IMG/VR virus record: IMGVR_UViG_3300031576_000024
Span: 18,992 to 82,991 of that record
DNA from: a virus
Direction: 5' to 3' (one strand)
Length of the DNA: 64,000 nt
Shown here: piece after piece, positions 1 to 64,000 of the stretch
How the letters are laid out: the number at the start of each line of letters is the position of its first letter
Position numbering within the stretch: the stretch's first letter is position 1
Made by a program: the position numbers and the translations under genes
The notes under the pieces: model-generated
Databases searched by the model: none
Told to the model about the DNA's origin: nothing
The model's input: only the letters and a program-made list of their open reading frames with translations

Positions 1-2
1 AA

Positions 3-527
3 GGTCTAAAGGCTACTCGGCGTTATTTGTTTAACGCTCTAGTATGGTTTGCACCTCCGGGCGTTGAGTTTACCCGCGGAGAGGTAGTCGTATTGAAGGC
101 TCCTGTCACTGTCAAGCGTCACCTTCTGGAAATGGATCGTGACGTACAAGGTGGCTGGGCTGACATTACGAACCCGGCCTCTGGAGTAAACATCAAGATT
201 AGCCGCACGGGTAAGGGCCTTAACACTGAGTACAGTGTTGCCCCTCTACCTAAGCGTTCTGACCTAGCAACGGACTTAGCAGCAGTGCAGGTTGACGTTA
301 ACTTGTTGAACCTGTTTAATCTGGACGAGCTATACCAGCCGCTTTCTTACGATGACCTTAAGCGGGTTGCTTCTAAGATTGGTAACGTTGTAGTACCGGG
401 GGCAGCCGTACCGGCTGTGCTTCCTGTACAAGTAGTAGCTCCTGTAGCCCCTGTGACAACTACGGTTTCACCTGAAGCCTACATTCCGGGAATGGACATT
501 CCCCCGCCTCCTCCGGCCATTCGCTAA
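3..527 (+). CDS. Single-stranded DNA-binding protein (T4 gp32-like), 5' truncated by window edge
   Basis: Frame is open from base 3 (GLKATRRYLFNALV). The DITNPASG-NIKISRTGKGLNTEYSV motif is typical of gp32-like SSBs, and the gene lies upstream of recA. Confidence 0.7.
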   Translation, partial: GLKATRRYLFNALVWFAPPGVEFTRGEVVVLKAPVTVKRHLLEMDRDVQGGWADITNPASGVNIKISRTGKGLNTEYSVAPLPKRSDLATDLAAVQVDVNLLNLFNLDELYQPLSYDDLKRVASKIGNVVVPGAAVPAVLPVQVVAPVAPVTTTVSPEAYIPGMDIPPPPPAIR

Positions 528-808
528 TGGCAAATCATCCTAAGTTGAATTCGGATCAGATATCCGAAATGAAACGACTGTATGAAGAGGGCGATAAACA
601 AGCCGACCTAGCTAAGCGTTACGAGGTATCCATTACCACGATTCGTAACAAGCTAGGACTTGGTAAGCCCAAAGAGGAACCTGTCGGCATAGGGACTTTC
701 AGTCCCGAAGTCGAACCTCTAATGGAGACGGTATATCCTAGCGACATGTTCGTTGAGGATAAAAAAAAAGACAAGCCGAAGAGACGAATAGTAGGAGTGA
801 ACGTATAA
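527..808 (+). CDS. Small helix-turn-helix protein
   Basis: KLNSDQISEMKRLY...QADLAKRYEVSITTIRNKL HTH pattern; TAATG coupling at both ends. Confidence 0.65.
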   Translation: MANHPKLNSDQISEMKRLYEEGDKQADLAKRYEVSITTIRNKLGLGKPKEEPVGIGTFSPEVEPLMETVYPSDMFVEDKKKDKPKRRIVGVNV

Positions 809-1881
809 TGTCACAACTTGAAGAAATAGTGAAGCTGACCAGAGCGGGATTGAAGAGTGAGAAGAATGACTATGTAGCGGTTCACATGGCGGGAGACGTA
901 GGCATCTACAGTTACGTTCCGTTCCCGTTCCCGACAGGGTTAGCAGAGCTAGATTTTCATTTAGGTGCTAAGGGTGGTTTGCCTGCTGGTAAGATCGTGG
1001 AATACTACGGTTTACCTGCAACTGGAAAGACCACTCTTAGCTACCACACTATTGCTGAGTGTCAGAAGATGGGTGGTATGGCCTTCTTCATTGACACTGA
1101 GCATTCGTGGGACGAAGACCGCGCTGAGGAAATTGGCGTGGACATTAGCAACATAGCGGTAGCTAGCGCACGTAGTATAGAGGCCATCTTTAATACACTG
1201 GAGAATTTCCTTGAGTCTTGTCAGAAGACTAAGTTCAATGGACCTATCATAGTGGTAGTAGACTCTGTTACAGGTGTACCTACGCAGTCGGATCTGGAAG
1301 GACAGATGACTACTGAGATTAGAGTAGGTCAAGAAGCTCGGCAAATTAGACGTGGTGTACGAAGACTTCAAGGTATTCTGAGCACCACTAAGGCTCTGGT
1401 AATCTTCATCAACCATGCCGTATCCAAGATGGCGACCGTGCCTTATGCCAAGCAAACACAGGCTGCCGGTGGACACGGAATCAAGTACATGGAATTCATC
1501 CGTGTAGAATTGAAGAACGTGGGTCACATTAAGAAGGGCACAGGAGAAGATGCTGTACGTATAGGACAGAAGATCGGATTTGAGATTGAGAAGTTGAAGA
1601 ACGCAGCCTTACCTTATCCGAAGATAAAAGAAATCGCATTGCTTAATCATGGCTTCGATAAGATTGGCAGCTTGCTAGAAGCTTGTATCAAGACTGAGTA
1701 TGTTGACAAGAAAGAGACTGGCGAAATCTGCACTATGTTCAAAGGTACAGATGTAGTACGTCAGTTCAAGGTTGACGAATGGCCGCAGGTAATGGCAGAG
1801 CTAGGCGGATACGATAAGGTGTACAAGGCTTGGGTAGAGCACGGTAAGCAAACAGGAGCATTAAGTCCTTGGGGAAGCTAA
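808..1881 (+). CDS. recA: RecA/UvsX-like recombinase
   Basis: GGLPAGKIVEYYG, Walker A GLPATGKTT, FIDTEH, Walker B IVVVDSV, LVIFINH, GGHGIKY. Confidence 0.95.
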   Translation: MSQLEEIVKLTRAGLKSEKNDYVAVHMAGDVGIYSYVPFPFPTGLAELDFHLGAKGGLPAGKIVEYYGLPATGKTTLSYHTIAECQKMGGMAFFIDTEHSWDEDRAEEIGVDISNIAVASARSIEAIFNTLENFLESCQKTKFNGPIIVVVDSVTGVPTQSDLEGQMTTEIRVGQEARQIRRGVRRLQGILSTTKALVIFINHAVSKMATVPYAKQTQAAGGHGIKYMEFIRVELKNVGHIKKGTGEDAVRIGQKIGFEIEKLKNAALPYPKIKEIALLNHGFDKIGSLLEACIKTEYVDKKETGEICTMFKGTDVVRQFKVDEWPQVMAELGGYDKVYKAWVEHGKQTGALSPWGS

Positions 1882-1882
1882 C

Positions 1883-2074
1883 ATGTATATAGCAACTTAT
1901 GAAACTAGTCAAGGTAATGGGTTCGTAAAGAAGTTTACATCTAGAGTTAAAGCTAATAAATGGTTAAAACAGATGCATTTCGCCTATACCGCTTTGAATG
2001 CTGATGAATTTGAAAAAGACTTTAAAGAGTGGAAATCATATGGAACATTCACAGCTAAGGTATGGAAAGTATAG
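1883..2074 (+). CDS. Hypothetical protein
   Basis: 63-aa ORF filling the gap between recA and sbcD. Confidence 0.5.
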   Translation: MYIATYETSQGNGFVKKFTSRVKANKWLKQMHFAYTALNADEFEKDFKEWKSYGTFTAKVWKV

Positions 2075-3096
2075 TGTCCAAAGCACTAGTCGTTAGCGAC
2101 GTTCACTTCCACAGGTGGCAGTATGGCTCAACAATCGTTGACGGCTATAACTCTAGGCTTCTGGGGCAATTAAAATACTTCTTCTTGCTCAGAGACATCT
2201 GTGTAGATCGAGGGATTAAGCACGTCATATGCCTAGGCGATCTTTTCCATACGAACCAAACGGTCCATGCTGAAGTCTTAAGTGCTGCGTCGCAAGCTAT
2301 AAGATGCCTTGCCAATGCTGGAATACAGTTCCATTGTCTAGTCGGTAATCACGACATGGCAAGTAAAGACGGTAAGATACACTCATTAGATTGGCTTCGG
2401 TCGTATGGTCAACTAGTAGATCGACCGCAAGTGCTTACCATTGAAGGTCGCCATATTGCAGCTTGTCCATATACGGAGAGTGTAGAGCAGTTGACAGACT
2501 TCTTAACCAAACCTAGACTTAAGGCAGAGTTGGTACTGTTACATCAAGGAGTTAACTTACATGAAAGCAGAGGGTCGGCCTGGGTTCTCAATGAAATCTT
2601 TACTAAGGAAATGGTACCGGAATACGTTAAGCGTGTACTCACAGGTCACTACCACAAGCCAATTGACGACGGTAAGATTAGTATTGTTGGTTCTCCAATG
2701 CAGCATAATTGGAGTGATTACGATGATGCCGCTCGCGGGTGTATGATCCTGGACCTTGATACGCTTGAAACTGAGCGCATACCTAACACGTTCAGTCCTA
2801 CTTTCTTGAAGGTTGATTATGAGAATATACACGCTGATATTGCCAACAAGTTTGTAAGGATGATAGGCTGTCCAACTGACGAGGTGGAGACGATCAGAGA
2901 GATCGTTCTCAAACTAGGTGCTGTAAGCGTAGAGTTTGACGTATCATCAGTAAATAAGAACTCTAATGAGGAAGTGCAGTCTACATTTACTACGCTGGAC
3001 GAGATCCTGCATGAGTATGATGAAACAGTTGACGGCAGACGCCGAGAAGTTGGTAAGTTAATTAGAGAGAGTGCATATGAGACTCCTAAGTTTTAA
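2062..3096 (+). CDS. sbcD: SbcD/Mre11-like metallophosphoesterase nuclease subunit
   Basis: SDVH, GDLFH, GNHD, LLHQ, GHYH calcineurin-like motifs; upstream of sbcC. Confidence 0.92.
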   Translation: MESIVSKALVVSDVHFHRWQYGSTIVDGYNSRLLGQLKYFFLLRDICVDRGIKHVICLGDLFHTNQTVHAEVLSAASQAIRCLANAGIQFHCLVGNHDMASKDGKIHSLDWLRSYGQLVDRPQVLTIEGRHIAACPYTESVEQLTDFLTKPRLKAELVLLHQGVNLHESRGSAWVLNEIFTKEMVPEYVKRVLTGHYHKPIDDGKISIVGSPMQHNWSDYDDAARGCMILDLDTLETERIPNTFSPTFLKVDYENIHADIANKFVRMIGCPTDEVETIREIVLKLGAVSVEFDVSSVNKNSNEEVQSTFTTLDEILHEYDETVDGRRREVGKLIRESAYETPKF

Positions 3097-3505
3097 GACT
3101 AGTCGTAGAAGACACGGACATAGTAAAACTGCATTCTATCATGCTTGGGAAAACATGAGAGCTAGATGCTATAGGGTTAAGCATCCTGCATATAAATGGT
3201 ATGGCGGTAGAGGTATAATTGTTTGTGATAGATGGGTGGAATTTAAAAATTTCCATAAAGACATGTTTTCTACATGGAAAGCTGGTTTACAATTAGACCG
3301 TAAAGATAACAGTGGTAACTACGAACCTAGTAATTGCAGATGGGTTACTAGATCACAAAATTGTAAGAATAGAAGATCAAGTAATAGAGAGCATCAAAGT
3401 ACAGTTGATAACGTACACTATGACTCAGGTAAATGGGTTGTAAAGATACGTTTTAATTCAAAAGAAGAAGCAGAAAGATTCGCCAGTGAAACTTTTAAAA
3501 CTTGA
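3077..3505 (+). CDS. HNH-family homing endonuclease-like protein (paralog 1)
   Basis: YGGRGIIVCDRW...LQLDRKDNSGNYEPSNCRW...N..NRR; inserted between sbcD and sbcC and overlapping both. Confidence 0.85.
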   Translation: MRLLSFKTSRRRHGHSKTAFYHAWENMRARCYRVKHPAYKWYGGRGIIVCDRWVEFKNFHKDMFSTWKAGLQLDRKDNSGNYEPSNCRWVTRSQNCKNRRSSNREHQSTVDNVHYDSGKWVVKIRFNSKEEAERFASETFKT

Positions 3506-5366
3506 AGCCAGCAACATATTCAGTCTGGGACATGTGGAAGTAAACCTTAAAGACAGAGGTTTAATTCTTGTTACAGGGCATTCTTTAGATGAAGGATCAA
3601 GTAACGGTTCTGGTAAGTCAAGTATCGCTAACAAAGCAATACTGTGGTGTTTGTATGGGTACACAGCAGGTGGATTGAAAGCGGACGACATTCTCAATCG
3701 ACACGGCGACACGAAGACTGGTTGGGGCAAGATCGACTTTGAAGGATCTGATGGAAGCCTGTATGCTGTCCACAGGGCGCGACCTGCCAAATTGGACTTC
3801 TATAAGGATGGCGTCTGCTACAGCATGAAGAAGGCCGCGGAGACGCAGGCGCTCATTGACCACGCTCTAGGGCTGGATTTCAAGTCCTTCTTACATACAT
3901 ATATGTTTGGTCAGGGTCGTTTGTTTTCCTACGCATCACTGCCTCCGGCAGACCAAAAGGCGATCTTAGAGCAGATACTTCCTGTTGAGCAATTGGCTGT
4001 ATGGGTTGACTACGCTAAGACCTGTGTGTCAGATTTGCACACTGCTGAGGCAGCTCTAGCTTCTAAAGGTGCGATTTTACAAAGTGAAATCAATACCCAG
4101 AAGAATAACTGGCAGCAGGTTCAAGACAAGGCTATTCATTGGAATACGTTGCGTGAAAATAAGCTCAAAGACTCTCTTAACGACATTGCCGTACATAAGG
4201 AAGTGCTAGCAGAACGCGACTCCAGGCTGGTTGTCTTAAAAGACAGACTTGCTAAACTGCCTGATATTGCTCAGGAAATCCGAAACATCGACACTAAACT
4301 TGAGTCTCTTAACTCAGAGATCAATGATTGCCAATCCAAGATGCATCTTCTGGAAGAACGTAAGAGTCAATGGGACGGTGTGCGTTTATCGTCAAGTGCT
4401 AAGATGCACAAGATAGTCGATAGTAACTGTCCTACTTGCCATCGCGCCATTACTGACGAAGCTGTGAAGAACAAGCTGCTGGCCGATAACGTCATGCACT
4501 CCGAGAAGATGGCGGAGGCCGCCGTGAACATGGCTACATGCGCGACCATGTATCATACGGTTTCAGGTGAGCGCGGAGATAAAATTGATAAGTCACAAGA
4601 GCTATTCAGAGCCAAGATGGAACTAGAGGTTGTACGAAAAGAAGATACGCACTTTAGAGTGCAGATCGCAGAGTTGACAGCCCTGGAGAACAACGAAGAG
4701 AAGTACACGAAGCGGGCTGAGCAAATCGCCTCCGAGCGTAATCCATTCTTCGATCTAGTAGCGTCGTTCGATAAGGGCATATCTGAACTGCTAGTGAAGC
4801 AGGCTCCGCTTGAAGAACATAGATATAAGGTCAGCCGTGAGATTGAACATATCAATCACTGGCTCAAGGTCTTCGGTCATGATATAAGAATCAAACTGTT
4901 CGAGTCCGTGTGCAACTATCTGGACACACAGACCAACGAATATCTTAAGCAATTAAAGAACCCGTGGCTGAGGGTTCAGTTCAGTACGATTAAGAAGCTC
5001 GCCTCTGGGGAGGTGAAAGAAGACTTTAACGTTCGAGTATTCTCGGAGAAGGGCGGTGAAGGCTTTGAGACATTATCTGGAGGCGAGCAACAGATTGTAT
5101 CCTTTGCTATTGGGAAAGCATTAGGTGATCTTTCCAAAGCACAGACAAAGGGTAGCTCTGAGTTAACCATTTTGGATGAACCCTTTACAATGCTGGATTC
5201 TAGAAACTGTGAAGCTTTAGTTGAATTTCTTACAAAAGAAAAAGGTACTATCCTACTAATCAGTAACGATGAAAACCTAGCCAACTTAATTCCTGATAGA
5301 ATTCATGTGATTAAAGAAAACGGAGTTACAAGAATTTCAAATGCCGTCTATCAGACTTTTAACTAA
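3486..5366 (+). CDS. sbcC: SbcC/Rad50-like SMC ATPase
   Basis: Walker A NGSGKSS, coiled coil with CPTC zinc hook, signature LSGGE, Walker B ILDEP. Confidence 0.95.
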   Translation: MKLLKLEASNIFSLGHVEVNLKDRGLILVTGHSLDEGSSNGSGKSSIANKAILWCLYGYTAGGLKADDILNRHGDTKTGWGKIDFEGSDGSLYAVHRARPAKLDFYKDGVCYSMKKAAETQALIDHALGLDFKSFLHTYMFGQGRLFSYASLPPADQKAILEQILPVEQLAVWVDYAKTCVSDLHTAEAALASKGAILQSEINTQKNNWQQVQDKAIHWNTLRENKLKDSLNDIAVHKEVLAERDSRLVVLKDRLAKLPDIAQEIRNIDTKLESLNSEINDCQSKMHLLEERKSQWDGVRLSSSAKMHKIVDSNCPTCHRAITDEAVKNKLLADNVMHSEKMAEAAVNMATCATMYHTVSGERGDKIDKSQELFRAKMELEVVRKEDTHFRVQIAELTALENNEEKYTKRAEQIASERNPFFDLVASFDKGISELLVKQAPLEEHRYKVSREIEHINHWLKVFGHDIRIKLFESVCNYLDTQTNEYLKQLKNPWLRVQFSTIKKLASGEVKEDFNVRVFSEKGGEGFETLSGGEQQIVSFAIGKALGDLSKAQTKGSSELTILDEPFTMLDSRNCEALVEFLTKEKGTILLISNDENLANLIPDRIHVIKENGVTRISNAVYQTFN

Positions 5367-5388
5367 AGCTCTCGCCTACTTAGAAAGT

Positions 5389-5400
5389 TATGGTATAATT
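5389..5400 (+). promoter_or_regulatory. Possible copy of the phage promoter motif (TATGGTATAATT)
   Basis: Matches the core GGTATAATT of the motif repeated elsewhere; lies in the gap upstream of clpP. Confidence 0.4.
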
Positions 5401-5570
5401 GATACCGAGGTGGCGTTCGGTGGGTAATAGAAAGTGCTTATACGGTCATATGCCGTGTAAAAAAAGACCTATAAGTGGTAGTCTTGCTAATAAGTTAACA
5501 CAGCATAAGTACCAATTCAAAATAGTTCATGCGTGTATTAAGCATTTTAAAAAAGAAATGAGATTAGTCA

Positions 5571-6269
5571 ATGGCGGCTGAAGATAAGCTACTGAAGAAG
5601 TACGAAGCCTTAGACTACACTCACGACTCTGACATTGATCCTGAGCATTATCAGATATACCTCTTCGGCAGGGAAGATGCAAAGGAGGACATGGAGTTCG
5701 GTGAGCCGGGCGTTGAGTACAAGATGGCTAATAGGTTCATTAAGAACCTGCACTATCTGTCAGGCAGAGATCAGAAAAGACCCATTCTTATTCACATGAA
5801 GACATGTGGCGGGCATGTTGAAGAGGGTATGGCTATCTACGATACATTGCTCTCTATTCCTAATCCTACTACTATCATAAACTACACGCACGCACGCAGC
5901 ATGTCAAGTATAATCTTCCAGGCTGCTAATAAGCGCATAATGATGCCTAACAGTTACTTCATGTTCCATGAGGGAGAACAGGCTGTATCGGGTACATTCA
6001 AACAGGTAAACAGTATCATAGACTTCGGTAAACAGTTCAGCGATACCATGACAACCATATACGCTGAGCGAATGAAGCATACTCCCAAGGGTGCCCACAG
6101 GACTTGGACTATGGCTAGGATAAAAGACTGGCTCGTGCATGAAATGGACCGTAAAGAAGATGTACACCTTACCGCTATTGAGACTGTAAACATAGGACTG
6201 GCTGACGAAATATTCGTAGACTACGAAAGTGTATTTGCTTACACTAAGCAGCAGTTGAGTATAAAGTAA
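5571..6269 (+). CDS. clpP: ClpP-like serine protease
   Basis: TCGGHVEEGMAIYD, ARSMSSII (nucleophile Ser), FMFHE (His), EDVHLTAIETVNIGLADEI (Asp region). Confidence 0.88.
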   Translation: MAAEDKLLKKYEALDYTHDSDIDPEHYQIYLFGREDAKEDMEFGEPGVEYKMANRFIKNLHYLSGRDQKRPILIHMKTCGGHVEEGMAIYDTLLSIPNPTTIINYTHARSMSSIIFQAANKRIMMPNSYFMFHEGEQAVSGTFKQVNSIIDFGKQFSDTMTTIYAERMKHTPKGAHRTWTMARIKDWLVHEMDRKEDVHLTAIETVNIGLADEIFVDYESVFAYTKQQLSIK

Positions 6270-6430
6270 TGAAGTGTGTAACCAAAAATTGTAATCGTAA
6301 GACAATAAGTCTTAGAGAAGCCCATGTTATTGAAGCCATGCACTTAAAGGGTACAGTCGAATATAGTACACAGATGATATATGTTTGTAAAAAACACTAC
6401 ACTGAGTACATAAAGATGATGGGATATTAA

Positions 6431-6964
6431 ATGACCGCTAAGCGTACTAGAAAAGCTGGTAAGAGAAAGTGCAGAAGATGTAAAGTAGTCTTTGATACGC
6501 CGGATAAGTACGTGCAAATTTGTCCTAGATGTATGAATCATTGTGTAAGATGTGACAAAGAGTTAACTAAAGAGAATACAACTATAGGTAAAGGTAATCA
6601 TAAGACTTCATGTAAATTTTGTCACGCCGAATTACAAAATACCGATAAACGGAAGGATGCACGTTTAGTAAAGACATATGGTATTACTTTAAATGAATAT
6701 GAGAAAATTCTTCAATTACAAAGTGGAGCGTGTTACATCTGTGGAAAATCACCGTCAGAAACCGCCTACGCTCTATCTGTAGATCACAAACATGTAAAGA
6801 AAGATAAACAACAAAATCCACGGGAGACTAGAACGCGAGTTAGGGGACTACTGTGCTGGGTCTGTAATAAAGCGATTGCTAAGTTCAGAGACGACCCTGC
6901 TAGATTGAGAAAGGCTGCCGAATATTTAGAACGATGGCCTGCTCAAGAAATCCTGAAAGGATAA
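6431..6964 (+). CDS. Endonuclease VII-family nuclease (possible Holliday junction resolvase)
   Basis: YGITLNEY...Q.GACYIC...LSVDHKH...VRGLLCWVCN...AAEYL; N-terminal CxxC zinc ribbons. Confidence 0.88.
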   Translation: MTAKRTRKAGKRKCRRCKVVFDTPDKYVQICPRCMNHCVRCDKELTKENTTIGKGNHKTSCKFCHAELQNTDKRKDARLVKTYGITLNEYEKILQLQSGACYICGKSPSETAYALSVDHKHVKKDKQQNPRETRTRVRGLLCWVCNKAIAKFRDDPARLRKAAEYLERWPAQEILKG

Positions 6965-6968
6965 TACA

Positions 6969-7727
6969 ATGAGTGCTATGCGTATACTTCACCTAGATAT
7001 TGAGACGACACCAAACAAAGTCTACGCCTGGGGTCTTTTCCAACAAGACATTTATATAGATCAGATCGTAGAAGCCGGTAAAACACTATGTTGGGCGGCG
7101 AAGTGGCACGGTACCAAAGGTATGATGTTCAATTCCTTACACAAGGAAAAGACAAAGGGTGCTATGATTAAAGAGATCCATGCTCTGCTGGAAGAGGCAG
7201 ACGCCGTTGTTCATTATAACGGCAAGAAGTTTGACATCCCGGTGCTCAACAAGGAGTTCATTCTAGCTAATATAACTCCTCCTTCTGGCTTCAAAGAGAT
7301 TGACCTTCTGCACGTAGCCAAGCAACGCTTCCGCTTCACTAGCAATAAGCTAGACTATGTAGCTCAGACGCTAGGCATTGGTTCCAAGTTGCACCATAAG
7401 GGTATGGAGCTTTGGAAGGGTTGTATGGAGAACGACGCTAAGTCGTGGCAGACAATGGAAAAGTACAATAAGCAAGATGTTAACCTACTGGAGAAGCTGT
7501 ACGTAAAGGTATTACCGTGGATTAAACAGCATCCTAACCACGGTCTATATGTAGACGAGAATCGTCCGGTTTGTAAGAACTGCGGTAGCCCTAAGGTTAC
7601 TAAGAAGGGGGTTGAGTTTACCCAGGTTGGTAAGTACCAGAGATATCGGTGCAGCAGTTGTGGTACGCCTTTGCGCGGTTCAATCTTGCTTAACCCGATT
7701 GAAGAACGCAGACGATTGCTGAAGTAA
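6969..7727 (+). CDS. RNase H-fold (DEDD) 3'-5' exonuclease with C-terminal zinc ribbon
   Basis: LDIET, HYNGKKFDIP, KLDYVA, YNKQDV; C-terminal CKNC and CSSC. Confidence 0.88.
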   Translation: MSAMRILHLDIETTPNKVYAWGLFQQDIYIDQIVEAGKTLCWAAKWHGTKGMMFNSLHKEKTKGAMIKEIHALLEEADAVVHYNGKKFDIPVLNKEFILANITPPSGFKEIDLLHVAKQRFRFTSNKLDYVAQTLGIGSKLHHKGMELWKGCMENDAKSWQTMEKYNKQDVNLLEKLYVKVLPWIKQHPNHGLYVDENRPVCKNCGSPKVTKKGVEFTQVGKYQRYRCSSCGTPLRGSILLNPIEERRRLLK

Positions 7728-7736
7728 GGAGGCCAT

Positions 7737-8180
7737 ATGGCTAAACGAGCGATATACTTGGCAGGAGCAATGGGTGGTCTATCTGTAGCTGACGCTAACA
7801 GTTGGCGGCAAGAATGCGAGATCGAGCTTAAGGGATGCTACGCTGTACTGAATCCTATCTCAGTACAGTTTGAGAAAGACCCGAAGTTCATATTCTCCAG
7901 CATAGAGCCTAACCTAACGGCACAGCAGGTGACAGTAAAGGATCGGTTCTACATTGACCAGTCTGATTTCATTCTAGCTAATCTGTCCGACCCGAAGGCG
8001 GTGTCTATTGGCACAATTTGGGAAATGGGCTATGCTTATGGGAAGGGCAAGAACATCGTGACCGTGTGTCCGACTGGCACGAAGTTTTACGACGGCCATC
8101 CGTTCGTGATGTGCTTCTCACACGTAGTCTTTCAAACCCTAGCGGAAGCTATTGACTTCCTTAATGACATAGCCGTGTAA
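7737..8180 (+). CDS. Nucleoside 2-deoxyribosyltransferase/N-glycosidase family protein
   Basis: IYLAGAM, NP, D..IDQSD, SIGTIWEMGYAY motifs. Confidence 0.85.
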   Translation: MAKRAIYLAGAMGGLSVADANSWRQECEIELKGCYAVLNPISVQFEKDPKFIFSSIEPNLTAQQVTVKDRFYIDQSDFILANLSDPKAVSIGTIWEMGYAYGKGKNIVTVCPTGTKFYDGHPFVMCFSHVVFQTLAEAIDFLNDIAV

Positions 8181-8182
8181 TC

Positions 8183-8443
8183 GTGTGGGAATTTTCGGCT
8201 GAAGAAATCCAGGCGTGGGTAGCTGCTAGTAATGTTGTTACCGCGCCTGTTCTCATTAAGGGTATAACATACCGCTGTGATAGCTGTAAGCGGTTCATGT
8301 CGGCCCTTGAAATGAGAGTAGAGTACAGCACGTTCTACTCCCATTTGACAAAAGAGTGTCTGACTAAGTTCGCTAACAAACACATGAAGAACTTAGACTT
8401 ATCTAAAGCACCGCAACAAATTCAAGTAACAGGAGACGTTTAA
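8183..8443 (+). CDS. Hypothetical protein
   Basis: 86-aa ORF coupled to the next gene by TAATG. Confidence 0.5.
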   Translation: MWEFSAEEIQAWVAASNVVTAPVLIKGITYRCDSCKRFMSALEMRVEYSTFYSHLTKECLTKFANKHMKNLDLSKAPQQIQVTGDV

Positions 8444-10038
8444 TGTCTAAATTAGGTCGATTCGCGGAAACTATTTTTGTTCGTACATACGCCGCAACGC
8501 ATGACGAAACTTGGGATGGTTGCGCAAGACGGGTAGCTGATTACGTAGCAGGCGACGATTACAAACATTTGGCAGATGACTTTTACAAGGCTATCTCTGA
8601 GCGTAAGTTCATGCCTGGAGGGCGATATCTAGCCCAAGCTGGTAAGGATATCCCCCAGCTAACCAATTGTTTCCTTTTGAGCGCAGAGGATTCCAGAGAA
8701 GGGTGGGCTCAACTGCTTAGGAAGCACATGATGGCATTATCTACCGGAGGCGGGGTCGGCACATGGTACGGAGACGTAAGACCGTCTGGACAGCCGATTA
8801 AGCGGTTTGGCGGGGTATCCAGTGGCCCTCTCGCCCTCATGTTCATGGTAAACGAGGTTGCACGTCACGTACTCTCGGGCGGGAAGCGTCGTAGCGCCTT
8901 ATGGGCTGGACTACCTTGGAACCACGGCGATATCGAAAAGTTCATTGTATCTAAGAACTGGTCTACAGCTATTCGGTCAATGAAGGAAAGTGACTTTAAC
9001 TTCCCGGCTACGTTGGACATGACAAACATCAGCGTGGCTCTAAATGATGAATTCTTCCAGAAGGTGAACAAAGATGATAAGGTATGGGACATCTACTATC
9101 GGGTCTGCAAAAACATGTGCAAAACAGGAGAACCGGGCTTTAGCATTGACACAGGAGTTAACGCTAAAGATGTTCTTCGGAATCCTTGTACGGAAGTTGT
9201 GTCGGCTACTGATTCTGACTGCTGTAATCTTGGTTCTATCAATCTAGCGAGGGTCAATGATATTGACGAACTAAAGAAGCTTACAAGACTTGCTGTAAAG
9301 TTTCTGTACCTGGGGACATTTCGTAGCTGGATGCCGGACGAATCGTTTGCTAAGATCCGCGAGAGGGATCGCCGGATCGGCCTGGGTATCATGGGTCTGC
9401 ACGAGTGGTGCATAAGACATGGAGAAAGATATGAGCCTAACGGCGAACTCGGCAAGTGGCTTGCTGCTTGGGCGAATATTAGCGACGATGAGGCCGTTAA
9501 ATTCAGTAAGGGAAAGGGAGCAAAGCCCGTTGCAGTTAGAGCAATCGCCCCAACGGGCACTATCGGAATTATAGCAGAAACAACGACAGGAATAGAACCT
9601 GTATTTTGCGTAGCCTATAAGAGACGCTGGCTTGGCACTGACGGACAGTGGGCCTCAGAATACGTTGTAGATCCTACAGTGAAGCGCCTACTAGATGAGG
9701 GTATCATTCAAGATCCCAATGACATTGAGGATTCAATCAAGCTAGCTCGGCATGTTGAACGTCGCATTCGGATGCAAGCCTTCGTTCAATCCTTCGTGGA
9801 TCAGGGTATCTCCAGTACGATTAACCTTCCTGAATACGGAGAGGCTGGTAATAACAATGTCAAGCAATTTGCTGAAACCCTTTTGGAATATTTGCCGAAG
9901 CTTAGAGGAATCACTGTTTATCCTGATGGTGCCCGCCCTGGTCAACCTATTACTAGCGTAAAGTGGGAGACAGCTATTAAGCACGCTAAAGTCGAAGAAC
10001 CAGAAGACAAGTGCTCCCAAGGCGCGTGCGGCATCTGA
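8443..10038 (+). CDS. nrdJ: Ribonucleotide reductase, probably class II (adenosylcobalamin-dependent)
   Basis: PGGRYL, TNCF, GEPG, NPCTE, CNLGSINL, IAPTGT, DQGISSTINLP, C-terminal CSQGACGI. No beta subunit nearby, so the class assignment is inferred. Confidence 0.88.
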   Translation: MSKLGRFAETIFVRTYAATHDETWDGCARRVADYVAGDDYKHLADDFYKAISERKFMPGGRYLAQAGKDIPQLTNCFLLSAEDSREGWAQLLRKHMMALSTGGGVGTWYGDVRPSGQPIKRFGGVSSGPLALMFMVNEVARHVLSGGKRRSALWAGLPWNHGDIEKFIVSKNWSTAIRSMKESDFNFPATLDMTNISVALNDEFFQKVNKDDKVWDIYYRVCKNMCKTGEPGFSIDTGVNAKDVLRNPCTEVVSATDSDCCNLGSINLARVNDIDELKKLTRLAVKFLYLGTFRSWMPDESFAKIRERDRRIGLGIMGLHEWCIRHGERYEPNGELGKWLAAWANISDDEAVKFSKGKGAKPVAVRAIAPTGTIGIIAETTTGIEPVFCVAYKRRWLGTDGQWASEYVVDPTVKRLLDEGIIQDPNDIEDSIKLARHVERRIRMQAFVQSFVDQGISSTINLPEYGEAGNNNVKQFAETLLEYLPKLRGITVYPDGARPGQPITSVKWETAIKHAKVEEPEDKCSQGACGI

Positions 10039-10118
10039 GATAAACGTCTGCATAGAACATGAGTGGCATAGTTATATGGGTGAACGTTGGTGTAGTAAGT
10101 GTAACAAAGGATGATAAC

Positions 10119-10364
10119 ATGAATAGAATCAAAAGATGGCTTCAATTGTACAGGCTGTATCGCTTAACTCGTATGCACACTTTAGACTTGTACGAGGAAA
10201 AGCTACGGATAGAAGATAGACTGCTTGAGGTACAAATCATTATTCAAGGAAGATCGACTATCTATGATGCCCCGATCGAAGTTAAAGAAGCAGCACTGTG
10301 GCGTGACCACGATAACCACGATCTACCTCCGGTAGATTCATTTCAGACAGTGGGAAAGATATGA
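10119..10364 (+). CDS. Hypothetical protein
   Basis: ATG (MNRIKRW) preceded by AAGGA; ATGA overlap with mazG. Confidence 0.5.
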   Translation: MNRIKRWLQLYRLYRLTRMHTLDLYEEKLRIEDRLLEVQIIIQGRSTIYDAPIEVKEAALWRDHDNHDLPPVDSFQTVGKI

Positions 10365-10747
10365 AGAAAGAACATGACGGAATGTACTCAACCCTAGCAC
10401 CTGTTGAATCTAAAAAGCGTGAACCTAGTTTGCTAGATACGTGGTTGGCTAATACCGATAAAACCGCAGTTTATCCTGATTCCTTTAACAAGGAACTCAC
10501 TGGTGCTGTATATCTCACCCTGGGGTTGAATGGAGAGGCCGGCGAGGTAGCCGATGAAATAAAGAAGATCATACGCAATGATAATGGTATTATTACACCC
10601 GAGAGGAAGAAGAAGCTGTACCTTGAGATGGGCGACGTGATGTGGTACTGGCTCCGGCTGACCAAAGAGCTTGATCTAGATATCGAAGATATCATGGCAG
10701 AGAACCTGAAGAAACTGAGTCAGAGGTATGAACATGAAGTCAAGTAA
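10361..10747 (+). CDS. mazG: MazG-like nucleotide pyrophosphohydrolase
   Basis: LGLNGEAGEVADEIKK...EMGDVMWY...NLKKLSQRY. Confidence 0.9.
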   Translation: MKKEHDGMYSTLAPVESKKREPSLLDTWLANTDKTAVYPDSFNKELTGAVYLTLGLNGEAGEVADEIKKIIRNDNGIITPERKKKLYLEMGDVMWYWLRLTKELDLDIEDIMAENLKKLSQRYEHEVK

Positions 10748-10967
10748 TTTATTCTGGGGTATTTTTAATCTGTTTCTAGGTGCGCTTATAGCTTCAACTA
10801 TATTATGGCACAGCGGCTACTGGCACAGGAAAGTAGTGGAGAATTGGAAGGAACAAGGATATGAGTGCTTTAGAGTCTACAAAGAACATGAAGAGGAACA
10901 AGGATATGAGTGCTTTAGAGTCTACAAAGAACGTGAAGCTGGTATCCGTTACGAAATCGCATGTTGA
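10728..10967 (+). CDS. Small membrane protein overlapping the thyX 5' end
   Basis: Hydrophobic N-terminal helix; contains the 45-bp tandem duplication. Confidence 0.45.
   Translation: MNMKSSNLFWGIFNLFLGALIASTILWHSGYWHRKVVENWKEQGYECFRVYKEHEEEQGYECFRVYKEREAGIRYEIAC
10849..10938. repeat. 45-bp tandem duplication (44/45 identical)
   Basis: AGGAACAAGGATATGAGTGCTTTAGAGTCTACAAAGAAC(A/G)TGAAG at 10849-10893 and 10894-10938. Confidence 0.95.
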
Positions 10968-11583
10968 TGGTATCCCGACAGCGGAAGGTCTGATTTGCTA
11001 TGTTGCTCGTGTTAGCAACCCTGCTAACCAGATGAACGAGCAATCGGCTCCTAAGCTTCTAAAGTATCTTATAAAGAACAAACACTGGAGTCCGTTCGAG
11101 TTAGTCCATATGACGGTAGAGATCAAGACGAGTAGAGCTATCGCTCAGCAGATCCTTCGGCATCGTAGTTTTAGCTTCCAAGAGTTTAGCCAGCGGTACT
11201 CTACAGCTACGTCAATGGTATACTACAGAGCTAGACGGCAGGATGTTAAGAACCGTCAGAACAGTATTGATGATCTATCTGTTGAAGTGAAAGAACAGTT
11301 TGAGGAACTTCAACTTGACGTTAACCAGCTTTGTGCAAACCATTACTCAAGAGCTTTAGAGTTGGGCATTGCCAAAGAACAGGCTCGGTTTCTCCTCCCT
11401 TTAAGTACAGCAACCACACTTTATATGTCCGGGTCCATGCGATCTTGGATTCATTATATGCAACTGCGTATGGACCCTTCAACGCAGTTAGAGCACAGAG
11501 AAATTGCAAACGAAATATACAGCATCTTTGCTCATAACTTTCCTAACATAGCGGCGGCACTACATGACAACCAAAGAGACTAA
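10861..11583 (+). CDS. thyX: Flavin-dependent thymidylate synthase (start uncertain: 10861, 10906 or 10933)
   Basis: HWSPFE, SRAIAQQILRHRSFSFQEFSQRY, EQARFLLP, TQLEHREIA. Confidence 0.96.
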   Translation: MSALESTKNMKRNKDMSALESTKNVKLVSVTKSHVDGIPTAEGLICYVARVSNPANQMNEQSAPKLLKYLIKNKHWSPFELVHMTVEIKTSRAIAQQILRHRSFSFQEFSQRYSTATSMVYYRARRQDVKNRQNSIDDLSVEVKEQFEELQLDVNQLCANHYSRALELGIAKEQARFLLPLSTATTLYMSGSMRSWIHYMQLRMDPSTQLEHREIANEIYSIFAHNFPNIAAALHDNQRD

Positions 11584-11992
11584 CCCTAAAGATGCTGTAG
11601 GAACAGGTAAATATCCGTCTTCTACTGTTCCTGCTCCTGTTATTGGTGAAGTAGGCTTAGCCATGTTGGAAGGGGCACGTAAATATGGTCGTCATAATTA
11701 CCGGGTAGCAGGGGTGCGAGCTAGCGTGTACTACGATGCCTGTAAAAGACACCTTGATGACTTTTGGGAAGGCGTTGACATTGATAAAGACTCCGGCCTA
11801 CCGCATGTTGTTAAAGCTATAGCTTGTTTAGTTGTATTGCGTGATTCACAGATGCAAGGCAATTGGGTTGACGACAGACCGCCGCCAAGTCCTAAAGACT
11901 GGCAAGATGTGCTTAATAAAAAAGCTAAAGAAATAATTGCAAAGTACCCTAACTCTAAAGATGCATACTTGGCATCGGATACAAAACTATGA
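11564..11992 (+). CDS. dATP/dGTP diphosphohydrolase domain protein (DUF5664-like)
   Basis: NPKDAVG...AMLEGARKYGRHNYR...YYDACKRHL...D.DSGLPHVVKAIAC. Confidence 0.82.
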   Translation: MTTKETNPKDAVGTGKYPSSTVPAPVIGEVGLAMLEGARKYGRHNYRVAGVRASVYYDACKRHLDDFWEGVDIDKDSGLPHVVKAIACLVVLRDSQMQGNWVDDRPPPSPKDWQDVLNKKAKEIIAKYPNSKDAYLASDTKL

Positions 11993-12378
11993 AGAAGCAG
12001 AAATACTTTGATGGATTCGGCAACCTAGAGGATGTTATTAGAGACTTTGAGATCGACACCGATCTTAATGACCGTAACATTCTATTTGCTTCTTATGCTA
12101 CAGAGGCTTATGAAGGAAGTGCGTTCGTCCTATTTAAGAGAGACAAGAAGCTCTATGAAGTCAATGGTTCACACTGCTCGTGCTACGGCCTAGAGGGTCA
12201 GTGGGAGCCGGAAGAGACTTCATGGGATGCGCTGGCAATGCGAATAAAGGTTGATGCTACCTTAAAGGGTAGTAACATGAATAAAATAAGAGTAAATATT
12301 TATGGTGTTGCTCCTGAAGGCGTACCGTATCTAGTTGAGCTAATCAAGAAGAACGTGAAGGTAAAAGATGCCGTTTGA
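11989..12378 (+). CDS. Conserved phage hypothetical protein
   Basis: FASY..YEGSAFVLF...LYEVNGSHCSCYGLEGQWEPEET resembles a recurrent phage family. Confidence 0.6.
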   Translation: MKKQKYFDGFGNLEDVIRDFEIDTDLNDRNILFASYATEAYEGSAFVLFKRDKKLYEVNGSHCSCYGLEGQWEPEETSWDALAMRIKVDATLKGSNMNKIRVNIYGVAPEGVPYLVELIKKNVKVKDAV

Positions 12379-15300
12379 TAGAACGGGTAAATGGACGGAG
12401 CCTGGATCGGAAACCGAATCCGAGTTCGTAAATGCTATTACGGCTCAGTCAAGTGACGGGCAGGAAGTTGCACTTACTCCCGACGTGGTGGCTAAGATCG
12501 AGGCTGCCATCCGTTCCAACGTTGGTGACAACAAAAACGTTGGCCGGCTCAACACACTTTCCTACTCCACCTTAGCTAGTGTAGTTAATAGTCCTGGGCA
12601 TGTAAGCGTTGTCATCCCTATCTACGGCGCTCTCAATCTAGTTAAGAAGGCCATTGAGTCTGTATTCAAACATACCTATTGGCCCTTTGAGCTTATCCTA
12701 GTTGACGACTGTTCTCCTGATCCTGCTGTCCGTGACTACCTTAAGACGCTGGAAGGTCAGAACAAGTCTGACAAGTGCATAGGATTGAAGGTTATCTGCA
12801 ACAAGAAGAACAAGGGCTTCGCTGCCACCTGTAACATCGGCATGAACGTCGGCACGGGTAAGTATTTCTGCGTTCTCAATTCGGACGTTCTAGTTACTCC
12901 CTACTGGTTAACCAAAATGGTTACTGCCGTAGAGGCTGATAAGTCACATGTCATTGTTAATCCGGTAACCAATAATACGGCCCTGATTAACGTGCAGATG
13001 GAACCTGGTAGATCGTATCTGGATATGAACCGTGCGCTCGAACGTAAATCACCTAAGAACTATCCTGAGATTATGCCTACCGGCTTCTGCTTGTTCTTCA
13101 AGCGTAGTCTCTTAGAAAGGATAGGAGGGTTCGATGAAGCCTACGTTTCCTACGGGGAGGATACGCACTTCTGGTTCCAATCTCTTAAGCTCACCTCTGA
13201 TAGCGGTGAGTACCTTGGCAACAAAGCTGTCATGGCTGACGATTGTTACATCTTCCATGAACGTAGCAGCAGCTTCAATCAAGTAAGTTCAGATGAACAT
13301 ATGGGCCTTCGGCGTTCTGGCTCGGAGCGTTTCCACAAGCTAAATCCTTCTTATGCAGACTGGAAGAATGGCTACAATGTTAACAAGGTCATGTCAGAGA
13401 TCCGCTCCAAGACACCCGACTCACTGTTTGACCACGATTACAAGTACAATTGCGTTTGGGTTGTAAAATCAGCCGACTTCTGCGGTGGTATGAAGTACAT
13501 AGCAGACATTGTAAATGAGCTAATTGAGCAGAATGTCAACGCTAAGGTTTGTGTTATCAAGAACACTCCTGACGCTCCTGAGAATGTCCTCAATGATCTA
13601 CATACTGCGCCTATCTTCTTTAAGGATGCAGAAGACTTTGTAACTAACTTCTCCACGCGCTGCTTTACCAACGGTGTCGTAATTGCCGCTGTATCTGAAC
13701 TTGTGTCGCCCGTAGGCATCCTTTGTCAGCGCATACAAAGTCTTACTCCTATTCATCACATTCAGTCATACGATCCTGAGCTTACTGCCATTCCTGAGTT
13801 AGCCGCAGAGCAAGCTCAAGCATATGGAAAGCTACGTTATTCCATATCGTCAAGTAACTGGATCACTGAACATCTACAGAAGGAAGGCGTTAAAAACATC
13901 ATCTTCACTACTCAACCGGGCGTTGATACGGACCTATTCCATCATGGCGACCGAAGCCGTGGCGACGATAGGTTTACCGTGATGATAGCTTTGAACGCTC
14001 AATATCCTTTCAAGGGTGCTGAGCGCGGCATTGAGGTTGCCAAAGAGATTATCAAGCGGGACAAAAATATCCGCGTCCTAGGATTGGGTATGGACTTCAT
14101 TCCCGATTGTCCGGCCATTGTAGGACTCGGTAAATTGTCACAAGGACGCTTGGCGCACCTCCTACGCACTGAGGTAGATGTGTTTATAGATCCAAGCTAC
14201 ATTCACAGTTACGGCATGCCTAGTTTGGAAGCTCTTGCTTGTGGCGTTGAAGTTGTCTGCTGGAATAACCGAGGCATTGGTGAGTACGCGAGCAATAAGT
14301 TTAACGGCGTTCATATCTTCATGCAGAACGTGATACCCGAAGAACTAGCCGATAGGTGTCTAAAGATTAAGGAGAATAAGTCCGCAGTCACTCTAGTTCC
14401 CTTATCAAGAGAAGACAGTGTTAATAGCTTCACTAATCACTTTGAAATAAACTTAGGTCTGGTACCATTCAAGAAACGGATTACTGTAGTCACCCCTCAC
14501 GCACGCAAACACGGTGGCCCGACTACGATCATTAATTTCGCTAACGTCTTGGGTTACTTGGGACACGATGCGCGCCTAGTATCAATCTATGACGATTTCA
14601 ACAATGAAGTAATAAGCTTCAAGCAAGTTCCGCTATTCATAGGCGTTGATTACATTAAAGAGTCTGACATGGTTGTTATCAACTCTGATAATCCGTTCAT
14701 TGAGCAGATTGTCAATCAGCCTTCACTTAAACATGCCAAGAAGGTACTTCTAAAGCTCAGCCACAATCCTCGCTTTAAGGCCATAGAAGAAGCTAGCTTG
14801 CGCATGCCCATATGGGATAAGATACTTTGTTCCACAGAGCATCTACGTGAGAAGTGTATCAATCCTATGCCTGATTGGCGTCACATTGCGTGGAGCCCCG
14901 ATAAGGTTCAAACTATCGGCTGGTATCATTACACGTTCCCTGTGTTCAACGCTCCCCCGGAGACGAGACAGTACGGGGTCATTGACAAGCAGATGCGTAT
15001 TGGGTATCTTATGCACGACCATCCCACAAAGGGGACGACGTTCGCCAATGCCATCGTCAAGGCTCTTAAGAACAAGTATGGCGCTAACGTAGACATCGTG
15101 ACCGTTGGTGAGGTAGCGCTTAAGTATAAGCCGCCGTGGATGACTTACGTGTTCAAACCTAACCGCCCTGAAATGGCACAGGTAATGAAGCAGTGCGATA
15201 TCTGGTTGGGAAGCTCCTTCAACGAAGGACTAGGACGTATGACACTGGAAGCTATGGCAGCGGGTTGCGCTATCGTAACTACCGACACTGGTGCAGAATT

Positions 15301-15502
15301 CCTTAAAGACCAAGAGAACTGTTTACTATACCCTCCCGGTGAGGCACAACAAGGCGGTGAAGCTGTAGATAAGCTACTATCAGATCCTAAGCTCTTCCAG
15401 AAACTAATCAATAACGGCTACCAAACAGCAGGTAAGGCAGCAGACCCGCACCAGTATGTACATACATTGAGGCAACTAGTACATGAACTATGCAAAACCT
15501 AG
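12368..15502 (+). CDS. Tri-domain glycosyltransferase: GT2 (GT-A) plus two GT4-like (GT-B) domains
   Basis: VSVVIPIY, LVDDCS, GFAATCN, LNSDV, GGFDE...YGED; then KG..RG...SYGMPSLEALACG; then HGGPTT...KGT...EGLGRMTLEAMAAGCAIV. Confidence 0.92.
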   Translation: MPFDRTGKWTEPGSETESEFVNAITAQSSDGQEVALTPDVVAKIEAAIRSNVGDNKNVGRLNTLSYSTLASVVNSPGHVSVVIPIYGALNLVKKAIESVFKHTYWPFELILVDDCSPDPAVRDYLKTLEGQNKSDKCIGLKVICNKKNKGFAATCNIGMNVGTGKYFCVLNSDVLVTPYWLTKMVTAVEADKSHVIVNPVTNNTALINVQMEPGRSYLDMNRALERKSPKNYPEIMPTGFCLFFKRSLLERIGGFDEAYVSYGEDTHFWFQSLKLTSDSGEYLGNKAVMADDCYIFHERSSSFNQVSSDEHMGLRRSGSERFHKLNPSYADWKNGYNVNKVMSEIRSKTPDSLFDHDYKYNCVWVVKSADFCGGMKYIADIVNELIEQNVNAKVCVIKNTPDAPENVLNDLHTAPIFFKDAEDFVTNFSTRCFTNGVVIAAVSELVSPVGILCQRIQSLTPIHHIQSYDPELTAIPELAAEQAQAYGKLRYSISSSNWITEHLQKEGVKNIIFTTQPGVDTDLFHHGDRSRGDDRFTVMIALNAQYPFKGAERGIEVAKEIIKRDKNIRVLGLGMDFIPDCPAIVGLGKLSQGRLAHLLRTEVDVFIDPSYIHSYGMPSLEALACGVEVVCWNNRGIGEYASNKFNGVHIFMQNVIPEELADRCLKIKENKSAVTLVPLSREDSVNSFTNHFEINLGLVPFKKRITVVTPHARKHGGPTTIINFANVLGYLGHDARLVSIYDDFNNEVISFKQVPLFIGVDYIKESDMVVINSDNPFIEQIVNQPSLKHAKKVLLKLSHNPRFKAIEEASLRMPIWDKILCSTEHLREKCINPMPDWRHIAWSPDKVQTIGWYHYTFPVFNAPPETRQYGVIDKQMRIGYLMHDHPTKGTTFANAIVKALKNKYGANVDIVTVGEVALKYKPPWMTYVFKPNRPEMAQVMKQCDIWLGSSFNEGLGRMTLEAMAAGCAIVTTDTGAEFLKDQENCLLYPPGEAQQGGEAVDKLLSDPKLFQKLINNGYQTAGKAADPHQYVHTLRQLVHELCKT

Positions 15503-15845
15503 AACTAAAGCTTTTAGCGTCACTATTAAAGACTGCGAGGTTGAGACGTTTCGGTGCGGCGGGCCGGGCGGACAGAATGTCAACAAAGTCGAAAGTGGTG
15601 TCCGCGTGCGCCATGTTCCTTCTAGTGCTGTGTCTGAAAGTCGGGAGTTTAGAGAGCAACATCGGAACAAGGTTAATGCCTTTATCAAAATGGCTAATTC
15701 GCCAGAGTTTCAAAAGTGGATACGAGTCGAAGCTGCTAGACGAGCGGGACAGCCATCAGCAGAAGAAATAGTGGAGAAGATGATGGGCTCTAAGAACATT
15801 CGAGTACAGTATAAGGTGGAGGGTAAATGGACGACAGTAGAATAA
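15483..15845 (+). CDS. Stand-alone class I release-factor/peptidyl-tRNA hydrolase (GGQ) domain protein
   Basis: ETFRCGGPGGQNVNKVESGVRVRHVPS...REQHRNK; lacks stop-codon-recognition domains. Confidence 0.9.
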   Translation: MNYAKPRTKAFSVTIKDCEVETFRCGGPGGQNVNKVESGVRVRHVPSSAVSESREFREQHRNKVNAFIKMANSPEFQKWIRVEAARRAGQPSAEEIVEKMMGSKNIRVQYKVEGKWTTVE

Positions 15846-16567
15846 GGCGCGGGGTTGGAATTTGCCACTATAACCGGCAGAAGTACCTTAACGAGATTAT
15901 CTTCGCTGTACAGAATACAGTACCGAAAGGTACTCGCGTTGTGGTGTGCGACGACGGCTCCAACCCTCTAAACATTCTTGAAGATATTACACTGGTTCAA
16001 GGTAAGAATCTTGGTGTAGCAGCGAACAAGAACCGTGCCTTGTGGGCGCTTCAGGACTGTCACTACATTTGCATCCTAGAAGACGACCTTAAGCCTATCT
16101 CTAAGGGTTGGTTTGAAACCTATGAGAAGGCTGCCAACCTGTCCAACATTCACCACTTCTGCCGTGTTCAAGACAAGCACGTCCAAGAAACGTCTCCTGA
16201 GTTTGCTCAGTATATGAAGACGCATGGATTCACGCCGATTTACGGTCCCACTCCGCGTGGAGACTTAACGTTTATAACACACAAGGTTGTGGAGCGCATT
16301 GGTGCTTTCAACCCTCTCTTCATAGGCGCTGGTCACGCGCACGGGGAGTGGAGCCATAGAGTATGGAAAGCGGGGCTGATCGGCCACAACAATAAGTGGG
16401 TTGACATCATGGAAGCCCGTAATATGTTTGAACAACTTGGCGATACCGAAGGCGGACGCTGGGTTCTAGATCCTAAGGATTTACGTAAGCAACTTATCAG
16501 AAACGAGAAAGTGTACAAGGATCTTCAGAAGACAGCCTACAGCCACCTTCCTTTGAGCCTGGAGTAA
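15827..16567 (+). CDS. Glycosyltransferase family 2
   Basis: GICHYNR, VVVCDDGS, NLGVAANKNRAL, ILEDD, IGAFN. Confidence 0.88.
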   Translation: MDDSRIRRGVGICHYNRQKYLNEIIFAVQNTVPKGTRVVVCDDGSNPLNILEDITLVQGKNLGVAANKNRALWALQDCHYICILEDDLKPISKGWFETYEKAANLSNIHHFCRVQDKHVQETSPEFAQYMKTHGFTPIYGPTPRGDLTFITHKVVERIGAFNPLFIGAGHAHGEWSHRVWKAGLIGHNNKWVDIMEARNMFEQLGDTEGGRWVLDPKDLRKQLIRNEKVYKDLQKTAYSHLPLSLE

Positions 16568-16569
16568 CA

Positions 16570-17313
16570 ATGGAACAGTATACAACAAAGTGCGGTGTGG
16601 AGCTTCCTCAAGTAGACCCTGAGAAAAACTACGACATTCTGCTATACAAGATAGGGAATGATTGGGAAGAGTTCCTTCGCTGCGATACTATGCACAAAGT
16701 CACTGACCCTGCTGACGAAGACTTCCGTAAGAAGATCGCACAGGCAGCTTGCACAATGTATACCACTCGCGGTATTGGTATTGCCGCTAATCAATTGGGC
16801 TTCAAAGAGCATTGGTGTATCGTAGATACACAATGGCCTCAAACTGGTATAAAGGTTCCGCGCGTAATCCTCAATCCCAATACAAGAGACAGCGTACTAG
16901 TCGAGACTCAGAAGGCCAGCCACGAAGGCTGTCTAAGTGTGCCTATGGGGTTCAAGGGAACTGTGGCTAGACATTCGGCAGTAGACCTTTACTATACTGA
17001 CCTTATGGGCAATGACGTATCGTGGCAAGCATTCGACCTTGATGCTGCCGCCGTCTTACACGAGCTAGACCACCTAAGAGGGCGATTGTTCATTGACAAC
17101 ATTTCCAATCTTCGCTTAAGCTTCCTAGAAGGTAAGCTTCGGAAGGTACAGAAGATGGTCAGGAATCGCATTAAGAACAACAACCGCAGCGTAATTGCCC
17201 AGGTTAAACGCATGAACATCATCTACTCATGGAGCGCACAGAAGAGACTTGATCTCGCTGCTAAGGAAGCAGAGAAGCTTGTGGTTGAACAACCTGAGGT
17301 AGTAGATGAATAA
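16570..17313 (+). CDS. def: Peptide deformylase with basic C-terminal extension
   Basis: All three PDF motifs: GIGIAANQ, EGCLS, HELDH. Confidence 0.95.
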   Translation: MEQYTTKCGVELPQVDPEKNYDILLYKIGNDWEEFLRCDTMHKVTDPADEDFRKKIAQAACTMYTTRGIGIAANQLGFKEHWCIVDTQWPQTGIKVPRVILNPNTRDSVLVETQKASHEGCLSVPMGFKGTVARHSAVDLYYTDLMGNDVSWQAFDLDAAAVLHELDHLRGRLFIDNISNLRLSFLEGKLRKVQKMVRNRIKNNNRSVIAQVKRMNIIYSWSAQKRLDLAAKEAEKLVVEQPEVVDE

Positions 17314-17575
17314 ATACCTTATGAGCGAGGGTAGCGTACAACTCGGCATGGTCTTTATAGAGAGACACGGCGGGTTTGTTACTGGATCTCATAACGCACC
17401 GCTAATCGGGTACTTCTGTAAAGTATACGATGAAGATTCCGATGCTTGGAATGCACAGGGACACGGACTTACATATGATCTAGCAATGGTTTCTTTGTAC
17501 CTTCTGCGTACCAAAGGTGAGCTACCTAAGCCACCTGAATACTTCTCTAAGACTAACTTCTATCTGGAAAACTAA
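17306..17575 (+). CDS. Hypothetical protein
   Basis: 89-aa ORF overlapping or coupled to both neighbours. Confidence 0.5.
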   Translation: MNKYLMSEGSVQLGMVFIERHGGFVTGSHNAPLIGYFCKVYDEDSDAWNAQGHGLTYDLAMVSLYLLRTKGELPKPPEYFSKTNFYLEN

Positions 17576-18480
17576 TGAAGATACTACTTGCTAAACATCT
17601 ATGGGACTACGAAGGTACGCCTATCGCTACCTACGCTACATCCCTGTCCAGAGCTTTCACACAGGCTGGACACGAAGTCACAGAGATAGATAAGCAGATC
17701 ATCCTAGATGATAGCGTTTACAGGGCACACGATCTTCTGTTCGATATTGACTGCGGTAAGGATATGAAGGGGGATCAGAAGTTTCACCTTTGCCATCCTA
17801 AGATCCAGTCCCTAATTAAGACTGTCTTCTTTGCAATAGACTCGCACGGAAATGCTGATATGCACCAACGACTGTCACGCTCCGCAGACTATGTATTCTT
17901 TGCTATATGGGATAAGCGCGACCTGTTCGCCGACCATCCTTCAGCTACTTGGACTCCAAGTTTCACGGATCTTGCTTACTTCGACGGTGAAACGTTTACC
18001 TCGGAGAAGACAAAGGACTTCTGCTTCCTAGGCTCCCTTGGCGGGCTTGATAGAGCAGATCCTATGGTGAAAGCGTGCAAAGACAATAACTGGACTTTCG
18101 ACGTGGATGAAGTAGGCCGTAAGGGAAAGCACACATGGCCCAGGACCGCTGAGCGCATGGGTGCTTGCAGGTTCGGGTTCAACCACGGACAGAAGCACGA
18201 CGGACCTAACCTGCGTACTATAGAGACGATGGCTATGAAGTTGCCGCTTATCTGCGACCAAGACACGCGAGACGGCAAAGGTTTCCTCTTCGAGCCTTGG
18301 CAGCACTACATTCCCTACAAGGCGTATTCGTATGAGGGACTGCTGGAGCGCATGCAGTGGTGCATGACAAACCCCGATAAGGCTGCTAAGATTGCCAAGC
18401 AAGCATATGATGAAGTGTGCCTAAACCACCTGGCCTCGCACCGCGTACAGACTATACTGGAGGTAGTATGCAAATCCTGA
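17575..18480 (+). CDS. Glycosyltransferase, GT-B fold (CgeB-like)
   Basis: DFCFLGS, GFNH...DGPNLRTIETMAMKLPLICD, HYIPY, KIAKQAYDEVCLNHLASHRVQTIL. Confidence 0.8.
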   Translation: MKILLAKHLWDYEGTPIATYATSLSRAFTQAGHEVTEIDKQIILDDSVYRAHDLLFDIDCGKDMKGDQKFHLCHPKIQSLIKTVFFAIDSHGNADMHQRLSRSADYVFFAIWDKRDLFADHPSATWTPSFTDLAYFDGETFTSEKTKDFCFLGSLGGLDRADPMVKACKDNNWTFDVDEVGRKGKHTWPRTAERMGACRFGFNHGQKHDGPNLRTIETMAMKLPLICDQDTRDGKGFLFEPWQHYIPYKAYSYEGLLERMQWCMTNPDKAAKIAKQAYDEVCLNHLASHRVQTILEVVCKS

Positions 18481-19220
18481 TGTTCACACCTGCCCACAAG
18501 GATGAGTTCATAGCCAAGGCCAAGACCATGAAGAAGCGTTACCCTGAAGTAACTATTGTCTATGATCTAGAAGACGGTGTGCCCGCGACAGAGAAGAAGC
18601 GGGCCTTTGAGAACGTGAAGAAGCACGCCCGTACAAAGGATTGGGTTCGCATTGACGACAACATGACATATGAGTTATACGACCTACCTACCGTACAAGC
18701 CATAGTCATTCCTAAAGTCACGCCTTACGTACTTGACCGTTACGTCGATATGGACGGTCGAAACAGCTTTGGCTGTGATAGAGTAATCGCTCTCATTGAA
18801 ACTGCTGCTGGCGTTGACGCTGCTAGTTACATTGCCGAGAAGGCTGGCGGTGTCATATTTGGGCAATATGATTTCATATTATCAATGAATTCCGAACTAC
18901 ACACTGACTACGCTAGATCACGGATCTTGAATGCATGCAAGGCTGCTGGCATTCCTGTGTATGACAGCCCTGACTACTCCCTGGACTTAAACACGATCAT
19001 GCATAACGCTAGGCAGGCGTACTGCCTAGGCTTTGACGGCATGGCAGTTCTACATCCTGACCATATCAAGATCGTGAAGGAAAACTTTAGAGCGCCTTAC
19101 AACCAGAGAGTATGGGCGAAGGGTATCTTGAAGAACGCTGGAGACGGACTGACTGTCTTCCAGAACACAATCATCGGCCCGCCCATAGTTAAGCGTGCCA
19201 AGCAAATACTACAGAAATGA
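18468..19220 (+). CDS. citE: CitE/HpcH-HpaI aldolase-citrate lyase family protein
   Basis: YDLEDGVP, WVRI, IPKV, LIETAAGV, FGQYDF, GFDG..LHPDHI; GGAGG RBS before ATG 18468. Confidence 0.82.
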   Translation: MQILMFTPAHKDEFIAKAKTMKKRYPEVTIVYDLEDGVPATEKKRAFENVKKHARTKDWVRIDDNMTYELYDLPTVQAIVIPKVTPYVLDRYVDMDGRNSFGCDRVIALIETAAGVDAASYIAEKAGGVIFGQYDFILSMNSELHTDYARSRILNACKAAGIPVYDSPDYSLDLNTIMHNARQAYCLGFDGMAVLHPDHIKIVKENFRAPYNQRVWAKGILKNAGDGLTVFQNTIIGPPIVKRAKQILQK

Positions 19221-19280
19221 GAGTGGTTGCTATCCTCATAGCAGTTATCTTGGTTCTCACTATTCCGTGAAAGGGCATTC

Positions 19281-20123
19281 ATGTATAATGTAGGCATCAT
19301 AGGATTAGGCTTCGTAGGTGGTGCAACGTCACGCGCGTTCGCACAATACGCAAACGTTAGGGTTTACGACAAGTACAAGAACATCGGCACTATCAAAGAG
19401 GTAGCTGAGCAGGCTGTTGTGTTCGTATGCGTGCCTACGCCCATGCGCGCGGACGGCTCCTGTGACACCTCAATCGTTGAGAGCGTTGTAGCCGACCTTA
19501 GTACGTTCCCTAACGCTGATAGAGAAGTGGTAATCAAGTCTACCTGCCCGCCTGCATTCTTCTCTAAGCTACAGGCTACATATCCGCTTGCCGGGACTAT
19601 CATCTTTAACCCTGAGTTCCTAACAGAACGCACAGCGGACCTAGACTTCATTCAGAGTACGCGGTTCATCTTTGGAGTCGAGCTACCTAATGCTGCTGCA
19701 AAGTTTATCGTATTGAAGCTACATGAGGAGCGGTTCCCTGGCACACGTCTTGCAGTGATGCATTGGGAAGAAGCCGCTATGGTTAAGTACGGCTGCAACG
19801 TGTTCTTCACAGTCAAGCTAAGCTTCTTCAATGAGTTAGCTCGTGTCTGTGAGAAGCTAAATGGTTTCACGAGTTTTCCCACTGTTATCAATGAAATCCT
19901 ACAGGACGGGCGTATTGGGAGGTCACACTTTCAGGTACCCGGCCACGATGGCGATAAGGGATGGGGTGGAGTCTGCTTCCCTAAAGATAACAGAGCATTC
20001 TCTATATTTGCAAAAGAGTTGTGTGTGAACAGCCATATGGCAGATGCCGCTTGGCAAGTTAACCAAGAGGTACGATCAGATCGTAATTGGGAGAAGGAAA
20101 AGGGCAGAGCAGTAAGTGAATAG
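19281..20123 (+). CDS. ugd: UDP-glucose/GDP-mannose 6-dehydrogenase (short form lacking the C-terminal domain)
   Basis: GLGFVG, VCVPTP, IKST, NPEFL, KYGCN, GWGGVCFPKD with catalytic Cys. Confidence 0.92.
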   Translation: MYNVGIIGLGFVGGATSRAFAQYANVRVYDKYKNIGTIKEVAEQAVVFVCVPTPMRADGSCDTSIVESVVADLSTFPNADREVVIKSTCPPAFFSKLQATYPLAGTIIFNPEFLTERTADLDFIQSTRFIFGVELPNAAAKFIVLKLHEERFPGTRLAVMHWEEAAMVKYGCNVFFTVKLSFFNELARVCEKLNGFTSFPTVINEILQDGRIGRSHFQVPGHDGDKGWGGVCFPKDNRAFSIFAKELCVNSHMADAAWQVNQEVRSDRNWEKEKGRAVSE

Positions 20124-20281
20124 TAAATACAAATGCTACAGATGTCGAAAGTACATTAAGCCTAAGCGTGTTCCACATGCTGTGACGTGCTTTGACAAGA
20201 ATCTTCCTAGATTTATACCACAAAAAGGCAGAACATACTGTGAGAAATGCTGGCCTGTAATACTTAGAATTTGGAAACAAA

Positions 20282-21013
20282 ATGAACAACGTAACACCCG
20301 TAGTATTAGTTAAGAACGATGCCTTCTGGCTCCCATATGCGTTAGAGTCTATCTCCGGTCACTTTGAACATATGGTCATCTACGATGTGGGAAGTACTGA
20401 CAATACAAGAGATGTTATAGATTGGTTTGTTTCCAAAGAATTATACACCCACTTCATAGTAAGAAAGCTTCCGCACTGTCCGCCTGAAGTACAGCTCTGT
20501 TTCCGCAACTCAATGATTGCTGAAGCCGGAACAGGAACATATCTCATCCTTGACGGCGATGAAGTCTACAACAGAGAAGACCTAGAGAAGATTGACAAAA
20601 TCGGCGATATCTTACTAGAACATCATGGTGAAAACAGTCGTGTGCGCTACACAACGTTCCGTCGGGTAGAAGTGAGTCCCGACCTGTTGCAGCGCTATTC
20701 GGAAGAAAGAACCCATCACAGGCTATATCATCGGTCAGCGATATGGAACGGAACGCACCCGGGGGAAGTACCCTTCTTTGAGCAGAACAGTAAGTCCGAA
20801 TTGGACTTTACTTCAGATATGCGAGTTCTGCATTTGCACAATACGGTACGCTCGCCCAAAGAGGACGAAGCGTTAAGTCGTATTAAACGAAAAAGCCAGC
20901 GCTCCTATCACCCAGGAACACTGGCTAAGTTTAACGTATTAGAGGAATTTCCTTTGCTTAAGCAAAGGTTGCCTTTTCCCGTATGCCCGGCCCTGGAGGC
21001 GTTATGGGGATAG
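20282..21013 (+). CDS. Glycosyltransferase family 2
   Basis: VVLVKND, YDVGSTDNT, RN, LILDGDE (DxD), RLY...HP. Confidence 0.82.
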   Translation: MNNVTPVVLVKNDAFWLPYALESISGHFEHMVIYDVGSTDNTRDVIDWFVSKELYTHFIVRKLPHCPPEVQLCFRNSMIAEAGTGTYLILDGDEVYNREDLEKIDKIGDILLEHHGENSRVRYTTFRRVEVSPDLLQRYSEERTHHRLYHRSAIWNGTHPGEVPFFEQNSKSELDFTSDMRVLHLHNTVRSPKEDEALSRIKRKSQRSYHPGTLAKFNVLEEFPLLKQRLPFPVCPALEALWG

Positions 21014-21233
21014 CGAAATGTGTATGTGGTAGGAACACTGACTTCGGAATACTCTGCGTATTCTGTAGTCGGGATAAGCTCCTAGACCGCTCTTACGATG
21101 ACGAAGAGGCTACGCCTACTGAGAAGGATACTCCTGAGCTTTCTGAAGAAGAGGAAGAGAATCCTTAAACTTACCTAAGCCTGTATTGCAATCTGCACAA
21201 AGTAACGTACTTTATTGTACTCAGGAGTTGCCA

Positions 21234-21509
21234 TTATGCCGCCTTGCACTTTCTAGTTCGCGCTTCCAAAAGATCAGGATGAACGCTCAAAGTAAACTGT
21301 CTTACTTCAGCCCAGAACATCTTAGCAGCAGGTGACTTTGACGAGTTAAGTCTCTCACCGGCTACTTGATGCAGTGCCCCGGCTTCAGTGTAAACTTCTA
21401 GCGCGTCTATACATGTCCACTTTTCCATGTACGACGGTAGCGGTTTGTTTGGGTCAGCAGGTGCCATCAAAACTAGTGACAGTAAGAATATAACTGCTAG
21501 TCGCTTCAT
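21234..21509 (-). CDS. Small secreted/membrane protein, last gene of the virion arm
   Basis: Signal-peptide-like N-terminus MKRLAVIFLLSLVLMA; TAATG coupling. Confidence 0.5.
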   Translation of the reverse strand: MKRLAVIFLLSLVLMAPADPNKPLPSYMEKWTCIDALEVYTEAGALHQVAGERLNSSKSPAAKMFWAEVRQFTLSVHPDLLEARTRKCKAA

Positions 21510-24500
21510 TAGAACAGCCCCGAAGATCCGAACCCTTCTGAGCCTAGGTCAAAGTCAAAATCCATATCGAATCCTATTGCGTCTCCGCTTTGGTGCTTGC
21601 TAAATTGACGTGCAATGATTTCTCTGCGCAGTTCTTCAACGCGCTGATCGCTAAACTCGCCACGGTGCTTAATAGCAAACGCGGTAGCTTCCTTTAGACG
21701 AGCCTTTAGCTCTTCCTCACTGAACCTCTTGTACTGAGGGTTCCTACGAAGTTGAGGAATTAAGTCTTCAATGCTGGCAGAGAACTTTGCCTGTGCTTTG
21801 CGCGGATCATCGTACTGTTGTGAGTAGGTGATGAAATAGTCCTGCATTAGACTCGCAAAGCTTTCCTCGTCACCGTTGATAGCAGCGTTCGTCATCTTAC
21901 GCTTTATTGACGAGCGGAACGTCTTTAGGTTATCGTCACGCATCTTGTCATTGAAAGCCTTTGTTCCAGGGTCAGCCTTCCAAGACTTACCAAGGCCGGC
22001 TACGCTAGTAAGAAGCACATCGTAAATAGGGTTCCCGCGCTCACCTGTCTTTGAGTTAACGCGCATACCAATGTCTTCTTCAAAGCGGCTTGTGTCAATC
22101 TGACTACCTAGAGCAAGACCGGCAGTAGCGCCTGCGGCTATACCAGGGATACCTAGCTTTCTGCCAGCGATAGCTCCTGCGGCACCCGATAGTGTCATAG
22201 TTGAAAGCTGATCCAAACCAAAGGCACCCTTAGTAGGAGAGCCTACTCTAAGCCCGTACTTCTGAATCCACGGAGGGGAGATCATACCGAATGTCTGTAC
22301 CAGAGCCTTACCCATGTAGTCCGACTTACTGTCAGCTACAATCTCCTGACCGTACTCGTCTTCACCCATTATTAGGCGTAGAAGAGGCATCATAACGGAT
22401 AGCGGTTCAACGGGGCTTACCTTCAGCAGTTCCTTTGCCATGTTTGAGCCAGGGTCCATGTGAACATCGTAGGTCTGAGGCAGGATGGCACTATGAGGTA
22501 GGAAGTCTAGAGTCCAGGCTCTTAGTGAGTCTTCACCCTTAGATCCAAAGTAACCCAGTCCTGCACCTGTTATAGCACCGACTGAAGAACCTACAGCGAA
22601 GCCAAGTGGCCCGGCCTTTAAGGCTCCAGCCATACCAACGGCAGCGGCACCTGTGAAAGCACCAGCCGCAACGCCTTGTCCTTCTGAGGTACCAATAACA
22701 GTCGTAGGCTTGTTTGCCCAGAACGGTGCAGATTCTTTAGCTTCGTTAATCTGCTCAGGTGATGTAGGAGCAAGTCCTAGTCCTGACATAACTGATTGAT
22801 GCGTGCCCGCAGCTTGGAACCACATAGCAGAGGCTAGTGGTCTGTCTACCATGTTGTTACGCATGATACGGGTTACTTCAGCAGGGAACGTAGCCCAAGG
22901 AAACGCCCATCTGCGAGCGCCCTGGATAGTCTTACCAACAGTCTTGTACTGAGGGAACTTACGCGATACCTGCATTACTGATTGCTCAATACTCAGGCCG
23001 CGCTTTCTAAACTGCATATACGTTGCCAGCTTAGGCGTCATATCTTCTGCTAGATAAGCAGCGGACATTCTCTTTAGAAGAGGTGTCTTGATTGTCTTCT
23101 CTAGTATCTTGTCTGTACCTTCAATCGCCTTAACGTACATCTTAGCAAGGCCAGCAGTGGCATTGTCAACGTAAGCAAGCTTACCAGCATTGTTCTTTTC
23201 AAGATGCTCATAGAACTTGTGGATAGCTGAGAAACCTTCAGCGTTATCGAATGACTGATCTTCAATCATTTGACGTACACGCGGGTCCATGATCTCATCT
23301 ACAAGGTCTAGCCTAGTTCCAGCGTTTGTAATGATTTCGGTATTAGCACCGGCCTTTCTGACGATTTCCAGTAACGAAGCACGGTCTGACATGATCGACG
23401 TAGCGTTACCCTTCTTAGCGGCAATTTCCTTAGCCACGCCCCATACAAGGCTGTTGGCATTCTTCATGTCCGTAATGACAGAACCCTTGAACGGGTTAAC
23501 TCCAGCCATAGGCATGAAGTACAGAAGGTTACTTACTACGTTCTGGAAGTGCGACGGAAGGTTGAAAACTGTCTTTGCGGGCTTGTGCATCGCCGTTAGC
23601 ATCGAGATAGCATTGGCAGCATTGTGCCCAGCATTCAGAGCACCACCATCAGGGTCGAAAAACTCGTCTATGACGTTCTGGTGAACGTAAGGCATGCGGT
23701 CAATTTCTTCCGCTGTCTTGCTAGTTGACTTGGCTACCATTCTCTTTAGGCGATCAGATACGCCCCTCCCAGGTAGATCATCAAGGCTGACCCATGCGGC
23801 TTTAGCCATACCACTTAGCTTGTCGTAGGACTCAGGGTTGATGGCGATTCTGTTTGTTGAAGAGTCGCCTGCCTTAAGAGCAATGTCACGCATGAACTTA
23901 TAGCCTACGTGCAGTAACTCGTCCTTAACAATGCTTGTTCTGTGTACATCGTTGATGTTAGTGATAAGCTCACCATTGGAAGCAGCGTCGATAACCTCGT
24001 CTAGCGTCTTCTTACGCTCTGTTAGCGTAGGAGAGAAAAGCTTAGGGTAGGTACGAACCTTACCAGTGCCTTCAAGGATCTTGGCTCCACCTGTTACATC
24101 GGCTACGGTACTAAGGTCTGTATTCTTGTAGATAGCCGCAACGTGGGCCTTACCTACGCGCGCTACTGTCTCAGGAGACATGAACCCTGATTCTACGGCT
24201 GCCTCTTGGTGTTGCCAATAGCGGTTACGTGTCCTCTCGAAATAGCGTTGCTTGGTTGGAGATAGCTTAGCAAAGTCAGCAACATCATGCCTATCATTAA
24301 GGAACTTGTAATAGAGAAGATTGTCAGCAGGCTCAAGATCATGGATGAATAGTTCGTCAAGTTTGGCGTTATCCCAAAAGTCATTCATGTTCCTAACATA
24401 TGCCTTGTTAACCTTATTCCCAATGTTGAAATAAGAGTTGGCAAACTTCTTTTGCATCATGTACTGAGCTTGCTGCTTAAGAGATCCACCACCTGATTCT

Positions 24501-25300
24501 ACAAGTTCTGCTAGTTCCTTCATGCGTCCGCGTTTATCTGACTCAAGAAGAATCTCTTGCAGACGCTTACGGCCACCCAACATTTCAAGGCGCTTACGGG
24601 GATCGGTTTCTGTCTTTACTACAGCAGCGAATTCGTCATCGAAATACTTAAGGGTCTGAGACTTGGCACCAAGGGCTACCGCATCTTCGTCCACTACGTT
24701 TAGTAGTTCGTCACCTAGAGCGCTCCAGTCATCTCCGTGCTTCAGAAGACTCTCAGGTAGAATACCTACTTTACGTGCAGCTCCAGCGACCATACCAAGC
24801 TCGGCACCAGGGGCAATCATCGTAGCTAATTTACCTACTTTGGCACTCTTTCTTAAAGCACCCACGAAAGGGAACGCAACTCCGGCTAGAGCTACAGAGG
24901 ACATGATCGGGTGATCCGACCACATTTCTTCGGCCGTCTCAGCCTTCCACGTTAAGCCATCTTGATCCCATTTAACACCCATGATCGCCATTTCATCACC
25001 GAACAGGAAGTTAGCGGTGGAGCGAATAAATGCCGGTTCTTCAGCCGGGTCATTAGGGTCAGGGTTGTTCGCGCGGGTACGTAACGTGAGGGAATTAATA
25101 TCACCCATCGGGTATTCGTCAACTTCCCTATCTTCTTCTTGCTCAATCGGAAAGGGATTCCACCTATCTGCGTCTTCAGCAATAGGGGCAGCAGCGCGCA
25201 TAGCTTGGCTAGTAAATCTACCAGCACCACGCGGAGTCGGTTCAGTTGTTTCTTCAACAACCTCTTCCTCTGTATCTATATCTATAGGACCGAATGACAT
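21509..25300 (-). CDS. Large internal virion (DNA ejection) protein, putative
   Basis: 1263 aa, helical, Gly/Ala-rich hydrophobic segments; podovirus gene order nozzle-GNAT-three core proteins. Call rests on synteny. Confidence 0.6.
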   Translation of the reverse strand: MSFGPIDIDTEEEVVEETTEPTPRGAGRFTSQAMRAAAPIAEDADRWNPFPIEQEEDREVDEYPMGDINSLTLRTRANNPDPNDPAEEPAFIRSTANFLFGDEMAIMGVKWDQDGLTWKAETAEEMWSDHPIMSSVALAGVAFPFVGALRKSAKVGKLATMIAPGAELGMVAGAARKVGILPESLLKHGDDWSALGDELLNVVDEDAVALGAKSQTLKYFDDEFAAVVKTETDPRKRLEMLGGRKRLQEILLESDKRGRMKELAELVESGGGSLKQQAQYMMQKKFANSYFNIGNKVNKAYVRNMNDFWDNAKLDELFIHDLEPADNLLYYKFLNDRHDVADFAKLSPTKQRYFERTRNRYWQHQEAAVESGFMSPETVARVGKAHVAAIYKNTDLSTVADVTGGAKILEGTGKVRTYPKLFSPTLTERKKTLDEVIDAASNGELITNINDVHRTSIVKDELLHVGYKFMRDIALKAGDSSTNRIAINPESYDKLSGMAKAAWVSLDDLPGRGVSDRLKRMVAKSTSKTAEEIDRMPYVHQNVIDEFFDPDGGALNAGHNAANAISMLTAMHKPAKTVFNLPSHFQNVVSNLLYFMPMAGVNPFKGSVITDMKNANSLVWGVAKEIAAKKGNATSIMSDRASLLEIVRKAGANTEIITNAGTRLDLVDEIMDPRVRQMIEDQSFDNAEGFSAIHKFYEHLEKNNAGKLAYVDNATAGLAKMYVKAIEGTDKILEKTIKTPLLKRMSAAYLAEDMTPKLATYMQFRKRGLSIEQSVMQVSRKFPQYKTVGKTIQGARRWAFPWATFPAEVTRIMRNNMVDRPLASAMWFQAAGTHQSVMSGLGLAPTSPEQINEAKESAPFWANKPTTVIGTSEGQGVAAGAFTGAAAVGMAGALKAGPLGFAVGSSVGAITGAGLGYFGSKGEDSLRAWTLDFLPHSAILPQTYDVHMDPGSNMAKELLKVSPVEPLSVMMPLLRLIMGEDEYGQEIVADSKSDYMGKALVQTFGMISPPWIQKYGLRVGSPTKGAFGLDQLSTMTLSGAAGAIAGRKLGIPGIAAGATAGLALGSQIDTSRFEEDIGMRVNSKTGERGNPIYDVLLTSVAGLGKSWKADPGTKAFNDKMRDDNLKTFRSSIKRKMTNAAINGDEESFASLMQDYFITYSQQYDDPRKAQAKFSASIEDLIPQLRRNPQYKRFSEEELKARLKEATAFAIKHRGEFSDQRVEELRREIIARQFSKHQSGDAIGFDMDFDFDLGSEGFGSSGLF

Positions 25301-25749
25301 GCTAGATACTCAGCGGCATTTTGTACTATATCGAGATTATCTTGCAACATGCCGATTCCTGTATTACATTTTCTACAAAGTAAGCCGCGAACTTTTCCAG
25401 TTTCATGACAGTGATCTATGCATATTGTTTTCATTTCTGTTTTACAAATTTTGCAACTACCATGTTGACTCTCTAACATTTGAGCATATTCATCTTTTGT
25501 AATTTGATACTTGCTCTTTCTACGAATACCTTGTCTACTTACTCTATGAGTCCGCTCCCATTCTTGTCCGTACTCTGGATTCTTTGACTTCCAGTCACTA
25601 TTTCTGGCTGCGTGTTGAGTTCTATTATTAGCGTAATATGAATTACGAGCTAACCTTCTGCATTGCTTGCAGACTCTAAATCCATCACGAGGAGTTACGT
25701 AAGTATTTTCTTCCGTAAACTCATGGTTTCGTTTACAATGAGTTATCAT
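25282..25749 (-). CDS. Endonuclease VII-family homing endonuclease-like protein
   Basis: THCKRNHEF N-terminus; YQIT...CKIC...IDHCHETGKVRGLLCRKCN...AAEYL. Confidence 0.88.
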   Translation of the reverse strand: MITHCKRNHEFTEENTYVTPRDGFRVCKQCRRLARNSYYANNRTQHAARNSDWKSKNPEYGQEWERTHRVSRQGIRRKSKYQITKDEYAQMLESQHGSCKICKTEMKTICIDHCHETGKVRGLLCRKCNTGIGMLQDNLDIVQNAAEYLACHSVL

Positions 25750-27770
25750 TAGAGGATTCCGGTCTTAAGTGTCTTATCCAGTGTACTCATGCGTTTTTGT
25801 TTCTCTTCTGGGCTAGCCATCCAGTACGGTACAGAGGCATCAATAGCCGGACCTAGAAGTGTCTTCCCTCCGCGTCTTGCTTGTTCCTTAGGTACAAGTA
25901 TTCCCGGCGGTCTTTGTCCACCAAGAGGCACAAGTCCATAGCTAGGATCGTCAAGGTTAACCATACCTTCTTCAACTTCACTCATCATTAGTTTAATCAT
26001 CTTCTTAGCGTTCTGAAGCGCCGGTCCAACACCGAAGTCAGGCGTGAAAGCAAAGGGAGCATCAGGGTCAGCAAGAAGCTTCTCAAAATTAGCGTAAACA
26101 GTCTTCATCTCAGCTAACTTTGAAAGATACTCTTGCTCAGGCAACCCTTGTCCGTAAATAGACTGGCGCTGTCTGAGATTATCCATTTGAGTATCAATGT
26201 CCTTCATAGCGCGCTTAGCATTGCTGATCTTAACAGCCCTAGGTGTCTTCGGATTAGCAGCAATGTACCCAAGCCAGTCAGTGTAATTTTCTAACTGCAT
26301 GATTTCACGCTGTTGCGTATCTGGGTTTAGCGGAGAATCCTCAGGAATGTCTTGATCTCCAAACGGATCTTCCGGGTCGCCTGAGTAGTATTCAGACGGC
26401 TCTTCAGAAGGTACTTCTACCTCTGAAGTTACTTCCTCTTCAAACTCTTCAGGTAGTAGTTCCCGCACCATGGCTTCAGGACTCTCGAATAGTCTAATCT
26501 GTCTTGATACGCCACTGGAAGGGTCAGGTAGTTCAACGCCCTTATTTCCCTTACCGACACCGAAGGAAGCTCCAAGTTGTCCAGTATTAATTAGATACTC
26601 CGTAGCATTCCTTACAGCATTCTTCATAATGCCTTCACGAACGTCAGGATTCAAGTTAAGAACCTCAGCACGGATAGCCTTTTGAAGCTTAGGATCTTCA
26701 ATCTCAGCAAAGGTCTTGTAGCCCTTAGATATAGCTAAATCTTCCAATGCCTGTATCGTAGCCGGATCGGCACCTAAGGCTTTCTTTTCTTCTTCTTCCT
26801 TGAAGCTTGTTATGATAGCAGTACCGGGAGCACTGTATCTTAACCAGTCGCCGACGTTAGTTAGGTCGATTCCAGGCGGCACTGTGGCACGACCTGACTT
26901 CTTAGCCAATTCAACTTGCTTTATTTGGTCAGCTATGTCGATCTGGTGCTTGTAGTATCTCTCCAAGTTATCGTTGTCGTCCAGGGCTTCAATATCAAAG
27001 CCATCTGCGGCGTTTAGTTCTCTACCGCGGGCGACCATAGCACGAGTCTTAGTCATCTCTTCTTCTTGATTGAAGAGTTCTGCATCTAACTTACCCATTT
27101 CAACTTGACGCTTCTTGGGGAACAATTCCGCAGCTAACTTAGCCTTACGGTCACGTTCTTGCATTTCCATCATCTGATTCTGCTGATCCATCTGCTCACC
27201 CGCTATCTTAGCGGCTGTAAGCTGACCCTCGAACGAAGATTGAATATGATTCATTAGCTGCTTAGCTTTTTGCTCAACGAGAGGGTTATTAGGATATTCG
27301 CCAGCAGCATCCATGAAGTCCATACTAATATGTTGTAGACCGCCTATCATATCAGAAGCAGCAGTGTTAAGATGTGTGTTTACTGCCATAAAGTCATCAG
27401 CCGGTATAAAACTGGTAGTGATCGGAGCACCATCAAGATCATACTCGGAATAATAACCTTTTCTAAGCTCTGCCGGATCTTGTCCCTCAACGCCTACCTC
27501 TGTGGTCATCTTCGTGCGGTTCTTATAAGAACCCATGTTTTCGTTAATACGTCCCTGAGTTTCCTTACCAGTAGTGGCCTGGAAAGTATTAGCTTCTTGT
27601 CTCCACCATTCTTGACGCAGATATTCCCCTACAGCTTTACCTGCTCCGGGTGAACCCATTTGAGACAAGCCTTCTTCAAGCAAGGCTGCGCCAACCGCGG
27701 ACATGCCACGCTTGGAATCTAAGTCTTCCTTAGTACGGTATTCTTGTTCTGCGCGATCTCTAAGTGCCAC
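25749..27770 (-). CDS. Internal virion (ejection) protein, putative
   Basis: 673 aa, acidic and helical; position in the late arm. Confidence 0.5.
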   Translation of the reverse strand: MALRDRAEQEYRTKEDLDSKRGMSAVGAALLEEGLSQMGSPGAGKAVGEYLRQEWWRQEANTFQATTGKETQGRINENMGSYKNRTKMTTEVGVEGQDPAELRKGYYSEYDLDGAPITTSFIPADDFMAVNTHLNTAASDMIGGLQHISMDFMDAAGEYPNNPLVEQKAKQLMNHIQSSFEGQLTAAKIAGEQMDQQNQMMEMQERDRKAKLAAELFPKKRQVEMGKLDAELFNQEEEMTKTRAMVARGRELNAADGFDIEALDDNDNLERYYKHQIDIADQIKQVELAKKSGRATVPPGIDLTNVGDWLRYSAPGTAIITSFKEEEEKKALGADPATIQALEDLAISKGYKTFAEIEDPKLQKAIRAEVLNLNPDVREGIMKNAVRNATEYLINTGQLGASFGVGKGNKGVELPDPSSGVSRQIRLFESPEAMVRELLPEEFEEEVTSEVEVPSEEPSEYYSGDPEDPFGDQDIPEDSPLNPDTQQREIMQLENYTDWLGYIAANPKTPRAVKISNAKRAMKDIDTQMDNLRQRQSIYGQGLPEQEYLSKLAEMKTVYANFEKLLADPDAPFAFTPDFGVGPALQNAKKMIKLMMSEVEEGMVNLDDPSYGLVPLGGQRPPGILVPKEQARRGGKTLLGPAIDASVPYWMASPEEKQKRMSTLDKTLKTGIL

Positions 27771-28957
27771 TATGCGACTCCAGATACATCAAGGTAACTT
27801 TGTCCGCTCATGGTGGCGTTCGCCGCGGGCGTCGCGCCAGAGTTTGCGTATGCTGTCATTATGCCTCCACCGATTGCCTTGATAGCCCCTGATACTAGAT
27901 TGCCCATTGATTCATCACGGCTAGCTTGTGCGGCAGCCAAATCTGCCAGAGTGTTAGAGTTGTCTCTAGCCATACCAGCGGTATTACCAGAAGCACCTAC
28001 AACAGAGGGTAGAATCTGAGCACCGTAGAATTGCTGTGCGTTCTGCATCATGCCTGTGAAGTTATCACGAATACCATTTAGGTTCGATACCCAGCTTTGG
28101 TTGAAGGCAGTTTGCAATCTAGCATTGTCCTGAGTCCACTGTTTGATGGCAAGACTTGATGTCCATAGCGCCGTAGTACGGTCACGAAGGATCTCATTAT
28201 TTGCCTGAATCTTGTTAGCCACAGCAACCGCTCTATTTCTAGAAGTACCGCCACGAGCGGCGTCTCTAGCTAGAGACTCCTGTAGTTCGCGGGCAGCTAC
28301 GGCTGACGACTGTATAATAGGATTCGTTACAGACTGCTTTAGCTTTTCCCACAGAGGGCCTTGTTGACGGGAAAGCTGATCGGCTTCCGCTGTCATACGG
28401 CTCATCATGCGGAACTGGCGAGACTGCGATACGTTCTTAATGTATGCGTCAGGATCAATAATCCACGCCTTACCTTCAGACGTGGTACGTTCAGGATCTA
28501 CTTCGGCACCGACAAGACCAAATGTCGTCTTGTAGTTACTAGCAGCCTTCAACTCTTCCTTAGTGTAGATTCCCTTGCCCTTACCAGGGAGAGCTTCTAC
28601 AGGGAGCTTAAGAGGTTCACGTACCTGAACAAGATTGAACTGTCCAGTAGGTGCGCCTACGCCTGTACCGCCGCCAGCATTAACAAAGTCTTCATATGAC
28701 TCTTCATATGTACCGGGCGTGCCCAACAGGTCAAAGATACCTTGACGGGCACGTTCGGTTTGAACCATAGATTCCTTGCCAAGCTGATTCTCAAGATCAG
28801 ACGTTCCAGTGGCAACCTCTTGATTGATAATGGCACGACTCTGCATCGCCTTGCTTGAACCGGGGACTCCACCGGCAGAACCGCCCTTGGCGGACATAGC
28901 AGCACCGCCTACGGCTGCTGCTGCGCCGATGCCTGCTACCGCTATGGATGTTGCCAC
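27770..28957 (-). CDS. Internal virion (pilot/ejection) protein, putative
   Basis: Gly/Ala-rich hydrophobic N- and C-termini and Q/A/R-rich helices, as in podovirus pilot proteins. Confidence 0.55.
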   Translation of the reverse strand: MATSIAVAGIGAAAAVGGAAMSAKGGSAGGVPGSSKAMQSRAIINQEVATGTSDLENQLGKESMVQTERARQGIFDLLGTPGTYEESYEDFVNAGGGTGVGAPTGQFNLVQVREPLKLPVEALPGKGKGIYTKEELKAASNYKTTFGLVGAEVDPERTTSEGKAWIIDPDAYIKNVSQSRQFRMMSRMTAEADQLSRQQGPLWEKLKQSVTNPIIQSSAVAARELQESLARDAARGGTSRNRAVAVANKIQANNEILRDRTTALWTSSLAIKQWTQDNARLQTAFNQSWVSNLNGIRDNFTGMMQNAQQFYGAQILPSVVGASGNTAGMARDNSNTLADLAAAQASRDESMGNLVSGAIKAIGGGIMTAYANSGATPAANATMSGQSYLDVSGVA

Positions 28958-29380
28958 TTAACTATTTTCCTTGAAGGACTTAGCATGCATTTCAGCATCT
29001 TCCTTAGTGTTAAATCTACGAATTACTAACCAAGCTGACTTATATTTATCGTAACATACATAATCTATATCGCTTTGGTATATTGATTTCATACGTCTAT
29101 TCTTAGAATTCTGAGAAGGCGTAGACCATACGCAATTGTCAGGTGAATAATGCCCATCATTATCTTTACGGTCTAGTTGTAACCCTTTTACCCATGTAGG
29201 AAACATATCATCATAGAAATTCTTAAAATCTAACCAACGGTCACAGACTCTAATACCACGAGCACCGTAGTCTTTATATCCTGTGTTTTTAGGATTTAAA
29301 CATCTCTGTTTAAAACTAACCCATGTCGCATAAATAGCGTGCCTGTTTTTTCGGCCGCACATTCCATGTTTAAGACTCAT
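28958..29380 (-). CDS. HNH-family homing endonuclease-like protein (paralog 2)
   Basis: MSLKHG...YGARGIRVCDRW...LQLDRKDNDGHYSPDNCVW; probable start MSLKHG overlaps the GNAT end. Confidence 0.85.
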   Translation of the reverse strand: MSLKHGMCGRKNRHAIYATWVSFKQRCLNPKNTGYKDYGARGIRVCDRWLDFKNFYDDMFPTWVKGLQLDRKDNDGHYSPDNCVWSTPSQNSKNRRMKSIYQSDIDYVCYDKYKSAWLVIRRFNTKEDAEMHAKSFKENS

Positions 29381-29879
29381 TTGCTTCTTCCAATTTAAGT
29401 TGCCATAAAGTTGCGTAAGGGACGCCGCCAGCTTTCTCGGCAGATGCGACCCTCTTATCAAAGTCCGTACCGCCGTGCTTTATTTCACCGACTACACTGT
29501 CAAATTTCATATCTTTAAGCTGCTTCTTGCCTTCTGCCCGAATCAGCATCGAATAACCTCTACGTCTAGCTTCTGGCTTTACGTATGTGCCGAAGCCCAC
29601 TGCTCTCTTAGAGTCCATATGGAACGGATCGTTGTCTCCAAACCCGCCCCACATAAGGACTGCCGAATCGCCTATAAATAGCACAATGCCTGGAAGCTGT
29701 CCACTGACAAAGAAGTCAAAGAACATAGAGTAACGGTCGAGGTTAAAGTCGTCCGGTTGGATCTCTGAGTCCTTGCTATTATAAGCCTCCGTAAGATAGT
29801 CTTTCCAAAGTTTTCTAAAGAGGTTACGATCACCTTCCTTAGCATTCCTAACGCGAGGCCCCTTGTTCTTCTTAGCCAT
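29370..29879 (-). CDS. GNAT acetyltransferase-fold protein
   Basis: VRNAKEGD; GTYVKPEARRRGYS (acetyl-CoA-binding motif A). Confidence 0.75.
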   Translation of the reverse strand: MAKKNKGPRVRNAKEGDRNLFRKLWKDYLTEAYNSKDSEIQPDDFNLDRYSMFFDFFVSGQLPGIVLFIGDSAVLMWGGFGDNDPFHMDSKRAVGFGTYVKPEARRRGYSMLIRAEGKKQLKDMKFDSVVGEIKHGGTDFDKRVASAEKAGGVPYATLWQLKLEEANES

Positions 29880-29898
29880 AAATCCTCCCGATACTACC

Positions 29899-29912
29899 TA
29901 ATTATACCTTAA
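29899..29912 (-). promoter_or_regulatory. Phage promoter motif copy (TTAAGGTATAATTA)
   Basis: Directly upstream of the GGGAGG RBS and GNAT start. Confidence 0.65.
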
Positions 29913-30337
29913 ACATTCGTACTTAAAGCAAACTGTTCCGCTTCTTCCTGTGTATCAAACCTGTAAATAACTTCCCACTTATTACGTCTAGCATCAAACG
30001 TAACGTTATCTACTGGACTCTGTTTTATAGCTTTACGTCTTGTATTTTTGTTATTTTGTGAGCTAGTAACCCATCTACAGTTACTAGGTTCATAGTTACC
30101 ATTAACATCAATACGATCTAACTGCAATCCTTGTTGCCATGTAGGAAACATATCATCTCTAAAGTTTTCAAAAGATTTTAACCAGCGTGTACAGACCTTA
30201 ATCCCTCTGCCGCCATAGTTGTAATAATATTTATCTTTGATATAATGACAACGTTGTCTCATACCAATCCATGAATTATATACAGGGTGTGTTTTCCCTC
30301 CTGAGGTAAATCCATGTTTTAAATGATTACTAGGCAT
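29909..30337 (-). CDS. HNH-family homing endonuclease-like protein (paralog 3)
   Basis: [12 protein letters not shown]...LQLDRIDVNGNYEPSNCRW. Confidence 0.85.
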   Translation of the reverse strand: MPSNHLKHGFTSGGKTHPVYNSWIGMRQRCHYIKDKYYYNYGGRGIKVCTRWLKSFENFRDDMFPTWQQGLQLDRIDVNGNYEPSNCRWVTSSQNNKNTRRKAIKQSPVDNVTFDARRNKWEVIYRFDTQEEAEQFALSTNV

Positions 30338-30351
30338 AATTATCTCCTAAG

Positions 30352-30370
30352 TAATTATACCTTAATCTTT
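30352..30370 (-). promoter_or_regulatory. Phage promoter motif copy (AAAGATTAAGGTATAATTA)
   Basis: 19-bp sequence identical to the copy at 57799-57817. Confidence 0.75.
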
Positions 30371-30395
30371 ATTCAATCAGTTAAATAAAGTTCAA

Positions 30396-33383
30396 CTACC
30401 CCTGTCCAGCCACATTTGCACCCACTACGATGCCGGGCGCAGGGTGTACATTTAGGTACACTCTCAGACCTTGGAATACAGCGTTCTTACCTAGCTCACT
30501 ATGGGTGATAGTAAACCTAATGTATTCGCCTCCGCTTAGTCCCTGTGGGCGGTATCTCTGAATGCTACTTCCGGCCGGGAAGGCGAAAGTAAACGTTTGG
30601 GAATCCCGTACTGTTTGAGATAGGGCCGATCCGTCAGCCGTCTCTACCAGCACTGTCCAGTTGTGTGCCTCTCCATCCTCTTCCCTGGCCCGTAGCTCGA
30701 CGTAAGAGGGTGATACCCGTCCTGTGACACCCTCGAATTCTGCGCCTAGGCTACCGGCTCTGATCCAGCCCGTTTGCATTTGCATTGTGACCGCCGAGGC
30801 CGCACCAGCGGCATTCGTGTAGTTGTCAGAATCTTGGTTGAAAAACTCGTACAACATCCCGTCGTTCCCGCCGACAAAGAGGTGATAGTCCCCGTTCGCA
30901 TCTTCCATTTCTTCTGCACAGAGTAACTCCACTCCACTAGGCGGACTAAAGGTCCACCACCAACCATTACGAATATCATCATTTCCACCGTACTGATATA
31001 CTAGATACGTTGTGTACACGTTATCGTCATCCGGTATGGCAAATAACATTACGCTACGCCCTAGACTATGTACGGACCATATATGCTCAAGGTTTGTACG
31101 CTCGAAGTCATCAAACTTGTCCCGGATTATGTCCGTGATCTTATTCGTGTCTCTAAGGTCGAATAGTCTTACGCCGTCGCGGTCAGTCGCCCACCCATGC
31201 AGACGCGATTCCCCGCACGCGCGGAAGCCAAGGTTTCCCATACCCTTGCGTACCTTATCCACAAAGTAGTCAGGGTTATCACCCATGACACGCCAATAGT
31301 CTGTGCCTGTTGTAACGATAAGGCCAAGGCTGGTTTCATAGATACCAGTAATAGGAGTATCTAACTCGAATCCGTTGATTACCGGATACGACTCAGGCTC
31401 GTCATCGCTACTGTAGTATAGAACGTTAGGATTAAGCGGATCACCAGCCATGAACACTGTGCGCTTCCAAACCTTCATCATAGCGGCGAAGGGAGGTGGA
31501 CTATTATCGTTGAACTGTCCAAGTTCAGGCGGTGTCGAAACACCTAACTCTGTGTCTGCAATAGTGTCATTGAATGTCGTAGTAACGTTGTCATTAATTG
31601 TACCTACGAACAGGTATTCTGAACCGCCGGCTACCGTTCTGTAAATCTTACGAGCTACAACGGCAGGATCTACAGAAACAGGAATGCTTGATAAAGCAAT
31701 CGTTGAATACTTGCTCTCATCGACAATACGAAGATTGTCTATTCTTATATTAGCCGCTGTAACTAAAGTATCAATAAATGTAAACGTGTACTTAATGAAG
31801 TTGAGATTAGTTATAGACGGATCACCTACTTCATTATCAGGAGTATCAAGATCCATAGTAAGAGTAGTGAACCCATTTTCTTCAAGTTCATCTCTATCAA
31901 AGAAGTATTCAAATGCGTTACTAAATGAAGCGTCGTCGCCTATTTGAATCTTAAGGGCATTAGGGTCAAGATTAACCCGAGTACCAGTAGGAATTGAAAT
32001 GTCAACAAATACTTGACCACTTTTAGCTTCTGTGAAATTTGCTTGAGAGAAAGCAGACGCGGCTGCATTTACAAGGGTTGTTGTGAGTGTACCGGCAGTG
32101 TGAGTTATAACTACCGAGTGAGTACCTTGAGTTCTTGTTGTGCTGAATGCTACAGCAGCTCCACCTGCTTGAGTATAAGTAGTGCCGTCATCGTCATAGT
32201 TGTCAATGACGATTGTTACCTGTTCAGCTATTAGTGTTAAGTCAGCATCTATTGACGCGGGGCCGCTATTACTTTCCGTCCCGTACTCGTTTACGAACGT
32301 GATTTTGTAATTCCAAATCGACGTTTCCGAAGGTACGAATGTAGTACCTGCCGTTGAGAATGCGGGCGTAAGTGTGCCTCTGTCCAGAGACACAAGATGA
32401 TCCCAATAGAGATCAACCTCGGCCGCTGTACCAGTGGCATTAAATAACGCCTCAAAGCGGTAAGAAATTACAGCGCTTTCAACTAAATTCCCGCCTGATG
32501 TACCAGTATTACCAGTAGGAACAGCCGAGAAGTCGAATACTAATGTGTTCCACCCAGGACCGACTTCACCGACTCGGAAATCGTACCTGTGGAAGTTGTT
32601 ACCTAGCGTAGCATCAGACCCAAAATAGACCGAGATTGCACGGCCTGATGTTGCCAGATTACGAAACTCATCCTGAGGAATGTAAATACGGAGTTCGCCG
32701 CGGTCTTCAATTGTAGTATCAAAAGCTGAAGCCGACGTATTAAGTAGCTCAAAATAGCAAGAGGCTTGCCCAGCAGTCTTAAGCATCTTGATTGAATTAT
32801 CTTTGTAGGCAATAATTTCTTCAAGTGAAATCGTACAACCAGAGATACCAAAGCTACCTGTGCCTTCAAATCCTTGGACGATCGTTTCTTGACTACCTGG
32901 AGCAATGACGCCCCAATTTGACGTGCGATAGCCGTCATATTTGAAAAATGTGCCACGGCGGCCTCCTTTGAAGGGGTCTTGTGCAGTTACTAACATAAGA
33001 CGGTCGAAGTTACCATGAGAGCGGAAAAGCTTATTAGGCTGACCCGTAAGCATCGAAGTTGTCGTGCCGTCCGTATTAATCTTACGGACTGTCGTACCTA
33101 GCTGTGCTATTACGCTGCGGAGAATCTGTCCTGAGAAGTCTTGGCTCTTGTAAAACCCGATCCAAGACGTAGGCTTAGCCGCACCGCTTTCTGTGTAGAT
33201 GGCAGCTAACTTTCGACTGTTACCACGCATCTTCTGTAGTGAGCCGAATTCATAATAGAAATCGACATTCTGACATACAACTAGTTGATTGTGTTCCAAC
33301 AGGTCTGGATTCAACTTGGTGGCTAAACCCTGGAAATTCAACATGTCTATCGTCGGCTTTGTATTACGATCAGGCGAGGCCAT
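30396..33383 (-). CDS. Tail nozzle / DNA stabilization protein with inserted beta-sandwich domains
   Basis: NFQGL...NVDF N-terminus; YKITFVNEYGTES and ARKIYRT...F.DT motifs; propeller-like LYYS..DEPES; downstream of adaptor. Confidence 0.7.
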   Translation of the reverse strand: MASPDRNTKPTIDMLNFQGLATKLNPDLLEHNQLVVCQNVDFYYEFGSLQKMRGNSRKLAAIYTESGAAKPTSWIGFYKSQDFSGQILRSVIAQLGTTVRKINTDGTTTSMLTGQPNKLFRSHGNFDRLMLVTAQDPFKGGRRGTFFKYDGYRTSNWGVIAPGSQETIVQGFEGTGSFGISGCTISLEEIIAYKDNSIKMLKTAGQASCYFELLNTSASAFDTTIEDRGELRIYIPQDEFRNLATSGRAISVYFGSDATLGNNFHRYDFRVGEVGPGWNTLVFDFSAVPTGNTGTSGGNLVESAVISYRFEALFNATGTAAEVDLYWDHLVSLDRGTLTPAFSTAGTTFVPSETSIWNYKITFVNEYGTESNSGPASIDADLTLIAEQVTIVIDNYDDDGTTYTQAGGAAVAFSTTRTQGTHSVVITHTAGTLTTTLVNAAASAFSQANFTEAKSGQVFVDISIPTGTRVNLDPNALKIQIGDDASFSNAFEYFFDRDELEENGFTTLTMDLDTPDNEVGDPSITNLNFIKYTFTFIDTLVTAANIRIDNLRIVDESKYSTIALSSIPVSVDPAVVARKIYRTVAGGSEYLFVGTINDNVTTTFNDTIADTELGVSTPPELGQFNDNSPPPFAAMMKVWKRTVFMAGDPLNPNVLYYSSDDEPESYPVINGFELDTPITGIYETSLGLIVTTGTDYWRVMGDNPDYFVDKVRKGMGNLGFRACGESRLHGWATDRDGVRLFDLRDTNKITDIIRDKFDDFERTNLEHIWSVHSLGRSVMLFAIPDDDNVYTTYLVYQYGGNDDIRNGWWWTFSPPSGVELLCAEEMEDANGDYHLFVGGNDGMLYEFFNQDSDNYTNAAGAASAVTMQMQTGWIRAGSLGAEFEGVTGRVSPSYVELRAREEDGEAHNWTVLVETADGSALSQTVRDSQTFTFAFPAGSSIQRYRPQGLSGGEYIRFTITHSELGKNAVFQGLRVYLNVHPAPGIVVGANVAGQG

Positions 33384-34072
33384 TATGCGTCTCCGTAATT
33401 ACCACAGAAAGGTACTACTGCGCTCTGACTGGTTATGCGCCCATCCACGTACCTCTCCCACTTGATCTCAAACTCTGATCTAAGTCTGAGAATTGTTTTG
33501 ACTACCCCGTTCTCCTGCATCAACTCTGTATCGAGCCCGGCAACAACCGTGTCGTAAACCAGAAGTGAGGCGAACGTTAGCGGGAAGTCAGCATGGAGAG
33601 TATCACCACCGGCTGTCAACCTAGCAGGCAACCCGTAATACTCAATCCGTAGGGCATCTATATCGTCATCATTAGGAGCAGGCTCTAGTACAAAGCCTGA
33701 TCCGATAGGACGATAGTTAGGTAGGTAGTTGTCCCCGCTTGCGCTGGGGGTTGGATTAACACCTTCATGCCGTTCATATCTCTGAATAGGAAACGTAGAG
33801 CCATCATCCCTAACCATCTCTAGCTTGATTAGTCTTTCAAACCCAGGCGGCCAAGGATATCTTGATTGGCTTGCTACAAGGTCTGTGACAGCTACGTCGG
33901 TGAAATAGCCTTCGTGCGCGATAACTAGTTCGTTACAACGCATGCGGTACTGGTCGTTAAACAACTCCTTCAGCAAGTCATCTGTGTGATAACTCGCCGA
34001 AGCAGTTACTTCGTGGAGCATGCGGCGGACACGTTGTATGTAGCCCGAAAATGTTTCACTTGATTGGGCCAT
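33383..34072 (-). CDS. Head-tail adaptor protein, putative
   Basis: TF..YIQRVRRML...LVASQSRYPWP...LEPAP...LRIEYY pattern; immediately upstream of the nozzle. Confidence 0.65.
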   Translation of the reverse strand: MAQSSETFSGYIQRVRRMLHEVTASASYHTDDLLKELFNDQYRMRCNELVIAHEGYFTDVAVTDLVASQSRYPWPPGFERLIKLEMVRDDGSTFPIQRYERHEGVNPTPSASGDNYLPNYRPIGSGFVLEPAPNDDDIDALRIEYYGLPARLTAGGDTLHADFPLTFASLLVYDTVVAGLDTELMQENGVVKTILRLRSEFEIKWERYVDGRITSQSAVVPFCGNYGDA

Positions 34073-34338
34073 TAGTTAACCTTTAGTAACGGTACATACT
34101 TCTTTACCTTACCGCGAACCTTAGAGCTAGCTAGCTTAGCTAGTCGTCCTTCACTTACCTTAACATCGTGTAGAATAGAAGGACGTATTCTATTCATGCC
34201 AAGTTCCTTGGCATAGTGCGCGCGTGTACGCCCGCGCATGATAGAGCCTTGCAGCCAATCACCATACTCATTCTTAGTATACATCTTATCGGCCGGCTGA
34301 CCATATACAAGATTTCTCAGTCTACGTTCTTCAGGCAT
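34072..34338 (-). CDS. Small basic hypothetical protein
   Basis: TAATG-coupled ORF. Confidence 0.5.
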   Translation of the reverse strand: MPEERRLRNLVYGQPADKMYTKNEYGDWLQGSIMRGRTRAHYAKELGMNRIRPSILHDVKVSEGRLAKLASSKVRGKVKKYVPLLKVN

Positions 34339-34598
34339 TACTTACCGATCCACGTAGAGCCAATAGCTATAACTGTTGACACAATTACGCCAGCGATTGA
34401 ACCCCATACGCCAGCCTTTGACTTAAGAGACGTTACGTCCAATGAAATCTTAGTAACACCACTAGTAATCAAATCACGTAGTTCTTTAAAGTTTTCAGTA
34501 TCCGATTCCGTATGCTTTTCTACAGTGTCGTTCAATCTGTCTAACTCTGCTAATACGTGATTCTTCCATCGATCCCAACCGTTATCTTGGCCTTCCAT
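34338..34598 (-). CDS. Holin-like membrane protein, putative
   Basis: Coiled N-terminus plus one C-terminal transmembrane helix (AGVWGSIAGVIVSTVIAIG). Confidence 0.45.
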   Translation of the reverse strand: MEGQDNGWDRWKNHVLAELDRLNDTVEKHTESDTENFKELRDLITSGVTKISLDVTSLKSKAGVWGSIAGVIVSTVIAIGSTWIGK

Positions 34599-34792
34599 AT
34601 TTAACCATTTCTATTAGTCGTACTATTACCTGACGCCTAATGACTTTCCAAATGCACGTCTACGCAATCTGCCAGGGCTTAGTTTCTGTAAAGACTGCGC
34701 TGTGCGTGCTCTTGAATAAGCCGCAGGGCTACCAGTAGCGCTGCCTCGCATTGTTCCAATACCTTGTCTTATTCCCGATGATCCTGCTAACA

Positions 34793-35320
34793 TTATAGGC
34801 TCCTCAAAATTGTTCTAACTTGTCCCTTAGGCGGCGGATTCTCGATCTTCTCTTGGTACGCCGCCCGACGTGCTACCAAATCTGCGAATGTCTTAGGACC
34901 AGCTATTCCGTGTTTCTGATCCATTTCCTGAGCTAGCTTGAGCGATGCAGCTTCCGCTTTATCAGCCTTCTTTGTATACTTAGCCGACTTATTTACATGG
35001 AACCCTGCCGCAGTAGCTTTCTCACGAAGCCTGCCGGCTTTACCGTAGTAGTAATTAAGAAAGTCAGACTTGCTAGGTTGGTCCTCACTTCCAAATAAAC
35101 CACCAAAAATACCACCAGGATCTAAGATACGATTAGCCTCGCCTTGCCAACCTGAACCACCGCTACCAGGCACAAGTCCAGATGCCACTTGCTTAGGGCT
35201 TAGTGACTTTATAAATGTACTAGGCCGTTTAAATGAAGAGTAGGCCCTGTCCATATTTATAGTGTCAGTTGCACCAAACACAGGCTTACGTTTAGGAGTA
35301 TGAATAGGAGTGTATACCAT
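34793..35320 (-). CDS. Basic hypothetical protein
   Basis: 175-aa K/R/G-rich ORF, TAATG-coupled. Confidence 0.5.
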   Translation of the reverse strand: MVYTPIHTPKRKPVFGATDTINMDRAYSSFKRPSTFIKSLSPKQVASGLVPGSGGSGWQGEANRILDPGGIFGGLFGSEDQPSKSDFLNYYYGKAGRLREKATAAGFHVNKSAKYTKKADKAEAASLKLAQEMDQKHGIAGPKTFADLVARRAAYQEKIENPPPKGQVRTILRSL

Positions 35321-35622
35321 TACTTACTTGCTCCTTCAGTCTGCTCGACTTTCTTTCTTAATAATACCTTGCGCGGAGCGCGGCCAAGCGCGGTAGAAGG
35401 CTTAGGACTGCGCTTTTCTACCCTTGCATTAAGCCTTGCAGCCTTCTTAATCTTACCGGCTTCCGTCGCGGCCATCGCTCGTTCGCGCAAACGCCCTGTT
35501 TTCTCTGCACGCTTATCCGTCTTAGGTGCTAAAAGACCACCACCTGTCTTCGGCTTCCTATAATACTTACCATGTGCCTTAGAGGCTGCCTGTGCCGCTG
35601 ATGCTACTGATGATACTAACAT
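35320..35622 (-). CDS. Highly basic hypothetical protein
   Basis: K/R/A-rich 100-aa ORF with AGGAG RBS. Confidence 0.5.
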   Translation of the reverse strand: MLVSSVASAAQAASKAHGKYYRKPKTGGGLLAPKTDKRAEKTGRLRERAMAATEAGKIKKAARLNARVEKRSPKPSTALGRAPRKVLLRKKVEQTEGASK

Positions 35623-35638
35623 AATGGTCTCCTTTAAA

Positions 35639-35711
35639 TGGTAGCGGCGGCGGGAGTTGCGCCCGCGGAGGCTGGCTTATGAGGCCGGCTTGAATGCTCA
35701 TTCTCACCGCA
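35639..35711 (-). tRNA. tRNA with CAT anticodon (initiator Met-like, atypical)
   Basis: Minus strand reads TGCGGTG...CGCCGCT-A-CCA acceptor, anticodon loop CTCATAA, T-stem GCGGG/CCCGC, encoded CCA end. Confidence 0.8.
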
Positions 35712-35996
35712 ACAAACTATCTCATGCTTGTTCCGCGTTTGTACTTCTTTGAGAAGTGCGCGGCTTCTGCTTCTGTCTTAAACTCAATATACTCGCCCTT
35801 CTCTACAGCACTCTTTAACGCGCCAGTAGCAGGCCAATTTAACTTCTTTGTCGGTCGATCATACGTAATGTTGGGGAACGCTATGTGCTTACCTTTTAGC
35901 GGGCCGCTTTCCATCGACTTATAACTCATTTGATGACTAGCACCTTCATTCACTGTAACTCATCACTGGCCCATGCTTTATCTTCTAACTTACCCA

Positions 35997-36941
35997 TTAT
36001 CTTCTAACCTCTAATATCGACAGAACAAGATTCTGTGTAGTAAGAAAGCAGTCATTTCCATTGGATGCCGTTGTATCGCGTTCTTGCTCTATCCTATACT
36101 TCAACTTATGTATCCCGGCTTCCAATACTTGTGGAGGGCCGACAAGTGTTACAGTGTCTTGCCATCTATCCCATTTAGTTATAGCTGCATCTTTAAATCT
36201 TTTATTAAATGTAAACAGTGCTTCTTGACCGTCTAAATATAGTCTAAATCTAATACTGTCCGATCTTTGTATACCTTCGGAGCCAGCAGGCGTACCTTGC
36301 TCACCCCAAAGATATTGATGCATTACAGTAAAAAGACAAGTAGCTGAAGTTGGCAGGTTAAACTGCGGAATATCTAAAATCTGCTGGTCATAATCTGTAA
36401 CTCCGGGAGCTGATGTAACAAGCAACACATCGAAAGCTGTAGCACTGAATTCATACTTGATTACGTTACCAGCAGCACCTTCCACAAGGTTAGTGAAGGT
36501 AGCCTGTCCAGGTTCGATCTCAAACGCTACCGACCAATCACCTTCATCGTGGAAGCCACGCTTCACGCGCGTACCTACCGCACGCACGCGCATACGATAG
36601 GTGCGAGCTGGGTCTAATGTAGCAGGGAGTACGAAGGACGGTACGTTTACTTTGAATCTTGTAGCACTGGTAAAGGCTGCGTTATCAGCGAACTCTACTT
36701 CATATCTATTTATATTAGCATCTACCGCGTCCCAATTTACAGAGATGGCACCTGTAATACTGTCGTCTAGTTCCAACCCTACCACTCTAGGTAGTGGAGA
36801 ACGATTACGACGTGTAGCATTTGAAGAGACTTGATAGTTAGCAGCCTGACGCTTCTCTAGCTCAAGCTCCATCTTACGTAACCTTGATTCAAGCTCCTCG
36901 TCGTCTGTCGTTACGCCTAAGCGTTTGCTGCTAGTTGCCAT
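35997..36941 (-). CDS. Virion protein with fibronectin type III-like domain
   Basis: ISVNWDAV...YEVEFA...TYRMRVRAV...GDWS FN3 pattern. Confidence 0.65.
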   Translation of the reverse strand: MATSSKRLGVTTDDEELESRLRKMELELEKRQAANYQVSSNATRRNRSPLPRVVGLELDDSITGAISVNWDAVDANINRYEVEFADNAAFTSATRFKVNVPSFVLPATLDPARTYRMRVRAVGTRVKRGFHDEGDWSVAFEIEPGQATFTNLVEGAAGNVIKYEFSATAFDVLLVTSAPGVTDYDQQILDIPQFNLPTSATCLFTVMHQYLWGEQGTPAGSEGIQRSDSIRFRLYLDGQEALFTFNKRFKDAAITKWDRWQDTVTLVGPPQVLEAGIHKLKYRIEQERDTTASNGNDCFLTTQNLVLSILEVRR

Positions 36942-37644
36942 CGGGTGTCCACAGACCCGCTTCCTTATCAGTCAAAGGTCTTACTATCTTCTTATTGGAA
37001 AGGTTAGTGATGATTTCCTTCTGAGGATTAGTAGGTCGAGTTACACCGCTGGCAAAGTTAGCTGCGGCCTTCTTCATAAACCACGCATTCTCTGTCTGAA
37101 AGGCAGTCATCATACTGGAACGTTCCATCATCATCTGCTCACGTTCCTTTTCTTTCATAGTCTCTAGTAGCCTATTGTATGACTTTGCGCCGTAGCGGTC
37201 ACTCCAGCGCGCCTGTGCATTCAGTCTAGCAGCGACTAGCGACAGATAGTCACCTTCAACCGACTCAAGGCGGAGAATGTGCGCCCAAGCACCAGCAGGC
37301 TTACAGCAACGCCAAACATGCCAAGCGCCGTAGTTATTAGGATGCCATTCCTTATCATATTGACCCTGTTCAAGTAACGGTTCTCCGTGCCTATTAACTA
37401 GGACATGTCCGAAGTTAAGCTGACCATAATCAATGTTGATAGTATATCTAGGATCTTCCAAGCTCCCCGGATCTTGATTGATGAAATTATCCCATAGGAC
37501 TTGGTATTGGTGCCATACTAGATATAGGTTCTCGTCAATACCCTTAATGTTGTCGAAGAATATGGAAGGTACATCTAATCCGAGCATGCACCTGCGGTAT
37601 CCAAAATACTGCGGTCTAAATAGCTTAGGTAGTTCTGTTATCAT
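36931..37644 (-). CDS. Hypothetical protein
   Basis: 237-aa ORF in the late arm. Confidence 0.55.
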   Translation of the reverse strand: MITELPKLFRPQYFGYRRCMLGLDVPSIFFDNIKGIDENLYLVWHQYQVLWDNFINQDPGSLEDPRYTINIDYGQLNFGHVLVNRHGEPLLEQGQYDKEWHPNNYGAWHVWRCCKPAGAWAHILRLESVEGDYLSLVAARLNAQARWSDRYGAKSYNRLLETMKEKEREQMMMERSSMMTAFQTENAWFMKKAAANFASGVTRPTNPQKEIITNLSNKKIVRPLTDKEAGLWTPDGN

Positions 37645-38050
37645 GCTTCTCCCAGCATACGACTGTATGCAGCAATGGCTTCTTCTTTGGTATTAAATCT
37701 TTTAGATATAATCCAACGATCTTTCGATTTATCATATATTACGTAATCAACATCACTTTGTTTGGGAGCTTTAGTTCTGCGATTTTTTTGATTCTGTTAA
37801 GATGTTACCCAGCGACAATTACCAGGTTCGTAATTGCCGTCATTATTGATACGGTCTAGCTGTAAACCCTCTTCCCAAGTAGGTAACATATCTTTTGCAA
37901 AGTTCTCAAAAGACGTTAACCATCTTTCACATACCTTAATGCCACGGCCGCCGTAGTACACTTATACGTTGATAACTTTTTATTATAACAACGTTGTTTT
38001 ATACTTCGCCAACAATTATAAGGAGGGTAATTTCTTAATTTACTAGGCAT
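37641..38050 (-). pseudogene. Disrupted HNH paralog (frameshift plus in-frame TAA)
   Basis: MPSKLRNYPPYNCWRSIKQRCYN.. then a frameshift near 37958 into [13 protein letters not shown]...[29 protein letters not shown]...RFNTKEEA. Confidence 0.88.
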
Positions 38051-38129
38051 CTTAATAGAAAAGGCAAAGCATCTCCCTAAGAAACACCTTGCCCTTTATC
38101 TCCCTTAATATTTGAAACCAGTTCCTTAC

Positions 38130-38387
38130 TTAGAAACCGTAGATTACCAGTACGCCTGTTTCTGCTACAAGGCCAGCGTTTGTAAGCGTGATTGTGCGCC
38201 CGCTGATCTCTACTAATGTTCCAACATCGTTTGCGGCTACTGTCGCTGATGTGGGTACGAAATAAGCAAATACCGGACGTTGAAGGTTCGATGTAACCGT
38301 ATCGGCAGAGTTTACCGCTGATAGGTTAATTACTTCCTTCTTCATCGGTCCTTCTACCGCTGTGAATCTTTGAGATACTGTTGCCAT
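38130..38387 (-). CDS. Small virion structural protein, putative
   Basis: T/V/A/S-rich beta protein downstream of the capsid gene. Confidence 0.5.
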   Translation of the reverse strand: MATVSQRFTAVEGPMKKEVINLSAVNSADTVTSNLQRPVFAYFVPTSATVAANDVGTLVEISGRTITLTNAGLVAETGVLVIYGF

Positions 38388-38587
38388 TACTGTCTCCTAT
38401 TTGAGAATTTCTATTTCTCTCTTCTTGAGTGTTCGAGCACGTCTATCATTGGACACCTTTGCGGCCCAATTTACTCGCATGCTTTTCTTACAATCGGAGC
38501 AGTAGTCCCTAGAGATAGCACCTTCCTTTAAGAAGATAACATCTTTGCATCGAGTACAAATTGCTTCGGTTGTGTTCATAAAGGGTC

Positions 38588-38624
38588 AAAAAAATGGGGG
38601 CGCATGGGTTACATACACCCCCAT
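38588..38624 (-). terminator. Rho-independent terminator
   Basis: Minus strand ATGGGGGTGTATG-TAACC-CATGCGCCCCCAT followed by a T-run. Confidence 0.8.
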
Positions 38625-38655
38625 TCCTTATTTCTGTGCTATAAGCTATGTTAGC

Positions 38656-39033
38656 TTATAGAAGTTCGACATCCATTACAGAGTCGCCTTCAGCTACGAA
38701 CGATAGTTCGCTTGTAGAGCTAGCGTCTTGGAATACACCGCTTGTTGTTAGCACTTCAAACACATAGAATTGCTGTGCTGAAGCTGAGTAAACGGCTGTT
38801 CTAACAACAGTGTTGCCGTGTTCCTCTACTACCTTCAGAGAAATATGGTCGATAGTCGATAGTCCTACGTCAGCGGGCGTCAGGCGTTCACCTTCGCCCG
38901 GGCTTCCGCCGGCCGCTGCTGTTAAGGTGATACGACCTACTGTTCTCGTCTTTCCCTGTACCGGAACACCACCTGCGGTGCGCCCTGCGCCGGGAATCCA
39001 TTGCTTAAATGTCGGTTTAACTGTTCTTGCCAT
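38656..39033 (-). CDS. Capsid decoration/cement protein, putative
   Basis: Beta-rich ORF ending ELSFVAEGD; follows the capsid gene and precedes a terminator. Confidence 0.5.
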   Translation of the reverse strand: MARTVKPTFKQWIPGAGRTAGGVPVQGKTRTVGRITLTAAAGGSPGEGERLTPADVGLSTIDHISLKVVEEHGNTVVRTAVYSASAQQFYVFEVLTTSGVFQDASSTSELSFVAEGDSVMDVELL

Positions 39034-39138
39034 TGTCTTTTCCTTTTTCTCAAAGTTATCCTTTCCTCATGGGAATAGCCTTACTTCAAATTTGATTGTG
39101 AACGAGCGTTCCTCACACCCTTTGTATGAAACTATACG

Positions 39139-39462
39139 CTATACGTCTTCGTCTTCGTTAAAGTTCTGCGCGCCTTGGTGTACAGAGACAATGAGTACAT
39201 CATCGCCTACTGCTCCTGCGAGCGTTACTGTTCTGAAAACGCCATCTGAGTCTGCATCTGATGCAGTTACCGTTACAGTAGGATCGCCGCTTCTTTCAAG
39301 CTGCTTTACTGAAGCTGTTGAACTTGCAGGTTCAGCTAGAGTCGGGATTCTAAATGTGTCCGATGCTGATACTAGCTTAAAACCATGAACGCCAACTACG
39401 ACGCCACGAGTCTTATCACGTAGATCAAACCATTGCTGCGATTTAGGAGTAATTAATGCCAT
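39139..39462 (-). CDS. Small virion protein (paralog of 39473-39757)
   Basis: PTVTVTASDADSD..RTVTLAG..DVLIVSVH aligns with the neighbour's PTVTLGSSDSD..KNVTVSG..DVITYH. Confidence 0.55.
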   Translation of the reverse strand: MALITPKSQQWFDLRDKTRGVVVGVHGFKLVSASDTFRIPTLAEPASSTASVKQLERSGDPTVTVTASDADSDGVFRTVTLAGAVGDDVLIVSVHQGAQNFNEDEDV

Positions 39463-39472
39463 CTAAAGCTCC

Positions 39473-39757
39473 TTATCCCTTTGAACCGGCTACTGCTGTT
39501 TGGTGATATGTAATCACGTCTACTAGACCTGACCCACCACCTGAAACAGTAACGTTCTTTTGGAAGTCTGAATCGCTCGAACCCAGAGTAACAGTAGGTG
39601 CAGTTTGTCCATCAGTAGGTACCGCACGAACGATATCTGCTGACTGATCTACGCTAACTGTGTTTGATCCGCCGTCGTGTCGAACCTGGGTAATGACGTA
39701 TTGGCGTCTACCTAGTCCTTCAACTTGTTTCTGTCCTAAAATGCCTAGTGAAGCCAT
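39473..39757 (-). CDS. Small virion protein (paralog of 39139-39462)
   Basis: See paralog; GGAG RBS. Confidence 0.55.
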   Translation of the reverse strand: MASLGILGQKQVEGLGRRQYVITQVRHDGGSNTVSVDQSADIVRAVPTDGQTAPTVTLGSSDSDFQKNVTVSGGGSGLVDVITYHQTAVAGSKG

Positions 39758-39760
39758 TGC

Positions 39761-40366
39761 TTACTCCTTTATTGAAAAGCCTGTTTTACCATGTTTTATC
39801 TTAGAAACATGTGTTTGGTGTACACCAAATCTTTTTGCTATATCAGTAACTCTGTCACCGTTAGACAAAGCCTGTTTTATATCTAATAACCTTTGTTTGA
39901 TTTCTAGCGGAACATCTCTCCTTTGACAAGTTGACATATTCTGTCTCGCTACACCTGATATCTTTCTACCAAGCTGTGCTTGACTTTGCTTTAATTTAGC
40001 CTCTAAAGATCGCTTCTTACCTTTATTAGCTTTAGAAATCTTCTGTCTAACTAACTCAGGCATACTATCATGAGATAGGTTACCTTTACTTAGTATATTA
40101 TATCCAAATGGACTTAATGAATTAAATCGCTTAATCAATTCTTCCTCCATAGCATTTGCTGTGTCAGAGGAACAATGTGATGTGTAAATTACTACTAATT
40201 TATCAAGACCATGTTTATTAATAGCATTAGTCAATAAATAACCTCTGCCACAATTAGCATTATACACATGTCTTGAAATACGATCTAACGGGTATTTTGT
40301 AGTTTGACCTACATAATGTTTACCGTTCATCGTATTCTTTATAACGTATAGTGAACGATCCGTCAT
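39761..40366 (-). CDS. GIY-YIG homing endonuclease with NUMOD3-like repeats and C-terminal HTH
   Basis: LYVIKNTMNGKHYVGQT, EEELI, GYNI, RQKISKANKGKKRS, IAKRFGVHQTHVSKIK. Confidence 0.88.
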   Translation of the reverse strand: MTDRSLYVIKNTMNGKHYVGQTTKYPLDRISRHVYNANCGRGYLLTNAINKHGLDKLVVIYTSHCSSDTANAMEEELIKRFNSLSPFGYNILSKGNLSHDSMPELVRQKISKANKGKKRSLEAKLKQSQAQLGRKISGVARQNMSTCQRRDVPLEIKQRLLDIKQALSNGDRVTDIAKRFGVHQTHVSKIKHGKTGFSIKE

Positions 40367-40855
40367 CGGTTAGCATGCACGCTTATTAGGCATTCCACAA
40401 GACCAAGGGCTACAGAAACAGTGAAGCCGTCGTCAGTTTTATTCTGCCACGGCGTTAATCTTACATGAACACCTAACGCTATACCAGCATTAGCTCGTAC
40501 CGTTAGTTTCCAAAATTCAAAAAACTCTAACGAGCCAATTGCTGACAAGAAGTTCATTTGTTCAAACGATCCTCAATCTTCTTTAGTTCGTGATCCTTAA
40601 CTGTCTTTCTGACCTTATCAAGCCACGCCATCTTCTTAGGATCTTCGCAGTCTGCCAGCCCAAGAGCATCATCTAGCTCCTTAGCCTTGGCTACTAGTTC
40701 CTCAAAGATATCTAACGGTGTCTTTGGTTTAACAGCATCATATGTGAGCTTAACCGTGTTGTCCCATACTTGAGGCACCCACTTATAAGGTTGGATCGGA
40801 TAATACTGTTCAAATATCATACTCACGACGCACATGTTAATCTCCTGTTCATGCT

Positions 40856-40868
40856 TAATTATACCATA
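40856..40868 (-). promoter_or_regulatory. Phage promoter motif copy (TATGGTATAATTA) directly after the capsid terminator
   Basis: Followed by AGGAG and an ATG near 40835, the likely true start of ORF 40554. Confidence 0.6.
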
Positions 40869-40869
40869 A

Positions 40870-40913
40870 ACAAAAACCCCGGGAGAAAGAATGTTTAGTT
40901 CTCTCTCCCGGGG
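40870..40913 (-). terminator. Rho-independent terminator after the major capsid gene
   Basis: CCCCGGGAGA...TCTCCCGGGG stem followed by TTTTTGTTT on the minus strand. Confidence 0.8.
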
Positions 40914-40942
40914 CACGTTTTTAGACTAACTGATTACTCAGA

Positions 40943-42154
40943 TTAGTACGTTGGGAGTGTTAGGTTCGTGATTTTAGCACTCTGGTTAAGATAGCGCCCG
41001 ACTGTTTCCTTATATGCTTTCATAAGGACAGTAAAGGCATCCTGCCCAGGTATCCAGGTCATGTTAACCCGTTCGTCAATTGATAGCGGGCGAATTACGC
41101 CTCTTTCAATCGCATCTAGGTTAAGGAAGAACACTTGATCCGGTAGTGCTGCCCAGGTTACAAGCCAAGGACGACCCTCGAAAGTAGTCAATTCTTGACG
41201 TGCGCCAAGTTCAAGCGTCATGTCATTGAAGCGCCGGAACGGTAGGGCAATTTCAGTATAGCGGTCGTACTGATCGTGGTTTGAAATCATAGCGAACCCG
41301 CTTAGGCTCTCTACGGCTGTTTCGATCATCAGACGCTTACGTAGTCTACGTAGCATGCTTTCGTCAAGCGCTGTTGATGCAGCATTGATTACTTGGCTTT
41401 GTAGAATCGGGAAGGTTGTTCTCGAAACGTTGTAGATTGATCCTGTTGCTGATACTAGAGCAGGAAGCCCTAGCATTGTTACGTCAACAGGCGGTGCTGT
41501 ACCACTTTGTTCGTTAGCAATGTAAACGCCGTCATTGTCTGACAGAGTTACTGCTGCGGACACAGTGATTGTGCTGTTTGCTACGCTTCTGCTCTGTACT
41601 TGAACCGGACCAGCTTGGGTAATACCCGTGCTGTTGTTCAAGAACACTACAACTTGTCCTGAGCGGAAAGTTCTAGCGTCGTCTACAGTGATTACTGTAG
41701 CTGCTACGTGAGCACCGTTAACGTTAGTTAGGCGGCCTGTTCCATCTGAACGAAGGAACGTAGTTTCAAAGTTTGCACCAGCGCGCTTTACGGCTTGGCT
41801 GATTGCGTCGGTAATACCGGCAGCGAATGCGTCTTCACCACCTCTGCGGCTAACAGCTTCGGCTAGTCCTGAGAAGGTTACTACGTGGTAGTATTTCTTA
41901 GGAGTTACACGAGCCTGCTTGACACGTTCATTACCTGCTGAGGGTAGAGTATTGTCTTCTGCCGCGCGCCATCCACCGCCGCTTTCATTTCCGTCAATTC
42001 TGACTGCGAAGAACGCACCTTCACCCGATGGGGTGAATCTGTTGTTTTCCTTCAGCCGTGAATAGACAGGAGCAGAAAGTTGCTGCATTTGGCCGATAAA
42101 ATCGACCACATAGCGACGTAGAAGTAAGTCACCTAATGTACTAACTGTTTCCAT
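40943..42154 (-). CDS. Major capsid protein
   Basis: 403 aa, downstream of a scaffold-like gene and followed by a terminator; C-terminal AKITNL typical of HK97-fold capsids; internal inserted beta domain. Confidence 0.8.
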   Translation of the reverse strand: METVSTLGDLLLRRYVVDFIGQMQQLSAPVYSRLKENNRFTPSGEGAFFAVRIDGNESGGGWRAAEDNTLPSAGNERVKQARVTPKKYYHVVTFSGLAEAVSRRGGEDAFAAGITDAISQAVKRAGANFETTFLRSDGTGRLTNVNGAHVAATVITVDDARTFRSGQVVVFLNNSTGITQAGPVQVQSRSVANSTITVSAAVTLSDNDGVYIANEQSGTAPPVDVTMLGLPALVSATGSIYNVSRTTFPILQSQVINAASTALDESMLRRLRKRLMIETAVESLSGFAMISNHDQYDRYTEIALPFRRFNDMTLELGARQELTTFEGRPWLVTWAALPDQVFFLNLDAIERGVIRPLSIDERVNMTWIPGQDAFTVLMKAYKETVGRYLNQSAKITNLTLPTY

Positions 42155-42210
42155 TTGTTTACTTAATTTCCATCTTTAACTCAACAGTAGAGTCATACTA
42201 ACCTTTAGTC

Positions 42211-43131
42211 TTAACGACGACCCATTTTCATGACTCTAGCAAGAGCGTTGCGGAAATCTTCGTCCGAGTGTTCGGCTCCGATAACCTTACCTTCTGCTGT
42301 AGTCTTGACTTTGCCCCAATCCTTATCAAGAATGCCTTTTAGTTCATCCTCAGGTTTGACGGCAAGAGTCGTTGTTTCTGCGCCTTGTTGAGCTTTCTGT
42401 TCAAACTGACTAATCTTTAACTTCAATGCCCCGCGCGGTTCGCCATAGGTTTCTACAACGTTCTTCAAAGAAGCTAGCAGCTCTTGTCTTAGACTATCGG
42501 GGTTCTCCTCGATACTGTCCCAATCCGTTGCCGGAGTCCAGAGCTTAGCAATAGCTTCCTTATCTTGTACGTCGTACTCATCGCCTAGAGCGTCGAGCAT
42601 TTGCTCACTAACGGTCTGTACTTGCTGCCAAAGCATGTCTGCTCTAGCTTGTGCAAGTGCATCCTCTAGTTGCACTTTATGGTCGTCAAGGAGTCTCTTG
42701 GTAGCTACTTCGCCTTGCTTTTCAGTCTTATCGCCTGTCTCAACTTCTTCATGGATGCCCTTCAGAGCCCTATCCAAAGTTTCAACAAGAGGCTTGTAGC
42801 GATCATCTTGAGCGAGCCCGCGTAGACGTTCGATAACATCATTCGCGCTTTCAAGTTGCACCAGCTTTACGCTAAGCTCCTTGTCTCTCTCTGTCAATAC
42901 ATCAAGCTTGGCCGTAGCCTTCTCTAATGCGTCAACCTTTTCCTTGAACCGATCATACGGTACCGACTGACTTTTTTCCTGTGCCTTCTGGCCGGGTTTA
43001 GTAGTCTGTTCCGCGCTAGCTTTAGTTTCTGAGCCTGCCGGCTTGTCTAAAGCTTCCTTAACACTACCGGCCGCGGTAGCATCGTCATCGTTAACGGCCT
43101 GATTTAACTTGTCCATTATTTCGTTAGACAT
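42211..43131 (-). CDS. Capsid scaffolding protein
   Basis: Acidic coiled coil with VPYDRFKE motif, directly upstream of the capsid gene. Confidence 0.75.
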   Translation of the reverse strand: MSNEIMDKLNQAVNDDDATAAGSVKEALDKPAGSETKASAEQTTKPGQKAQEKSQSVPYDRFKEKVDALEKATAKLDVLTERDKELSVKLVQLESANDVIERLRGLAQDDRYKPLVETLDRALKGIHEEVETGDKTEKQGEVATKRLLDDHKVQLEDALAQARADMLWQQVQTVSEQMLDALGDEYDVQDKEAIAKLWTPATDWDSIEENPDSLRQELLASLKNVVETYGEPRGALKLKISQFEQKAQQGAETTTLAVKPEDELKGILDKDWGKVKTTAEGKVIGAEHSDEDFRNALARVMKMGRR

Positions 43132-43264
43132 TCGATTATCTCCAATTAACGCCCTGGGAGAAGGATGGGCGAAGGTTTACTTTTACGCGCGAGAGGGCAA
43201 CCCAAAATTGGGATAGTATTTACTACTCGCTAATGGTTAAAAGTCCTCAGACTTCATACCTACT

Positions 43265-43283
43265 TAATTATACCTTTATCTTT
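43265..43283 (-). promoter_or_regulatory. Phage promoter motif copy (AAAGATAAAGGTATAATTA) upstream of scaffold-capsid
   Basis: 18/19 match to the copies at 30352 and 57799. Confidence 0.75.
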
Positions 43284-43308
43284 GCAAGATACACCAGTTA
43301 TTTAGAAT

Positions 43309-43344
43309 ACCCCAGCACAGCGGGGGAGGTACACTGTGCTGGGG
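43309..43344 (-). terminator. Stem-loop, probable terminator
   Basis: CCCCAGCACAG...CTGTGCTGGGG 11-bp stem followed by TATTCT on the minus strand. Confidence 0.6.
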
Positions 43345-43383
43345 CTAGGCTGCACCGGGAGAAGTGCAGCGCTTAACGTTTAC

Positions 43384-45396
43384 TTACCTATAGCCGCGTC
43401 CCTTAAAGACACGCATTACATCTTCGGCTTCCTCAAATGCCCCACGCTGCGCGCCTATTGTACTTTTAACCTTTGGAGTCAGCTTTGGAGTTATCTTCGG
43501 TCCCATCTTAAAAGTAGATTTTGGATTTGTATACTTAGGCAAAGGCATCAAAGTTGCCGGTAACTCATACTTATACCTATGAGGTTTCGTAGCCAATTGT
43601 TTTAATCTACCAGTAGCCATTGTTTCTCCTAACCATAAAGTCCGCCCAGGCCACCTTGAGACGGCTTCAAACCTTGAACGCTAGTGCCGGGCATTGAATT
43701 TTGCATCCCAATCATAGGAGATTGCAGTGCCTTGTCCTTAAGTTTTCTTTTTCTTGATGCTGGTAGGTTAACCAATCCGTCTTGATCTTGACGTAATCTT
43801 TCTTCCTGAGCCATATTAGTCAATTGTGGCTGTTGTTGATAGAAAGCCATATTCTGACTATTAGCTCGTGCGAGCGCTCCCGATAGCGGGCGCTGAAGCA
43901 TGCTATTGCCAAGGGCTTGTACGTTACTTAGGATGGGCATTATTTCTTCTTTCGAGCCTCAAAGACTTTCTTTTGCATATCGCGTGCGCGTCGTTCAGCT
44001 TTTACATATGAACTTTCTTCTAGGAACTCACCCCAAGGCTGTCCTTCTCTAGTTTCCCTCTTCCACGTTCCTGCTGTCTTAACTTTACCGCCATCGAATA
44101 CAGATACATATTTAGTACCAGATGCAGCAGCTTTCGTAGCCTTTTCTTTGAGATAACCTATAGTTGCCATTATTCAAACTTCTCCGGTCTGGTCTTGATT
44201 CCAGGCTTATGACTTCTCATCTGTCTAACATCACGTTGTATGCTCTTTAACACAGGCATCCCTAATCCATCTTCAATACTTTGGTTTTACGACGTTGTTT
44301 CATAGCATCTTTAATCATACGTGTACCTAGTTTAGCATCTTGTTCTTGCTTCTTTAAACTATGAAGTTTAAGAACACCGTAACCTAATTCTGCTGCTGTT
44401 CCAATTAAACCTGCTCCGACGGGGAAACGATGGCGGCCTACCATACCAGTGCCAGCATTTTTTGTCATGTTAACTAGTCCGCGTGTTACTGCCTTATTTC
44501 TTAGATACTTACCTGCATTAGCTCGCCCGATAGGATTTCTAGTAGTAAGTCTAGTAATGTCTGACTTTAGTTTCTTAGGAGTATCGTAGGCTCTCATATC
44601 GGGATTGGCGTCATACGTTACATCTGCAAGACGCCTTCTCTCAAGAGTCGAGAAACTTCTAGGGCCACTACGTTCGATAACTCTAGGGCCACTACGTCCG
44701 ATAACTCTAGTTATAGTGTCACCTGTGCGCCGAGTGCCGCTCGTAGGGCGTGTATTTGTTCTGCGTTCTTCAGACATTACTTGAATTCCTCTGCACGTTG
44801 TTTCTTACCAGGACTTGATCTTAATTGTCTAACATCACGTTGACCCATAGCAGGTACTCCAGGGTATTCTCCTGACTCGCCACGTCTCATTAGCTTCTGA
44901 ACTTCGTATACAGTACGTCCGTATTGGGCTTCTGCTTTTCTGCGAAGACGACCAACAAACTCATTCTTAGTATCCATGTGCTGTAGAATGCCAAAGGTTG
45001 CCCCAGACGACCTTATGTCCTTGCGAACACGATTGTCAATCTTCTCAATGGCAAGCTCCTGCCCTGCTAAGCTACCCTTAGTCGGGTGTTGCTCATCAAG
45101 AGCAGGAATGTCCTTAAATGATTTCTTCACTACATTGTTCCTATCGGAGCTGCTTTATCTTCTAAATCCTTCTCAACAGGAAAAGCATGTTTCATGTGCT
45201 TAGTCAGAAGCTTAGTTTTCTCATCCATCATAGATTCCATCATCTCATGACTGTCAGGGTGATCTTTCTTAAACCGACCCTTTCCCTTCATTCGATCGTA
45301 GTCCTCAGCGTGGTAGCGCATACTAGAAATACGTGAACCAAGTTCATTAGACTTCTTGTCTGCGCCTTCTTTCTTACAGTCATCACAATAATGCAT
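43384..45396 (-). other. Run of short, mostly K/R-rich hypothetical genes (43384-43620, 43629-43940, 43940-44170, 44170-44259, 44262-44777, 44777-45130, 45130-45396)
   Basis: Contiguous, mostly TAATG-coupled ORFs between portal and scaffold; 44170-44259 (MPVLKSIQRDVRQMRSHKPG...) read manually. Confidence 0.6.
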
Positions 45397-45791
45397 TAGA
45401 GTTTCCCTAAACCGAAAGGTTCATATTTTGAGTTGTAACCAGCATGTGTCAGCCGCTCAGACATTCTGGGACCGGCATATGAGTTGTATGAATGAACAAT
45501 GAATAGGCAACCCTCAAACGTTGCTGATTCAATATTTTCTAGATACCTGACTACTTCCATGCCTGAATTCTCATTCCCACTGTGCATAGGGATCTCTTCA
45601 GATTCACCACCTAAGTCATGGTCAAGATATACTTTCTTCAATCTCCCGGCGTAGTCCTTGAGTACACTGATGCACTCTGCGGCTGTTTTACACCAAATCG
45701 TATGATTCGCGTCTTCCGGTATCATGCGCTGGTAGGCCAGTGCCGCCCGTTCCGGTGAATCATCTAAAAATAGGATTGCGTCTCTCCCCAT
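45396..45791 (-). CDS. Cyclic-phosphate-processing receiver-like (cREC) domain protein
   Basis: ILFLDDSPER...YLDHDLG...SGMEVVRYL...VHSYN..G motif set. Confidence 0.72.
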   Translation of the reverse strand: MGRDAILFLDDSPERAALAYQRMIPEDANHTIWCKTAAECISVLKDYAGRLKKVYLDHDLGGESEEIPMHSGNENSGMEVVRYLENIESATFEGCLFIVHSYNSYAGPRMSERLTHAGYNSKYEPFGLGKL

Positions 45792-45804
45792 CTTACTTTC
45801 CCTA

Positions 45805-46197
45805 TTACCAGCCTCGTCTTTTAAGTTGAGAGTTTAATCTCTCTTGAACATACATTCTTTGTGCAGTTGTAACTCTACCTGCACTAGGATCTCCTGAAGC
45901 TATACGTGCTGCTATAGTTTCTTTAACATCTCGTTTTAAAGAACTATACCTTTTAAATGCATTCTTTTGTTCTTTAGTTAATGCAAATATAGGATGACTC
46001 ATAGCTTTTCTCATAAGAAGTCTAGAACGTTCATTTTTAACTACTGCATTCTTTTGCAGCAAGGTTAAACCAGAAAAAGGATTTAAAATGACCTTATCAT
46101 CAGAAGTAGCCATGCCGGCGACCTTAGGATTTTTCCTAAAATACTTTGACTCAGATTTATACGGCTGACGTGTACTTCCAATGGTATCATCGGCCAT
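45805..46197 (-). CDS. Basic hypothetical protein
   Basis: 130-aa ORF in the late arm. Confidence 0.5.
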   Translation of the reverse strand: MADDTIGSTRQPYKSESKYFRKNPKVAGMATSDDKVILNPFSGLTLLQKNAVVKNERSRLLMRKAMSHPIFALTKEQKNAFKRYSSLKRDVKETIAARIASGDPSAGRVTTAQRMYVQERLNSQLKRRGW

Positions 46198-46336
46198 GTC
46201 TACGGGCCTCGCTAAGTGAAATCGCGATGGCCTGCTTGCGATTTGTTACAATAGGTCCACTCTTAGAACCACTGTGCAACTTCCCTGCCTTCCATTCATG
46301 CATCACTTTTTCTGCCTTACTGCGTAACTTACTCAC
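46187..46336 (-). CDS. Small basic DUF6496-like protein (49 aa, not in the ORF track)
   Basis: Manual translation MSKLRSKAEKVMHEWKAGKLHSGSKSGPIVTNRKQAIAISLSEARRHGR; GGAG RBS. Confidence 0.72.
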   Translation of the reverse strand: MSKLRSKAEKVMHEWKAGKLHSGSKSGPIVTNRKQAIAISLSEARRHGR

Positions 46337-46454
46337 GAATCTTCTCCAAATATTCAATAGCTCGTTCTAAAAGTTTTACTGAATCTTTAAATCGTCCCAA
46401 TCCATTATTACAACTACCACACAATGGGCCACGAACTTTACCTGTTTCAGCCAC
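46329..46454 (-). pseudogene. C-terminal remnant of an Endonuclease VII gene
   Basis: Manual translation MAETGKVRGPLCGSCNNGLGRFKDSVKLLERAIEYLEKIRE matches the C-terminus of 25282-25749. Confidence 0.8.
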
Positions 46455-47029
46455 TAGTTCACCTTAATATTACCAGGGAAGCCTTCACGTCCAGGCTCGC
46501 TTAATGCTTTCTTCAGCTTAGCATATTTCATACCACTCTTAAGCATCTTTGTACCAAGTTTAGCTTCTCGTTCTTCATGCTTAGCTTTAGCAATAGAAAT
46601 AACACCATGTCCTAACATACCGGCAGTTGAAACTAAAATATTAGGAACTGCCTCTATATTAGAAAGTAGCTTACCGCCAACTTTAGCAGCAGTACCTATA
46701 GTTCCCATAGCTCCCTTAGTAGCTTTCTTAGCTAGATAGGATTCAGCAGACGCCGTACTACGCTGTAGTAAGCCGATGCGTGTTCCCTGAGCACCGCCTT
46801 GTCCATACGTTCTAACTCTGGGCAATTCTTGTGTAATAGGAACTTTAGGTATTTTAGACTTCTCATGATACTCTATAGCTTTGACTGCTCTATCATGAGG
46901 ATTAAGAGAAAGCTTCTTTGTGCGCCTATTAGAACCACGCATGGTTCCACTAATTCTGCGCTCAGAAGTGCCTGTACGCTTCTCACTAAATATATGTTCT
47001 AAAGTTTTCTTTGTAAGATCATCTGACAT
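46454..47029 (-). CDS. Basic hypothetical protein (paralog of 44262-44777)
   Basis: Shared RR-rich N-terminus and ..LGHGVI/LGYGVL...EAKLGTKML/DAKLGTRMI C-terminus. Confidence 0.55.
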   Translation of the reverse strand: MSDDLTKKTLEHIFSEKRTGTSERRISGTMRGSNRRTKKLSLNPHDRAVKAIEYHEKSKIPKVPITQELPRVRTYGQGGAQGTRIGLLQRSTASAESYLAKKATKGAMGTIGTAAKVGGKLLSNIEAVPNILVSTAGMLGHGVISIAKAKHEEREAKLGTKMLKSGMKYAKLKKALSEPGREGFPGNIKVN

Positions 47030-47030
47030 A

Positions 47031-47540
47031 CTATAATTTCCATACCATTAATTCTGTGTAAATTTCATTTATACCTGTTATACCAGCAGCATTGCCTGCT
47101 GAATCCGCAGCAACGTTATCTGGAAAATGCTGTAATTCTATAGCACCTTCTGCACCAAATACTATAATACCACTAACAGGTAGTAAAATCGTCACATTAG
47201 CTACGCCATACATAGGCGGCCCTGTCAATAAGACAGGGTTGTTAGGACCAACTCCCAATGTCACATCTACTATTCTAGCCTTTGCAAAACTAGTTTGTCC
47301 ATAATGTGAAGTCCAACCGTCTACATAATATCTACCTGCTGGTAGAATAAGCTGACTAGTGAACACTCGTGAGGCACCAACAATAGTGTTACTTATAGTT
47401 GTATTTAAAGTTCTAGAATTCCAAGCATCAGCAGTTAGTGTATTATCCGTAGAATCAACACCGGACGCTTGTTGCTCTACAAAGTGTCCTATTTTTATTG
47501 CTATAGAACCTTTAACATCTAAATTGCCGCGGATTTTCAT
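47031..47540 (-). CDS. Virion beta-sandwich protein (fibre/spike tip-like)
   Basis: WNSRTLNT...LILPAGRYYVDG...IELQH...IYTELMVWKL pattern. Confidence 0.5.
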   Translation of the reverse strand: MKIRGNLDVKGSIAIKIGHFVEQQASGVDSTDNTLTADAWNSRTLNTTISNTIVGASRVFTSQLILPAGRYYVDGWTSHYGQTSFAKARIVDVTLGVGPNNPVLLTGPPMYGVANVTILLPVSGIIVFGAEGAIELQHFPDNVAADSAGNAAGITGINEIYTELMVWKL

Positions 47541-47727
47541 TACATTCCCTTAATACGGACTCTGGCTTTACCAACCAGTACAGTCTTTTTACGGGCCTGA
47601 GGCTCTTGGTGCTTAATAGCCTCATTATTTGCAGGAGAAGCTTCAATCTCACCAGCGTTAGGAGCATAAAATCCCATTCTGGCGAAGTGGTTATTCATGG
47701 CTTTTCTCTTAAGAAGATTGTCAGCCA

Positions 47728-48141
47728 TTACTGGAAACTTCTAGTCAGGATAGCAAATTTTTCAGCTTCTTCTTTGGTATTAAATCTACGTAATACGACC
47801 CACTTATCGTCTTGTTTATTGAAATGTACATGATCTACTTCACTTTGAATATCTGAAGATACAGAACGATTTTTCATATTCTGTGATCTAGTTGCCCATC
47901 GACAGTTATCAGGTGAATAATCGCCGTCATTATCAATACGGTCTAGTTGTAGCCCACGTTGCCATGTAGAAAACATGTCTTCTATGAAGTTATTAATATC
48001 ATGCCAGCGGTCACAAACTTTAACACCTTTTGAAGTATAATATTTATCTTTGCTACATCTATAATGCATAGCATAATAATGTTTTGCAATTGGATGTGTA
48101 GACAACCCATGTTTTGTGGCATTAATATTATGATAATCCAT
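47728..48141 (-). CDS. HNH-family homing endonuclease-like protein (paralog 4)
   Basis: GVKVCDRW...LQLDRIDNDGDYSPDNCRWAT; TAATG-coupled at both ends. Confidence 0.85.
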   Translation of the reverse strand: MDYHNINATKHGLSTHPIAKHYYAMHYRCSKDKYYTSKGVKVCDRWHDINNFIEDMFSTWQRGLQLDRIDNDGDYSPDNCRWATRSQNMKNRSVSSDIQSEVDHVHFNKQDDKWVVLRRFNTKEEAEKFAILTRSFQ

Positions 48142-50357
48142 TATTTACCTGCCGGTGATGGACGTGCTTGTTTAGTTTTAATTTCCATTTGTAGCATCTT
48201 TTCTTGCATCGCAAGAGCTTGACTTTCGCGTGCCTTTATTTGGTCAGCATATAACTTGATGAGTTGAAGTAACAACAGTTGTTGTTTCTGATCTAAATCC
48301 CAAAATGATTCAGATTGTTTCTCTTGCACTAGCATGGTATGAAAAATATAAGGATCGTCTTCGATGAAAGGTATAATCAGCTCAAACTTACTTTGCTTCA
48401 ATAGACTTACCATCTTCTTAACACGATCAATTTGCGGCCCCTGAGGAGTCAGCGCCTTAGCAAACCCTAGCTCTTCTACGATGGCTTGTCTTAGACCAAC
48501 ATCGGGAATTTGCATTAAAGCAGGAGCGTACTGTAGGAATTCAAGTACCTTGGCTTCTCTAGCTTCCTTGCTTACAAGGGCTAGAGAAACCGTATCAACA
48601 CGTACTTGTACGTTATCGCTAAGGTCTGTACCACTAAAGGTCTGAACCGTCATTCGACTTGTCTTCTCACGCGCGAGCACGCTCAGGCGCTCGGCATAGC
48701 GAGCATCGTTACGAACGTGTTTGATAGTTTCCATTAGAAGCGCTGAACCTTCATCTTGCAGTGATTCATCCCATGCTTGTAGAATAGGAGAACGACTCAT
48801 AAGGGCTTGCTTACGAAGTACGTCCAACATCATTGCGCTGTTGACGCCGACCGGCCGTTCACCATGAAGGATAGATTCTGTGCCTGCCATGCTCTCCATT
48901 TCAGCAATTTGCAGGGCACGTTCATCCATCGCTGCCGATGGGAACGGCGGAGGGTAAACCGGCTCGGGCTTAGCGTTGGCAGTACGGCGAGGATCGTATT
49001 GCCAAACGCCACCAGGTCTACCCGTCCACTGATCTTCAACGGGCGCTGTACCCTTCGGAACAATCCATGTTGCGATAGGTACTGTGCGCCGCCACATAAT
49101 CAGGGCGGTGTCAATAGCGTTAACTCTCTTTAGCTTCGGAAGAAGCTTAGATACTAGGGATCTACCAAAGATTGATCCAGGCTGACCTTCCCAGCGGAAT
49201 CTTGTATAGGGATGCCAGCGCTTAGGCCATCTGGGGTCAAATGCTCTAGCTCCGATTTCCTTAGGGCTGTCATAGATAACAGAGTCCCCAACAGAAATGA
49301 TAGTACGACCCTTAGGCCACTTTGCATTAGGCTTACGATCAAATACACGAACGATGGCGTAGCCATCCCATTGATCGGGAGAGCCTATGTAAATGTTCGG
49401 ACCAGGGCCTTCAACTAGCTCTGAGATACGTTCCCACCACCATAAAGGTAGGGAGTATGGATTCTCAGACTTAATGTCTTCAAGGTTATCTAAGTGCCAT
49501 CCTTTTGTCTTTGTCATCCCTGCCTTGTTACGCGGAGGTGTTAGGTACTTGTCCTTGATTGTGTCAATGTGAGCATATGTCTCACGCATAACCCAGCCCA
49601 TGCCAAATTCCTGATCGTGCCACCAGTGAGTGCTAGGCATGTGCATTTCAAACGGAGATATAATATTAGCTACTACATCACCGTAGTCAATACGGTCCTT
49701 AAGCTTCGGCCTACCTTGCTCATCAGTTATTGTAATTTGACGTTCGATGCGCTTAGGCTTAACGAACCCGCCTTGTATTTCACCTGCTATAGCACCTTCA
49801 GTCTTAGTTTCAGGCACTAACAGGTAACGAGGTTTGGTAGGATCATAAGCTACTTCCATCCAGCATGTGCCGCAGTACAGAAGAAGTCTTGCAATTTCCC
49901 GATGCTTCTCAGGCATCTCCAACATTTCCCACAGGAATTCTAGAGTCAACTCTGAGAGGTTGGCAGCCTGTATGTCTTCGTCCCTATCACTCTTAGGCGT
50001 CACACGCGGGCGTGGGCGGTTCTCAGTAAGTAGGGCTATGTTCGTTTCGATGTACCTGCCCAGCAAATCGTTCGTCGGCTTAGGAATGTTCCTAGCCGTG
50101 TCCTGTACTACAGATAGATCACCTGAGTTACTTTGAGCAATCCTGGAAATAAGTAGATCGTCGTGGTATTGCCTGCCTTGACCGAAAAAAATGTTCTCTA
50201 TGTATTTTACTGACCGCATCCAATGGAGACTTTGCCGTTGCCGGCTAATGCTGTCACTGTAAGTCTTTAGCGCTGACCCGAGTTCGGTAGCGCCATTAGG
50301 AACATCGTCGATCGCGTGCATCTGGCCCCTGAGCCAACTATTACGGTAATCAACCAT
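48141..50357 (-). CDS. Portal protein
   Basis: 738 aa; NDLLGRYIET..LLTENRPRPRVTPKS..D.QAA, SPFE, GRSLVSKL, KRVNAI, G.VWQY, Q-rich C-terminal helix as in P22-like portals; upstream of scaffold and capsid. Confidence 0.85.
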   Translation of the reverse strand: MVDYRNSWLRGQMHAIDDVPNGATELGSALKTYSDSISRQRQSLHWMRSVKYIENIFFGQGRQYHDDLLISRIAQSNSGDLSVVQDTARNIPKPTNDLLGRYIETNIALLTENRPRPRVTPKSDRDEDIQAANLSELTLEFLWEMLEMPEKHREIARLLLYCGTCWMEVAYDPTKPRYLLVPETKTEGAIAGEIQGGFVKPKRIERQITITDEQGRPKLKDRIDYGDVVANIISPFEMHMPSTHWWHDQEFGMGWVMRETYAHIDTIKDKYLTPPRNKAGMTKTKGWHLDNLEDIKSENPYSLPLWWWERISELVEGPGPNIYIGSPDQWDGYAIVRVFDRKPNAKWPKGRTIISVGDSVIYDSPKEIGARAFDPRWPKRWHPYTRFRWEGQPGSIFGRSLVSKLLPKLKRVNAIDTALIMWRRTVPIATWIVPKGTAPVEDQWTGRPGGVWQYDPRRTANAKPEPVYPPPFPSAAMDERALQIAEMESMAGTESILHGERPVGVNSAMMLDVLRKQALMSRSPILQAWDESLQDEGSALLMETIKHVRNDARYAERLSVLAREKTSRMTVQTFSGTDLSDNVQVRVDTVSLALVSKEAREAKVLEFLQYAPALMQIPDVGLRQAIVEELGFAKALTPQGPQIDRVKKMVSLLKQSKFELIIPFIEDDPYIFHTMLVQEKQSESFWDLDQKQQLLLLQLIKLYADQIKARESQALAMQEKMLQMEIKTKQARPSPAGK

Positions 50358-50776
50358 TAAATATCTCTAGTTAGAATCGCAAACTTTTCAGCCGCTTCTT
50401 TGGTCTTGAAGCTTCTCAAAACTTGCCACTTATCATATCGCTTCTCATAGTATACATGATCTACGTCACTTTGAACTTTAGAACTATTGCGTCTATTTTT
50501 ACTGTTCTTTGATTGAGTAGACCATTGACAATTAGAAAGTTCATAATCTTTGTCATTGTCTATTCTATCTAGACATAATCCTTCTTTATATGTACTATAC
50601 ATATCTTCCATGAAATTCTTAAACGTCAACCAGTGGTCACATACCTTAATACCGCGCGCTCCATAGTCTTTATAAAACATGTGCTTAGAGTTTGTACATC
50701 GCTGTATCATATTACTCCATACAGCATAAAACTTTGTCTTATACATACCATGCTTATACATTCCAATTTTTCGCAT
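50357..50776 (-). CDS. HNH-family homing endonuclease-like protein (paralog 5)
   Basis: YGARGIKVCDHW...LCLDRIDNDKDYELSNCQW. Confidence 0.85.
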   Translation of the reverse strand: MRKIGMYKHGMYKTKFYAVWSNMIQRCTNSKHMFYKDYGARGIKVCDHWLTFKNFMEDMYSTYKEGLCLDRIDNDKDYELSNCQWSTQSKNSKNRRNSSKVQSDVDHVYYEKRYDKWQVLRSFKTKEAAEKFAILTRDI

Positions 50777-50778
50777 AA

Positions 50779-51138
50779 TTAACTCTCCCCATTGTCATGC
50801 GTTGATTTACTAGACATGAATTCATCAGCAGTAACGCCAGTGAGCATTCCAATCATATCGTCTGCGTCCACAAAGGTTGGAGCTTCCATCCTGTAAAGCA
50901 GCTCTGCATTTATGTTGGCTTGCTTCTTATGTCGCTTTACTTCTTCAGGGTCAACAGTAGAATCAGATTGATCTGCTCTACGGTCATTGTACGCAATTGG
51001 AGCTGTTGTAGCGGTTAGAGCGTCTTGAAGTCTATCTACTTGTGCAATAAGTCTTTCTATTTCTTTATCTTTACTGTTCAGTATAAGTTCCAAACTTTCT
51101 ATTTTCATTTCTAATTTTAGAAGTTTTATGTTACTCAT
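50779..51138 (-). CDS. Coiled-coil hypothetical protein
   Basis: 119-aa ORF upstream of the portal. Confidence 0.5.
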
Positions 51139-51562
51139 AATTAGTCTCTATAAATCTAGCTAGTCTTTCAGCTTCCTCTTGTGTTTTAAAGTAAAAAGCT
51201 GCTGTCCATCTTTTATTTCTACTATGATAATGAACATTGTCTATAGAACTTTGTTTAATCGTTCTACACCGCCTATTCTTCATTTGTTCAGAACGTGTAG
51301 CCCATTTACAATTTTCAGGCGAATAATTACCATTATTATCTATACGGTCTAATGTTAAACCAGGCTTCCATCCAGGTAATATATCATTGAAAAAATTAGA
51401 ACTATTCAACCAGCGTTCACAGATTTTAATGCCTCTGCCGCCGTAATAATTATAATAAGTATTTTTAGGATTTAAACATCTGGCTTTGATGTTTAACCAT
51501 GTCTGATAAAGCGGATGTCTGTTATTCTTCCTAGCAAACCCATGTTTAATTTCATTCCTCAT
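51131..51562 (-). CDS. HNH-family homing endonuclease-like protein (paralog 6)
   Basis: Probable start MRNEIKHG; [12 protein letters not shown]...[19 protein letters not shown]. Confidence 0.85.
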
Positions 51563-51896
51563 CGGTAAAACTGAACCTCCCTTTTTCTTCAAACCCCGTT
51601 ATCACTCCCTCATCAATTCTAACGTTAGGAATGCCCCTTTGAGCCGCTTCTACCATCTTACGCTCATTATCTGTAAGTTGACCATTTTCTGATCTTGATA
51701 CAGCTTGCCCGGCTTCCTTAGCTAATTGCTTGTTAGAATCCCTAAGAGCAGCCGCCAATCCCTTTGTCATGTTCTTTTCCAAGGCATCTGCACGCACTTT
51801 CGCCCGTTCTAACTTTTGAGACTCCCTTTTTATTAGGGCCTCATTAGCTGAATGATAGTCGTCGTTATATTTCTCATTATTCATATACTCTCCCAT
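51552..51896 (-). CDS. Hypothetical protein
   Basis: 114-aa ORF directly downstream of the tandem promoter array. Confidence 0.5.
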
Positions 51897-51940
51897 TTAA
51901 TTATACCTTAATTATACTTTAATTATACATTATTTATACT
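51897..51940 (-). repeat. Four tandem 11-bp copies of the promoter core
   Basis: Plus strand TTAATTATACC-TTAATTATACT-TTAATTATACA-TTATTTATACT fills the whole intergenic gap. Confidence 0.9.
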
Positions 51941-52714
51941 TTAAATAGGAGCCCCTAGTACCAGATCATCGGCTGATGTAATACCAGTATTATCGTCCAT
52001 TAAATCTATATTCTCACTTTTAGCTCTACCGTAATCTTTACCCATATTATTTGGGTCAGCTTCATACAGCCACCAGTGTTGTAACTTTTTACCTGACCTA
52101 TATTTGCCTTTGTTTTTAAGTAAATTTAAATTAGCCACGCCATTATTATAAATAACAGGAACTTCATTAACATTTATGGCTTTATTCCATACAGCATATG
52201 AATAGTGACGCCGGCTTGAAGCGCCAATTCCAACTGTAATACTGTCTACAATAAAACTACTTTCATCCGCTAGTGCCTCATCTGCTATTTTTGTAGGTGT
52301 AATTAGAATACCGTCCAGGTAAATAAGAAGTTCCTCAGATGCTCCTCTGTTAACTATTAATATTAAATTACGCCAAGACGTACTAACAGGAAACGAGTTA
52401 ATTCTGTAATTTTTTTCTACTACAGCACCAGTTCTTCTTATAGTAATTCTAAAATCTGTAGCAGAAAGTGGATTTATTCTAACTCTAACTGTGGCGGCGG
52501 CAGCTATATCACTAAGAATTGCGCCCGATTCAGCTTCTTTTGTAAACCAAATACTAATAGTAAAATTATTTCTAAAGTGGCTGCACGATACAGAAGTTGA
52601 ATCTTCTAATTGCTCTCCGGCAATATCAAAAAATACAGACTTATTATTAGAATTAGGAATAATTGGTGCTTTTATTTGGTCATCAGTAATAGCAGTTAAT
52701 TTAATTAATCCCAT
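51941..52714 (-). CDS. LamG/concanavalin A-like lectin-fold virion protein
   Basis: FTISIWF, WRNLILIV, IYLDG, AVWNKAI..IYNNG, LQHWW. Confidence 0.7.
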   Translation of the reverse strand: MGLIKLTAITDDQIKAPIIPNSNNKSVFFDIAGEQLEDSTSVSCSHFRNNFTISIWFTKEAESGAILSDIAAAATVRVRINPLSATDFRITIRRTGAVVEKNYRINSFPVSTSWRNLILIVNRGASEELLIYLDGILITPTKIADEALADESSFIVDSITVGIGASSRRHYSYAVWNKAINVNEVPVIYNNGVANLNLLKNKGKYRSGKKLQHWWLYEADPNNMGKDYGRAKSENIDLMDDNTGITSADDLVLGAPI

Positions 52715-52723
52715 ATCAGTATC

Positions 52724-53329
52724 TTAATAGAACATATTATTTGCTGAAGTTGTGAATATTCTATTTGAACTAGGCGAGTAATGAAAGCTATAGATATCCA
52801 TAGCATTTGCTTCTAAAGTGGGAGGTACTTGATCTCCTCCTGAAAATATGAAATTTCGACCAAATGTAACATTGTAAAATCCAACAGAAGGTTGTTTAAT
52901 TACAAGATTTACTTGCTGAGCACCAGCAGTTTTATAATTCGTAGGCTGATGTAAGGTCGTATTTTTTTGAAGGGATAAGAAAAAGCTGTTACCTAAATTC
53001 CAATCCCAAAATATATTCTTAGAATCCCCACTAAGGACTATCTCTCTTTCTTTGAACCCTTCTCCTAAGTCCCAATTTACAACAGGATCGCCGCTACTAC
53101 TGTCTTTTGTTAAATAGAAATATGTAGTGTTAAAATTAAGTTGATCCGCAGCAGGATAGGAATTCGGCCCCTGAGCAACTTCTATAGTACCACCAGGCGT
53201 TATATCTGACTTATAAGCAGTTTCACCAAATTGTCTAGAATAAAATCCACCTTCAACAGAGAACTTGTCTACTGCTATTCCTCGTAACTTTAAGTTACCA
53301 GCTATGTCTAAATGGCCGATGTGTTTCAT
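52724..53329 (-). CDS. Tail fibre-related protein
   Basis: Shares the EGGFY and FN..YFYLT motifs with the long fibre; C-terminal beta domain. Confidence 0.55.
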   Translation of the reverse strand: MKHIGHLDIAGNLKLRGIAVDKFSVEGGFYSRQFGETAYKSDITPGGTIEVAQGPNSYPAADQLNFNTTYFYLTKDSSSGDPVVNWDLGEGFKEREIVLSGDSKNIFWDWNLGNSFFLSLQKNTTLHQPTNYKTAGAQQVNLVIKQPSVGFYNVTFGRNFIFSGGDQVPPTLEANAMDIYSFHYSPSSNRIFTTSANNMFY

Positions 53330-53330
53330 A

Positions 53331-53687
53331 TTAATTTTTAATAGTATTTATTACCGCCGTTAAATTATTTAAGGCGTCTTGTAAACTAATTAATTCTGCT
53401 GGTGTTATTCTAACAGATTGATCTTCTGAGAACTTATTTAATTCTTCTGCGAAGTTATTTGCTAGAACCATAGCTCGCTTTTTAGTTAAACTACTATCTG
53501 TGTCAACAATAACATTAGTATTTACAACTGTAGTAGTTAATGCTTGAATTTCAACTACTTTTAATACCGTAGCTGGTCTACTTATTTTAGCTAGTAGAGC
53601 ATCAGCTTCAGCCTGCGCTTGCGTATCTGAAATAACAGTAACATTTGTTTCTATTTGTTCTCGTATTCTAACTCTATAAAATGCCAT
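53331..53687 (-). CDS. Hypothetical protein (possible fibre accessory)
   Basis: 118-aa ORF between fibre genes. Confidence 0.45.
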   Translation of the reverse strand: MAFYRVRIREQIETNVTVISDTQAQAEADALLAKISRPATVLKVVEIQALTTTVVNTNVIVDTDSSLTKKRAMVLANNFAEELNKFSEDQSVRITPAELISLQDALNNLTAVINTIKN

Positions 53688-53693
53688 AATTAT

Positions 53694-56600
53694 TTACCAC
53701 AACCTTTCAATATTAATTTGACTAAATCCATTAGCCGCAGATGAAGTCAAAATTGTAGTAGAGTCAGCATTAATTTGTGTACTAAATCCAAATTTAGCAT
53801 CTGTGGGAGCATTAAATCTATGTGAGAATGTAAGCGTATTATTAAAATCAAAATCCACATTACAGAACCAAGTATTTCGTAATGTTTCTGATAAGATACC
53901 ATTTGCTCCAGTGTATAGTCTTATAGTAACCTGTCTTAATCCTGAAACACCGGCATGATCGTCAAAGTTAATAGTTCCGGTCAAAAGATAAGAAAGTAAT
54001 CCGTTTGTAGATCCTGGGAACAACAAACCTGTCCCACCAGTTATATTTGTTTCAGTAGTTGTAATTGAATCATTGCCAGGTAATATAATACTGTTAACAT
54101 TACTTTCAATATTAATTACAGAACCGCCGGTAGCCGTTGAACTTCTTGTTAGATAGAAATGGTCGTGATTTACAGATAGATTTTTGTAGTTAAGATGGGC
54201 ATTAGTGCCGTCACTTATTTGAATATTTCTATCTTCTAATCCGATATTAAAGAATATTCTACCAGTTGTAGCGTTTGATCTAAGAACTATACCTATTGCT
54301 TGTCTTAAATTCGGACCAACAGGCGGTGTAGTAGTCATAGCTCCTGGTGTTGTGGACACATACAATAGTGCCCCATATGCAAATGCTGAAGTATCTAGCC
54401 CTCCTACAATACCTCGCAGTAACATTGTTAGTGTACCAGATACCCCTGTGCCATTTAAAGCCACGCCGATCGCAGGTATGGCAGGTGCCGCACCAGTGCT
54501 AGAGGCGTCTGCCAGCGTGACACGAATGACAGAGGCGGCTGCTGCGCCGGCCGAAGAAAAAGGAGCTAATATTTGTCCTCTTGTTATTGATGCTCCAGAT
54601 AGATTTACACCGGAAGTAACACTATCTCTACTTAGATCATATGGCGGCGGTGTAGTTATAGTACCAGCAAGAGTTAGTCCGCCAGATTGAACCCATAATC
54701 TAGGAAGATTACTAGCAATCTCTCTAGCGGTGAATAAAGCTACAGTATTATTTTGAAGTTCTGGAATTTGAGCAATATTTGACGTTGACTCTGTTGTAAC
54801 AGGAGCATATTGTAAATATGCTCTATTTACCCACTTATTAGCTCGTCCTTCTTCTGTTGAATAGAACTGAAGAAAGTCATATATTTGCGGATTACTAATT
54901 TGTACGTCTTCAAGATTACTTAATTTACTATAAAATAAATCTATTCCGCTACCGATAGCAGCTATCGTAATATCGTTAGCACTAGGGGTTAACGTAATAT
55001 TAGAACCAGCAATTAAACTCTTAAACTGAAGATCAACATTGGACTTTTGAGCAAATACACCAGAACCAGAACCTAAATTAGAAGCGGTGTTAACTTCGCC
55101 TATACTTCTCAAGGATACTGTGGGCTTATTTACTGAATCTGAATGTAAATAAAACGCCTGACTATCAAATATTAAAGTATCATTACGGAAAGTAGGAGGA
55201 TTACCGTCCGATTCTCGGACAAAGATACCATAGAACCCCGGAGGTGTTTCTGTTCTAAGTAAGTATTGAGTATGGTCGTCATCACCAAGTCCTGTAAGAG
55301 CACCGTGGTCTGTAATTACAGGCGTTCTATCTCTTAAACTTACTAAAACTTCATCAGTATTAGGAACATTTTGAGTGATATAAAAGTCATTAACATCAAA
55401 TGCTACTACATTAATTCCGCTTAAACTTTCACTGTCATTTGAATGTTTAACTGTGATACCATAGAAATTCGCCGCATCAGCACTTGTTATATCAGTAGAC
55501 ATGACAACTGCTTTACCACTTACAGCAGAACTAAAGTAGAAAAAAGCAGTATTTGGACCGCTAGTATCAGCTTCGTCAAATCCTATAACTCTATCATCAT
55601 TATTAAATGCTTGAACAATTAAGTTTTTGTTATTTAAATTGTGATTTATAGTCCATTCAACAGCAGCAATTCCTTGAGTATGAACAAATGCTGCTGCATT
55701 TGTTGATGAAATAACAGTAGTAGTAGTCTGTGTTGTACTTTGATTTCGTAAACTTACAGTTGGCTTACCAGTCGAATCTGAATGTAAGTAGAAATCGGCA
55801 CTATCAAATATTAAAGTATCCTTCTTAAAGGTAGGAGGATTACCGTCCGATTCTCGGACAAAGATACCATAGAACCCCGGAGGTGTTTCTGTTCTAAGTA
55901 AGTATTGAGTATGGTCGTCATCACCAAGTCCTGTAAGAGCACCGTGGTCTGTAACTCCGCTCCCGCTACCTACTGAACCTCTAAAGTTAACTACAACTTC
56001 ATCTGTATTAGGTGAATTCTGAGTTACGTAGAAATCATTAGAATTAAAAGCAATTACATTAATGCCACGGAAACTTTGACTGTCATTACTGTGTTTAACT
56101 GTAATACCGTAGAATCCTGGATTCGCGGCAGCAGAAACTATAGAATCAACTATAGTTGAGAGGTTAGCAAACCTATCACCTAAACTTATAAAGACTTTAT
56201 TATCATCTTTATAGTTTACATAGAAATCTTCTGGATCAAGTAATAAATCAGCAAACGGTGTTAGTCTAGGTACATTGGCATTGTCTGTATGTCTGACAAG
56301 AAGATAAAATGGATCTAGCGGTAATAATTCAGCGGCCCCTAGAGCGCCTGTTGATACAATTACTCTACCATTAATACTTGAATCGAAGTAGAAGAATGCC
56401 GTATTAGGATCGCTTACATCTGCTTCACCAGGAATGATAACCCTGTCTTGGTCATCAAATACTTGTACCATAACAGGAGAGATGCCGAAGTTGTGGTTAA
56501 TAATCCACTCGCCGCCTGAAGCAGAGAAGATCCTAGATAAGCCAAATGAATTCTTAGCATTAACAACAGCAGTTCCTCTAAACGGATTCCCCTTTTTAGG

Positions 56601-57122
56601 AGTTAAATAGAAATCACTAGTGTTAAAGAAAAGAGCATCTGTAAAAGGAGGACTAAATGATGTAGCTGCTTCCGCACCAATCTCAGCAATTCTTTGCATC
56701 CTTTGATCGGGAAGGCCGTAGAACCCGCCTTCCGATCCGATACCCAATGCGCCAGCATCAAGACCGATAACCGTAACCATGCCTGTAACTTGGTCAATGC
56801 ACAGGTAATCAACCCATACAGGGACTAACTCTGTGCCTGTGTTACGCTGAATACAGAACTTATCTAAGGTTTTATCGTAGAAGAGCCTAAACTGATTCTT
56901 GAACGTTACCGTATTACTAGTCTGTTCACCGAACTCTAAGCCTGCTAGAACTCTGTCAGCGTTAACAAAATCATCACCTGTCTCAACGTCCTGTACCTGC
57001 GCACGCGCGACCGCTTTTAATACAGCAAAATCTTGACGAAAATTTCCCCACTGGAAATTCAAACGTTTACCGAATAGCGGTAACGGACTGTAGAATTCAG
57101 GGTTAGACTGAATCTCAGGCAT
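53694..57122 (-). CDS. Modular tail fibre protein
   Basis: 1142 aa; repeated GFYG modules, two WxINHN domains, two [16 protein letters not shown] motifs, S/T-rich. Confidence 0.8.
55192..55954. repeat. Identical 124-bp direct repeats (55192-55315 and 55831-55954) inside the tail fibre gene
   Basis: Base-by-base identity from GTAGGAGGATTACC to GGTCTGTAA; offset 639 bp (213 codons). Confidence 0.92.
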
Positions 57123-57400
57123 TAAACTTCACCATCCCATACGTCTCTAACGTAGAATACTGATAGAGGTTGGTCGAATGTATACCAGTTAGGCGTGCTC
57201 AATGCACTTTCCTTTGTCCATACTGTTTCATGTTCTTGTATGCGCTCCGGTACAATATCAAAATCTTCGGGGTTTAGAAACAAGTCCTCAGGAGAACCAG
57301 TGTTTAAAAGATGTTCGTCATTGATCGGTAAAGACCATATTGAACTTTTAGCATCAGGTTCCCTGACACTTCTAAGACGTTTCCACTGTGTCGTAGCCAC
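57122..57400 (-). CDS. Hypothetical protein
   Basis: 92-aa ORF coupled to the fibre gene. Confidence 0.5.
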
Positions 57401-57401
57401 A

Positions 57402-57704
57402 TTAGACGCCTGGACGCCAGCTTATCGTTACAACTACACCAGACGCTAAAGCGGGTACACGGAAACCCTTATCAAATATCGCATGTGGGTTCCATTCAGT
57501 AGAATTGTCTGCGGGGACCGTAACATCACCTACACCTACCGTAATATCGCCTTTAACAGAGCCTTGTGTGAAAGCTATATCCACAGCACCGGCTGTAGAA
57601 TTCGCTACCAGTACGTTATGTACTGCTACTGAATCTCCACCGTTTAACTGCGTAACACCGCTTGTACTATCTAGTCGTGTTACCACGGTTCCATAATGAC
57701 TCAT
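57402..57704 (-). CDS. Small virion beta protein, first gene of the minus-strand arm
   Basis: V/T/G-rich 100-aa ORF with AAGGAG RBS, downstream of a promoter motif. Confidence 0.5.
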   Translation of the reverse strand: MSHYGTVVTRLDSTSGVTQLNGGDSVAVHNVLVANSTAGAVDIAFTQGSVKGDITVGVGDVTVPADNSTEWNPHAIFDKGFRVPALASGVVVTISWRPGV

Positions 57705-57748
57705 TATCTGCTCCTTTAATCGTAGTCCGAACAGACTACTACTCTATG

Positions 57749-57817
57749 TAATTATACCATATTCAAATCACTTCAAGTAAACATATCACATGTCGGCCAA
57801 AGATTAAGGTATAATTA
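57749..57817. promoter_or_regulatory. Divergent pair of phage promoter motifs
   Basis: TATGGTATAATTA on the minus strand (57749-57761) and AAAGATTAAGGTATAATTA on the plus strand (57799-57817). Confidence 0.75.
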
Positions 57818-57855
57818 AGTGATAAAGGGAGAGGATCAAATAATCGAGGTATTAT

Positions 57856-58353
57856 ATGCACTACAAAGATATTTCAGGACAAAGATTTGGCAAATTAATT
57901 GCTGTATCATATGCGTACAATAAACGTTATGCTTACTGGCATTGTATGTGTGACTGTGGAAATACAGCCGTAATAAGAAGTGATACATTAAAGAATGGTA
58001 ATACTGAGTCATGCGGTTGCTTAGCTAAAGAGTGGACACAGACAGGTAAGATGAACCGTAAACATGGTATGCGTAAACATACTATTTACAAAGCCTGGAT
58101 TGCAATGAAACAGCGGTGTAATAATCCAAAGAATAAATCTTATAAAGATTACGGAGGACGCGGTATTAAAGTCTGTGACCGATGGTTAGAATCATTTGAT
58201 AACTTTAGAGATGACATGTTTCCTACGTGGCAAGAAAGTTTAACATTAGACCGAGTTAACAACGATGGCAACTATGAACCCGGTAATGTTAAGTGGTCAA
58301 CATGGAAGGAACAAGGCAATAACAGAAGGTCAAAGACATGCATGACTTCATAA
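57856..58353 (+). CDS. HNH-family homing endonuclease-like protein (paralog 7, different architecture)
   Basis: N-terminal DISGQRFGKL...WHCMCDCG...SCGC module, then [12 protein letters not shown]...[17 protein letters not shown]. Confidence 0.88.
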   Translation: MHYKDISGQRFGKLIAVSYAYNKRYAYWHCMCDCGNTAVIRSDTLKNGNTESCGCLAKEWTQTGKMNRKHGMRKHTIYKAWIAMKQRCNNPKNKSYKDYGGRGIKVCDRWLESFDNFRDDMFPTWQESLTLDRVNNDGNYEPGNVKWSTWKEQGNNRRSKTCMTS

Positions 58354-59138
58354 AAAGCCTATATGGCCGTCCTAGTACCATTACTACCTATAATAGTCTG
58401 TTCAAAAATCACATAGAACCGTTTGTTATAACACCTGTAACTGAACAACACCTTACTTCTTTGGTAAAACACTGGACCAGAGAAGGGATGTCAGAGAAGA
58501 CTATTAAACAAATGGTCCAACTTACTAATCAATATGCTAGATGGACAGGCCAAGCTCCTCTGCACACAGCACCTATAATTAGGAAGATTCAAAAGAGTAA
58601 ACAAGAGACAAAGATAAAGTCACTTACAAGTAAAGAAGCTAAATTACTCTTAGACTATTTAAGTGCTAAACAGTTATCGACATTGTATATTATCTGCTTG
58701 TTCGGAATACATGCGGGACTGAGAAGAGGCGAAATCTTTGGTTTACAATACGGGGACATAGATCCTTTGCGTAATCGCATAACCGTGTCTAGGCAGTACG
58801 GAGGTGCGCCGACAAAGAACGGGAAGACTAGGCAGGTACCGTTGAGTGAAAGATTAGCCAAAGCACTAGAACAACGAGACTACTTGACAAAACCGTCTAG
58901 AGAGGCTATTTTCAACGTTTTCGATCCCAACCCTGATTTGAAGAAGGTGACTATATTATTAGGAATTCGTGATATTACAATACATGATTTAAGACACACA
59001 TTTGCAACCCTAGCCCTGGAATCAGGTGTCTCACCTAGAACGGTGCAGTCGTGGTTGGGGCATTCATCATTAACAACAACTCTAAATATCTATTGGAGTT
59101 CGTTGCCCACAGAACAAAGGATGGATTTTGCCCCGTAA
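58338..59138 (+). CDS. Tyrosine recombinase/integrase
   Basis: Catalytic set AGLRRGE (R), TKNG (K), HDLRH, LGHS, NIYW (Y). Confidence 0.93.
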   Translation: MHDFIKSLYGRPSTITTYNSLFKNHIEPFVITPVTEQHLTSLVKHWTREGMSEKTIKQMVQLTNQYARWTGQAPLHTAPIIRKIQKSKQETKIKSLTSKEAKLLLDYLSAKQLSTLYIICLFGIHAGLRRGEIFGLQYGDIDPLRNRITVSRQYGGAPTKNGKTRQVPLSERLAKALEQRDYLTKPSREAIFNVFDPNPDLKKVTILLGIRDITIHDLRHTFATLALESGVSPRTVQSWLGHSSLTTTLNIYWSSLPTEQRMDFAP

Positions 59139-59186
59139 AGATCCTACAGTGGCTAATCAACTATTACGAGAAAGAAAGATCAAAAC

Positions 59187-59690
59187 ATGCGCATTACTAG
59201 AAGAATCATCAATCAGTGCTCTTTAGTTAAAGTGGAACACAAGCAGAGCACTTGGCAGTATGAGGACTATTATGACTTTTACTACTACCACAAGAAGGTC
59301 TGCTCTGCGTTCTTCAACTCAGAACACAACCAGACCATCACAGCAATATGTGAGCCCTGGTCTTCAGTGCGTAACGCTAAGAATGAGATGTTTCTAACTA
59401 GAATCAATAGGATAGAAGACGAAATTCACGGAGTAGACGTAATAGACGCAGAATACATCCAAGCTCTCTACATGGAGCATAAGGCCACAGAACAGGCTAG
59501 AGCTGCGCATTTATCTGATGAACATAAGCAAATGACAGATCCCAGGTTAAACCAGTTCACAGCTAATGAATTCGCTAAGATGTACCAACAGAACATCGAA
59601 GACCTAATGAATAAGTGGAAGATCATATCTCCTACTAAGATCAGTCCTAAGGTGTACTCCCAGAGTGTAAAGATCACAACAGTAAAATGA
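59187..59690 (+). CDS. Hypothetical protein
   Basis: 167-aa ORF downstream of the recombinase. Confidence 0.5.
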   Translation: MRITRRIINQCSLVKVEHKQSTWQYEDYYDFYYYHKKVCSAFFNSEHNQTITAICEPWSSVRNAKNEMFLTRINRIEDEIHGVDVIDAEYIQALYMEHKATEQARAAHLSDEHKQMTDPRLNQFTANEFAKMYQQNIEDLMNKWKIISPTKISPKVYSQSVKITTVK

Positions 59691-60685
59691 CCAAAAGAAA
59701 CGATATCAAAGGCGTATCCATAGTTGTCTCCAATAAGGTTGACTATAAGAATTACGGCGAATTGAACATCGTTTACGAAAATAATTTAATCTTAGAGGAA
59801 TTATCTTTCTTTATTTATTACGATAACTTCGTGAAGGTGACACACTAAACCCTACGTGGTCAAATACTTTGGCCTAGTGGTAGAGTGGATGGTAAACCAT
59901 CAGCTAGGCGAACACGCCCCTTTCATTCGTAAAGGTACACTATGTTCATAGACGATGATCTTTTCAACAACTACACAGTAATGATAACTAGCGGCAACGG
60001 CTATGACTACATATGTATCCTAGGCTGTGGTAAACAAGTCACCACGTTCCGTATAGAGAATATTATCTATAGTGACACCCTTAACTGCCCATCTTACATA
60101 TTGATTAAATACCATGCAGGTTGGGAAACCTATGCGCCCTTGATAGTAGAGTATTGCATCAATGATTTAAAGATCAACACTCTAGAGCTGATTGATGTAT
60201 ATGCCTGCAACTAGAGCACTATTCAGTAAATACCATGTAGAGGCATGGCCCGGTCACGGGGTTCATAAGACAACTAACATCAGGTTAAACTTTGTGGCCG
60301 ATAACGTTATAGTGTCCTGGGGCTCTATCTACGTATTTGACGGTAAGGACATAGAGCTTCACTGCTCTTATCGCTTCTTACCTCTGGCCGTTGAGTGGCT
60401 GGTGAACGAATATCCCTCTAGGAGCTTCTACCGTGTTACGTAGAGACTATAATCGTTACAAACTATTCCCGTCACACAATAGGTCTTTTGTATACATTTT
60501 TTATGACTACAATCTTGGATACTTCATAGAGCATTTGAAAATTGACCTTCTTAACGTTATTAGCATCAATAAGGCATTCCTTGGTACCCGCACCTCTTAG
60601 AGTGGCACGTAAACCGCTTTCCAGCTAAACCTGCACCTAAGTTATCTCCACCAAATCGGCAAAATACCTGGGCACTCATGATAGA

Positions 60686-61720
60686 CCCCGGGGGGCAATG
60701 CTCCCGCTGGGGGCCACCCCCCCTCGAACTTGCCTGTTAGTTGCCTATCCCTATCATTACAGTGCATCTAGGGTACAGTAACACGCAACTAGGTAGGCTA
60801 ACCCATTGATATTGCTAGACTTGCGCATTCCATGCGCATATGTTGCGTGTTTATTTAATCATGGGATTAAATAGTCAATATGTCCGCTCACTTAACCCAT
60901 CTTTTACCTATAAACATCACAATAACTGCACACTAATAGACCCATGTTGCCTGTTAGTTGCTCCGCAACAATCTGCACTACTGTACTCTACCCAACCTGT
61001 CCTGCACACCCCTGCCCACCGTATGCGCATCAAACGTGCAATTAACCAGCAACTAGGATAGTTGCTTATTGTCTGCCTGTTATCTGCTAGCTATTTGCAT
61101 ACGCAATTGATGTGCAACTAAACGGCAAGTATGATGATTGCGTATTAGTTGCCTATTATATGCTGGTTAATTGCATGTGCAATATGCGCTCTCTTGACCG
61201 TACACTGTGCAGAGTCGGAGTTGCCTATTCATGTACCCTAATTTGCTAGCATCTTCCTATTAGTTGCTAGCATTCTGCGCATTGTGATCCCGGCGGGGAA
61301 TCACACTCTGGATTCTTTAATGAATTCGCAGAGTTATAATGTTTGTTGCGCATTACTTGCGTGGTCATTGCGTGCTTACTTACCCTCTACTGCTTACAGA
61401 TTGCTAGCATGTTGCACTAGGTCATTGTGCAACTATCCTCCTAACCAGAGCGTATCCATTACGTTATTCGTCAGACTCACTGTAGCCTGCCCTGCTAACG
61501 TTATGCCTTGCCCCGCCCTGTACCAGCGCCTTGTAGCCGATCGTCGATCCTGGAGCATCCTAGAACGTGGCCGAATTTCGTCAATGATTCCGCATACTTA
61601 GCTCGTGTCATGCACACTCCTGAATAACTCAATGAATTCGCATAGTTGCGAGCTTAGTTGCCTACTTGTTAATGTTTGTCGCTCCCTATCTCTTATATAG
61701 GTTTTCGTCCCCGGGGGGGC
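60686..61720. repeat. Non-coding array of degenerate ~11-bp motifs (approx. CTRTTAGTTGC), both orientations, bracketed by CCCCGGGGGG boxes
   Basis: TTGC/GCAA recurs at 11-bp spacing (e.g. 60728-60748, 60946-60962, 61037-61175); C4G6C at 60686 and C4G7C at 61709. Confidence 0.7.
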
Positions 61721-62087
61721 GGCAATAATGACAATTTCGTCATGTTCAAAAAAAAGCGTCACCCTTTCCCCTGTTGGGTCACTCACCCTTGACGATACAC
61801 TTTCAACGGGAGCTAAAATGTATACTCAGGTCCAATTCAGCTACCGCAAAGGGCGTAAGGTTACGTATCTTTGCACGTTCATGCGAGACGGTTCGGTAGA
61901 GTTTCTACCGATTTCCGCGAAGGTCGCTGCGCGCCTTATCAAGCGCGGCATGGGATCGGGGAGCTAACGTGGACGACGTAACTTGGGAGCTACTGTGCGA
62001 AGCGGATCGACTAGCATCGGAAGTGCCGCTATGCGCGGAAACGATTGCGCTTGTCGATGCACTCGTTTCAGGAATCTGCGAGGATTT

Positions 62088-62142
62088 CTAGCCTTGACGA
62101 ATAGGTTAGGGTTGCTAACCTTAGCCTATCGGTCAACGTTAG
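62088..62142 (+). other. Long intergenic RNA hairpin 1
   Basis: TTGAC-GA-ATAGGTTAGGGTT / AACCTTAGCCTAT-CG-GTCAA with G-U pairs; just upstream of the RBS of ORF 62162. Confidence 0.75.
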
Positions 62143-62161
62143 CTTACCTAAAGGTAACATC

Positions 62162-62515
62162 ATGCGCGATTCTGTGACACTGGAAAAACTAGGCTTCTCT
62201 TTCGGGATGCTGAATGGGACCGCAGGCTATGTCAAGCTATATCCCCAGGGTTCGCTGGTAATCGTGCCGCGTACTCGCAAGGGATGGGACGCAATGTCCC
62301 CGAGACGTTCCAGGGTTCGCAAAGGCGTCCTAGTGTCGCTAGGTTGTCATAAGGGCGGAAAGGCTTTCCGAAAGTGGCTCCTATCCCTTGACGCAATCGC
62401 GCGGATTCCCGCATCTTGGATATGGAAGGATGATTCCACGGGATCGCTGAATTCCTCGCAAGGTGCGCGCATCGTAAAGCGCTTGCATTGGAAGGGTGGG
62501 CCGCATGCTCGCTAG
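62162..62515 (+). CDS. Basic hypothetical early protein
   Basis: 117 aa with AAGGT RBS after hairpin 1. Confidence 0.5.
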   Translation: MRDSVTLEKLGFSFGMLNGTAGYVKLYPQGSLVIVPRTRKGWDAMSPRRSRVRKGVLVSLGCHKGGKAFRKWLLSLDAIARIPASWIWKDDSTGSLNSSQGARIVKRLHWKGGPHAR

Positions 62516-62562
62516 TGTGACCGAAACGTCACATTTGACACTTTCTTAGATTCTGGTACACT
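62516..62562 (+). promoter_or_regulatory. Sigma70-type promoter with adjacent palindromic operator
   Basis: TTGACA (62535-62540), 16-nt spacer ending TGG, TACACT (62557-62562); TGTGAC-N6-GTCACA at 62516-62533. Confidence 0.65.
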
Positions 62563-62628
62563 CACTCAATAGACGCCGCTTGAATGTTTCAATCGGCACT
62601 AACTCAAGAAAAGGATAAGGTTAACATC

Positions 62629-62976
62629 ATGGCAAAGAATACGACTACGACGACTTCGACCGTCAAGCCTCGCGGCGGTAGGAGTGGCAAGGCTCGCGAG
62701 CGGCGTTCATTCTGGAGCCGCGCGCTTCAGGCTCCGAAGGTTCAGGAGGCTCTGACTTCGCTGAACGTGTCGGAGGCCGCTTTCGAGAAGGCTTACAACT
62801 CCACCCGAAAGATGCGCGAGCGAGGCGAGATTTCCGAGGCGCAAGTTGCGGCACTCAAGGGTTTTTCGGAGCATCGCAACCTTCGGAAGCTTGCCGAGGC
62901 AATCGGCAAGTCGGATATCACGGCGGCGAATCTGCTCGCGCGTGGTATCGAGTCGGGACTCGTGAAGCTTGCCTAA
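62629..62976 (+). CDS. Basic protein with C-terminal winged-HTH-like motif
   Basis: Start MAKNTTTT after AAGG RBS; LRKLAEAIGKSDITAANLLARGIESGLVKL. Confidence 0.55.
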   Translation: MAKNTTTTTSTVKPRGGRSGKARERRSFWSRALQAPKVQEALTSLNVSEAAFEKAYNSTRKMRERGEISEAQVAALKGFSEHRNLRKLAEAIGKSDITAANLLARGIESGLVKLA

Positions 62977-62977
62977 C

Positions 62978-63042
62978 TCTGGTTAGGTGAAACCGATTAG
63001 CCTAGGTTGTGAGCCTAGGCTAATACGTTTCAATTAACTAGA
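62978..63042 (+). other. Long intergenic RNA hairpin 2
   Basis: TCTGGTTA..TGAAAC..ATTAGCCTAGGT / GCCTAGGCTAAT..GTTTCA..TAACTAGA; followed by an RBS. Confidence 0.8.
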
Positions 63043-63245
63043 AAGGTTTGACAATGATTACGCTGCACGACGATGTTTCGGATGCGTACAGGGTCGCACA
63101 AAAGTACGCTCCTGCGCTTTTGAACGCGGTAGTCTATCAGAATGCGAGCGCATTCTTTTGGGCCGCGCTCTCGGATGGTAAGATGCGAGCGGCTGAGTTG
63201 TCACTCTCGCGACTCGCTGATATGGGCAGATAAGAACCTTTGGAG

Positions 63246-63324
63246 TTAGCTAAGATTGAATAGGTTAGGTTCGTGCCCAATTGCACGGTAATATAACCTT
63301 CCTAATCTATTCAATCTTAGCTAA
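63246..63324 (+). other. Long intergenic RNA hairpin 3 (24-bp stem)
   Basis: TTAGCTAAGATTGAATAGGTTAGG / CCTAATCTATTCAATCTTAGCTAA with one G-U pair; inner CGTGC/GCACG hairpin. Confidence 0.85.
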
Positions 63325-63338
63325 ACAAGGAATAGGTC

Positions 63339-63764
63339 ATGAAATCTATTAATATCAGAGCATTCAAGGCTTTTAAGTATAAGGCCCACGGTATTGATAG
63401 TGTGTTCTATACCTTGAAATGGAAAGGTAATAGAGTCGGGCTTAAGCTATTCCAGAGCCCGAGTGAGTGTAATAAAATCCGACGCTTTCAAGTTAAGGGA
63501 TTCAGGGGCGGTGTAGCTCCTGCTGTGTTGGGTGCTACGTTTAAGGTGATAGCTACGAATGGTAGCGCGTTCGGGTACGGATACCTAACTGAGATAGCGG
63601 ACGTAGATTCGCGTAGGATCTATAAGAAAGAAGTTTACGAACCCTTGTGTGAATTGTTTAACAAGGTATTTGGTTTCTACCATACTGACTTTCACGAAGG
63701 TAACGTAGGTTACGTTGAAGTAGGTAATCAGAAGCGTCTAGTATATGTAGACTTCGGGTTTTAA
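63339..63764 (+). CDS. Miniature protein kinase-like (PKL) protein
   Basis: AHGIDSVFY (P-loop-like), VGLKLF (catalytic Lys), APAV, YLTE hinge, HTDFHEGN catalytic loop, YVDFG. Confidence 0.78.
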   Translation: MKSINIRAFKAFKYKAHGIDSVFYTLKWKGNRVGLKLFQSPSECNKIRRFQVKGFRGGVAPAVLGATFKVIATNGSAFGYGYLTEIADVDSRRIYKKEVYEPLCELFNKVFGFYHTDFHEGNVGYVEVGNQKRLVYVDFGF

Positions 63765-63811
63765 GTATGACTAAGAAAGACTTGATCCGTGTATAAGGTA
63801 AACGAACGACG

Positions 63812-64000
63812 ATGAATAAACTATATTCTGTATGGCTACAGCGTAATAAGCTACGTGCCGAGGGCAATAAGCTACATGCCGAAGGCTATAAGTTATATGC
63901 CGAAGGCTATAAGCTACGTGCCGAAGGCGAGAAGCTACATGCCGAAGGCTATAAGTTATATGCCGAGGGCGAGAAGTTATATGCCGATGGCGAGAAGCTA
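63812..64000 (+). CDS. Heptad-repeat protein (xKLxAEG)n, runs off the window
   Basis: MNKLYSVWLQR-NKLRAEG-NKLHAEG-YKLYAEG-YKLRAEG-EKLHAEG-YKLYAEG-EKLYADG-EKL. Confidence 0.7.
   Translation, partial: MNKLYSVWLQRNKLRAEGNKLHAEGYKLYAEGYKLRAEGEKLHAEGYKLYAEGEKLYADGEKL
63845..64000 (+). repeat. 21-bp tandem repeat, at least 7.4 copies
   Basis: Consensus NANAAGYTAYRTGCCGARGGC with no spacers. Confidence 0.95.

Follow-up and report, generated by a model that had tools for sequence, protein, structure and literature searches.

A conserved four-gene glycosyltransferase cassette in a phage contig and its possible acceptors

What would a phage build with six glycosyltransferase (GT) domains encoded in a single operon, and on which acceptor would the product be placed? 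The window, by which we mean the whole stretch of 64,000 nucleotides that was analysed (IMG/VR record IMGVR_UViG_3300031576_000024, positions 18,992 to 82,991), belongs to an 83-kb contig that represents about 69% of the genome, about 31% being missing. The tightly coupled operon (window 12368-21168, plus strand) holds four GT genes with six catalytic domains. It immediately follows, on the same strand, the genes of nucleotide metabolism for RNR, MazG, ThyX and a MazZ-like protein, and is convergent with the structural genes, with which it is not co-transcribed. A sequence-only reading had described a glycosylation island with overlapping or abutting start and stop codons, and the positions of its ORFs and domains are borne out by ORF calls, Pfam and translations, as is the coupling: 9 of the 11 junctions are overlaps of 1-32 nt, and there is one gap of 2 nt and one of 60 nt. 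The genes it listed are all there, but it had missed a gene for an ArfB-like RF-1 protein, one for a peptide deformylase, and four small ORFs. The features are as follows.

12368..15502, plus strand: GT3x, a GT2+GT4+GT4 fusion of 1044 aa (Pfam)
15483..15845, plus strand: RF-1/ArfB-like protein, 120 aa (PF00472, GGQ motif)
15827..16567, plus strand: GT2a, a GT-A glycosyltransferase of 246 aa, core gene (PF00535)
16570..17313, plus strand: peptide deformylase, 247 aa (PF01327)
17306..17575, plus strand: small ORF, 89 aa (translation), with no Pfam, PHROG or PADLOC match and no homologue in the relatives
17575..18480, plus strand: GTB301, a compact GT-B enzyme (CgeB-like/GT4-like) of 301 aa, core gene (PF13524)
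18468..19220, plus strand (ATG start, 250 aa), or from a GTG at 18417 (267 aa): CitE-like/HpcH-family CoA-ester lyase (PF03328)
19281..20123, plus strand: short Ugd-like NAD-dependent sugar dehydrogenase, 280 aa (PF03721 and PF00984)
20116..20313, plus strand: putative basic ORF, 65 aa, GTG start, two CxxC pairs, pI 10.2 (translation)
20282..21013, plus strand: GT2b, a divergent GT-A glycosyltransferase of 243 aa, core gene (motifs, AF2, Foldseek)
20983..21168, plus strand: ORF of 61 aa with a Cys cluster and an acidic tail (translation), the final gene ahead of the convergent structural module; no Pfam or PHROG match, a weak homologue in relative G006

Related phages were represented by 22 records, all of them fragments, and the four GT genes were found in the same order in every one of the five IMG/VR contigs that reach the locus. 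In G001, G002 and G005 they lie between the ThyX side and a 1263-aa gene on the minus strand; the contig end cuts GT3x in G006 and falls inside GT2a in G007. The identity of GT3x in relatives goes down to 37-46%, yet the four genes remain together in a fixed order, which argues for a single pathway. Domain HMM and structure searches uphold the GT assignment of all four genes, and the motifs of the GT domains, checked for degenerate catalytic residues, are intact and invariant.

GT3x consists of a short, acidic and conserved N-terminal segment followed by a GT2 segment (about residues 76-345) and two GT4 segments (about 346-700 and 701-1044); Pfam places PF00535 at residues 80-252 with 86.6 bits and PF00534/PF13692 at about 490-660 and 886-1037. 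Invariant in 20 sequences are D114, N171-S172-D173, H613...E621 and E953...E961, that is, the DD and NSD positions, the HX7E motif of the first GT4 and the EX7E motif of the second. The gene is present in G001, G002, G005 and G006, and more widely 91 of 105 matches are full-length (37-100% identity), including ten contigs of 104-129 kb. LAGLIDADG inteins are present in five full-length relatives, which suggests that the gene is important and conserved. Distant homologues show other single-protein fusions, P0096 with GT17, methyltransferase, GT2 and GT4 and P0099 with methyltransferase, GT2 and GT4, and one source labels a GT3x homologue 'O-antigen biosynthesis protein'.

Among the single-domain enzymes, GT2a matches PF00535 with 29.7 bits (cut-off 23.3) and phrog_2456 (E 7e-31), has DDGS and EDD motifs, and is 52-59% identical across the five relatives. 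GT2b (208 homologues, 42-53% identity across the same relatives) scores 17.4 bits with PF00535, which is under the cut-off, and is nevertheless predicted to be a GT-A enzyme because of its AF2 model (pLDDT 94.3), its GT2 matches in Foldseek and its motifs YDVGSTD and DGDE, invariant in 35 sequences with S38, D40, D91, D93 and E94 unchanged and the DxD kept. Its top PDB folds are the S-glycosyltransferases SunS and ThuS, then SpsA, but the TM score of about 0.52 with SunS is scarcely above that of other GT2 enzymes. GTB301 (PF13524, CgeB-like, 49.9 bits; 45-52% identity across the five relatives; AF2 pLDDT 94.4) resembles retaining GT4 enzymes in the PDB (TMq 0.67-0.73), the closest folds being 5ze7/5zes, 7qsg, 3mbo and 6kih, and small-molecule GTs such as BshA, MshA and a tetrahydrobiopterin glucosyltransferase are among the top matches. 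The T4 alpha-GT comes at rank 26 (TMq 0.65), and in BFVD the folds closest to GTB301 belong to CgeB-like GTs from phages and giant viruses, while a 'DNA alpha-glucosyltransferase' comes only at rank 36.

SunS and ThuS act in glycocin synthesis, and together with the likeness of GTB301 to BshA and MshA they could point to some other soluble acceptor, be it a small molecule, a glycocin-like secreted peptide or a host protein, or to auxiliary GTs that are unrelated to each other and have no product in common; the operon does admit unrelated inserts, the deformylase and RF-1 genes here and HNH endonucleases in relatives. We find this improbable, as the fixed order across diverged relatives speaks for one pathway and we see neither a precursor peptide nor a gene for export, and we know of no small-molecule or glycocin system that uses nearly as many as six GT domains.

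TarP and TarS also appear among the Foldseek matches of GT2b, and TarP is a soluble, prophage-borne GT-A enzyme that acts on wall teichoic acid. The soluble GTs might accordingly modify lipid- or polymer-linked precursors of the host (O-antigen, capsule, teichoic or teichuronic acid) at the cytoplasmic face, with the host supplying the initiating transferase and the exporters, and the use could be to block superinfection, to stop progeny from adhering to debris, or lysogenic conversion. A tyrosine integrase is encoded at window 58338-59138, the nearest curated families are GTs of the EPS, teichuronic-acid and O-antigen types (TuaG, EpsE, EpsD, TuaC) and, for the dehydrogenase, TuaD, all far under their cut-offs, and the O-antigen label of the GT3x homologue is in line with such a role. 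We still regard envelope remodelling as somewhat unlikely. In the 83-kb contig there is neither an initiating phosphoglycosyltransferase-like protein nor a flippase, a polymerase or a membrane protein of the Gtr type; its ORFs of 80 aa or more include no polytopic membrane protein, and none of the cluster proteins has a TM segment. Modules for lysogenic conversion tend to be morons that vary and sit close to attachment sites, whereas this cassette has a fixed order in every relative reaching the locus and lies beside the structural module, about 37 kb from the integrase, and the inteins of the GT3x family point to an important gene of the lytic cycle.

The genes between the GTs are less constant. 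The one first read as ugd has the N-terminal and central domains but no UDP-binding domain (PF03720) at the C-terminus, and PF03720 matches nothing else in the 83-kb contig either. Like Ugd, TuaD and AglM it has the NAD-binding GxGxxG, KST, NPEF and the catalytic Cys in GGVCFPKD, and its central domain matches theirs; unlike them it lacks ~35-50 residues of the N-terminal domain. A canonical UDP-glucose dehydrogenase was rejected, given the missing PF03720 and an NCBIfam score of 147 bits against a cut-off of 189.8. Of 6494 homologues the best 120 measure 248-308 aa, except two with HNH inserts (450 and 468 aa), and PF03720 occurs in none of these 120. The protein belongs to a short form, about 250-310 aa in length, that is widespread and common on phage-sized contigs and is also found in cyanophage C48C1 as a 319-aa gene. 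The gene occurs in 0 of the 22 relatives; 12 of 91 GT3x contigs are equal in size to a contig with a Ugd-like homologue, a co-location that rests on this coincidence of size.

The CitE-like protein matches PF03328 (HpcH/CitE, 53.6 bits) and PDB 6aq4 (E 2e-13, with the DLEDGV, VRI, ETA and D positions aligned). It shares the TIM-barrel of CitE-like CoA-ester lyases and the DLEDG, Arg, Glu and Asp of the M. tuberculosis CitE-like structures, and its nearest Atlas clusters are bacterial CoA-ester lyases (TM 0.85-0.87), but it reaches 75 bits against 375 for RipC and 52 against 443 for CitE (NCBIfam equivalog cut-offs) and is without partner subunits. It had been counted as part of the glycosylation system, but since none of the 22 relatives has it, it is not a conserved part of that system; it is an accessory gene of this phage. 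To our knowledge CitE-like CoA-ester lyases have no role in glycan synthesis. The ArfB-like gene (PF00472, 64.1 bits; phrog_3122; GGQ in the translation), with only a weak homologue, in G001, is predicted to encode a peptidyl-tRNA hydrolase and not a glycan enzyme. The deformylase (PF01327, 101.8 bits; motifs GIGIAANQ, EGCLS and HELDH) has homologues in G001, G006 and G007. From these two putative auxiliary translation genes we judge the host to be bacterial. One relative has a short-chain dehydrogenase as an accessory gene.

A second cluster at the start of the contig comprises a GT17, two methyltransferases (SAM) and a dTDP-glucose-4,6-dehydratase-like gene with an intein; the GT17 and the dehydratase have homologues in G001, the latter also in G004 and G007. 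The suggestion of a multi-sugar glycan in place of single glucosylation is well supported by the six intact GT domains, the conserved core and this second cluster, and the four-GT cassette probably builds a complex sugar chain.

Such a chain could be built on a modified base of the phage DNA and block restriction and CRISPR, as in RB69, DLP3, RL38J1 and TET-linked clusters and maybe in YerA41 with its roughly 1-kDa sugar-like thymidine adduct. The DNA of Bacillus phage SP-15 has a hypermodified base with a sugar, and this phage also encodes a Ugd homologue. Here the cassette has RNR, MazG, ThyX and the MazZ-like dNTP diphosphohydrolase ahead of it, all transcribed in its own direction, and upstream there is also a gene resembling nucleoside 2-deoxyribosyltransferases; the roughly 31% of the genome that is unseen leaves some room for this reading. 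Table 1 of PMC13326640 gives the PDB entries closest to GTB301 for phage DNA arabinosyl- and glucosyl-transferases too, but a fold that is common to proven DNA GTs cannot name the acceptor, and the viral folds nearest to GTB301 are giant-virus CgeB-like GTs and not DNA GTs. Mono- to tri-saccharide DNA glycans and the 1044-Da adduct of YerA41 have been published (bioRxiv 10.1101/2023.12.21.572611, PMC13326640, PMC9023294). The DNA GT clusters described (T4, RB69/DLP3/RL38J1, TET/5mYOX) likewise hold several GTs per phage near nucleotide-metabolism genes, of both the GT-A and the GT-B kind and akin to the GTs of LPS and teichoic acid, but the six domains here exceed the di- and tri-saccharide products described there. 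Base-modification pathways are usually clustered, according to one account (bioRxiv 10.1101/2023.12.21.572611), but neither a ThyA homologue (PF00303) nor a TET/JBP dioxygenase (PF12851; 5mYOX) was found in the contig and the 22 fragmentary relatives. The earlier statement that Gtr-like membrane proteins and a hydroxymethylase are lacking holds across the whole 83-kb contig, about 69% of the genome. ThyX is canonical and near a proven dTMP synthase, the PBCV-1 enzyme (E 1e-66), PurZ was not found, no dNMP kinase was identified among the scanned ORFs, and the near-neutral to acidic pI of the cluster GTs (6.1-8.2) counts weakly in the same direction. DNA is thus in our view an unlikely acceptor.

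We tentatively take virion proteins to be the most likely acceptor. The virion glycan shield first proposed stays the leading guess on indirect support: the enzymes are soluble and lipid-carrier machinery is lacking, the nearest folds point to peptide GTs (SunS, ThuS) and giant-virus GTs, and there is a homology to Violac. Its argument from S/T-rich virion proteins is weak: the capsid has 16.4% S+T and two large structural proteins 17-18%, the median over 110 ORFs being 12.4%, long runs of S/T do not occur in the virion proteins, and the capsid ends in a short conserved motif and not in a Ser/Thr-rich tail. The place of the operon behind the nucleotide-metabolism genes, apart from the transcription of the structural genes, also speaks against a virion acceptor. 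Phage records that match GT2a number 571, and 536 of these are from Mycobacterium phages. One homologue is gp102 of mycobacteriophage Violac, whose N-terminal half GT2a matches at 27% identity (E 3e-22). That gene lies in a Cluster F GT locus close to a Che8 gp110-type gene, gp104, which is found two genes away and shares 88% identity with Che8 gp110. The latter is named essential for capsid glycosylation (PMC12363180), and mycobacteriophage glycans are reported on capsid and tail-tube subunits (PMC12619734, PMC12363180). As described, the mycobacteriophage loci (Che8 gp108-110, Corndog gp35-38) resemble ours in that a tailed phage carries a small cluster of 2-4 soluble GTs, in some cases along with a methyltransferase; our phage differs in its six GT domains with a triple fusion and in its unrelated lineage, and GT2a has no similarity to Che8 gp108-110 and Corndog gp34-39. 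In architecture our phage compares with chlorovirus PBCV-1 (A111/114R, A064R), whose capsid glycans are built by a soluble three-domain GT. Both viruses encode such a GT, each of its domains measuring about 300 aa, together with single-domain GTs, a methyltransferase activity and sugar-nucleotide enzymes, and glycosylation in PBCV-1 is described as independent of the host membrane pathway (PMC7826918), as we propose for this phage. The ThyX of our phage is also closest to that of PBCV-1, but the host here is judged to be bacterial and the domain order is GT2-GT4-GT4.

The operon would then be a cytoplasmic oligosaccharide assembly line that is independent of a lipid carrier. We infer that each of the six GT domains adds one sugar, in sequence, from nucleotide sugars of host or phage, and that the second cluster gives 6-deoxy and O-methyl sugars. 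Accessories that vary between lineages would adjust the sugar set, the short Ugd-like dehydrogenase probably by making a uronic acid and the CitE-like lyase perhaps also among them, and the ArfB-like and deformylase genes would be unrelated to the glycan, lodged in an insertion-prone operon. Chlorovirus capsids and the capsid and tail-tube proteins of mycobacteriophages receive their sugars in the cytoplasm, ahead of particle assembly or in the course of it, and the same may be true of one or several virion proteins here.

The window, bases 18992-82991 of the record, comes from a tailed phage, whose linear contig of 82,991 bp has a CheckV completeness of about 69%. No near-identical DNA was present among 50,697 phage records, no close cultured relative was found, and a literature search for the gene combination gave no description of the lineage. 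The plus strand of the window carries genes for a UvsX-like protein, SbcCD, a protease, EndoVII, an exonuclease subunit, RNR, MazG, ThyX and a MazZ-like dNTP diphosphohydrolase, after which comes a long structural module on the minus strand. The nucleotide pool appears to be remodelled by the phage: besides MazG (10361-10747) it has the MazZ-like protein (11564-11992), with the N-terminal domain of a dATP/dGTP diphosphohydrolase, and a nucleoside 2-deoxyribosyltransferase-like gene (7737-8180). The ThyX gene (10861-11583) matches that of the chlorovirus PBCV-1 over its full length with an E-value of 1e-66, and bacterial ThyX structures are far more distant. Two further genes lie outside the window. 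One encodes a family A DNA polymerase (14972-17662 of the whole contig) with a uracil-DNA-glycosylase-like domain at its N-terminus, the other a patatin-like phospholipase (8794-9849 of the whole contig) that is kept in the related record G001 with 52% identity. The glycosyltransferase (GT) operon and two structural genes are as follows.

12368-15502, plus strand, fusion GT of 1044 aa with the domains GT2 + GT4 + GT4
15483-15845, plus strand, RF-1/ArfB-like gene with a GGQ motif
15827-16567, plus strand, GT2a, a GT2 of 246 aa
16570-17313, plus strand, peptide deformylase of 247 aa with all three motifs present
17575-18480, plus strand, GTB301, a CgeB-like GT-B of 301 aa
18468-19220, or from a GTG at 18417, plus strand, CitE-like gene
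19281-20123, plus strand, Ugd-like gene
20282-21013, plus strand, GT2b of 243 aa
40943-42154, minus strand, major head (capsid) protein
48141-50357, minus strand, portal

The six reading frames and domains that the sequence-only reading had listed here are real, as judged by ORF, Pfam, PHROG and translation checks. Its list was incomplete, leaving out the RF-1/ArfB-like gene, the deformylase and four small ORFs, and the operon ends at 21168. The deformylase and RF-1/ArfB-like genes are unrelated, translation-linked auxiliary genes in the GT operon. Nine of the 11 gene junctions overlap, by 1-32 nt. Scans of 8000-22000 showed no excess of promoters (19 vs 18.9 in shuffled sequences) or terminators (9 vs 10.5), and PADLOC gave no match for 10 proteins of the cluster.

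HMM and structure searches supported the GT assignments, and the alignments gave no sign of the degenerate catalytic residues that would speak against an active pathway: the enzymes are intact and the GT motifs invariant in the relatives. With a Pfam cut-off of 23.3 bits for Glycos_transf_2, the first domain of the fusion GT scores 86.6 bits and GT2a 29.7 bits. The DD and NSD positions of the fusion's GT2 domain are invariant among 20 aligned relatives, as are H613...E621 in the first GT4 domain, a variant of the EX7E motif that we take to be a GT4 hallmark, and E953...E961 in the second; PF00534 matches the GT4 domains with 92.9 bits in two stretches. GT2b falls below the cut-off (17.4 bits), but we regard it as a GT-A all the same, because of its invariant alignment motifs, its AlphaFold model and its best PDB matches, which are GT2 enzymes. 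YDVGSTD and DGDE, and with them S38, D40, D91, D93 and E94, are invariant in 35 aligned sequences, the model has a pLDDT of 94.3, and the top Foldseek matches are SunS, SpsA and heparosan synthase (E 3e-9 to 1e-7). GTB301 scores 49.9 bits against PF13524 (Glyco_trans_1_2, cut-off 25) and is modelled as a compact two-Rossmann GT-B (pLDDT 94.4) with a TMq of 0.67-0.73 to GT4 structures. CgeB-like viral proteins rank top for it in BFVD, and tblastn of phage records gave no match.

With the capsid protein as query, 23 related loci came up in IMG/VR, at 71-83% identity; pattern searches with the back-translated fusion GT and its 1263-aa neighbour gave no relatives there. The fusion GT is present in four of the ten capsid-found records in which it was sought. 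By tblastn of the cluster proteins, three records (G001, G002 and G005) have the four GT genes in the order seen here, flanked by the ThyX side and the 1263-aa minus-strand gene, while the G006 contig begins inside the fusion GT and the G007 contig ends inside GT2a. The four-GT core thus co-occurs in all five contigs that reach the locus, a count that leaves out G003 and G004, which stop short of it, and G008-G010. The relatives' fusion GTs are 37-46% identical to that of this phage, and their other three GTs 42-59%. The deformylase has homologues in three related records (G001, G006 and G007), and the RF-1 gene has a weak homologue in one. In the relatives the cassette has also taken up inserts: G006 has a short-chain dehydrogenase and a 298-aa gene with no assigned function, and G001 and G007 have HNH-AP2 homing endonucleases. 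Among 105 matches to the fusion GT, 91 are full-length relatives, all metagenomic, and ten of these are on contigs of 104-129 kb. LAGLIDADG inteins are found in five of the 91; the fusion GT of G002 is probably also interrupted by an intein, and an intein of this type interrupts a GMP-reductase/IMPDH-like gene in the same record (16780-18939 of the stretch L032). The cassette for glycan assembly is real, conserved and apparently active.

The 1263-aa protein (21509-25300, minus strand), which adjoins the cassette, has no family match and evolves fast, with 22-34% identity in relatives vs 71-83% for their capsid proteins. Its nearest named cluster in the Atlas structure resource carries LPD38, a polyvalent-protein domain, and the protein could be one that is packaged or that interacts with the host.

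The identification of a ugd gene, made from the sequence alone, holds only in part. The protein keeps GIIGLGFVGG (GxGxxG) and GGVCFPKD, aligned to 3vtf, which are the NAD-binding motif and the motif of the catalytic cysteine, respectively. It is without the UDP-binding C-terminal domain PF03720, which is found nowhere in the contig at E <= 1 (control genomes were matched), and it also lacks part of the N-terminal domain. Alignments to PDB structures end at about residue 314 of 444, and the score is below the TIGR03026 cut-off (147.1 vs 189.8 bits), with the equivalog models far below theirs. We considered whether the gene is a decaying one whose lost domain is encoded close by, and rejected this: PF03720 does not occur elsewhere in the contig, and shortness is normal among the closest relatives. 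All of the best 120 of 6494 homologues lack PF03720, and all but two, which have HNH inserts, are 248-308 aa long. Short forms of about 250-310 aa make up a large family that is common on phage-sized contigs, and the cyanophage C48C1 has a 319-aa version beside a nucleotide-sugar epimerase. The gene is in none of 22 related records. In the wider lineage it is probably a frequent accessory, since 12 of the 91 fusion-GT contigs, including five of the ten of at least 100 kb, are identical in bp size to a contig carrying a short Ugd homologue; this pairing is a coincidence of size across two homologue lists, the Ugd list being the best 120 of 6494.

The CitE-like gene had been counted as part of the glycosylation island, but its tie to glycans is unsupported. 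It is also in none of the 22 related records, which leaves membership of a conserved pathway without support; it is a private accessory of the present phage. The assignment is at the superfamily level only (PF03328, 53.6 bits), with no equivalog-level match (TIGR01588 51.9 vs a cut-off of 443.4 bits, RipC 75 vs 375). Aligned to the CitE-like structures of M. tuberculosis it retains DLEDG and the Arg, Glu and Asp positions. The literature, searched for any connection of these lyases with phages or DNA modification, gave nothing relevant.

A second cluster is located in the first 4.1 kb of the contig, outside the window. It encodes a GT17, a pair of SAM methyltransferases and an NAD-dependent dehydratase that contains an intein and is closest to dTDP-glucose 4,6-dehydratase. 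The intein in the latter gene (1973-4099 of the whole contig) is of the LAGLIDADG type. In G003 an integrase homologue is joined directly to a methyltransferase homologue, and judging from this junction the cluster lies beyond the right end of the window, past the structural module. GT17 and dehydratase homologues are found near the integrase in G001 as well, where the cluster is inverted, and the dehydratase also has homologues in G004 and G007. The tyrosine recombinase of the window (58338-59138; Phage_integrase, 90 bits) is conserved in the relatives, and the stretch that separates it from the replication genes is arranged differently in different contigs. P0096, a distant homologue of the fusion GT, has GT17, methyltransferase, GT2 and GT4 domains in a single protein, and P0099 has the same without GT17; these fusions are a hint that both clusters may serve a single pathway.

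Demonstrated targets of phage-encoded glycosylation are DNA, host surface glycans and, in a few actinobacteriophages, the virion. That the envelope glycans of the host are the acceptor here is possible but somewhat doubtful: no TM segment is present in the cluster proteins and a crude hydropathy scan found no polytopic ORF of at least 80 aa in the 83 kb, so Gtr-type machinery (GtrA/GtrB/GtrC), flippase and polymerase appear to be missing from the contig. The absence of a Gtr-like membrane protein, first noted for the window, thus extends to the whole contig, and the GtrB-like family phrog_841 gave only a weak match (E 3e-4).

The phage's own DNA is an unlikely acceptor. As in the sequence-only reading, no base hydroxymethylase was seen: ThyA (PF00303) and TET/JBP dioxygenase (PF12851) homologues are absent from the 83-kb contig and from the 22 related records, all of which are fragments (5-73% complete). 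PurZ (PF00709), sought as a test for a Z genome given the MazZ-like gene, is absent from the contig too. The close relationship of ThyX to the dTMP synthase of PBCV-1, together with its RHR motif, rules it out as a disguised hydroxylase. We nevertheless keep the DNA reading, because a hydroxylase could lie in the unseen part of these fragments and because the operon follows the nucleotide-metabolism genes. Moreover, the nearest PDB entries of GTB301 are those reported for proven DNA arabinosyl- and glucosyl-transferases (PMC13326640), and DNA adducts of oligosaccharide scale have been published (PMC9023294 and bioRxiv 10.1101/2023.12.21.572611). The pI of the GTs gave no signal as a hint of DNA binding. 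In its boldest form, in which the six GT domains build a glycan of hexasaccharide scale on phage DNA without a ThyA- or TET-type hydroxylase, the proposal is very improbable. The truncated Ugd-like enzyme might then oxidise a sugar already attached instead of a UDP-sugar, and a hydroxylase-free attachment of this kind would be a novel way to glycosylate DNA.

We tentatively favour virion proteins as the acceptor, on the indirect evidence of homology to mycobacteriophages of Cluster F, the SunS/ThuS fold, CgeB-like viral folds and a design like that of chloroviruses; some other acceptor altogether seems quite improbable. GT2a matches 571 phage records, of which 536 are from Mycobacterium phages, and it resembles the N-terminal half of Violac gp102 (27% identity, E about 3e-22 to 3e-21) and the N-terminal domain of McProf gp43 (E 3e-19). 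Both belong to the corresponding locus of Cluster F. Two genes from Violac gp102 is gp104, with 88% identity to Che8 gp110, a protein that PMC12363180 describes as essential for glycosylation of the capsid. The likeness does not extend to Che8 gp108-110 or Corndog gp34-39 of the mycobacteriophage virion glycosylation loci: these gave no significant match, and GT2a does not resemble them. GT2b comes closest to SunS and ThuS, S-glycosyltransferases that act on peptides, but at a TMq of only about 0.52. Among viral folds, GTB301 comes closest to CgeB-like GTs of phages and of mimivirus-like giant viruses, with a DNA alpha-glucosyltransferase no higher than rank 36. A three-domain GT, more GTs, methyltransferases and sugar-nucleotide enzymes, all soluble, mirror the design of chlorovirus capsid glycosylation as described in PMC7826918.

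The earlier proposal of a glycan shield on the virion keeps its argument from the lack of Gtr machinery and hydroxylase, but loses another: S/T-rich virion proteins were sought and not found, and neither is the C-terminal tail of the capsid protein S/T-rich. All 13 capsid sequences compared end in a conserved motif, K-I/L-T-x-L-S/T-x-P/S-T-Y, and this Thr-bearing C-terminus is a candidate modification site.

The 91 full-length relatives of the fusion GT show that a whole uncultured lineage keeps the six-domain GT cassette as a core. If the target is the virion, autonomous protein glycosylation in the style of chloroviruses would be common among environmental tailed phages, with a bearing on phage-host recognition, antibody evasion and particle stability.

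Follow-up and report, generated by a model that had tools for sequence, protein, structure and literature searches.

A stand-alone GGQ-domain protein and a peptide deformylase as probable separate accessory genes in a phage glycosyltransferase operon

The window, i.e. the whole 64,000-nucleotide stretch of phage DNA analysed here, contains a gene for a GGQ-domain protein and a gene for a peptide deformylase among glycosyltransferase (GT) genes. Judged from their sequences, these are probably two separate accessory genes supporting translation, a GGQ hydrolase and an exit-tunnel deformylase, located in variable junctions of a conserved four-gene GT operon. Each is a member of a known phage gene family, and they resemble separate add-ons rather than a dedicated pair. 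A dedicated two-gene module handling both ends of nascent proteins, as proposed in the initial annotation, is not supported as stated, given the mixed presence of the two genes in related phages and the lack of linkage in other phages. The DNA stems from a cave metagenome, and the phage genome measures about 120-130 kb. Its record comprises 82,991 bp and is about 69% complete, so that absence from the record does not equal absence from the whole genome. A search of sequencing runs matched only two. Both belong to a single cave-metagenome sample, possibly the one from which this DNA derives, and do not constitute independent support.

The first core gene of the operon (12368..15502, + strand) encodes a GT2 + 2x GT4 fusion glycosyltransferase of 1044 aa (PF00535, PF00534, PF13692). 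It is followed by the stand-alone RF-1/GGQ domain protein (15483..15845, +; 120 aa; PF00472, PHROG 3122), a member of a tailless phage family, by the second core gene, a GT2 glycosyltransferase (15827..16567, +; 246 aa; PF00535, PHROG 2456) situated between the GGQ and deformylase genes, and by the type-1B-like peptide deformylase (16570..17313, +; 247 aa; PF01327). This gene order is exactly as initially described, with all four ORFs on the + strand. The ORF list gives overlaps of 20 and 19 nt at the first two junctions and a 2-nt spacer at the third. An 89-aa ORF of unassigned family (17306..17575, +) overlaps the end of the deformylase, stop codon included, by 8 nt; it yields no Pfam or PHROG match and no tblastn match in five related phage contigs. 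The third core glycosyltransferase (17575..18480, +) has a Pfam match to Glyco_trans_1_2, and the fourth (20282..21013, +) a weak GT2 match below the cut-off (E 0.0043). Because both the GGQ gene and the deformylase gene sit in the GT operon, they would be co-transcribed with the glycosyltransferases.

The GGQ protein matches the Pfam RF-1 domain (PF00472) over residues 11-111 with E 1.5e-17 and 64.1 bits (cut-off 35), and PHROG 3122 with E 2.5e-26 (residues 6-117 on positions 20-128 of the 136-position profile). The catalytic loop GGPGGQ occupies residues 26-31. In the A1 family alignment (39 rows), no row departs from G27, G29 or G30, and Q31 is kept in 90% or more of the rows. By these features the protein is a stand-alone catalytic domain with an intact GGQ motif, and probably acts as a codon-independent peptidyl-tRNA hydrolase, as predicted from its sequence. 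It had been described as lacking both stop-codon-recognition domains and the long basic tail of ArfB, and both points hold: Pfam finds the RF-1 domain only, and the last 30 residues carry a net charge of 0. The C-terminal end quoted at that time was four residues short, the true end being ...EGKWTTVE.

Among solved structures, the best matches of the GGQ protein are to domain 3 of RF1/RF2 (RF1: E 1.1e-10, residues 13-84), and its Atlas model aligns to RF2 with a TM score of 0.52 over residues 4-98. RF1 and RF2, however, are about 360 aa long and possess a PCRF domain and a PxT or SPF codon-reading motif, whereas the window protein consists of the RF-1 domain only; its scores of 58 and 55 bits against the NCBIfam RF1 and RF2 models compare with cut-offs of 370 and 400. 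PrfH, the RtcB-linked release factor H, also bears a GGQ domain, has a proposed role in conflict-related ribosome rescue and, among cellular hits of 66-210 aa, is the nearest (P0052-P0087). In contrast to the window protein, which carries the motif at residues 29-31, PrfH is ~200 aa long, with an N-terminal codon-recognition-like domain of ~100 aa and ~110 residues preceding the GGQ; the window protein scores 47.5 against the NCBIfam PrfH model (cut-off 166.65). PrfH further forms an operon with the RtcB ligase, whereas no match to RtcB (PF01139) was found in the 82,991-bp record (about 69% complete), and a tie of the GGQ gene to RtcB and RNA repair was rejected for this reason.

ArfB/YaeJ and the mitochondrial ICT1 resemble the window protein in being stand-alone GGQ domains of similar size whose action is expected to be independent of stop codons. 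ArfB differs by a linker and by a basic tail at the C-terminus for binding to the empty mRNA channel, and the window protein has neither. Against the NCBIfam ArfB model it reaches 41.1 bits (cut-off 100) with only residues 9-44 aligned, and a PDB search returned no ArfB among 51 hits and ICT1 only at E 1.4e-4. According to a passage of PMC8012679, ArfB deprived of its 10 C-terminal residues loses ribosome binding, i.e. the tail is required. A tailless GGQ domain is thus left without a demonstrated way onto the ribosome, which counts against the reading preferred here.

Short stand-alone RF-1/GGQ proteins form a large, mostly viral family; its members are frequent in phages, where they routinely carry a release-factor annotation. 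Annotated members occur in 268 GenBank phage records, 205 of them from Mycobacterium phages. The A1 profile search retrieves 121 cluster representatives at E<=1e-30, and the best 150 matches are all full-length matches to proteins of 96-216 aa. Over their last 30 residues, these 150 representatives have a median net charge of -2, with values of at least +6 in only two. GGQ is kept in 138 of them and replaced by GGS or GGT in the other 12, so that some family members may not act as hydrolases. In the ESM Atlas, the clusters closest to the window protein likewise consist of viral RF-1 proteins.

Phage RF-1 domain proteins of PHROG 3122, such as Alice gp197 and EniyanLRS gp129, belong to the same family as the window protein (43-50% identity, full-length match) and are also short, stand-alone and devoid of a basic tail. 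In the GGQ-domain tree, all 25 type-a rows, including the window protein and the proteins of the mycobacteriophages Alice and EniyanLRS, fall on one side of a branch with an SH-aLRT value of 99. PrfH, against which a phylogenetic comparison had been suggested, forms a separate clade (98 SH-aLRT). The genomic positions differ: the Alice gene lies between DNA polymerase and UvsX and the EniyanLRS gene adjoins a tRNA array, whereas the window gene is part of a glycosyltransferase operon without tRNA genes. ARAGORN reports 0 tRNA and 0 tmRNA genes for the window as well as for the complete record, and Rfam gives no match at gathering scores; a tie of the GGQ gene to a tRNA array was rejected on these grounds. 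Across 10 type-a loci there is no recurring neighbour of the GGQ gene, except in three copies of one lineage. A metagenome search with the GGQ protein returned, among the matches listed, bacterial RF1/RF2 via one conserved pattern and no close relative.

An S4/Hsp15-like partner of the GGQ protein, modelled on the mitochondrial proteins mtRF-R and MTRES1, was considered and dropped, as the record of the window contains no S4 domain. The "RNA binding protein" adjoining the GGQ gene of EniyanLRS has no Pfam match. We found no functional study of the short phage GGQ family in the literature; the word "phage" occurs 0 times in the main text of Burroughs and Aravind 2019, the supplementary data of which may list phage versions.

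The deformylase matches Pfam PF01327 over residues 42-181 with E 3.6e-29 and 101.8 bits (cut-off 22.8). Against NCBIfam it stays below both cut-offs (NF001159, 104.2 vs 125; TIGR00079, 93.7 vs 103.95), and by these profile scores it is a divergent member of its family. The motifs GxGxAAxQ, EGCLS and HExxH are present, with G68, G70, A72, Q75, E119-S123, H164, E165 and H168 invariant in the A2 alignment (15 sequences). Among solved structures, the closest is that of V. cholerae Def1 (3fwx; E 7.7e-18, residues 40-196 on 16-165 of 169), to which the C-terminal helix aligns gap-free. Six positions contacting the ribosome in the E. coli enzyme were taken from PMC12690207; they correspond to L181, R182, F185, K189, K192 and K195 of the window protein, and by sequence comparison three are identical, two conservative and one lost (Phe at the equivalent of R153). 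A predicted enzyme that is catalytically intact and retains a putative C-terminal ribosome-binding helix is supported by these alignments.

With the type-1B deformylases of E. coli and V. cholerae (Def1) the window enzyme shares all three catalytic motifs and, by alignment, a helix at the C-terminus, and it differs by ~20 additional N-terminal and ~50 additional C-terminal residues (197-247). Both extensions are conserved in nine metagenomic homologs of 53-62% identity, and the subfamily possesses a conserved acidic LVVEQP-like motif at the C-terminus. The C-terminal extension had been announced as long and basic. An extension does exist, but the first ~25 residues of what had been counted as such align with the end of V. 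cholerae Def1 and represent the normal type-1B helix; a basic character applies to residues 171-220 (net +10) and not to the last 27 residues (net -3).

Deformylases are annotated in 150 GenBank phage records, mainly of Synechococcus and Vibrio phages, and a viral-contig search with the window enzyme returned one weak locus. The viral deformylases of Vibrio phage Vp16 and cyanophage S-SSM7 are also phage-encoded with intact catalytic motifs. Viral deformylases of this type are described in PMC5591237 as lacking the ribosome-interacting C-terminal region, and S-SSM7 deformylase (3uwa) aligns only to window residues 58-179. In contrast, the window enzyme retains and lengthens the corresponding region. 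The published statement therefore needs qualification, as some phage deformylases appear to possess the ribosome-binding helix, and in a longer form. In a quick tree, the window subfamily forms one clade (99) and the deformylases of the related contigs G054 and G067 another (100), with that of G053 on a long branch; the tree does not separate a single from a multiple origin of the deformylases of this lineage.

The four-gene GT core is common to five related phage contigs. Homologs of the GT fusion are found in G053, G054, G062 and G070 (37-45% identity), and the GT2 of the window in five of 22 capsid-related records; the third (45-52% identity) and fourth (42-53%) core glycosyltransferases are present in all five relatives. 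One junction of this core holds a deformylase in four of six genomes (the window and the five relatives), and another a GGQ gene in two of the five genomes in which that junction is visible. In G054, both slots are filled as in the window, one by a GGQ gene and the other by a deformylase. G053 possesses a deformylase and no GGQ gene, its GT fusion ending at 1709 and its GT2 starting at 1706, and G062 and G070 possess neither. Among relatives with the junction visible, GGQ genes occur only together with a deformylase, in one of two deformylase-bearing contigs vs none of two without, which speaks against independence of the two genes. The GGQ protein of G054, a different subtype, falls outside the type-a clade in the GGQ-domain tree, but an AU test does not reject the tree that joins it to this clade (p 0.407); the two are for this reason called different subtypes rather than independent acquisitions, and an independent origin of the G054 gene is not claimed.

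These distributions bear on whether the two genes are a functional pair maintained by selection, combining release at the C-terminus with processing at the N-terminus, and whether the deformylase tail might recruit the GGQ protein. We regard such a pair as unlikely. In its favour, the two genes lie ~0.7 kb apart in one tightly overlapping operon, G054 holds both in the same slots, and the acidic motif of the deformylase subfamily is conserved. Furthermore, the GGQ (76-90% identity) and deformylase (56-62%) homologs of the closest relatives include seven pairs from contigs of identical size, one of them 1,417 bp and too short for a GT2 between the genes, but the contigs are matched on size alone, not by sequence. 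These size matches suggest that linkage within the lineage exceeds chance, which counts against independence. Synteny among close relatives is, however, expected from common descent, and the picture of linkage in the related phages is mixed: G054 holds both genes, though with another GGQ subtype, G053 lacks the GGQ gene, and G062 and G070 lack both. Outside the lineage, none of 59 other viral GGQ loci has a deformylase within 6 kb, and a deformylase occurs anywhere in only 10 of 48 GGQ-bearing records, at distances of at least about 54 kb. Cooperation of both proteins on the ribosome would represent a new kind of phage translation module, which this evidence makes unlikely. A more specific version, quite improbable in our view, has the deformylase anchored by its helix at the exit tunnel and its LVVEQP-like acidic tail docking the tailless GGQ protein on the same stalled ribosome; if true, it would provide a recruitment route for the large phage GGQ family.

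It is likewise improbable that the GGQ protein is no hydrolase in vivo and instead binds the A site or peptidyl-transferase centre, modulating or blocking termination or host translation, or serves as a decoy for a host factor recognising release-factor domain 3. The absence of a recruitment or codon-sensing element would agree with such a binder, as would the loss of Gln in 12 of the 150 best family representatives, but the motif is intact here and in the remaining 138, release-factor residues conserved on either side of the loop are retained as well, and a general blocker would hit phage translation as well. A function of both genes in glycosylation, e.g. a deformylase homolog acting on an N-formylated sugar, draws on their position in the glycosyltransferase operon as its sole argument and is very improbable: G062 and G070 have the GT core but neither of the two genes, the 82,991-bp record contains no detectable formyltransferase domain (PF00551), and the deformylase retains peptide-deformylase motifs and the putative ribosome-binding helix. 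The role as sugar deformylase was rejected on account of the missing formyltransferase and of the GT cores devoid of a deformylase gene.

Under the preferred reading, two separate accessory genes, the GGQ protein would clear ribosomes, or 50S subunits after splitting, on which a nascent chain has become stuck in the course of infection. As it has neither an mRNA-channel tail nor a decoding domain, any selectivity would need to be conferred by an A site left vacant for long or by some partner. The protein may plausibly serve to rescue ribosomes that host nucleases have jammed, a role described for other phage translation genes in PMC7824862. The deformylase would dock at the exit tunnel via its retained and lengthened C-terminal helix, strip N-formyl groups from nascent chains and thereby supplement the host's capacity while phage proteins are made in a burst, and neither protein would depend on the other. 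The locus does not explain by what route a GGQ domain without tail and decoding domain gets to the ribosome and how it acts there, but it offers a clean example: its GGQ motif is intact, its surroundings are free of tRNA and repair genes, some relatives carry the gene and others lack it, and a second subtype occurs at the same position. Within this lineage, the two GGQ subtypes occupy one and the same slot next to a long-tailed deformylase.

The linear 82,991-bp IMG/VR virus record, of which the window forms bases 18992-82991, has an estimated completeness of 69%. An identical deformylase sequence is recorded on a 129,437-bp contig, so the phage genome is about 120-130 kb long. Only two sequencing runs contain the stretch, both from one cave-metagenome sample, possibly the source of the DNA. 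The ORF list and Pfam bear out the ORFs and gene order of the initial annotation, all on the plus strand: a glycosyltransferase (GT) fusion (12368-15502, 1044 aa), the stand-alone GGQ protein (15483-15845, 120 aa; RF-1, 64.1 bits against a cut-off of 35), a GT2 (15827-16567, 246 aa) and a peptide deformylase (16570-17313, 247 aa; Pep_deformylase, 101.8 bits against a cut-off of 22.8). The quoted end of the GGQ protein needs a small correction, to ...GKWTTVE. Downstream of the deformylase follow, in order, an 89-aa ORF, a third GT, genes resembling HpcH/CitE and UDP-glucose dehydrogenase, and a fourth GT. Adjoining genes overlap by 20, 19, 8 or 1 nt, or are spaced by 2 nt, and between 10000 and 22000 neither promoter-like matches (15 vs 16.5 +/- 4.1) nor terminator-like matches (7 vs 9.0 +/- 3.0) exceed those of shuffled sequence. 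This layout reads as a single operon. GenBank phages yield no megablast match to 12368-21013. Upstream of the operon lies a nucleotide-metabolism block (8443-11992) with class II ribonucleotide reductase, MazG, ThyX and a protein whose N-terminal domain is that of dATP/dGTP diphosphohydrolases (PF18909, E 1.9e-24); the record contains no adenylosuccinate-synthetase-like (PurZ-type) gene.

The GGQ protein matches phrog_3122 ('RF-1 domain peptide chain release factor', PHROGs) over its full length (E 2.5e-26). Its tblastn matches comprise 268 GenBank phage records, 209 of them with at least 80% query coverage and all below 60% identity; 205 of the 268 are Mycobacterium phages, and most already carry an RF-1 peptide chain release factor annotation. 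A search of 5.8 billion proteins returns 88 matches, including 14 of 115-120 aa at 72-90% identity. With a profile of 39 homologs, run against 1.84 billion representatives of any length, 121 proteins are found at E<=1e-30, and the best 150 matches are all 96-216 aa long and matched over their full length. The nearest ESM Atlas clusters are mainly viral (89-100%) RF-1-domain clusters, and the Atlas model (pLDDT 0.62) superposes on RF2 with a TM of 0.52 over residues 4-98. On these grounds the protein adds a further member to a large family that is already catalogued and mostly viral. The GGQ motif is kept in 138 of the best 150 family representatives (P0089-P0238) and replaced by GGS or GGT in 12. 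The gene is a new member of a known phage family of tailless proteins, on whose function the literature searched yielded no study.

None of the NCBIfam equivalog cut-offs is reached: RF2 58/370, RF1 55/400, PrfH 47.5/166.65 and ArfB 41.1/100, the last spanning residues 9-44 only. Among 51 solved-structure matches RF1 (E 1.1e-10) and RF2 are best, PrfH (6.8e-7) and ICT1 (1.4e-4) also occur, and ArfB is absent. Since the GGQ motif starts at residue 29, a codon-reading domain cannot be accommodated. The protein as a whole is basic (net charge +8), with a net charge of 0 over its last 30 residues; the corresponding median for the best 150 family representatives is -2, and only two reach +6 or more. 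The initial annotation was thus right that both a decoding domain and an ArfB-type basic tail are missing. ArfB differs in needing its C-terminal tail for ribosome binding, which is abolished by removal of ten C-terminal residues, as reported in PMC8012679. As initially remarked, recruitment of the GGQ protein to the ribosome is unexplained, and the same is true of the family at large. In a quick tree of 68 GGQ domains (128 columns, no ArfB sequence included), all 25 proteins of type a, the short tailless type, lie on one side of a branch with SH-aLRT 99, including the window protein and those of the mycobacteriophages Alice and EniyanLRS. On the other side are PrfH-like proteins, RF1, RF2 and two further viral types, which sets the window protein apart from RF1/RF2 and PrfH. 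IMG/VR loci L010-L060 hold at least four further GGQ protein types on viral contigs: RF2-like proteins of full length (329-382 aa), most of them from very large records, PrfH-like ones of about 200 aa, proteins of 170-250 aa ending in ...DHxTGxKWxYxDYVxGxW, and short ones with a release-factor-like C-terminus.

The closest solved relatives of the deformylase are gamma-proteobacterial type-1B enzymes, among them Vibrio cholerae Def1 (3fwx, E 7.7e-18). The window enzyme has the motifs GIGIAANQ, EGCLS and HELDH intact, and they do not vary across a 15-sequence alignment. The match of residues 40-196 to 3fwx extends to residue 165 of its 169, which shows that the C-terminal helix has been retained. 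The long basic C-terminal extension initially described does exist, but part of it is this normal type-1B helix; the extra tail proper comprises residues 197-247 (17160-17313, plus strand), with a basic stretch followed by an acidic motif, and is also found in homologs P0240-P0248. Ribosome contacts of the Escherichia coli enzyme given in PMC12690207 (L149, K150, R153, K157, K160, R163) map within the gap-free 3fwx block to L181, R182, F185, K189, K192 and K195. In nine metagenomic homologs (53-62% identity, 240-270 aa) the N-terminus likewise carries some 20 extra residues (MEQYTTxCG...), and the C-terminus is extended as well, by a conserved basic helix (...NHN+..I..QVKKLN) with an acidic LVVEQP-like end. 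In the picture published in PMC5591237, viral deformylases are without the ribosome-interacting C-terminal region, whereas the present subfamily is a variant that retains it in lengthened form. None of the tblastn matches in 150 GenBank phage records spans 80% of the query. The gene represents a known auxiliary gene in a variant with a long tail.

The major capsid protein (40943-42154, minus strand, PHROG 14242) has relatives at 71-83% identity in 23 IMG/VR contigs, 22 of which were covered by gene searches. An RF-1 domain is present in one (G054), a deformylase in three (G053, G054, G067) and the GT2 gene in five (the same three, G062 and G070). Gene orders were obtained by tblastn with the window proteins and from ORF lists. 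G054 possesses GT fusion, GGQ (132 aa), 72 aa, GT2, 72 aa, a 191-aa ORF, deformylase (231 aa), 123 aa, GT, 113 aa and GT. In G053 the GT fusion (ends 1709) is followed by GT2 (starts 1706), deformylase (211 aa), 298 aa, 222 aa and two GTs; G067 starts at a contig end inside GT2, followed by deformylase and two GTs. The four GT genes are contiguous in G062, and G070 keeps their order with only 245-476 bp between them; both genomes lack GGQ and deformylase. Because of these orders in the window and five relatives, the conserved unit is the four GT genes, with three junctions of variable cargo; both genes of interest are variably present in this conserved operon. The second junction holds a deformylase in 4/6 genomes, the first a GGQ gene in two of the five in which it is visible. 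Conserved linkage is therefore found in part: G054 carries both genes in the same slots, but G053 lacks GGQ and G062 and G070 lack both. Deformylase-bearing relatives are closer by capsid identity (80-81% vs 71-73%). The 191-aa ORF of G054 (L181 10682-11257, minus strand) resembles, by eye only, an HNH endonuclease with an AP2-like DNA-binding part, which would fit the junctions as insertion sites. In G070 the tblastn match to the GT fusion is split by about 1.17 kb (L184 13971-15139), pointing to an insertion inside one of its domains or between two of them.

The GGQ protein of G054 aligns to the Pfam model from end to end (6-116, 98.6 bits), has a release-factor-like C-terminus with best local matches to C-terminal parts of bacterial RF1/RF2, and shares only 32% identity with the window protein, over residues 12-71. 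It falls outside the type-a clade, yet a tree that places it inside is not rejected by an AU test (p 0.407); we therefore treat it as a different subtype and claim no independent acquisition. The deformylases of the lineage are divergent too (34-36% identity), and a quick tree does not settle their common origin. Closer homologs of GGQ (76-90%) and deformylase (56-62%) have identical longest-contig sizes in the same sources in seven cases (25,651, 10,384, 5,828, 1,417, 4,116, 6,958 and 2,856 bp), which suggests, from matching sizes and not from sequence, that both genes are co-resident in seven relatives. The 1,417-bp contig has space for the 119-aa and 260-aa genes, not for a 246-aa GT2 between them. 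Such synteny in close relatives is expected from descent.

In other phages, no deformylase lies near GGQ at any of 59 IMG/VR loci with flanks up to 6 kb (tblastn E<=1e-3). PF01327 is present in 10/48 GGQ-bearing records searched whole; these measure 84-456 kb, and their coordinates place the two genes about 54 kb or more apart. GenBank record lists for the two proteins scarcely overlap by host name. Across 10 loci type-a genes have no recurrent neighbour. Alice has the gene between DNA polymerase and UvsX; EniyanLRS has it beside a tRNA array, a position also reported for mycobacteriophages in PMC5966550. In EniyanLRS (L152 3777-4345) the RF-1 gene shares 4 nt with a 76-aa gene that is annotated as 'RNA binding protein' and lacks a Pfam match; both lie about 1.8 kb from the array. 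At L005 (5971-6525) the GGQ ORF continues, relative to the near-identical L003 and L004, into the next 67-aa ORF to give 184 aa, through either a possible fusion or a possible difference in sequencing.

The initial annotation combined both genes into a module handling both ends of nascent proteins. Both are indeed there, but the two-gene module, with none of the 59 other loci linked, is weakly supported. The GGQ protein would hydrolyse peptidyl-tRNA independently of codons in the peptidyl-transferase centre, on ribosomes or 50S subunits with a persistently empty A site, and the deformylase would act on nascent chains at the exit tunnel. Rescue of host-nuclease-jammed ribosomes is proposed in PMC7824862 for jumbo-phage PTH2 and tRNA genes; nothing at our locus connects RNA damage specifically with the GGQ gene. 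The word 'phage' is absent from the main text of Burroughs and Aravind 2019 (PMC6514570), which treats ArfB and PrfH. No tRNA, tmRNA, RtcB, S4-domain or formyltransferase genes are found in the 82,991-bp record (69% complete). A 73-nt tRNA-like gene (35639-35711, minus strand) with anticodon CAU, encoded CCA, a T-T mismatch 1:72 and a reduced D arm is called by ARAGORN only at the relaxed threshold -ps80; Rfam gives only Tymo_tRNA-like (E 0.022, below gathering), and BLAST no match in 22 related records. If initiator-like, it would bear on formylation and the deformylase.

Follow-up and report, generated by a model that had tools for sequence, protein, structure and literature searches.

A large non-coding array of 11-bp-spaced YTGC units in an uncultured phage, a candidate protein-binding region and possible replication origin

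Arrays of short phased repeats are already known from replication origins, centromeres and response-regulator boxes. The boxes of OmpR/PhoB-type response regulators and of CtrA consist of head-to-tail sites that lie 11 bp apart from centre to centre and occur in variable number. CtrA, a host regulator with 11-bp half-site spacing, reportedly acts on phages. Large numbers of sites suit centromeres such as sopC and parC more than origins. Two described systems come closest to the locus reported here. In origins of the lambda type, according to PMC7466680, iterons and an AT-rich region together form the O-some, and phage initiator origins hold 4-10 units inside the initiator gene. The origins of phages with O-like or DnaD-like initiators have short initiator-binding repeats, some of them palindromic, beside an AT-rich stretch and, in IMG/VR, typically at an 11-bp step; short repeats at this step, some in palindromes, also make up the array studied here. 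The second system is R388 stbS, described in bioRxiv 10.1101/2022.04.29.490116 as two sets of five 9-bp YTGCATCAT repeats whose 2-bp spacers give an 11-bp cycle. Cooperative binding by StbA involves two adjacent repeats, and operators with 2, 3 or 5 repeats are described; stbS has been compared with ParR-parC centromeres. We confirmed the stbS repeats in the R388 record (L108, 16290-16440).

In this study we describe an array of about forty such units in non-coding phage DNA. The window, that is the whole stretch of 64,000 nucleotides that was analysed, comprises bases 18,992-82,991 of a single IMG/VR virus record of 82,991 bp (IMGVR_UViG_3300031576_000024), and positions are given in window coordinates. 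IMG/VR classes the record as linear and CheckV estimates it to be 69% complete. A 115-aa protein encoded in the window is also on record on a contig of 129,437 bp, so that about a third of the phage genome (~31%) is unseen here, and the genome might measure roughly 120-130 kb. The contig encodes a portal, a major head protein, internal virion proteins, SbcC-like and UvsX-like proteins, ribonucleotide reductase and glycosyltransferases, and its first 19 kb add methyltransferases, a DnaB-like helicase, a primase and a PolA-type polymerase; patatin, HNH-like protein and deacetylase genes lie ahead of the helicase. This gene content (PolA, ribonucleotide reductase, UvsX-like, SbcCD) looks like that of a large virulent phage. 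A search of deposited phages gave no DNA match, and the sole match of the capsid protein was one Microbacterium phage (two accessions, 29% identity). The lineage thus has no close relative among deposited phages. Structural genes occupy the minus strand from 57704 down to 21509. The plus strand from 57856 carries an HNH endonuclease, a tyrosine recombinase, five small ORFs, the array and then small genes up to the contig end; the HNH endonuclease lies 2.3 kb to the left of the array. It is plausible that the array is located just upstream of the early region. Rfam and tRNA scans revealed nothing relevant.

The region 60686-61720 is strongly enriched in the core of the units. Compared with expectations from the density in the window, we counted 23 TTGC (4.6 expected), 10 GCAA (3.4 expected) and 47 TGC (16.1 expected), and the region holds 7 of the 11 TAGTTGC copies in the window and all five copies of TTAGTTGC. 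Seventeen TGC pairs are separated by exactly 11 bp. Dinucleotide shuffles yielded 1.17 +/- 1.12 such pairs with a maximum of 6 in 500, and when the 47 TGC sites were placed at random, the mean was 2.06 and the highest count in 2000 was 9. Hence the periodicity that had been predicted clearly exceeds that of shuffled sequence. There is one TGC pair each at lags 10 and 12, nine at lag 22 (1.1 expected), and six TTGC pairs at lag 11 (0.09 expected). The pattern is also unique within the contig of 82,991 bp: among its 500-bp segments, the ten top-scoring ones all fell into the array (values up to 17, against a mean of 0.33), as did 9 of 11 genome copies of TTGC-N7-TTGC and all five genome copies of three phased YTGC. 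The individual strings quoted in the original prediction were found at 61138-61174 and 61103-61130, with TTGCCTGTTAGTTGC at 60730 and 60947, CCCCGGGGGGC at 60686 and CCCCGGGGGGGC at 61709.

The array is non-coding. Three ORFs inside it (73, 45 and 105 aa) have a codon-usage log-odds score of -0.13, as wrong frames do, on a scale trained on 28 long genes that average +0.20, and those small flanking ORFs that look real score +0.13 to +0.19. The ORFs of the array were suspected to be spurious from the outset and can be regarded as such.

Each unit is 11 bp long and combines a fixed YTGC core with a softer tail of seven bases, giving the consensus TTGCnYRTTAn. The units are organised in 14 blocks of 2-6 units, and the expected occurrence in both orientations was borne out, nine blocks being on the plus and five on the minus strand. 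Phased blocks contain 39 of the 65 TGC sites within 60700-61450, and the dense core with its ~39 phased 11-bp units extends from 60730 to 61432. A single 11-bp phase across the whole region had to be rejected: the blocks are out of phase with each other modulo 11 and the Fourier test for one global period was marginal. To call the locus helically phased over one kb would therefore overstate the case; what stands is local 11-bp phasing within the 14 blocks, concentrated in the dense part.

The best-ordered part (61062-61182) consists of four plus units, three minus units, four plus units and one minus unit. A head-to-head junction, TTGCATACGCAA, follows the first four plus units, and another, TTGCATGTGCAA, closes the second run of four; the corresponding head-to-head palindromes of the form TTGC-N4-GCAA are located at 61095 and 61171, where blocks meet. 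The longest chain on the plus strand (61346-61423) has six units with one 22-bp step. It begins 5 bp past a TATAAT (61336-61341), with three units directly after it, and its 37-nt three-unit block recurs at 60821-60857 with 73% identity. More generally, blocks of two and three units recur as direct and inverted copies with 73-94% identity. To the right of the dense core lie a unit-free, GC-rich spacer of 177 bp (61433-61609, up to 62% GC) and a small cluster of four units (61610-61668) that takes part in a 42-nt direct repeat with 61308-61349. Directly left of the array is an AT-rich stretch of 120 bp (60450-60570, 28-32% GC in 60-bp windows). It lies within a 55-aa ORF (60433-60600) whose coding score is near zero (0.012), and it may be coding; if the array is an origin, it could possibly serve as an unwinding element.

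Could such a region simply be debris, that is, tandem repeats without function that slipped and were reshuffled in a decaying intergenic region? There is no sign of conservation and the ORFs of the region are spurious, which would suit this explanation. However, only four bases are fixed per unit, yet the 11-bp step is exact in 14 blocks on both strands. Tandem Repeats Finder detected only one array of 1.9 copies (90% identity). That the core and the spacing are all that is kept argues for selection on binding and against recent duplication, and the pattern has the signature of selection on a binding core. We therefore regard decay as highly improbable.

It is much more probable that the array is bound cooperatively by protein, by analogy with the systems outlined above, and of this general statement we are rather confident. 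That protein would coat the element at one site per helical turn agrees with the anatomy of the array and has two documented parallels, R388 stbS and the origins inside phage initiator genes, on which the analogy rests. Which kind of element it might be can be approached by asking where similar arrays occur. Scanning IMG/VR for four TTGC at 11-bp steps returned at least 117 loci. An ORF of at least 80 aa spans the match in 82 of the 117 loci listed, and for 52 of the 117 that ORF has homology to phage proteins of the replication-initiation, primosomal, DnaD-like or O-like kind; among the matches listed, three further loci overlap an initiator-like ORF in part. The initiator-like set was grown by phmmer in four rounds (E <= 1e-5), starting from six proteins to which PHROGs gives a replication initiation or primosomal annotation. 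Of the 25 PHROG families that the 124 spanning ORFs matched most often, all that carry a name are called ‘primosomal protein’, ‘DnaD-like helicase loader’ or ‘replication initiation protein’. The units of these arrays in initiator genes (such as TTGCTTATTTT and TTGCCATTTGG) resemble the units described here. As a control we used the core TCGT with the same fourfold repetition and step, and here 41 of 118 loci were in initiator-like ORFs. TTGC as a core specific for initiator origins was therefore rejected, and it is the 11-bp step, not TTGC, that marks phage origins.

Arrays outside initiator genes are less uniform. The head-to-head pattern TTGC-N7-TTGC-N4-GCAA-N7-GCAA was found at 31 loci in IMG/VR, eight of them in initiator-like ORFs, and with mixed neighbours. 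In one intergenic array (L350), TTGCATATGCAA palindromes, like those at 61095 and 61171, abut a long AT-rich tract. A second one (L194) also adjoins a long AT-rich tract, and a third (L372) is flanked by a terminase gene. We further collected 28 TTGC loci outside initiator genes with at least five lag-11 pairs. Among their 104 flanking ORFs, transcriptional regulators and repressors were commonest (families of up to 8 members), followed by integrases (5), the phrog_2 terminase (3), small-subunit families (2 each) and ParB-like proteins (2). Given such mixed neighbours, intergenic 11-bp arrays are heterogeneous, comprising origins, operators, and packaging or partition sites.

Our preferred reading is that the array is an iteron-type replication origin or a replication-control region of the phage, to which we give a probability of roughly one in three. 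A sequence-specific DNA-binding protein would bind the roughly forty YTGC-N7 sites cooperatively, with one protomer per helical turn. The short runs of units point towards the palindromic head-to-head junctions, which might be nucleation sites. An initiator coating the blocks would bend the DNA and open the neighbouring AT-rich stretch, and the opened DNA would permit loading of the DnaB-like helicase, primase and PolA of the phage. With helicase, primase and PolA encoded by the phage itself, its replication must begin at a defined place. The cumulative GC skew of the whole contig has its minimum at ~61510, inside the array, and its maximum at ~20510, the minimum being partly due to the C-rich top strand of the array itself and to gene orientation. 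Taken together, the exact and unique 11-bp step, the base rate in IMG/VR, the AT-rich flank, the GC-skew minimum and the phage's own replisome speak for an origin.

Against an origin stand the failure to find an initiator in 83 kb, the ~40 intergenic units and the mixed neighbours of intergenic arrays. Compared with the 4-10 units of phage initiator origins, the array has some 40 units in 14 blocks on both strands, spread without common phase over 1.1 kb of non-coding DNA, and it is not accompanied by an initiator gene in the 83 kb searched. The initiator families phrog_3992, phrog_2562 and phrog_9327 had no match in the contig of 82,991 bp, nor did Rep3_N, and in a phmmer search of the contig, none of 96 initiator-like queries reached an E better than 0.003. 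Because ~31% of the genome is missing, this absence from the contig is not decisive.

Candidates for the binding protein are encoded to the right of the array, where a conserved pair of genes begins at a distance of 0.45-0.9 kb. The first well-supported gene (62162-62515, plus strand) encodes a basic protein of 117 aa that belongs to no known family and has seven homologues with 68-82% identity. Its AF2 model is of low confidence (pLDDT 59) and had no fold matches at E <= 0.001. The second (62629-62976, plus strand) encodes the conserved 115-aa protein, likewise of no known family, with a basic N-terminus and an HTH-like C-terminus; it has 12 homologues with 52-73% identity. Its AF2 model shows six helices (pLDDT 72), and the best Foldseek matches in the PDB are HTH domains of Lrp/AsnC, LsrR, DeoR and MarR, all weak (E 0.5-2). 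A profile search of 1.84 billion representatives with the 115-aa protein retrieved 26 relatives. No Pfam family was detected in the protein or in 25 distant relatives, it had no plasmid match, and the ESM Atlas gave nothing useful. Equal contig sizes in both sets of homologues suggest that the two genes travel together. Either the 115-aa or the 117-aa protein could be the binder of the array. We infer the binding of a protein, its identity and a function in replication.

The likeness to R388 stbS raises another possibility, namely that the array is centromere-like or serves positioning, in the manner of StbA/stbS or ParR/parC: a small DNA-binding protein would coat the repeats, and the resulting segrosome would tether or partition an episomal form of the phage. 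Both stbS and the array have a YTGC core, an 11-bp step and blocks of similar size, and the number of sites is one that suits centromeres. A conserved gene for an HTH-like protein, albeit with a weak HTH match (E 0.5-2), lies 0.9 kb downstream, and the recombinase conserved in the lineage could resolve dimers. There are differences, however. The 10 units of stbS share one orientation and directly precede stbA, whereas here ~40 units occur in both orientations, and positions 5-9 of the unit read nYRTT here and ATCAT in stbS. Sites of the stbS type also serve as dispersed operators, but in our contig none was found outside the array. In the contig, which covers 69% of the genome, we detected neither an StbA homologue (R388 StbA in tblastn and phmmer, best E about 1-4) nor a match to ParB_N, AAA_31 or CbiA; StbA_N (ParM) had no match either, and its control likewise matched nowhere. 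The gene content, finally, looks like that of a large virulent phage. For these reasons a centromere appears rather unlikely, if worth keeping in view.

A further possibility is a very large operator, at which a repressor or activator of the phage, or a host response regulator with a preference for 11-bp direct repeats, would act on many sites to switch the rightward genes. Regulators or repressors and integrases were the commonest neighbours of the 28 non-initiator arrays in IMG/VR, and the array described here has an integrase 1.5 kb to its left and the HTH-like protein 0.9 kb to its right. The TATAAT at 61336-61341 with units directly behind it, and the action on phages that is reported for CtrA with its 11-bp spacing, would fit as well. 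But forty sites over 700 bp far exceed known operators, and there is no second operator in 83 kb. Sigma-70-like promoters are not enriched in the array (15 against 13.8 expected), from which GTATAATTAA, the probable promoter element of the phage itself, is absent. OmpR/PhoB and CtrA boxes, moreover, have another consensus and occur as 2-5 units at promoters genome-wide, in contrast to the single 700-bp cluster found here. A switch of this kind is possible, although we would not expect it.

The array is bracketed by two C4G6 boxes, in accordance with the boundaries originally proposed. The left box CCCCGGGGGGC (60686-60696, plus strand) and the right box CCCCGGGGGGGC (61709-61720, plus strand) contain the only two copies of CCCCGGGGGG in the whole contig, 1,023 bp apart and in direct orientation. 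In 64 kb, 0.0175 exact copies are expected under a first-order Markov model (P(>=2) = 1.5e-4). With one mismatch allowed there are three copies against 0.84 expected, a number reached by 8 of 100 shuffles and not significant. Similarity between the boxes stops after about 14 bp. As RNA hairpins they were no more structured than shuffles (z -0.35 and -0.07), and a terminator scan remained below expectation, so terminators or hairpins were rejected. The right box has one G fewer in a contig from one run, X2 (base left out at 61713).

It might be possible that the boxes are crossover sites of the tyrosine recombinase, and the array its accessory sites or a cassette that is excised or inverted. 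The recombinase (266 aa, 58338-59138, plus strand; phrog_1 at 1.8e-46) is encoded 1.5 kb to the left, and its gene order relative to relatives is apparently inverted, as set out below. Besides this proximity, the sole two copies of CCCCGGGGGG bracket the array in direct orientation. The only domain found in the recombinase is PF00589 (1.4e-25, residues 95-255), and with a catalytic domain at residues 95-255 of 266 there would seem to be no room for an arm-binding N-terminal domain, judging from length. Neither does the similarity of the boxes extend beyond about 14 bp, nor did contigs reveal a joint, though rare forms would be missed in them.

Relatives of the phage bear on this point as well. 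Portal searches yielded one IMG/VR locus (L001) and 30 metagenome loci with 51-89% identity. None of these 31 related stretches has a TGC array or a repeat with a period other than a multiple of three, which is why any functional reading of the array rests on analogy. Five of them (L082, L084, L091, L102 and L105) extend past the structural module and carry, at the same divergent position, a homologue of the integrase (35-42% identity). Directly after it, all five have homologues of the genes at contig 4241-6993, which are on the opposite strand here, so the order of genes after the integrase seems to differ by an inversion. An array adjoins the integrase homologue in none of the five, so that array and recombinase are not tied to each other. 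All in all, we find little reason to expect arm sites or a cassette of the recombinase here, and consider this part of the original prediction disfavoured. A modest lag-11 excess in L084 (1151-1551, 12 against 6) falls in apparently coding sequence and was discarded. Searching IMG/VR with an exact 15-mer produced 74 chance-like stretches (maximum of 5 lag-11 pairs), none with an array. As queries for relatives, the 1142-aa protein led to one weak locus, and the 167-aa and 115-aa proteins to nothing usable among viral or genome contigs; the L109 hit was spurious.

The locus had also been thought of as a packaging or terminal-repeat region, or it might be an injection-stop region, of linear virion DNA. 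A few intergenic 11-bp arrays in IMG/VR do have a terminase gene next to them (phrog_2 for 3 of the 104 flanking ORFs, and L372), and an HNH endonuclease is encoded nearby. However, no terminase was detected in the contig with Terminase_6N or among 40 ORFs scanned against PHROGs. The region was found as assembled contigs in two runs (X1 and X2) of one sample. A contig of X1, a run that may be the source of the record, crosses 56000-63898 without difference, joint, break or loose end. No ends, excision or inversion in the array were seen in the contigs of X1 and X2, which by their nature cannot show ends or rare forms. The end of the record (64000) falls within a coding 21-bp (heptad) tandem repeat and is an assembly break, not a physical end. 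Packaging or terminal repeats are thus without support from these data and very unlikely.

We also consider that the array might be no origin but a new kind of ‘landing pad’, where the roughly forty sites would concentrate a small protein of the phage, or absorb a DNA-binding protein of the host, in one large nucleoprotein body. In a large phage that has its own replisome, such a body might hold the genome in place or tether it with no need for a partition NTPase, as StbA does, or it might be a DNA decoy during takeover, with the C4G6 boxes as boundary elements. Both the body and these roles are a doubtful proposition. The probability that the ranked readings leave over goes to unforeseen functions, of which a decoy would be one.

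In conclusion, we characterized an array whose novelty lies in its scale of ~40 units, its mosaic of orientations, an intergenic location that lacks a recognisable partner gene, and the C4G6 boxes that bracket it. Our keyword-limited literature search found no description of a phage array of this size, and we do not claim that there is none in print. Four short repeats at an 11-bp step lie inside an initiator gene in 35-44% of the IMG/VR loci listed, so that they can serve as an inexpensive marker when phage origins are annotated. The array exceeds iteron and stbS/parC arrays several-fold in size, is more mosaic than these, and could show how cooperative binding with one site per turn scales. 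If it is an origin or a centromere-like site, it would be the first functional landmark in this uncultured phage lineage and would provide a testable pair of DNA and protein.

In five metagenome relatives of the phage, found by means of the portal (L082, L084, L091, L102 and L105), homologues of the genes at 4241-6993 of the contig come after the integrase homologue and share its strand. In the phage contig, by comparison, these genes lie on the strand opposite to the integrase (58338-59138), beyond the main array and the contig end. This difference in gene order suggests that a large segment adjoining the recombinase has been inverted or otherwise rearranged. A contig of low depth (2.8) assembled from sequencing run X2 differs from the record by one extra A (window 61670) and by one G fewer in the right box of the main array (61713). 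If real, the variant would make the left and right boxes identical, CCCCGGGGGGC; the difference may be a homopolymer error.

To the right of the main array we found two long near-perfect hairpins (62088-62145 and 63246-63325) that have AATAGGTTAGG in common, with gene starts directly downstream at 62162 and 63339, respectively. Their RNA folds gave z-scores of -5.3 and -8.3, and none of 200 shuffles was equally stable; the sole Rfam match at either hairpin was a chance miRNA (E 0.01). Both hairpins may serve the rightward genes as regulatory or terminator elements. The genes at 62162-62976 encode proteins of 117 and 115 aa that belong to no known family, and they lie within a 54% GC island of a genome with 44% GC. 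Identity across metagenomes is 52-82%, and in most relatives the pair is conserved at least as well as the portal (51-89%). Further right, an ORF starting at 63812 carries a coding 21-bp tandem repeat of 7.4 copies (63846-64000) that encodes heptads such as NKLRAEG and YKLYAEG. Short Logan unitigs of varying depth accumulate at this repeat, and the record stops at the contig end because of it.

A second 11-bp tandem array, four copies of GTATAATTAA(A/G) on the minus strand (51897-51939), lies immediately upstream of the gene at 51552-51896. Its 10-mer contains TATAAT and recurs ahead of other minus-strand genes (minus-strand sites at 29898, 30351, 40855, 43264 and 57748) and, on the plus strand, ahead of the HNH gene (57809). 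With up to one mismatch it has 16 matches against 6.9 expected, a count that was reached in none of 100 shuffles. The 10-mer is probably the promoter -10 element of the phage; the main array is without it.

Near the replication genes of the phage, on the stretch L076, we also noted genes for a patatin-like phospholipase (8794-9849; PF01734, 1.6e-33) and a family-17 glycosyltransferase (64-918; 4e-18).

When IMG/VR was scanned for four-unit repeats at an 11-bp step, the TTGC repeat lay inside a phage replication-initiator gene in 52 of 117 loci among the matches listed, and the control core TCGT did so in 41 of 118. Four short repeats spaced at 11 bp are a simple marker of intragenic phage origins.

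Follow-up and report, generated by a model that had tools for sequence, protein, structure and literature searches.

The gene at positions 63339-63764 (+ strand) of the window, the 64,000-nucleotide stretch of viral DNA analyzed here, is intact and belongs to a large family of phage half-kinases that has no name, and its product of 141 aa is of normal size for that family. At roughly even odds (a probability of about 0.5), this intact family member is an ATP/Mg-dependent phosphotransferase that either has little specificity of its own or needs a partner. The family may comprise approximately the smallest kinase core in nature, and its catalytic activity is predicted.

The half-kinase gene and its family

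The features of the region that are referred to below are the following.

62535-62562, + strand: sigma70-like site TTGACA-16-TACACT with TG extension (10/12 matches), preceding the gene at 62584-62976
63054-63233, + strand: small gene upstream of the half-kinase gene, 59 aa from ATG 63054 (61 aa if started at TTG 63048), without a match to any family
63246-63324, + strand: long hairpin in the intergenic space right before the half-kinase gene, 24 bp main stem, no U tail
63327-63332, + strand: Shine-Dalgarno-like AAGGAA seen in the sequence, 6 nt 5' of the ATG
63339-63764, + strand: half-kinase gene, 141 aa; strands b1-b3 at residues 10-38 (G18 loop, K36)
63339-63764, + strand, predicted elements of the product, N-terminal and middle part: helix C at 41-56 (invariant Q51), b4-b5 at 68-84 (T84-E85 hinge), helix at 97-111
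63339-63764, + strand, predicted elements of the product, C-terminal part: catalytic loop D117-N122, b7-b8 at 123-136, D138-F-G, then stop
63846-64000, + strand: 21-nt tandem repeat downstream, 7.4 copies, open in several frames, coinciding with the record end

The reading frame extends from ATG 63339 to TAA 63762-63764 and encodes a protein of ~16 kDa with a pI of 9.67. The kinase motifs named in the original prediction are all present in this frame, as V33-G-L-K36-L-F, H115-T-D117-F-H119-E-G-N122, and D138-F-G-F141-stop. The protein indeed ends one residue past DFG (three residues past D138), without an activation loop and C-lobe. Judged from the sequence by the family search and the near-invariance of the motif residues, this motif set is far beyond chance. 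A hidden, frameshifted C-lobe was ruled out because all three frames are closed within 11 codons past the half-kinase stop. The downstream 21-nt tandem repeat, with open frames such as that from 63812 to the window end (xKLxAEG heptads), does not encode a kinase C-lobe. The sequence was checked against two public DNA runs, both from one sample. Positions 63000-63898 showed zero differences from the contigs of a public run from the same kind of sample, and the public contigs break up between 63844 and 64000. An identical 141-aa protein is also encoded on another contig of 129,437 bases.

An exhaustive phmmer search of 1.84 billion representatives retrieved 32 proteins at E<=1e-3, of which 8 reached E<=1e-10, query included; these 32 are cluster representatives. 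A profile search returned 113 clusters with proteins of 139-205 aa, every one of them unnamed or annotated as "hypothetical". The family statistics were calculated on the 141 proteins pooled from both searches. The members are only ~30% identical to each other, and five residues are nevertheless invariant in all 141 (K36, Q51, P61, G124, and D138). Four more (D117, N122, T84, and G18) are kept in 140/141, and H119 is kept in 136. The residue following the DFG-position Asp is Thr in 89, Phe in 36, and Cys in 11 of the 141 proteins, and never Pro. The tail past this Asp has a median length of 31 residues; it comprises 12 residues or fewer in 35/141 and 50 or fewer in 139/141. These tails vary among the relatives, being absent, a Cys-rich knuckle, or long and charged. 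The two relatives with longer ends carry low-complexity tails instead of a C-lobe, and a C-lobe is present in none of the 141 proteins. The pI exceeds 8 in 26 of the 32 closest relatives, and the median pI of all 141 is 6.42.

These data refute a pseudogene reading, in which the gene would be the truncated remnant of a full-length kinase; the stop one residue past DFG is all that speaks for it. The original prediction had named much longer homologues as the sign of such a pseudogene. The relatives are instead short (139/141 with no more than 50 residues past the DFG Asp), the exhaustive phmmer search retrieved no full-length kinase at E<=1e-3, the catalytic residues are invariant across the family, and the gene has a good start codon and ribosome-binding site.

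All relatives found are from uncultured phages. Among the metagenome contigs searched, one locus of the close clade was present (L086), and close-clade relatives were absent from the genome contigs searched. A sister clade, whose members have a Cys-rich tail, occupies at least 303 sites in IMG/VR (303 of 320 candidate stretches encode a relative), and its genes sit immediately upstream of rIIA and rIIB. The cultured-phage collection gave no match to positions 62500-64000 by blastn. Likewise, tblastn against this collection gave no match for the half-kinase protein, with chance matches only at E up to 10, and none for the sister-clade protein P0085. In the open-access literature, we found no description of kinase-like phage proteins of ~120-190 aa that form a family and terminate at DFG.

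Predicted fold and relation to known kinases

The original prediction had assigned the protein a kinase fold, and structure modeling agreed with it. The AlphaFold2 model had a pLDDT of 94.1 and a pTM of 0.87, and the single-sequence model of the ESM Atlas had a pTM of 0.79. The modeled fold is protein-kinase-like from strand 1 to DFG (Hanks subdomains I-VII). Foldseek against PDB returned 189 matches at E<=1e-3, and those among the matches listed were kinases. In VIA, the best 50 matches listed were all kinase-like and covered model residues 1-141. The best of these was DRAK1 (Z 10.9, rmsd 3.5, 133 aligned), and others included TkArkI (Z 10.4) and Rio1 and Rio2 (both Z 9.6). In the model, the N-lobe sheet, helix C, and the catalytic-loop and DFG strands superpose on solved kinases. 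The corresponding residues, i.e., the strand-3 Lys (K36), D117, N122, and the DFG Asp (D138), are kept family-wide. The helical C-lobe that follows DFG in protein-kinase-like folds (activation segment and helices F to I) is absent from the half-kinase. Within the predicted helix C (41-56), Gln51 is the sole invariant polar residue (141/141), and its spacing suggests that it occupies the position of the usual Lys-pairing Glu. Such a replacement of the helix-C Glu by an invariant Gln would count against the phosphotransferase reading.

The sequence likeness to known families is limited to the segment from the catalytic loop through DFG. The only Pfam match of the half-kinase was ABC1 (PF03109), at 24.2 bits compared with a cut-off of 22.9. 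This match spans profile positions 156-212 of 244 only, corresponding to residues 84-140. ABC1/UbiB is the sole curated family reached; it shares the H-x-D-x-H-x-G-N…D segment, whereas the N-terminal part of its profile is unmatched by the half-kinase. The NCBIfam UbiB equivalog TIGR01982 scored 16.2 bits, below its cut-off of 487.55. Among the 32 members searched at E<=0.1, ABC1 was matched by 8 and APH by 2, and RIO1 was matched by a single member (E 0.016). The half-kinase itself had no match to APH (PF01636) at E up to 10, and a six-frame search of the whole record found no APH at E<=1. The best PDB profile match was amicoumacin kinase (E 0.008). PADLOC gave no match for the half-kinase, and PHROGs gave phrog_9248 at E 0.19 only. 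The sequence likeness points equally to small-molecule or atypical kinases and to protein kinases.

An architectural parallel outside phages is provided by the type III effectors OspG and NleH (PDB 4q5h, 4lrj). These effectors, like the half-kinase, contain kinase subdomains I-VII only and keep all catalytic residues, without an activation loop or subdomains VIII-XI (PMC3585378). The same source describes residues 24-160 of OspG as subdomains I-VII of a "half kinase" that is activated by ubiquitin, with the C-terminal helix 161-196 required for ubiquitin binding (PMC3585378). In VIA, model residues 4-141 aligned with OspG 25-160 (Z 8.7, rmsd 3.0, 120 aligned). For the sister-clade model, OspG was the best match (Z 9.3), and others included Bud32 (8.1) and NleH1, Ark1, and HopBF1 (7.8 each). 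OspG and NleH were not among the PDB sequence matches listed at E up to 10, in single-sequence and profile searches run without a dedicated OspG profile. OspG differs from the half-kinase in its length of 196 aa and its extra C-terminal helix. The phage protein ends where such a helix would start, so that an activator-binding helix of the OspG type is absent, with no residues past DFG+1. In addition, OspG is a bacterial effector active in eukaryotic cells, whereas the half-kinase is a phage protein. RIO1/RIO2, Bud32, ArkI/Ark1, and HopBF1 are likewise reduced kinase folds without an activation loop, but their matched chains are longer (173-269 residues) and extend past DFG. At the sequence level, the RIO1 match in one member (E 0.016) is the sole connection to this group.

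Among phage proteins, T7 gp0.7 (T7K; PHROG 2828) and its homologues, such as JSS1_004, resemble the half-kinase in the D-x-H-x-G-N loop and in having little past the DFG position. The T7K source places its DFG-equivalent DPV at 213-215 and describes a kinase-only construct of residues 1-242 (PMC13645617). It also reports that the SO domain is dispensable for kinase activity, that the enzyme is hyperpromiscuous, and that T7K is an early anti-defense gene in an operon (PMC13645617). The kinase-only construct ends ~27 residues past the DFG equivalent, and a natural stand-alone homologue of T7K has 243 aa. The proteomes of T7K phages are reportedly depleted in Ser/Thr/Tyr. T7K differs from the half-kinase in having DPV rather than DFG, ~70 more residues ahead of the Gly-rich loop, and an insertion ahead of the catalytic loop; in most cases, it also has a DNA-binding shut-off domain at the C-terminus. 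Six T7K homologues all keep D213 and P214, and a conserved DPV was not found in the half-kinase family. Membership was judged by PHROGs and hhalign, as the Pfam set searched, in which T7 gp0.7 had no match, excludes PF27024 (T7 kinase domain). None of 10 half-kinase family members matched PHROGs 2828, 15752, and 18305, the families that T7 gp0.7 itself matches (window protein at E up to 10, nine further members at E up to 1). The hhalign comparison with an alignment of the six T7K sequences gave a probability of 42.6% (E 2.6e-4) over 38 columns, all of them between the catalytic loop and DFG. A feature neighbor in the ESM Atlas, with a score of 0.93 in the T7K comparison, is a lead only. The parallel with T7 gp0.7 drawn in the original prediction is therefore retained as an analogy of architecture, while membership of the half-kinase in the T7 gp0.7 family is not supported by these sequence comparisons. 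As an analogue, T7K provides a functional precedent for activity with almost nothing past DFG.

Jumbo and T4-like phages encode half-kinases of 123 residues (e.g., PBECO4 ACQ29_gp311) that likewise stop right past a DFG-type motif (…KLDYGD-stop). These proteins occur in 118 cultured-phage records, where they are annotated as hypothetical. The pattern N-(F/V)-G-Y…G-K-L-V-x-(I/L)-D-(F/Y)-G is common to both families, whereas their catalytic loop is D-x-K-P-E-N compared with D-x-H-x-G-N in the half-kinase of the window. The hhalign probability between the family alignments was 88% (E 3.1e-6), over 25 columns only and with the N-lobes unaligned. None of these proteins was retrieved by tblastn with the protein of the window at E up to 10. 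They are taken to form a separate family that is at most distantly related.

Genomic neighborhood and timing

The half-kinase gene lies within a + strand block of small genes that is divergent from the - strand structural genes, and the small + strand genes around it are spaced by long hairpins. The hairpin at 63246-63324 has a dG of -39.9 kcal/mol (z -7.78), and none of 200 shuffled sequences was equally stable. An Rfam match to mir-3136 at 63247-63323 (28.6 bits compared with a gathering threshold of 86) is this hairpin itself and no microRNA. The arms of the hairpin contain GAATAGGTTAGG and its complement. In L086, the kinase homologue is likewise preceded by a hairpin, and both of its arms consist of this 12-mer.

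The 59-aa gene is the sole neighbor also found beside a kinase homologue elsewhere. Its homologue in L086 (969-1181) is located directly upstream of the kinase homologue and has 37% identity over 59 aa (pairwise E 1e-13). The other neighbors in L086 differ from those in the window: a gene with a Fic domain lies upstream, and an unrelated gene of 77 aa follows downstream. An HMM of the 59-aa protein found no copy in 84 further family loci (L002-L085), the best other match (E 0.64) being inside the window. No further copies were found in IMG/VR, and a word-based protein search returned the protein itself only. Because no other gene cluster is common to the window and the other loci (85 sources), the half-kinase is a self-contained module.

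The original prediction had placed the gene in a probable early region. The layout of small + strand genes divergent from the structural genes agrees with this. The promoter-like sites do not add to it, as the region contained 15 sigma70-like sites compared with 13.8 expected from shuffled sequences. The site at 62535-62562 is at best a weak candidate for the promoter of the unit holding the half-kinase, and early timing is a conjecture from the gene layout only.

Proposed function and alternative explanations

As a phosphotransferase, the half-kinase would bind ATP-Mg in its cleft, with Lys36 anchoring ATP, Asp138 binding Mg, and Asp117 and Asn122 contributed by the catalytic loop, and would pass the gamma-phosphate to a hydroxyl group. 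Since a substrate-binding lobe is missing, the enzyme would either have the low specificity of an open face or depend on a docking partner. In the former case, it might phosphorylate any protein that reaches the open catalytic face, by analogy with the low specificity of T7 gp0.7. In the latter case, it might gain competence only by docking on a plentiful protein of the host or phage that would complete or orient it, as OspG does on E2~ubiquitin. The variable tails are read as interchangeable parts that direct an unvarying catalytic core to its targets. The location among small + strand genes with hairpins, and the position of the sister clade beside rIIA/rIIB, would suit an early host-directed role, which is conjectural. 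The promiscuity and the host-takeover or anti-defense function named in the original prediction are likewise conjectural.

A bolder version of this proposal is that members of 131-141 residues are self-sufficient active protein kinases. Subdomains I-VII would then be the smallest natural catalytic unit, lacking an activation loop and a substrate-binding lobe, and the family a phage "warhead" aimed by swapped tails or by docking on the host. We regard this version as tentative and rather doubtful. Against the phosphotransferase reading in general, SteC constructs without helices F and G were well folded but did not phosphorylate a peptide (bioRxiv 10.1101/2025.03.01.640964), so a core cut at DFG can be inert alone.

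The same SteC cores also fit a module without phosphate transfer, i.e., an ATP-binding or ATP-hydrolyzing module or a pseudokinase-like binder of a host protein or nucleotide that acts as a switch, decoy, or chaperone-like ATPase. The sole Pfam match, ABC1/UbiB, points in this direction too, as the COQ8 proteins of this family are reported to be ATPases (PMC13418538), and so does the invariant Gln at the probable position of the usual helix-C Glu. We nevertheless consider such a module unlikely, because at ~30% identity K36 and D138 are retained in 141/141 and D117 and N122 in 140/141 of the family proteins. Retention of this kind is usual for active phosphotransferases; it would also fit an ATPase. 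Phosphate transfer to a small molecule or nucleic acid (nucleotide, signaling molecule, or RNA 2'-OH), with the open face accepting a small or polymeric non-protein substrate, is unlikely to a similar degree; a small-molecule kinase was also the alternative named in the original prediction. The D-x-H-x-G-N loop followed by I-D-F-G resembles APH/ABC1-type enzymes, in line with the ABC1 score above cut-off (24.2 compared with 22.9 bits), the ABC1 and APH matches in 8/32 and 2/32 members, and amicoumacin kinase at E 0.008. This loop does not discriminate, however, because the protein kinase T7K carries it as well. In APH-type enzymes, the substrate pocket is formed by the helical region past DFG, and this region is missing from the half-kinase. 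Archaeal RNA kinases were among the best structural matches (TkArkI with Z 10.4; Ark1 with Z 7.8 to the sister model), and ArkI phosphorylates tRNA. The basic charge of the protein (pI 9.67, with 26/32 closest relatives above 8) also speaks for this reading, but it is not family-wide (median pI 6.42 for the 141 proteins), and genes for metabolism or nucleotide modification are absent from the conserved neighbors.

Finally, the half-kinase could be one subunit of a split kinase, with the missing C-lobe surface supplied by a separate phage protein, for which the product of the 59-aa upstream gene is the candidate. The L086 homologue of this protein (37% identity, E 1e-13) lies upstream of the kinase homologue although the other neighbors differ, and the same 12-mer hairpin arms separate both gene pairs. 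The pair is present at two loci only, maybe merely in related phages, and the HMM found no copy in L002-L085 (best other E 0.64, inside the window), nor was there one in IMG/VR. The 83-kb record (~69% complete) contains no Pkinase or APH fragment and no second ABC1 match. A complex prediction for the two proteins (score 0.00, mark 0.32, without controls) argues neither for nor against binding. Overall, a split kinase seems very unlikely.

The phosphotransferase reading bears on how little of the kinase fold is required for catalysis. In the textbook view, helix F and the C-lobe are the scaffold that holds the catalytic machinery of kinases. If active, a natural family with a conserved end at DFG would test this view; it would also show how small the catalytic unit of the fold can be, which would be useful for enzymology and protein engineering. 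Recent work describes the T7 kinase as a broad anti-defense weapon (PMC13645617). The half-kinases add another kinase-like family, much smaller and unrelated in sequence, that is common in large uncultured phages (one clade alone has at least 303 sites in IMG/VR). This suggests that manipulation of the host by phosphorylation may extend much further than is apparent from cultured phages.

The half-kinase gene and its family

The window forms the final 64 kb of an 82,991-base IMG/VR virus record, which is ~69% complete, and contains the following gene:

63339-63764, + strand: half-kinase gene, 141 residues encoded

An AAGGAA box is located 6 nt 5' of its ATG. The protein carries the motifs V33-G-L-K36-L-F and H115-T-D117-F-H119-E-G-N122-V-G, and ends with V-D138-F-G-F141, directly followed by the stop codon. 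The ORF and its translation agreed in all details with the original prediction, which had described a miniature kinase gene that stops one residue past DFG. All three forward frames, read from the sequence, were closed within 11 codons past the stop, which leaves no room for a C-terminal part concealed by a frameshift. Contigs from a public DNA run covered positions 63000-63898 with 0 differences. Public contigs break up exactly at a 21-nt tandem repeat (7.4 copies, 63846-64000, reaching the record end; heptad xKLxAEG in an ORF from 63812), and the record end at 64000 is therefore probably an assembly break. A 129,437-base contig on record encodes a protein identical to the half-kinase.

With the half-kinase itself counted, an exhaustive phmmer search against 1.84 billion cluster representatives found 32 proteins at E <= 1e-3, of which 8 reached E <= 1e-10. 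Thirty of the 32 were 131-198 aa long, and the remaining two (312 and 347 aa) had low-complexity charged tails. A search with a profile of the 32 proteins yielded 113 clusters of 139-205 aa, none named beyond "hypothetical protein". In an alignment of 141 pooled family proteins, K36, Q51, P61, G124, and D138 were present in all 141, G18, T84, D117, and N122 in 140, and H119 in 136, while the DFG position read DFG, DTG, or DCG. The median number of residues past the DFG Asp was 31, with <=12 in 35 of the 141 proteins and a tail of >50 in two low-complexity proteins only. Much longer homologs had been named beforehand as the mark of a truncated pseudogene. Because 139 of 141 relatives instead end <=50 residues past the Asp, this check speaks for an intact gene and against a fragment or truncated gene.

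The shortest members (131-141 aa) are smaller than any matched kinase-fold chain among the matches listed, the smallest of which have 160-176 residues. Kinase-like proteins of similar shortness may exist outside phages. A bacterial ESM Atlas cluster of 154-aa proteins (164 members; Bacteroidota commonest among the 3 members with a phylum record) had Pkinase and RIO1 Pfam matches and superposed on the half-kinase model with TM 0.68.

Neither Pfam nor PHROG has a curated family for these proteins, and no description of them was found in the open literature searched. ABC1 was the sole curated family reached by the half-kinase (24.2 bits vs a cut-off of 22.9, residues 84-140 only). At E <= 0.1, ABC1 was matched by 8 of the 32 relatives, APH by 2, and RIO1 by 1. 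A profile search of PDB sequences placed an APH-type amicoumacin kinase first (E 0.008), over the H-x-D-x-H-x-G-N…I-D-F segment. The score of the half-kinase with UbiB equivalog models was far under threshold. PADLOC and PHROGs gave no meaningful match of the half-kinase. By these sequence relations the family forms its own branch within the kinase-like superfamily, with a catalytic loop that resembles the "atypical" type (His at D+2) rather than the Hanks type.

Predicted fold and comparison with known half-kinases

The kinase-like fold anticipated by the original prediction was borne out by structure prediction and Foldseek. The AlphaFold2 model (32-sequence alignment; pLDDT 94.1, pTM 0.87) comprises three N-terminal strands, helix 41-56, strands 68-71 and 77-84, helix 97-111, and strands 123-128 and 131-136; a separate single-sequence model in the ESM Atlas had pTM 0.79. 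Foldseek returned 189 PDB matches at E <= 1e-3, and those listed were all kinases. With an aligner independent of Foldseek, 82 chains reached Z >= 8, the best 50 of which were all kinase-fold proteins, covering model residues 1-141. DRAK1 was the top match (Z 10.9, rmsd 3.5, 133 aligned), followed by ULK4 (Z 10.5), the 216-residue archaeal kinase TkArkI (10.4), and Rio1 and Rio2 (9.6).

Judged from the model, the most telling match is OspG, a Shigella effector (Z 8.7, rmsd 3.0, 120 aligned), with model residues 4-141 lying on OspG 25-160. The description of OspG in PMC3585378 assigns residues 24-160 to kinase subdomains I-VII, with VIII-XI absent, and states that it "appears to be a half kinase"; a C-terminal helix (161-196) is required there for binding of ubiquitin, its activator. 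The phage protein lacks even that helix and is thus a bare I-VII core.

The T7 gp0.7 kinase and five homologs from the phage collection share with the half-kinase the D-x-H-x-G-N loop and an end shortly past the DFG equivalent, but have DPV where the half-kinase family has DFG, DTG, or DCG. A stand-alone 243-aa gp0.7 homolog of Salmonella phage CHRF_10037 (locus L092, 701-1432) ends 28 residues past the DPV Asp and is a natural counterpart of the "kinase-only" T7 construct. None of 10 scanned family members matched PHROGs 2828, 15752, or 18305, which are matched by T7 gp0.7, and hhalign gave 42.6% probability over 38 columns. The proposed parallel with gp0.7 holds as a functional precedent and not as family membership; homology is not shown by these comparisons.

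The half-kinase family profile also matched gp311 of jumbo coliphage PBECO4 (E 4.2e-4, search of the PBECO4 record), which adjoins denV and was not found by tblastn with the half-kinase. This 123-residue family, present in 118 cultured-phage records, ends at a DFG-type motif, the same stopping point, but its catalytic loop is D-x-K-P-E-N, unlike D-x-H-x-G-N. A six-sequence gp311 alignment matched the half-kinase family with 88% probability (hhalign, E 3.1e-6), the aligned part being just 25 columns, N-(F/V)-G-Y…G-K-L-V-x-I-D-(F/Y)-G. We treat the two families as separate, perhaps distantly related.

Genomic neighborhood

When all ORFs of 84 family loci and of window positions 54001-64000 (the final 10 kb) were clustered, the kinase cluster was the only one common to the window and any other locus. 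A sister clade (~175 aa) has a Cys-rich tail of type CxYCxxYxCxC following I-D-T-G-x-E-S, and 303 of 320 candidate IMG/VR stretches encode a relative of it. The genes of this clade lie among small genes directly upstream of rIIA (PHROG 612, E 1e-113) and rIIB (PHROG 609, E 2e-72), near DNA ligase, in uncultured phages whose contigs reach ~206 kb; in L006-L085 the Cys-tailed gene is two small genes upstream of rIIA (e.g., L006 5001-5531 and 6210-9797). One sister-clade protein, P0085, had no tblastn match in the cultured-phage collection. The sister-clade model (pLDDT 84.4) matched OspG best (Z 9.3), then Rio2, NleH1, Ark1, and HopBF1. Another clade is placed among small genes on the same strand.

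The only metagenomic locus with a close relative (44% identical) was L086. In the position taken in the window by the 59-aa gene upstream of the half-kinase (63054-63233, + strand), L086 has a homolog of that gene (37% identity over 59 aa, pairwise E 1e-13), and the 59-aa protein had no copy in the remaining 84 family loci, L002-L085. Co-occurrence in just two loci does not suffice to establish a functional pairing. The other L086 neighbors are not as in the window: one is a Fic-domain gene, the other encodes an unrelated 77-aa protein. The Fic/DOC gene (359-919; Pfam E 2.4e-6, motif HPYMDGNGRSGR) immediately precedes the pair formed by the small gene and the half-kinase relative, so two different protein-modifying enzymes would adjoin.

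An intergenic hairpin 5' of the kinase is conserved in both loci:

Window 63246-63324: hairpin before the half-kinase gene, 24-bp main stem, dG -39.9 kcal/mol, z -7.8
L086: hairpin before the half-kinase relative, dG -34.2 kcal/mol, z -4.0

The 12-mer GAATAGGTTAGG occurs in the arms of both. In the window (62099-62110, 63258-63269, and 63301-63312) it forms arms of long hairpins before genes, with 3 copies at <=1 mismatch vs 0.4 expected; in L086 (1198-1209 and 1260-1271), an unrelated contig whose proteins are only ~40% identical, it forms both arms. A sequence-conserved regulatory or processing hairpin thus appears to travel with the half-kinase gene block. The G+C content steps sharply from 54-57% in the three small genes upstream (62162-63233) to 42% in the half-kinase gene (window mean 44.4%), and from this step the block looks mosaic. 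Between an integrase-like gene block and the hairpin-separated small genes, the ~1.7 kb at 60444-62161 had no match to Rfam at E <= 0.1, and no ORF there exceeded 105 aa on either of the two strands.

Possible activity of the bare core

The half-kinase is an intact kinase-like half-domain in which all residues for ATP-Mg binding and the catalytic base are present, and these are conserved across family proteins only ~30% identical. We infer that it would act as a phosphotransferase. Because it has no activation loop, helix F, or substrate groove, two modes are plausible: it may phosphorylate accessible proteins non-selectively, as reported for the T7 kinase, or become active only once docked on an abundant partner, as OspG does. 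The variable tails of its relatives could serve as targeting or docking pieces.

A protein-directed kinase is the main reading, to which we give about even odds (~0.5). Against it, bioRxiv 10.1101/2025.03.01.640964 reports that SteC constructs cut off ahead of helices F and G fold well yet are inactive on a peptide, and the usual helix-C Glu is apparently replaced by an invariant Gln in the family. A kinase of small molecules or RNA, and an ATP-binding module that transfers no phosphate, are both live alternatives to a protein-directed kinase. Half-kinases (OspG/NleH) and phage kinases almost without a C-lobe (T7 gp0.7) are already known; activity of the bare core, if true, is what would make this family important.
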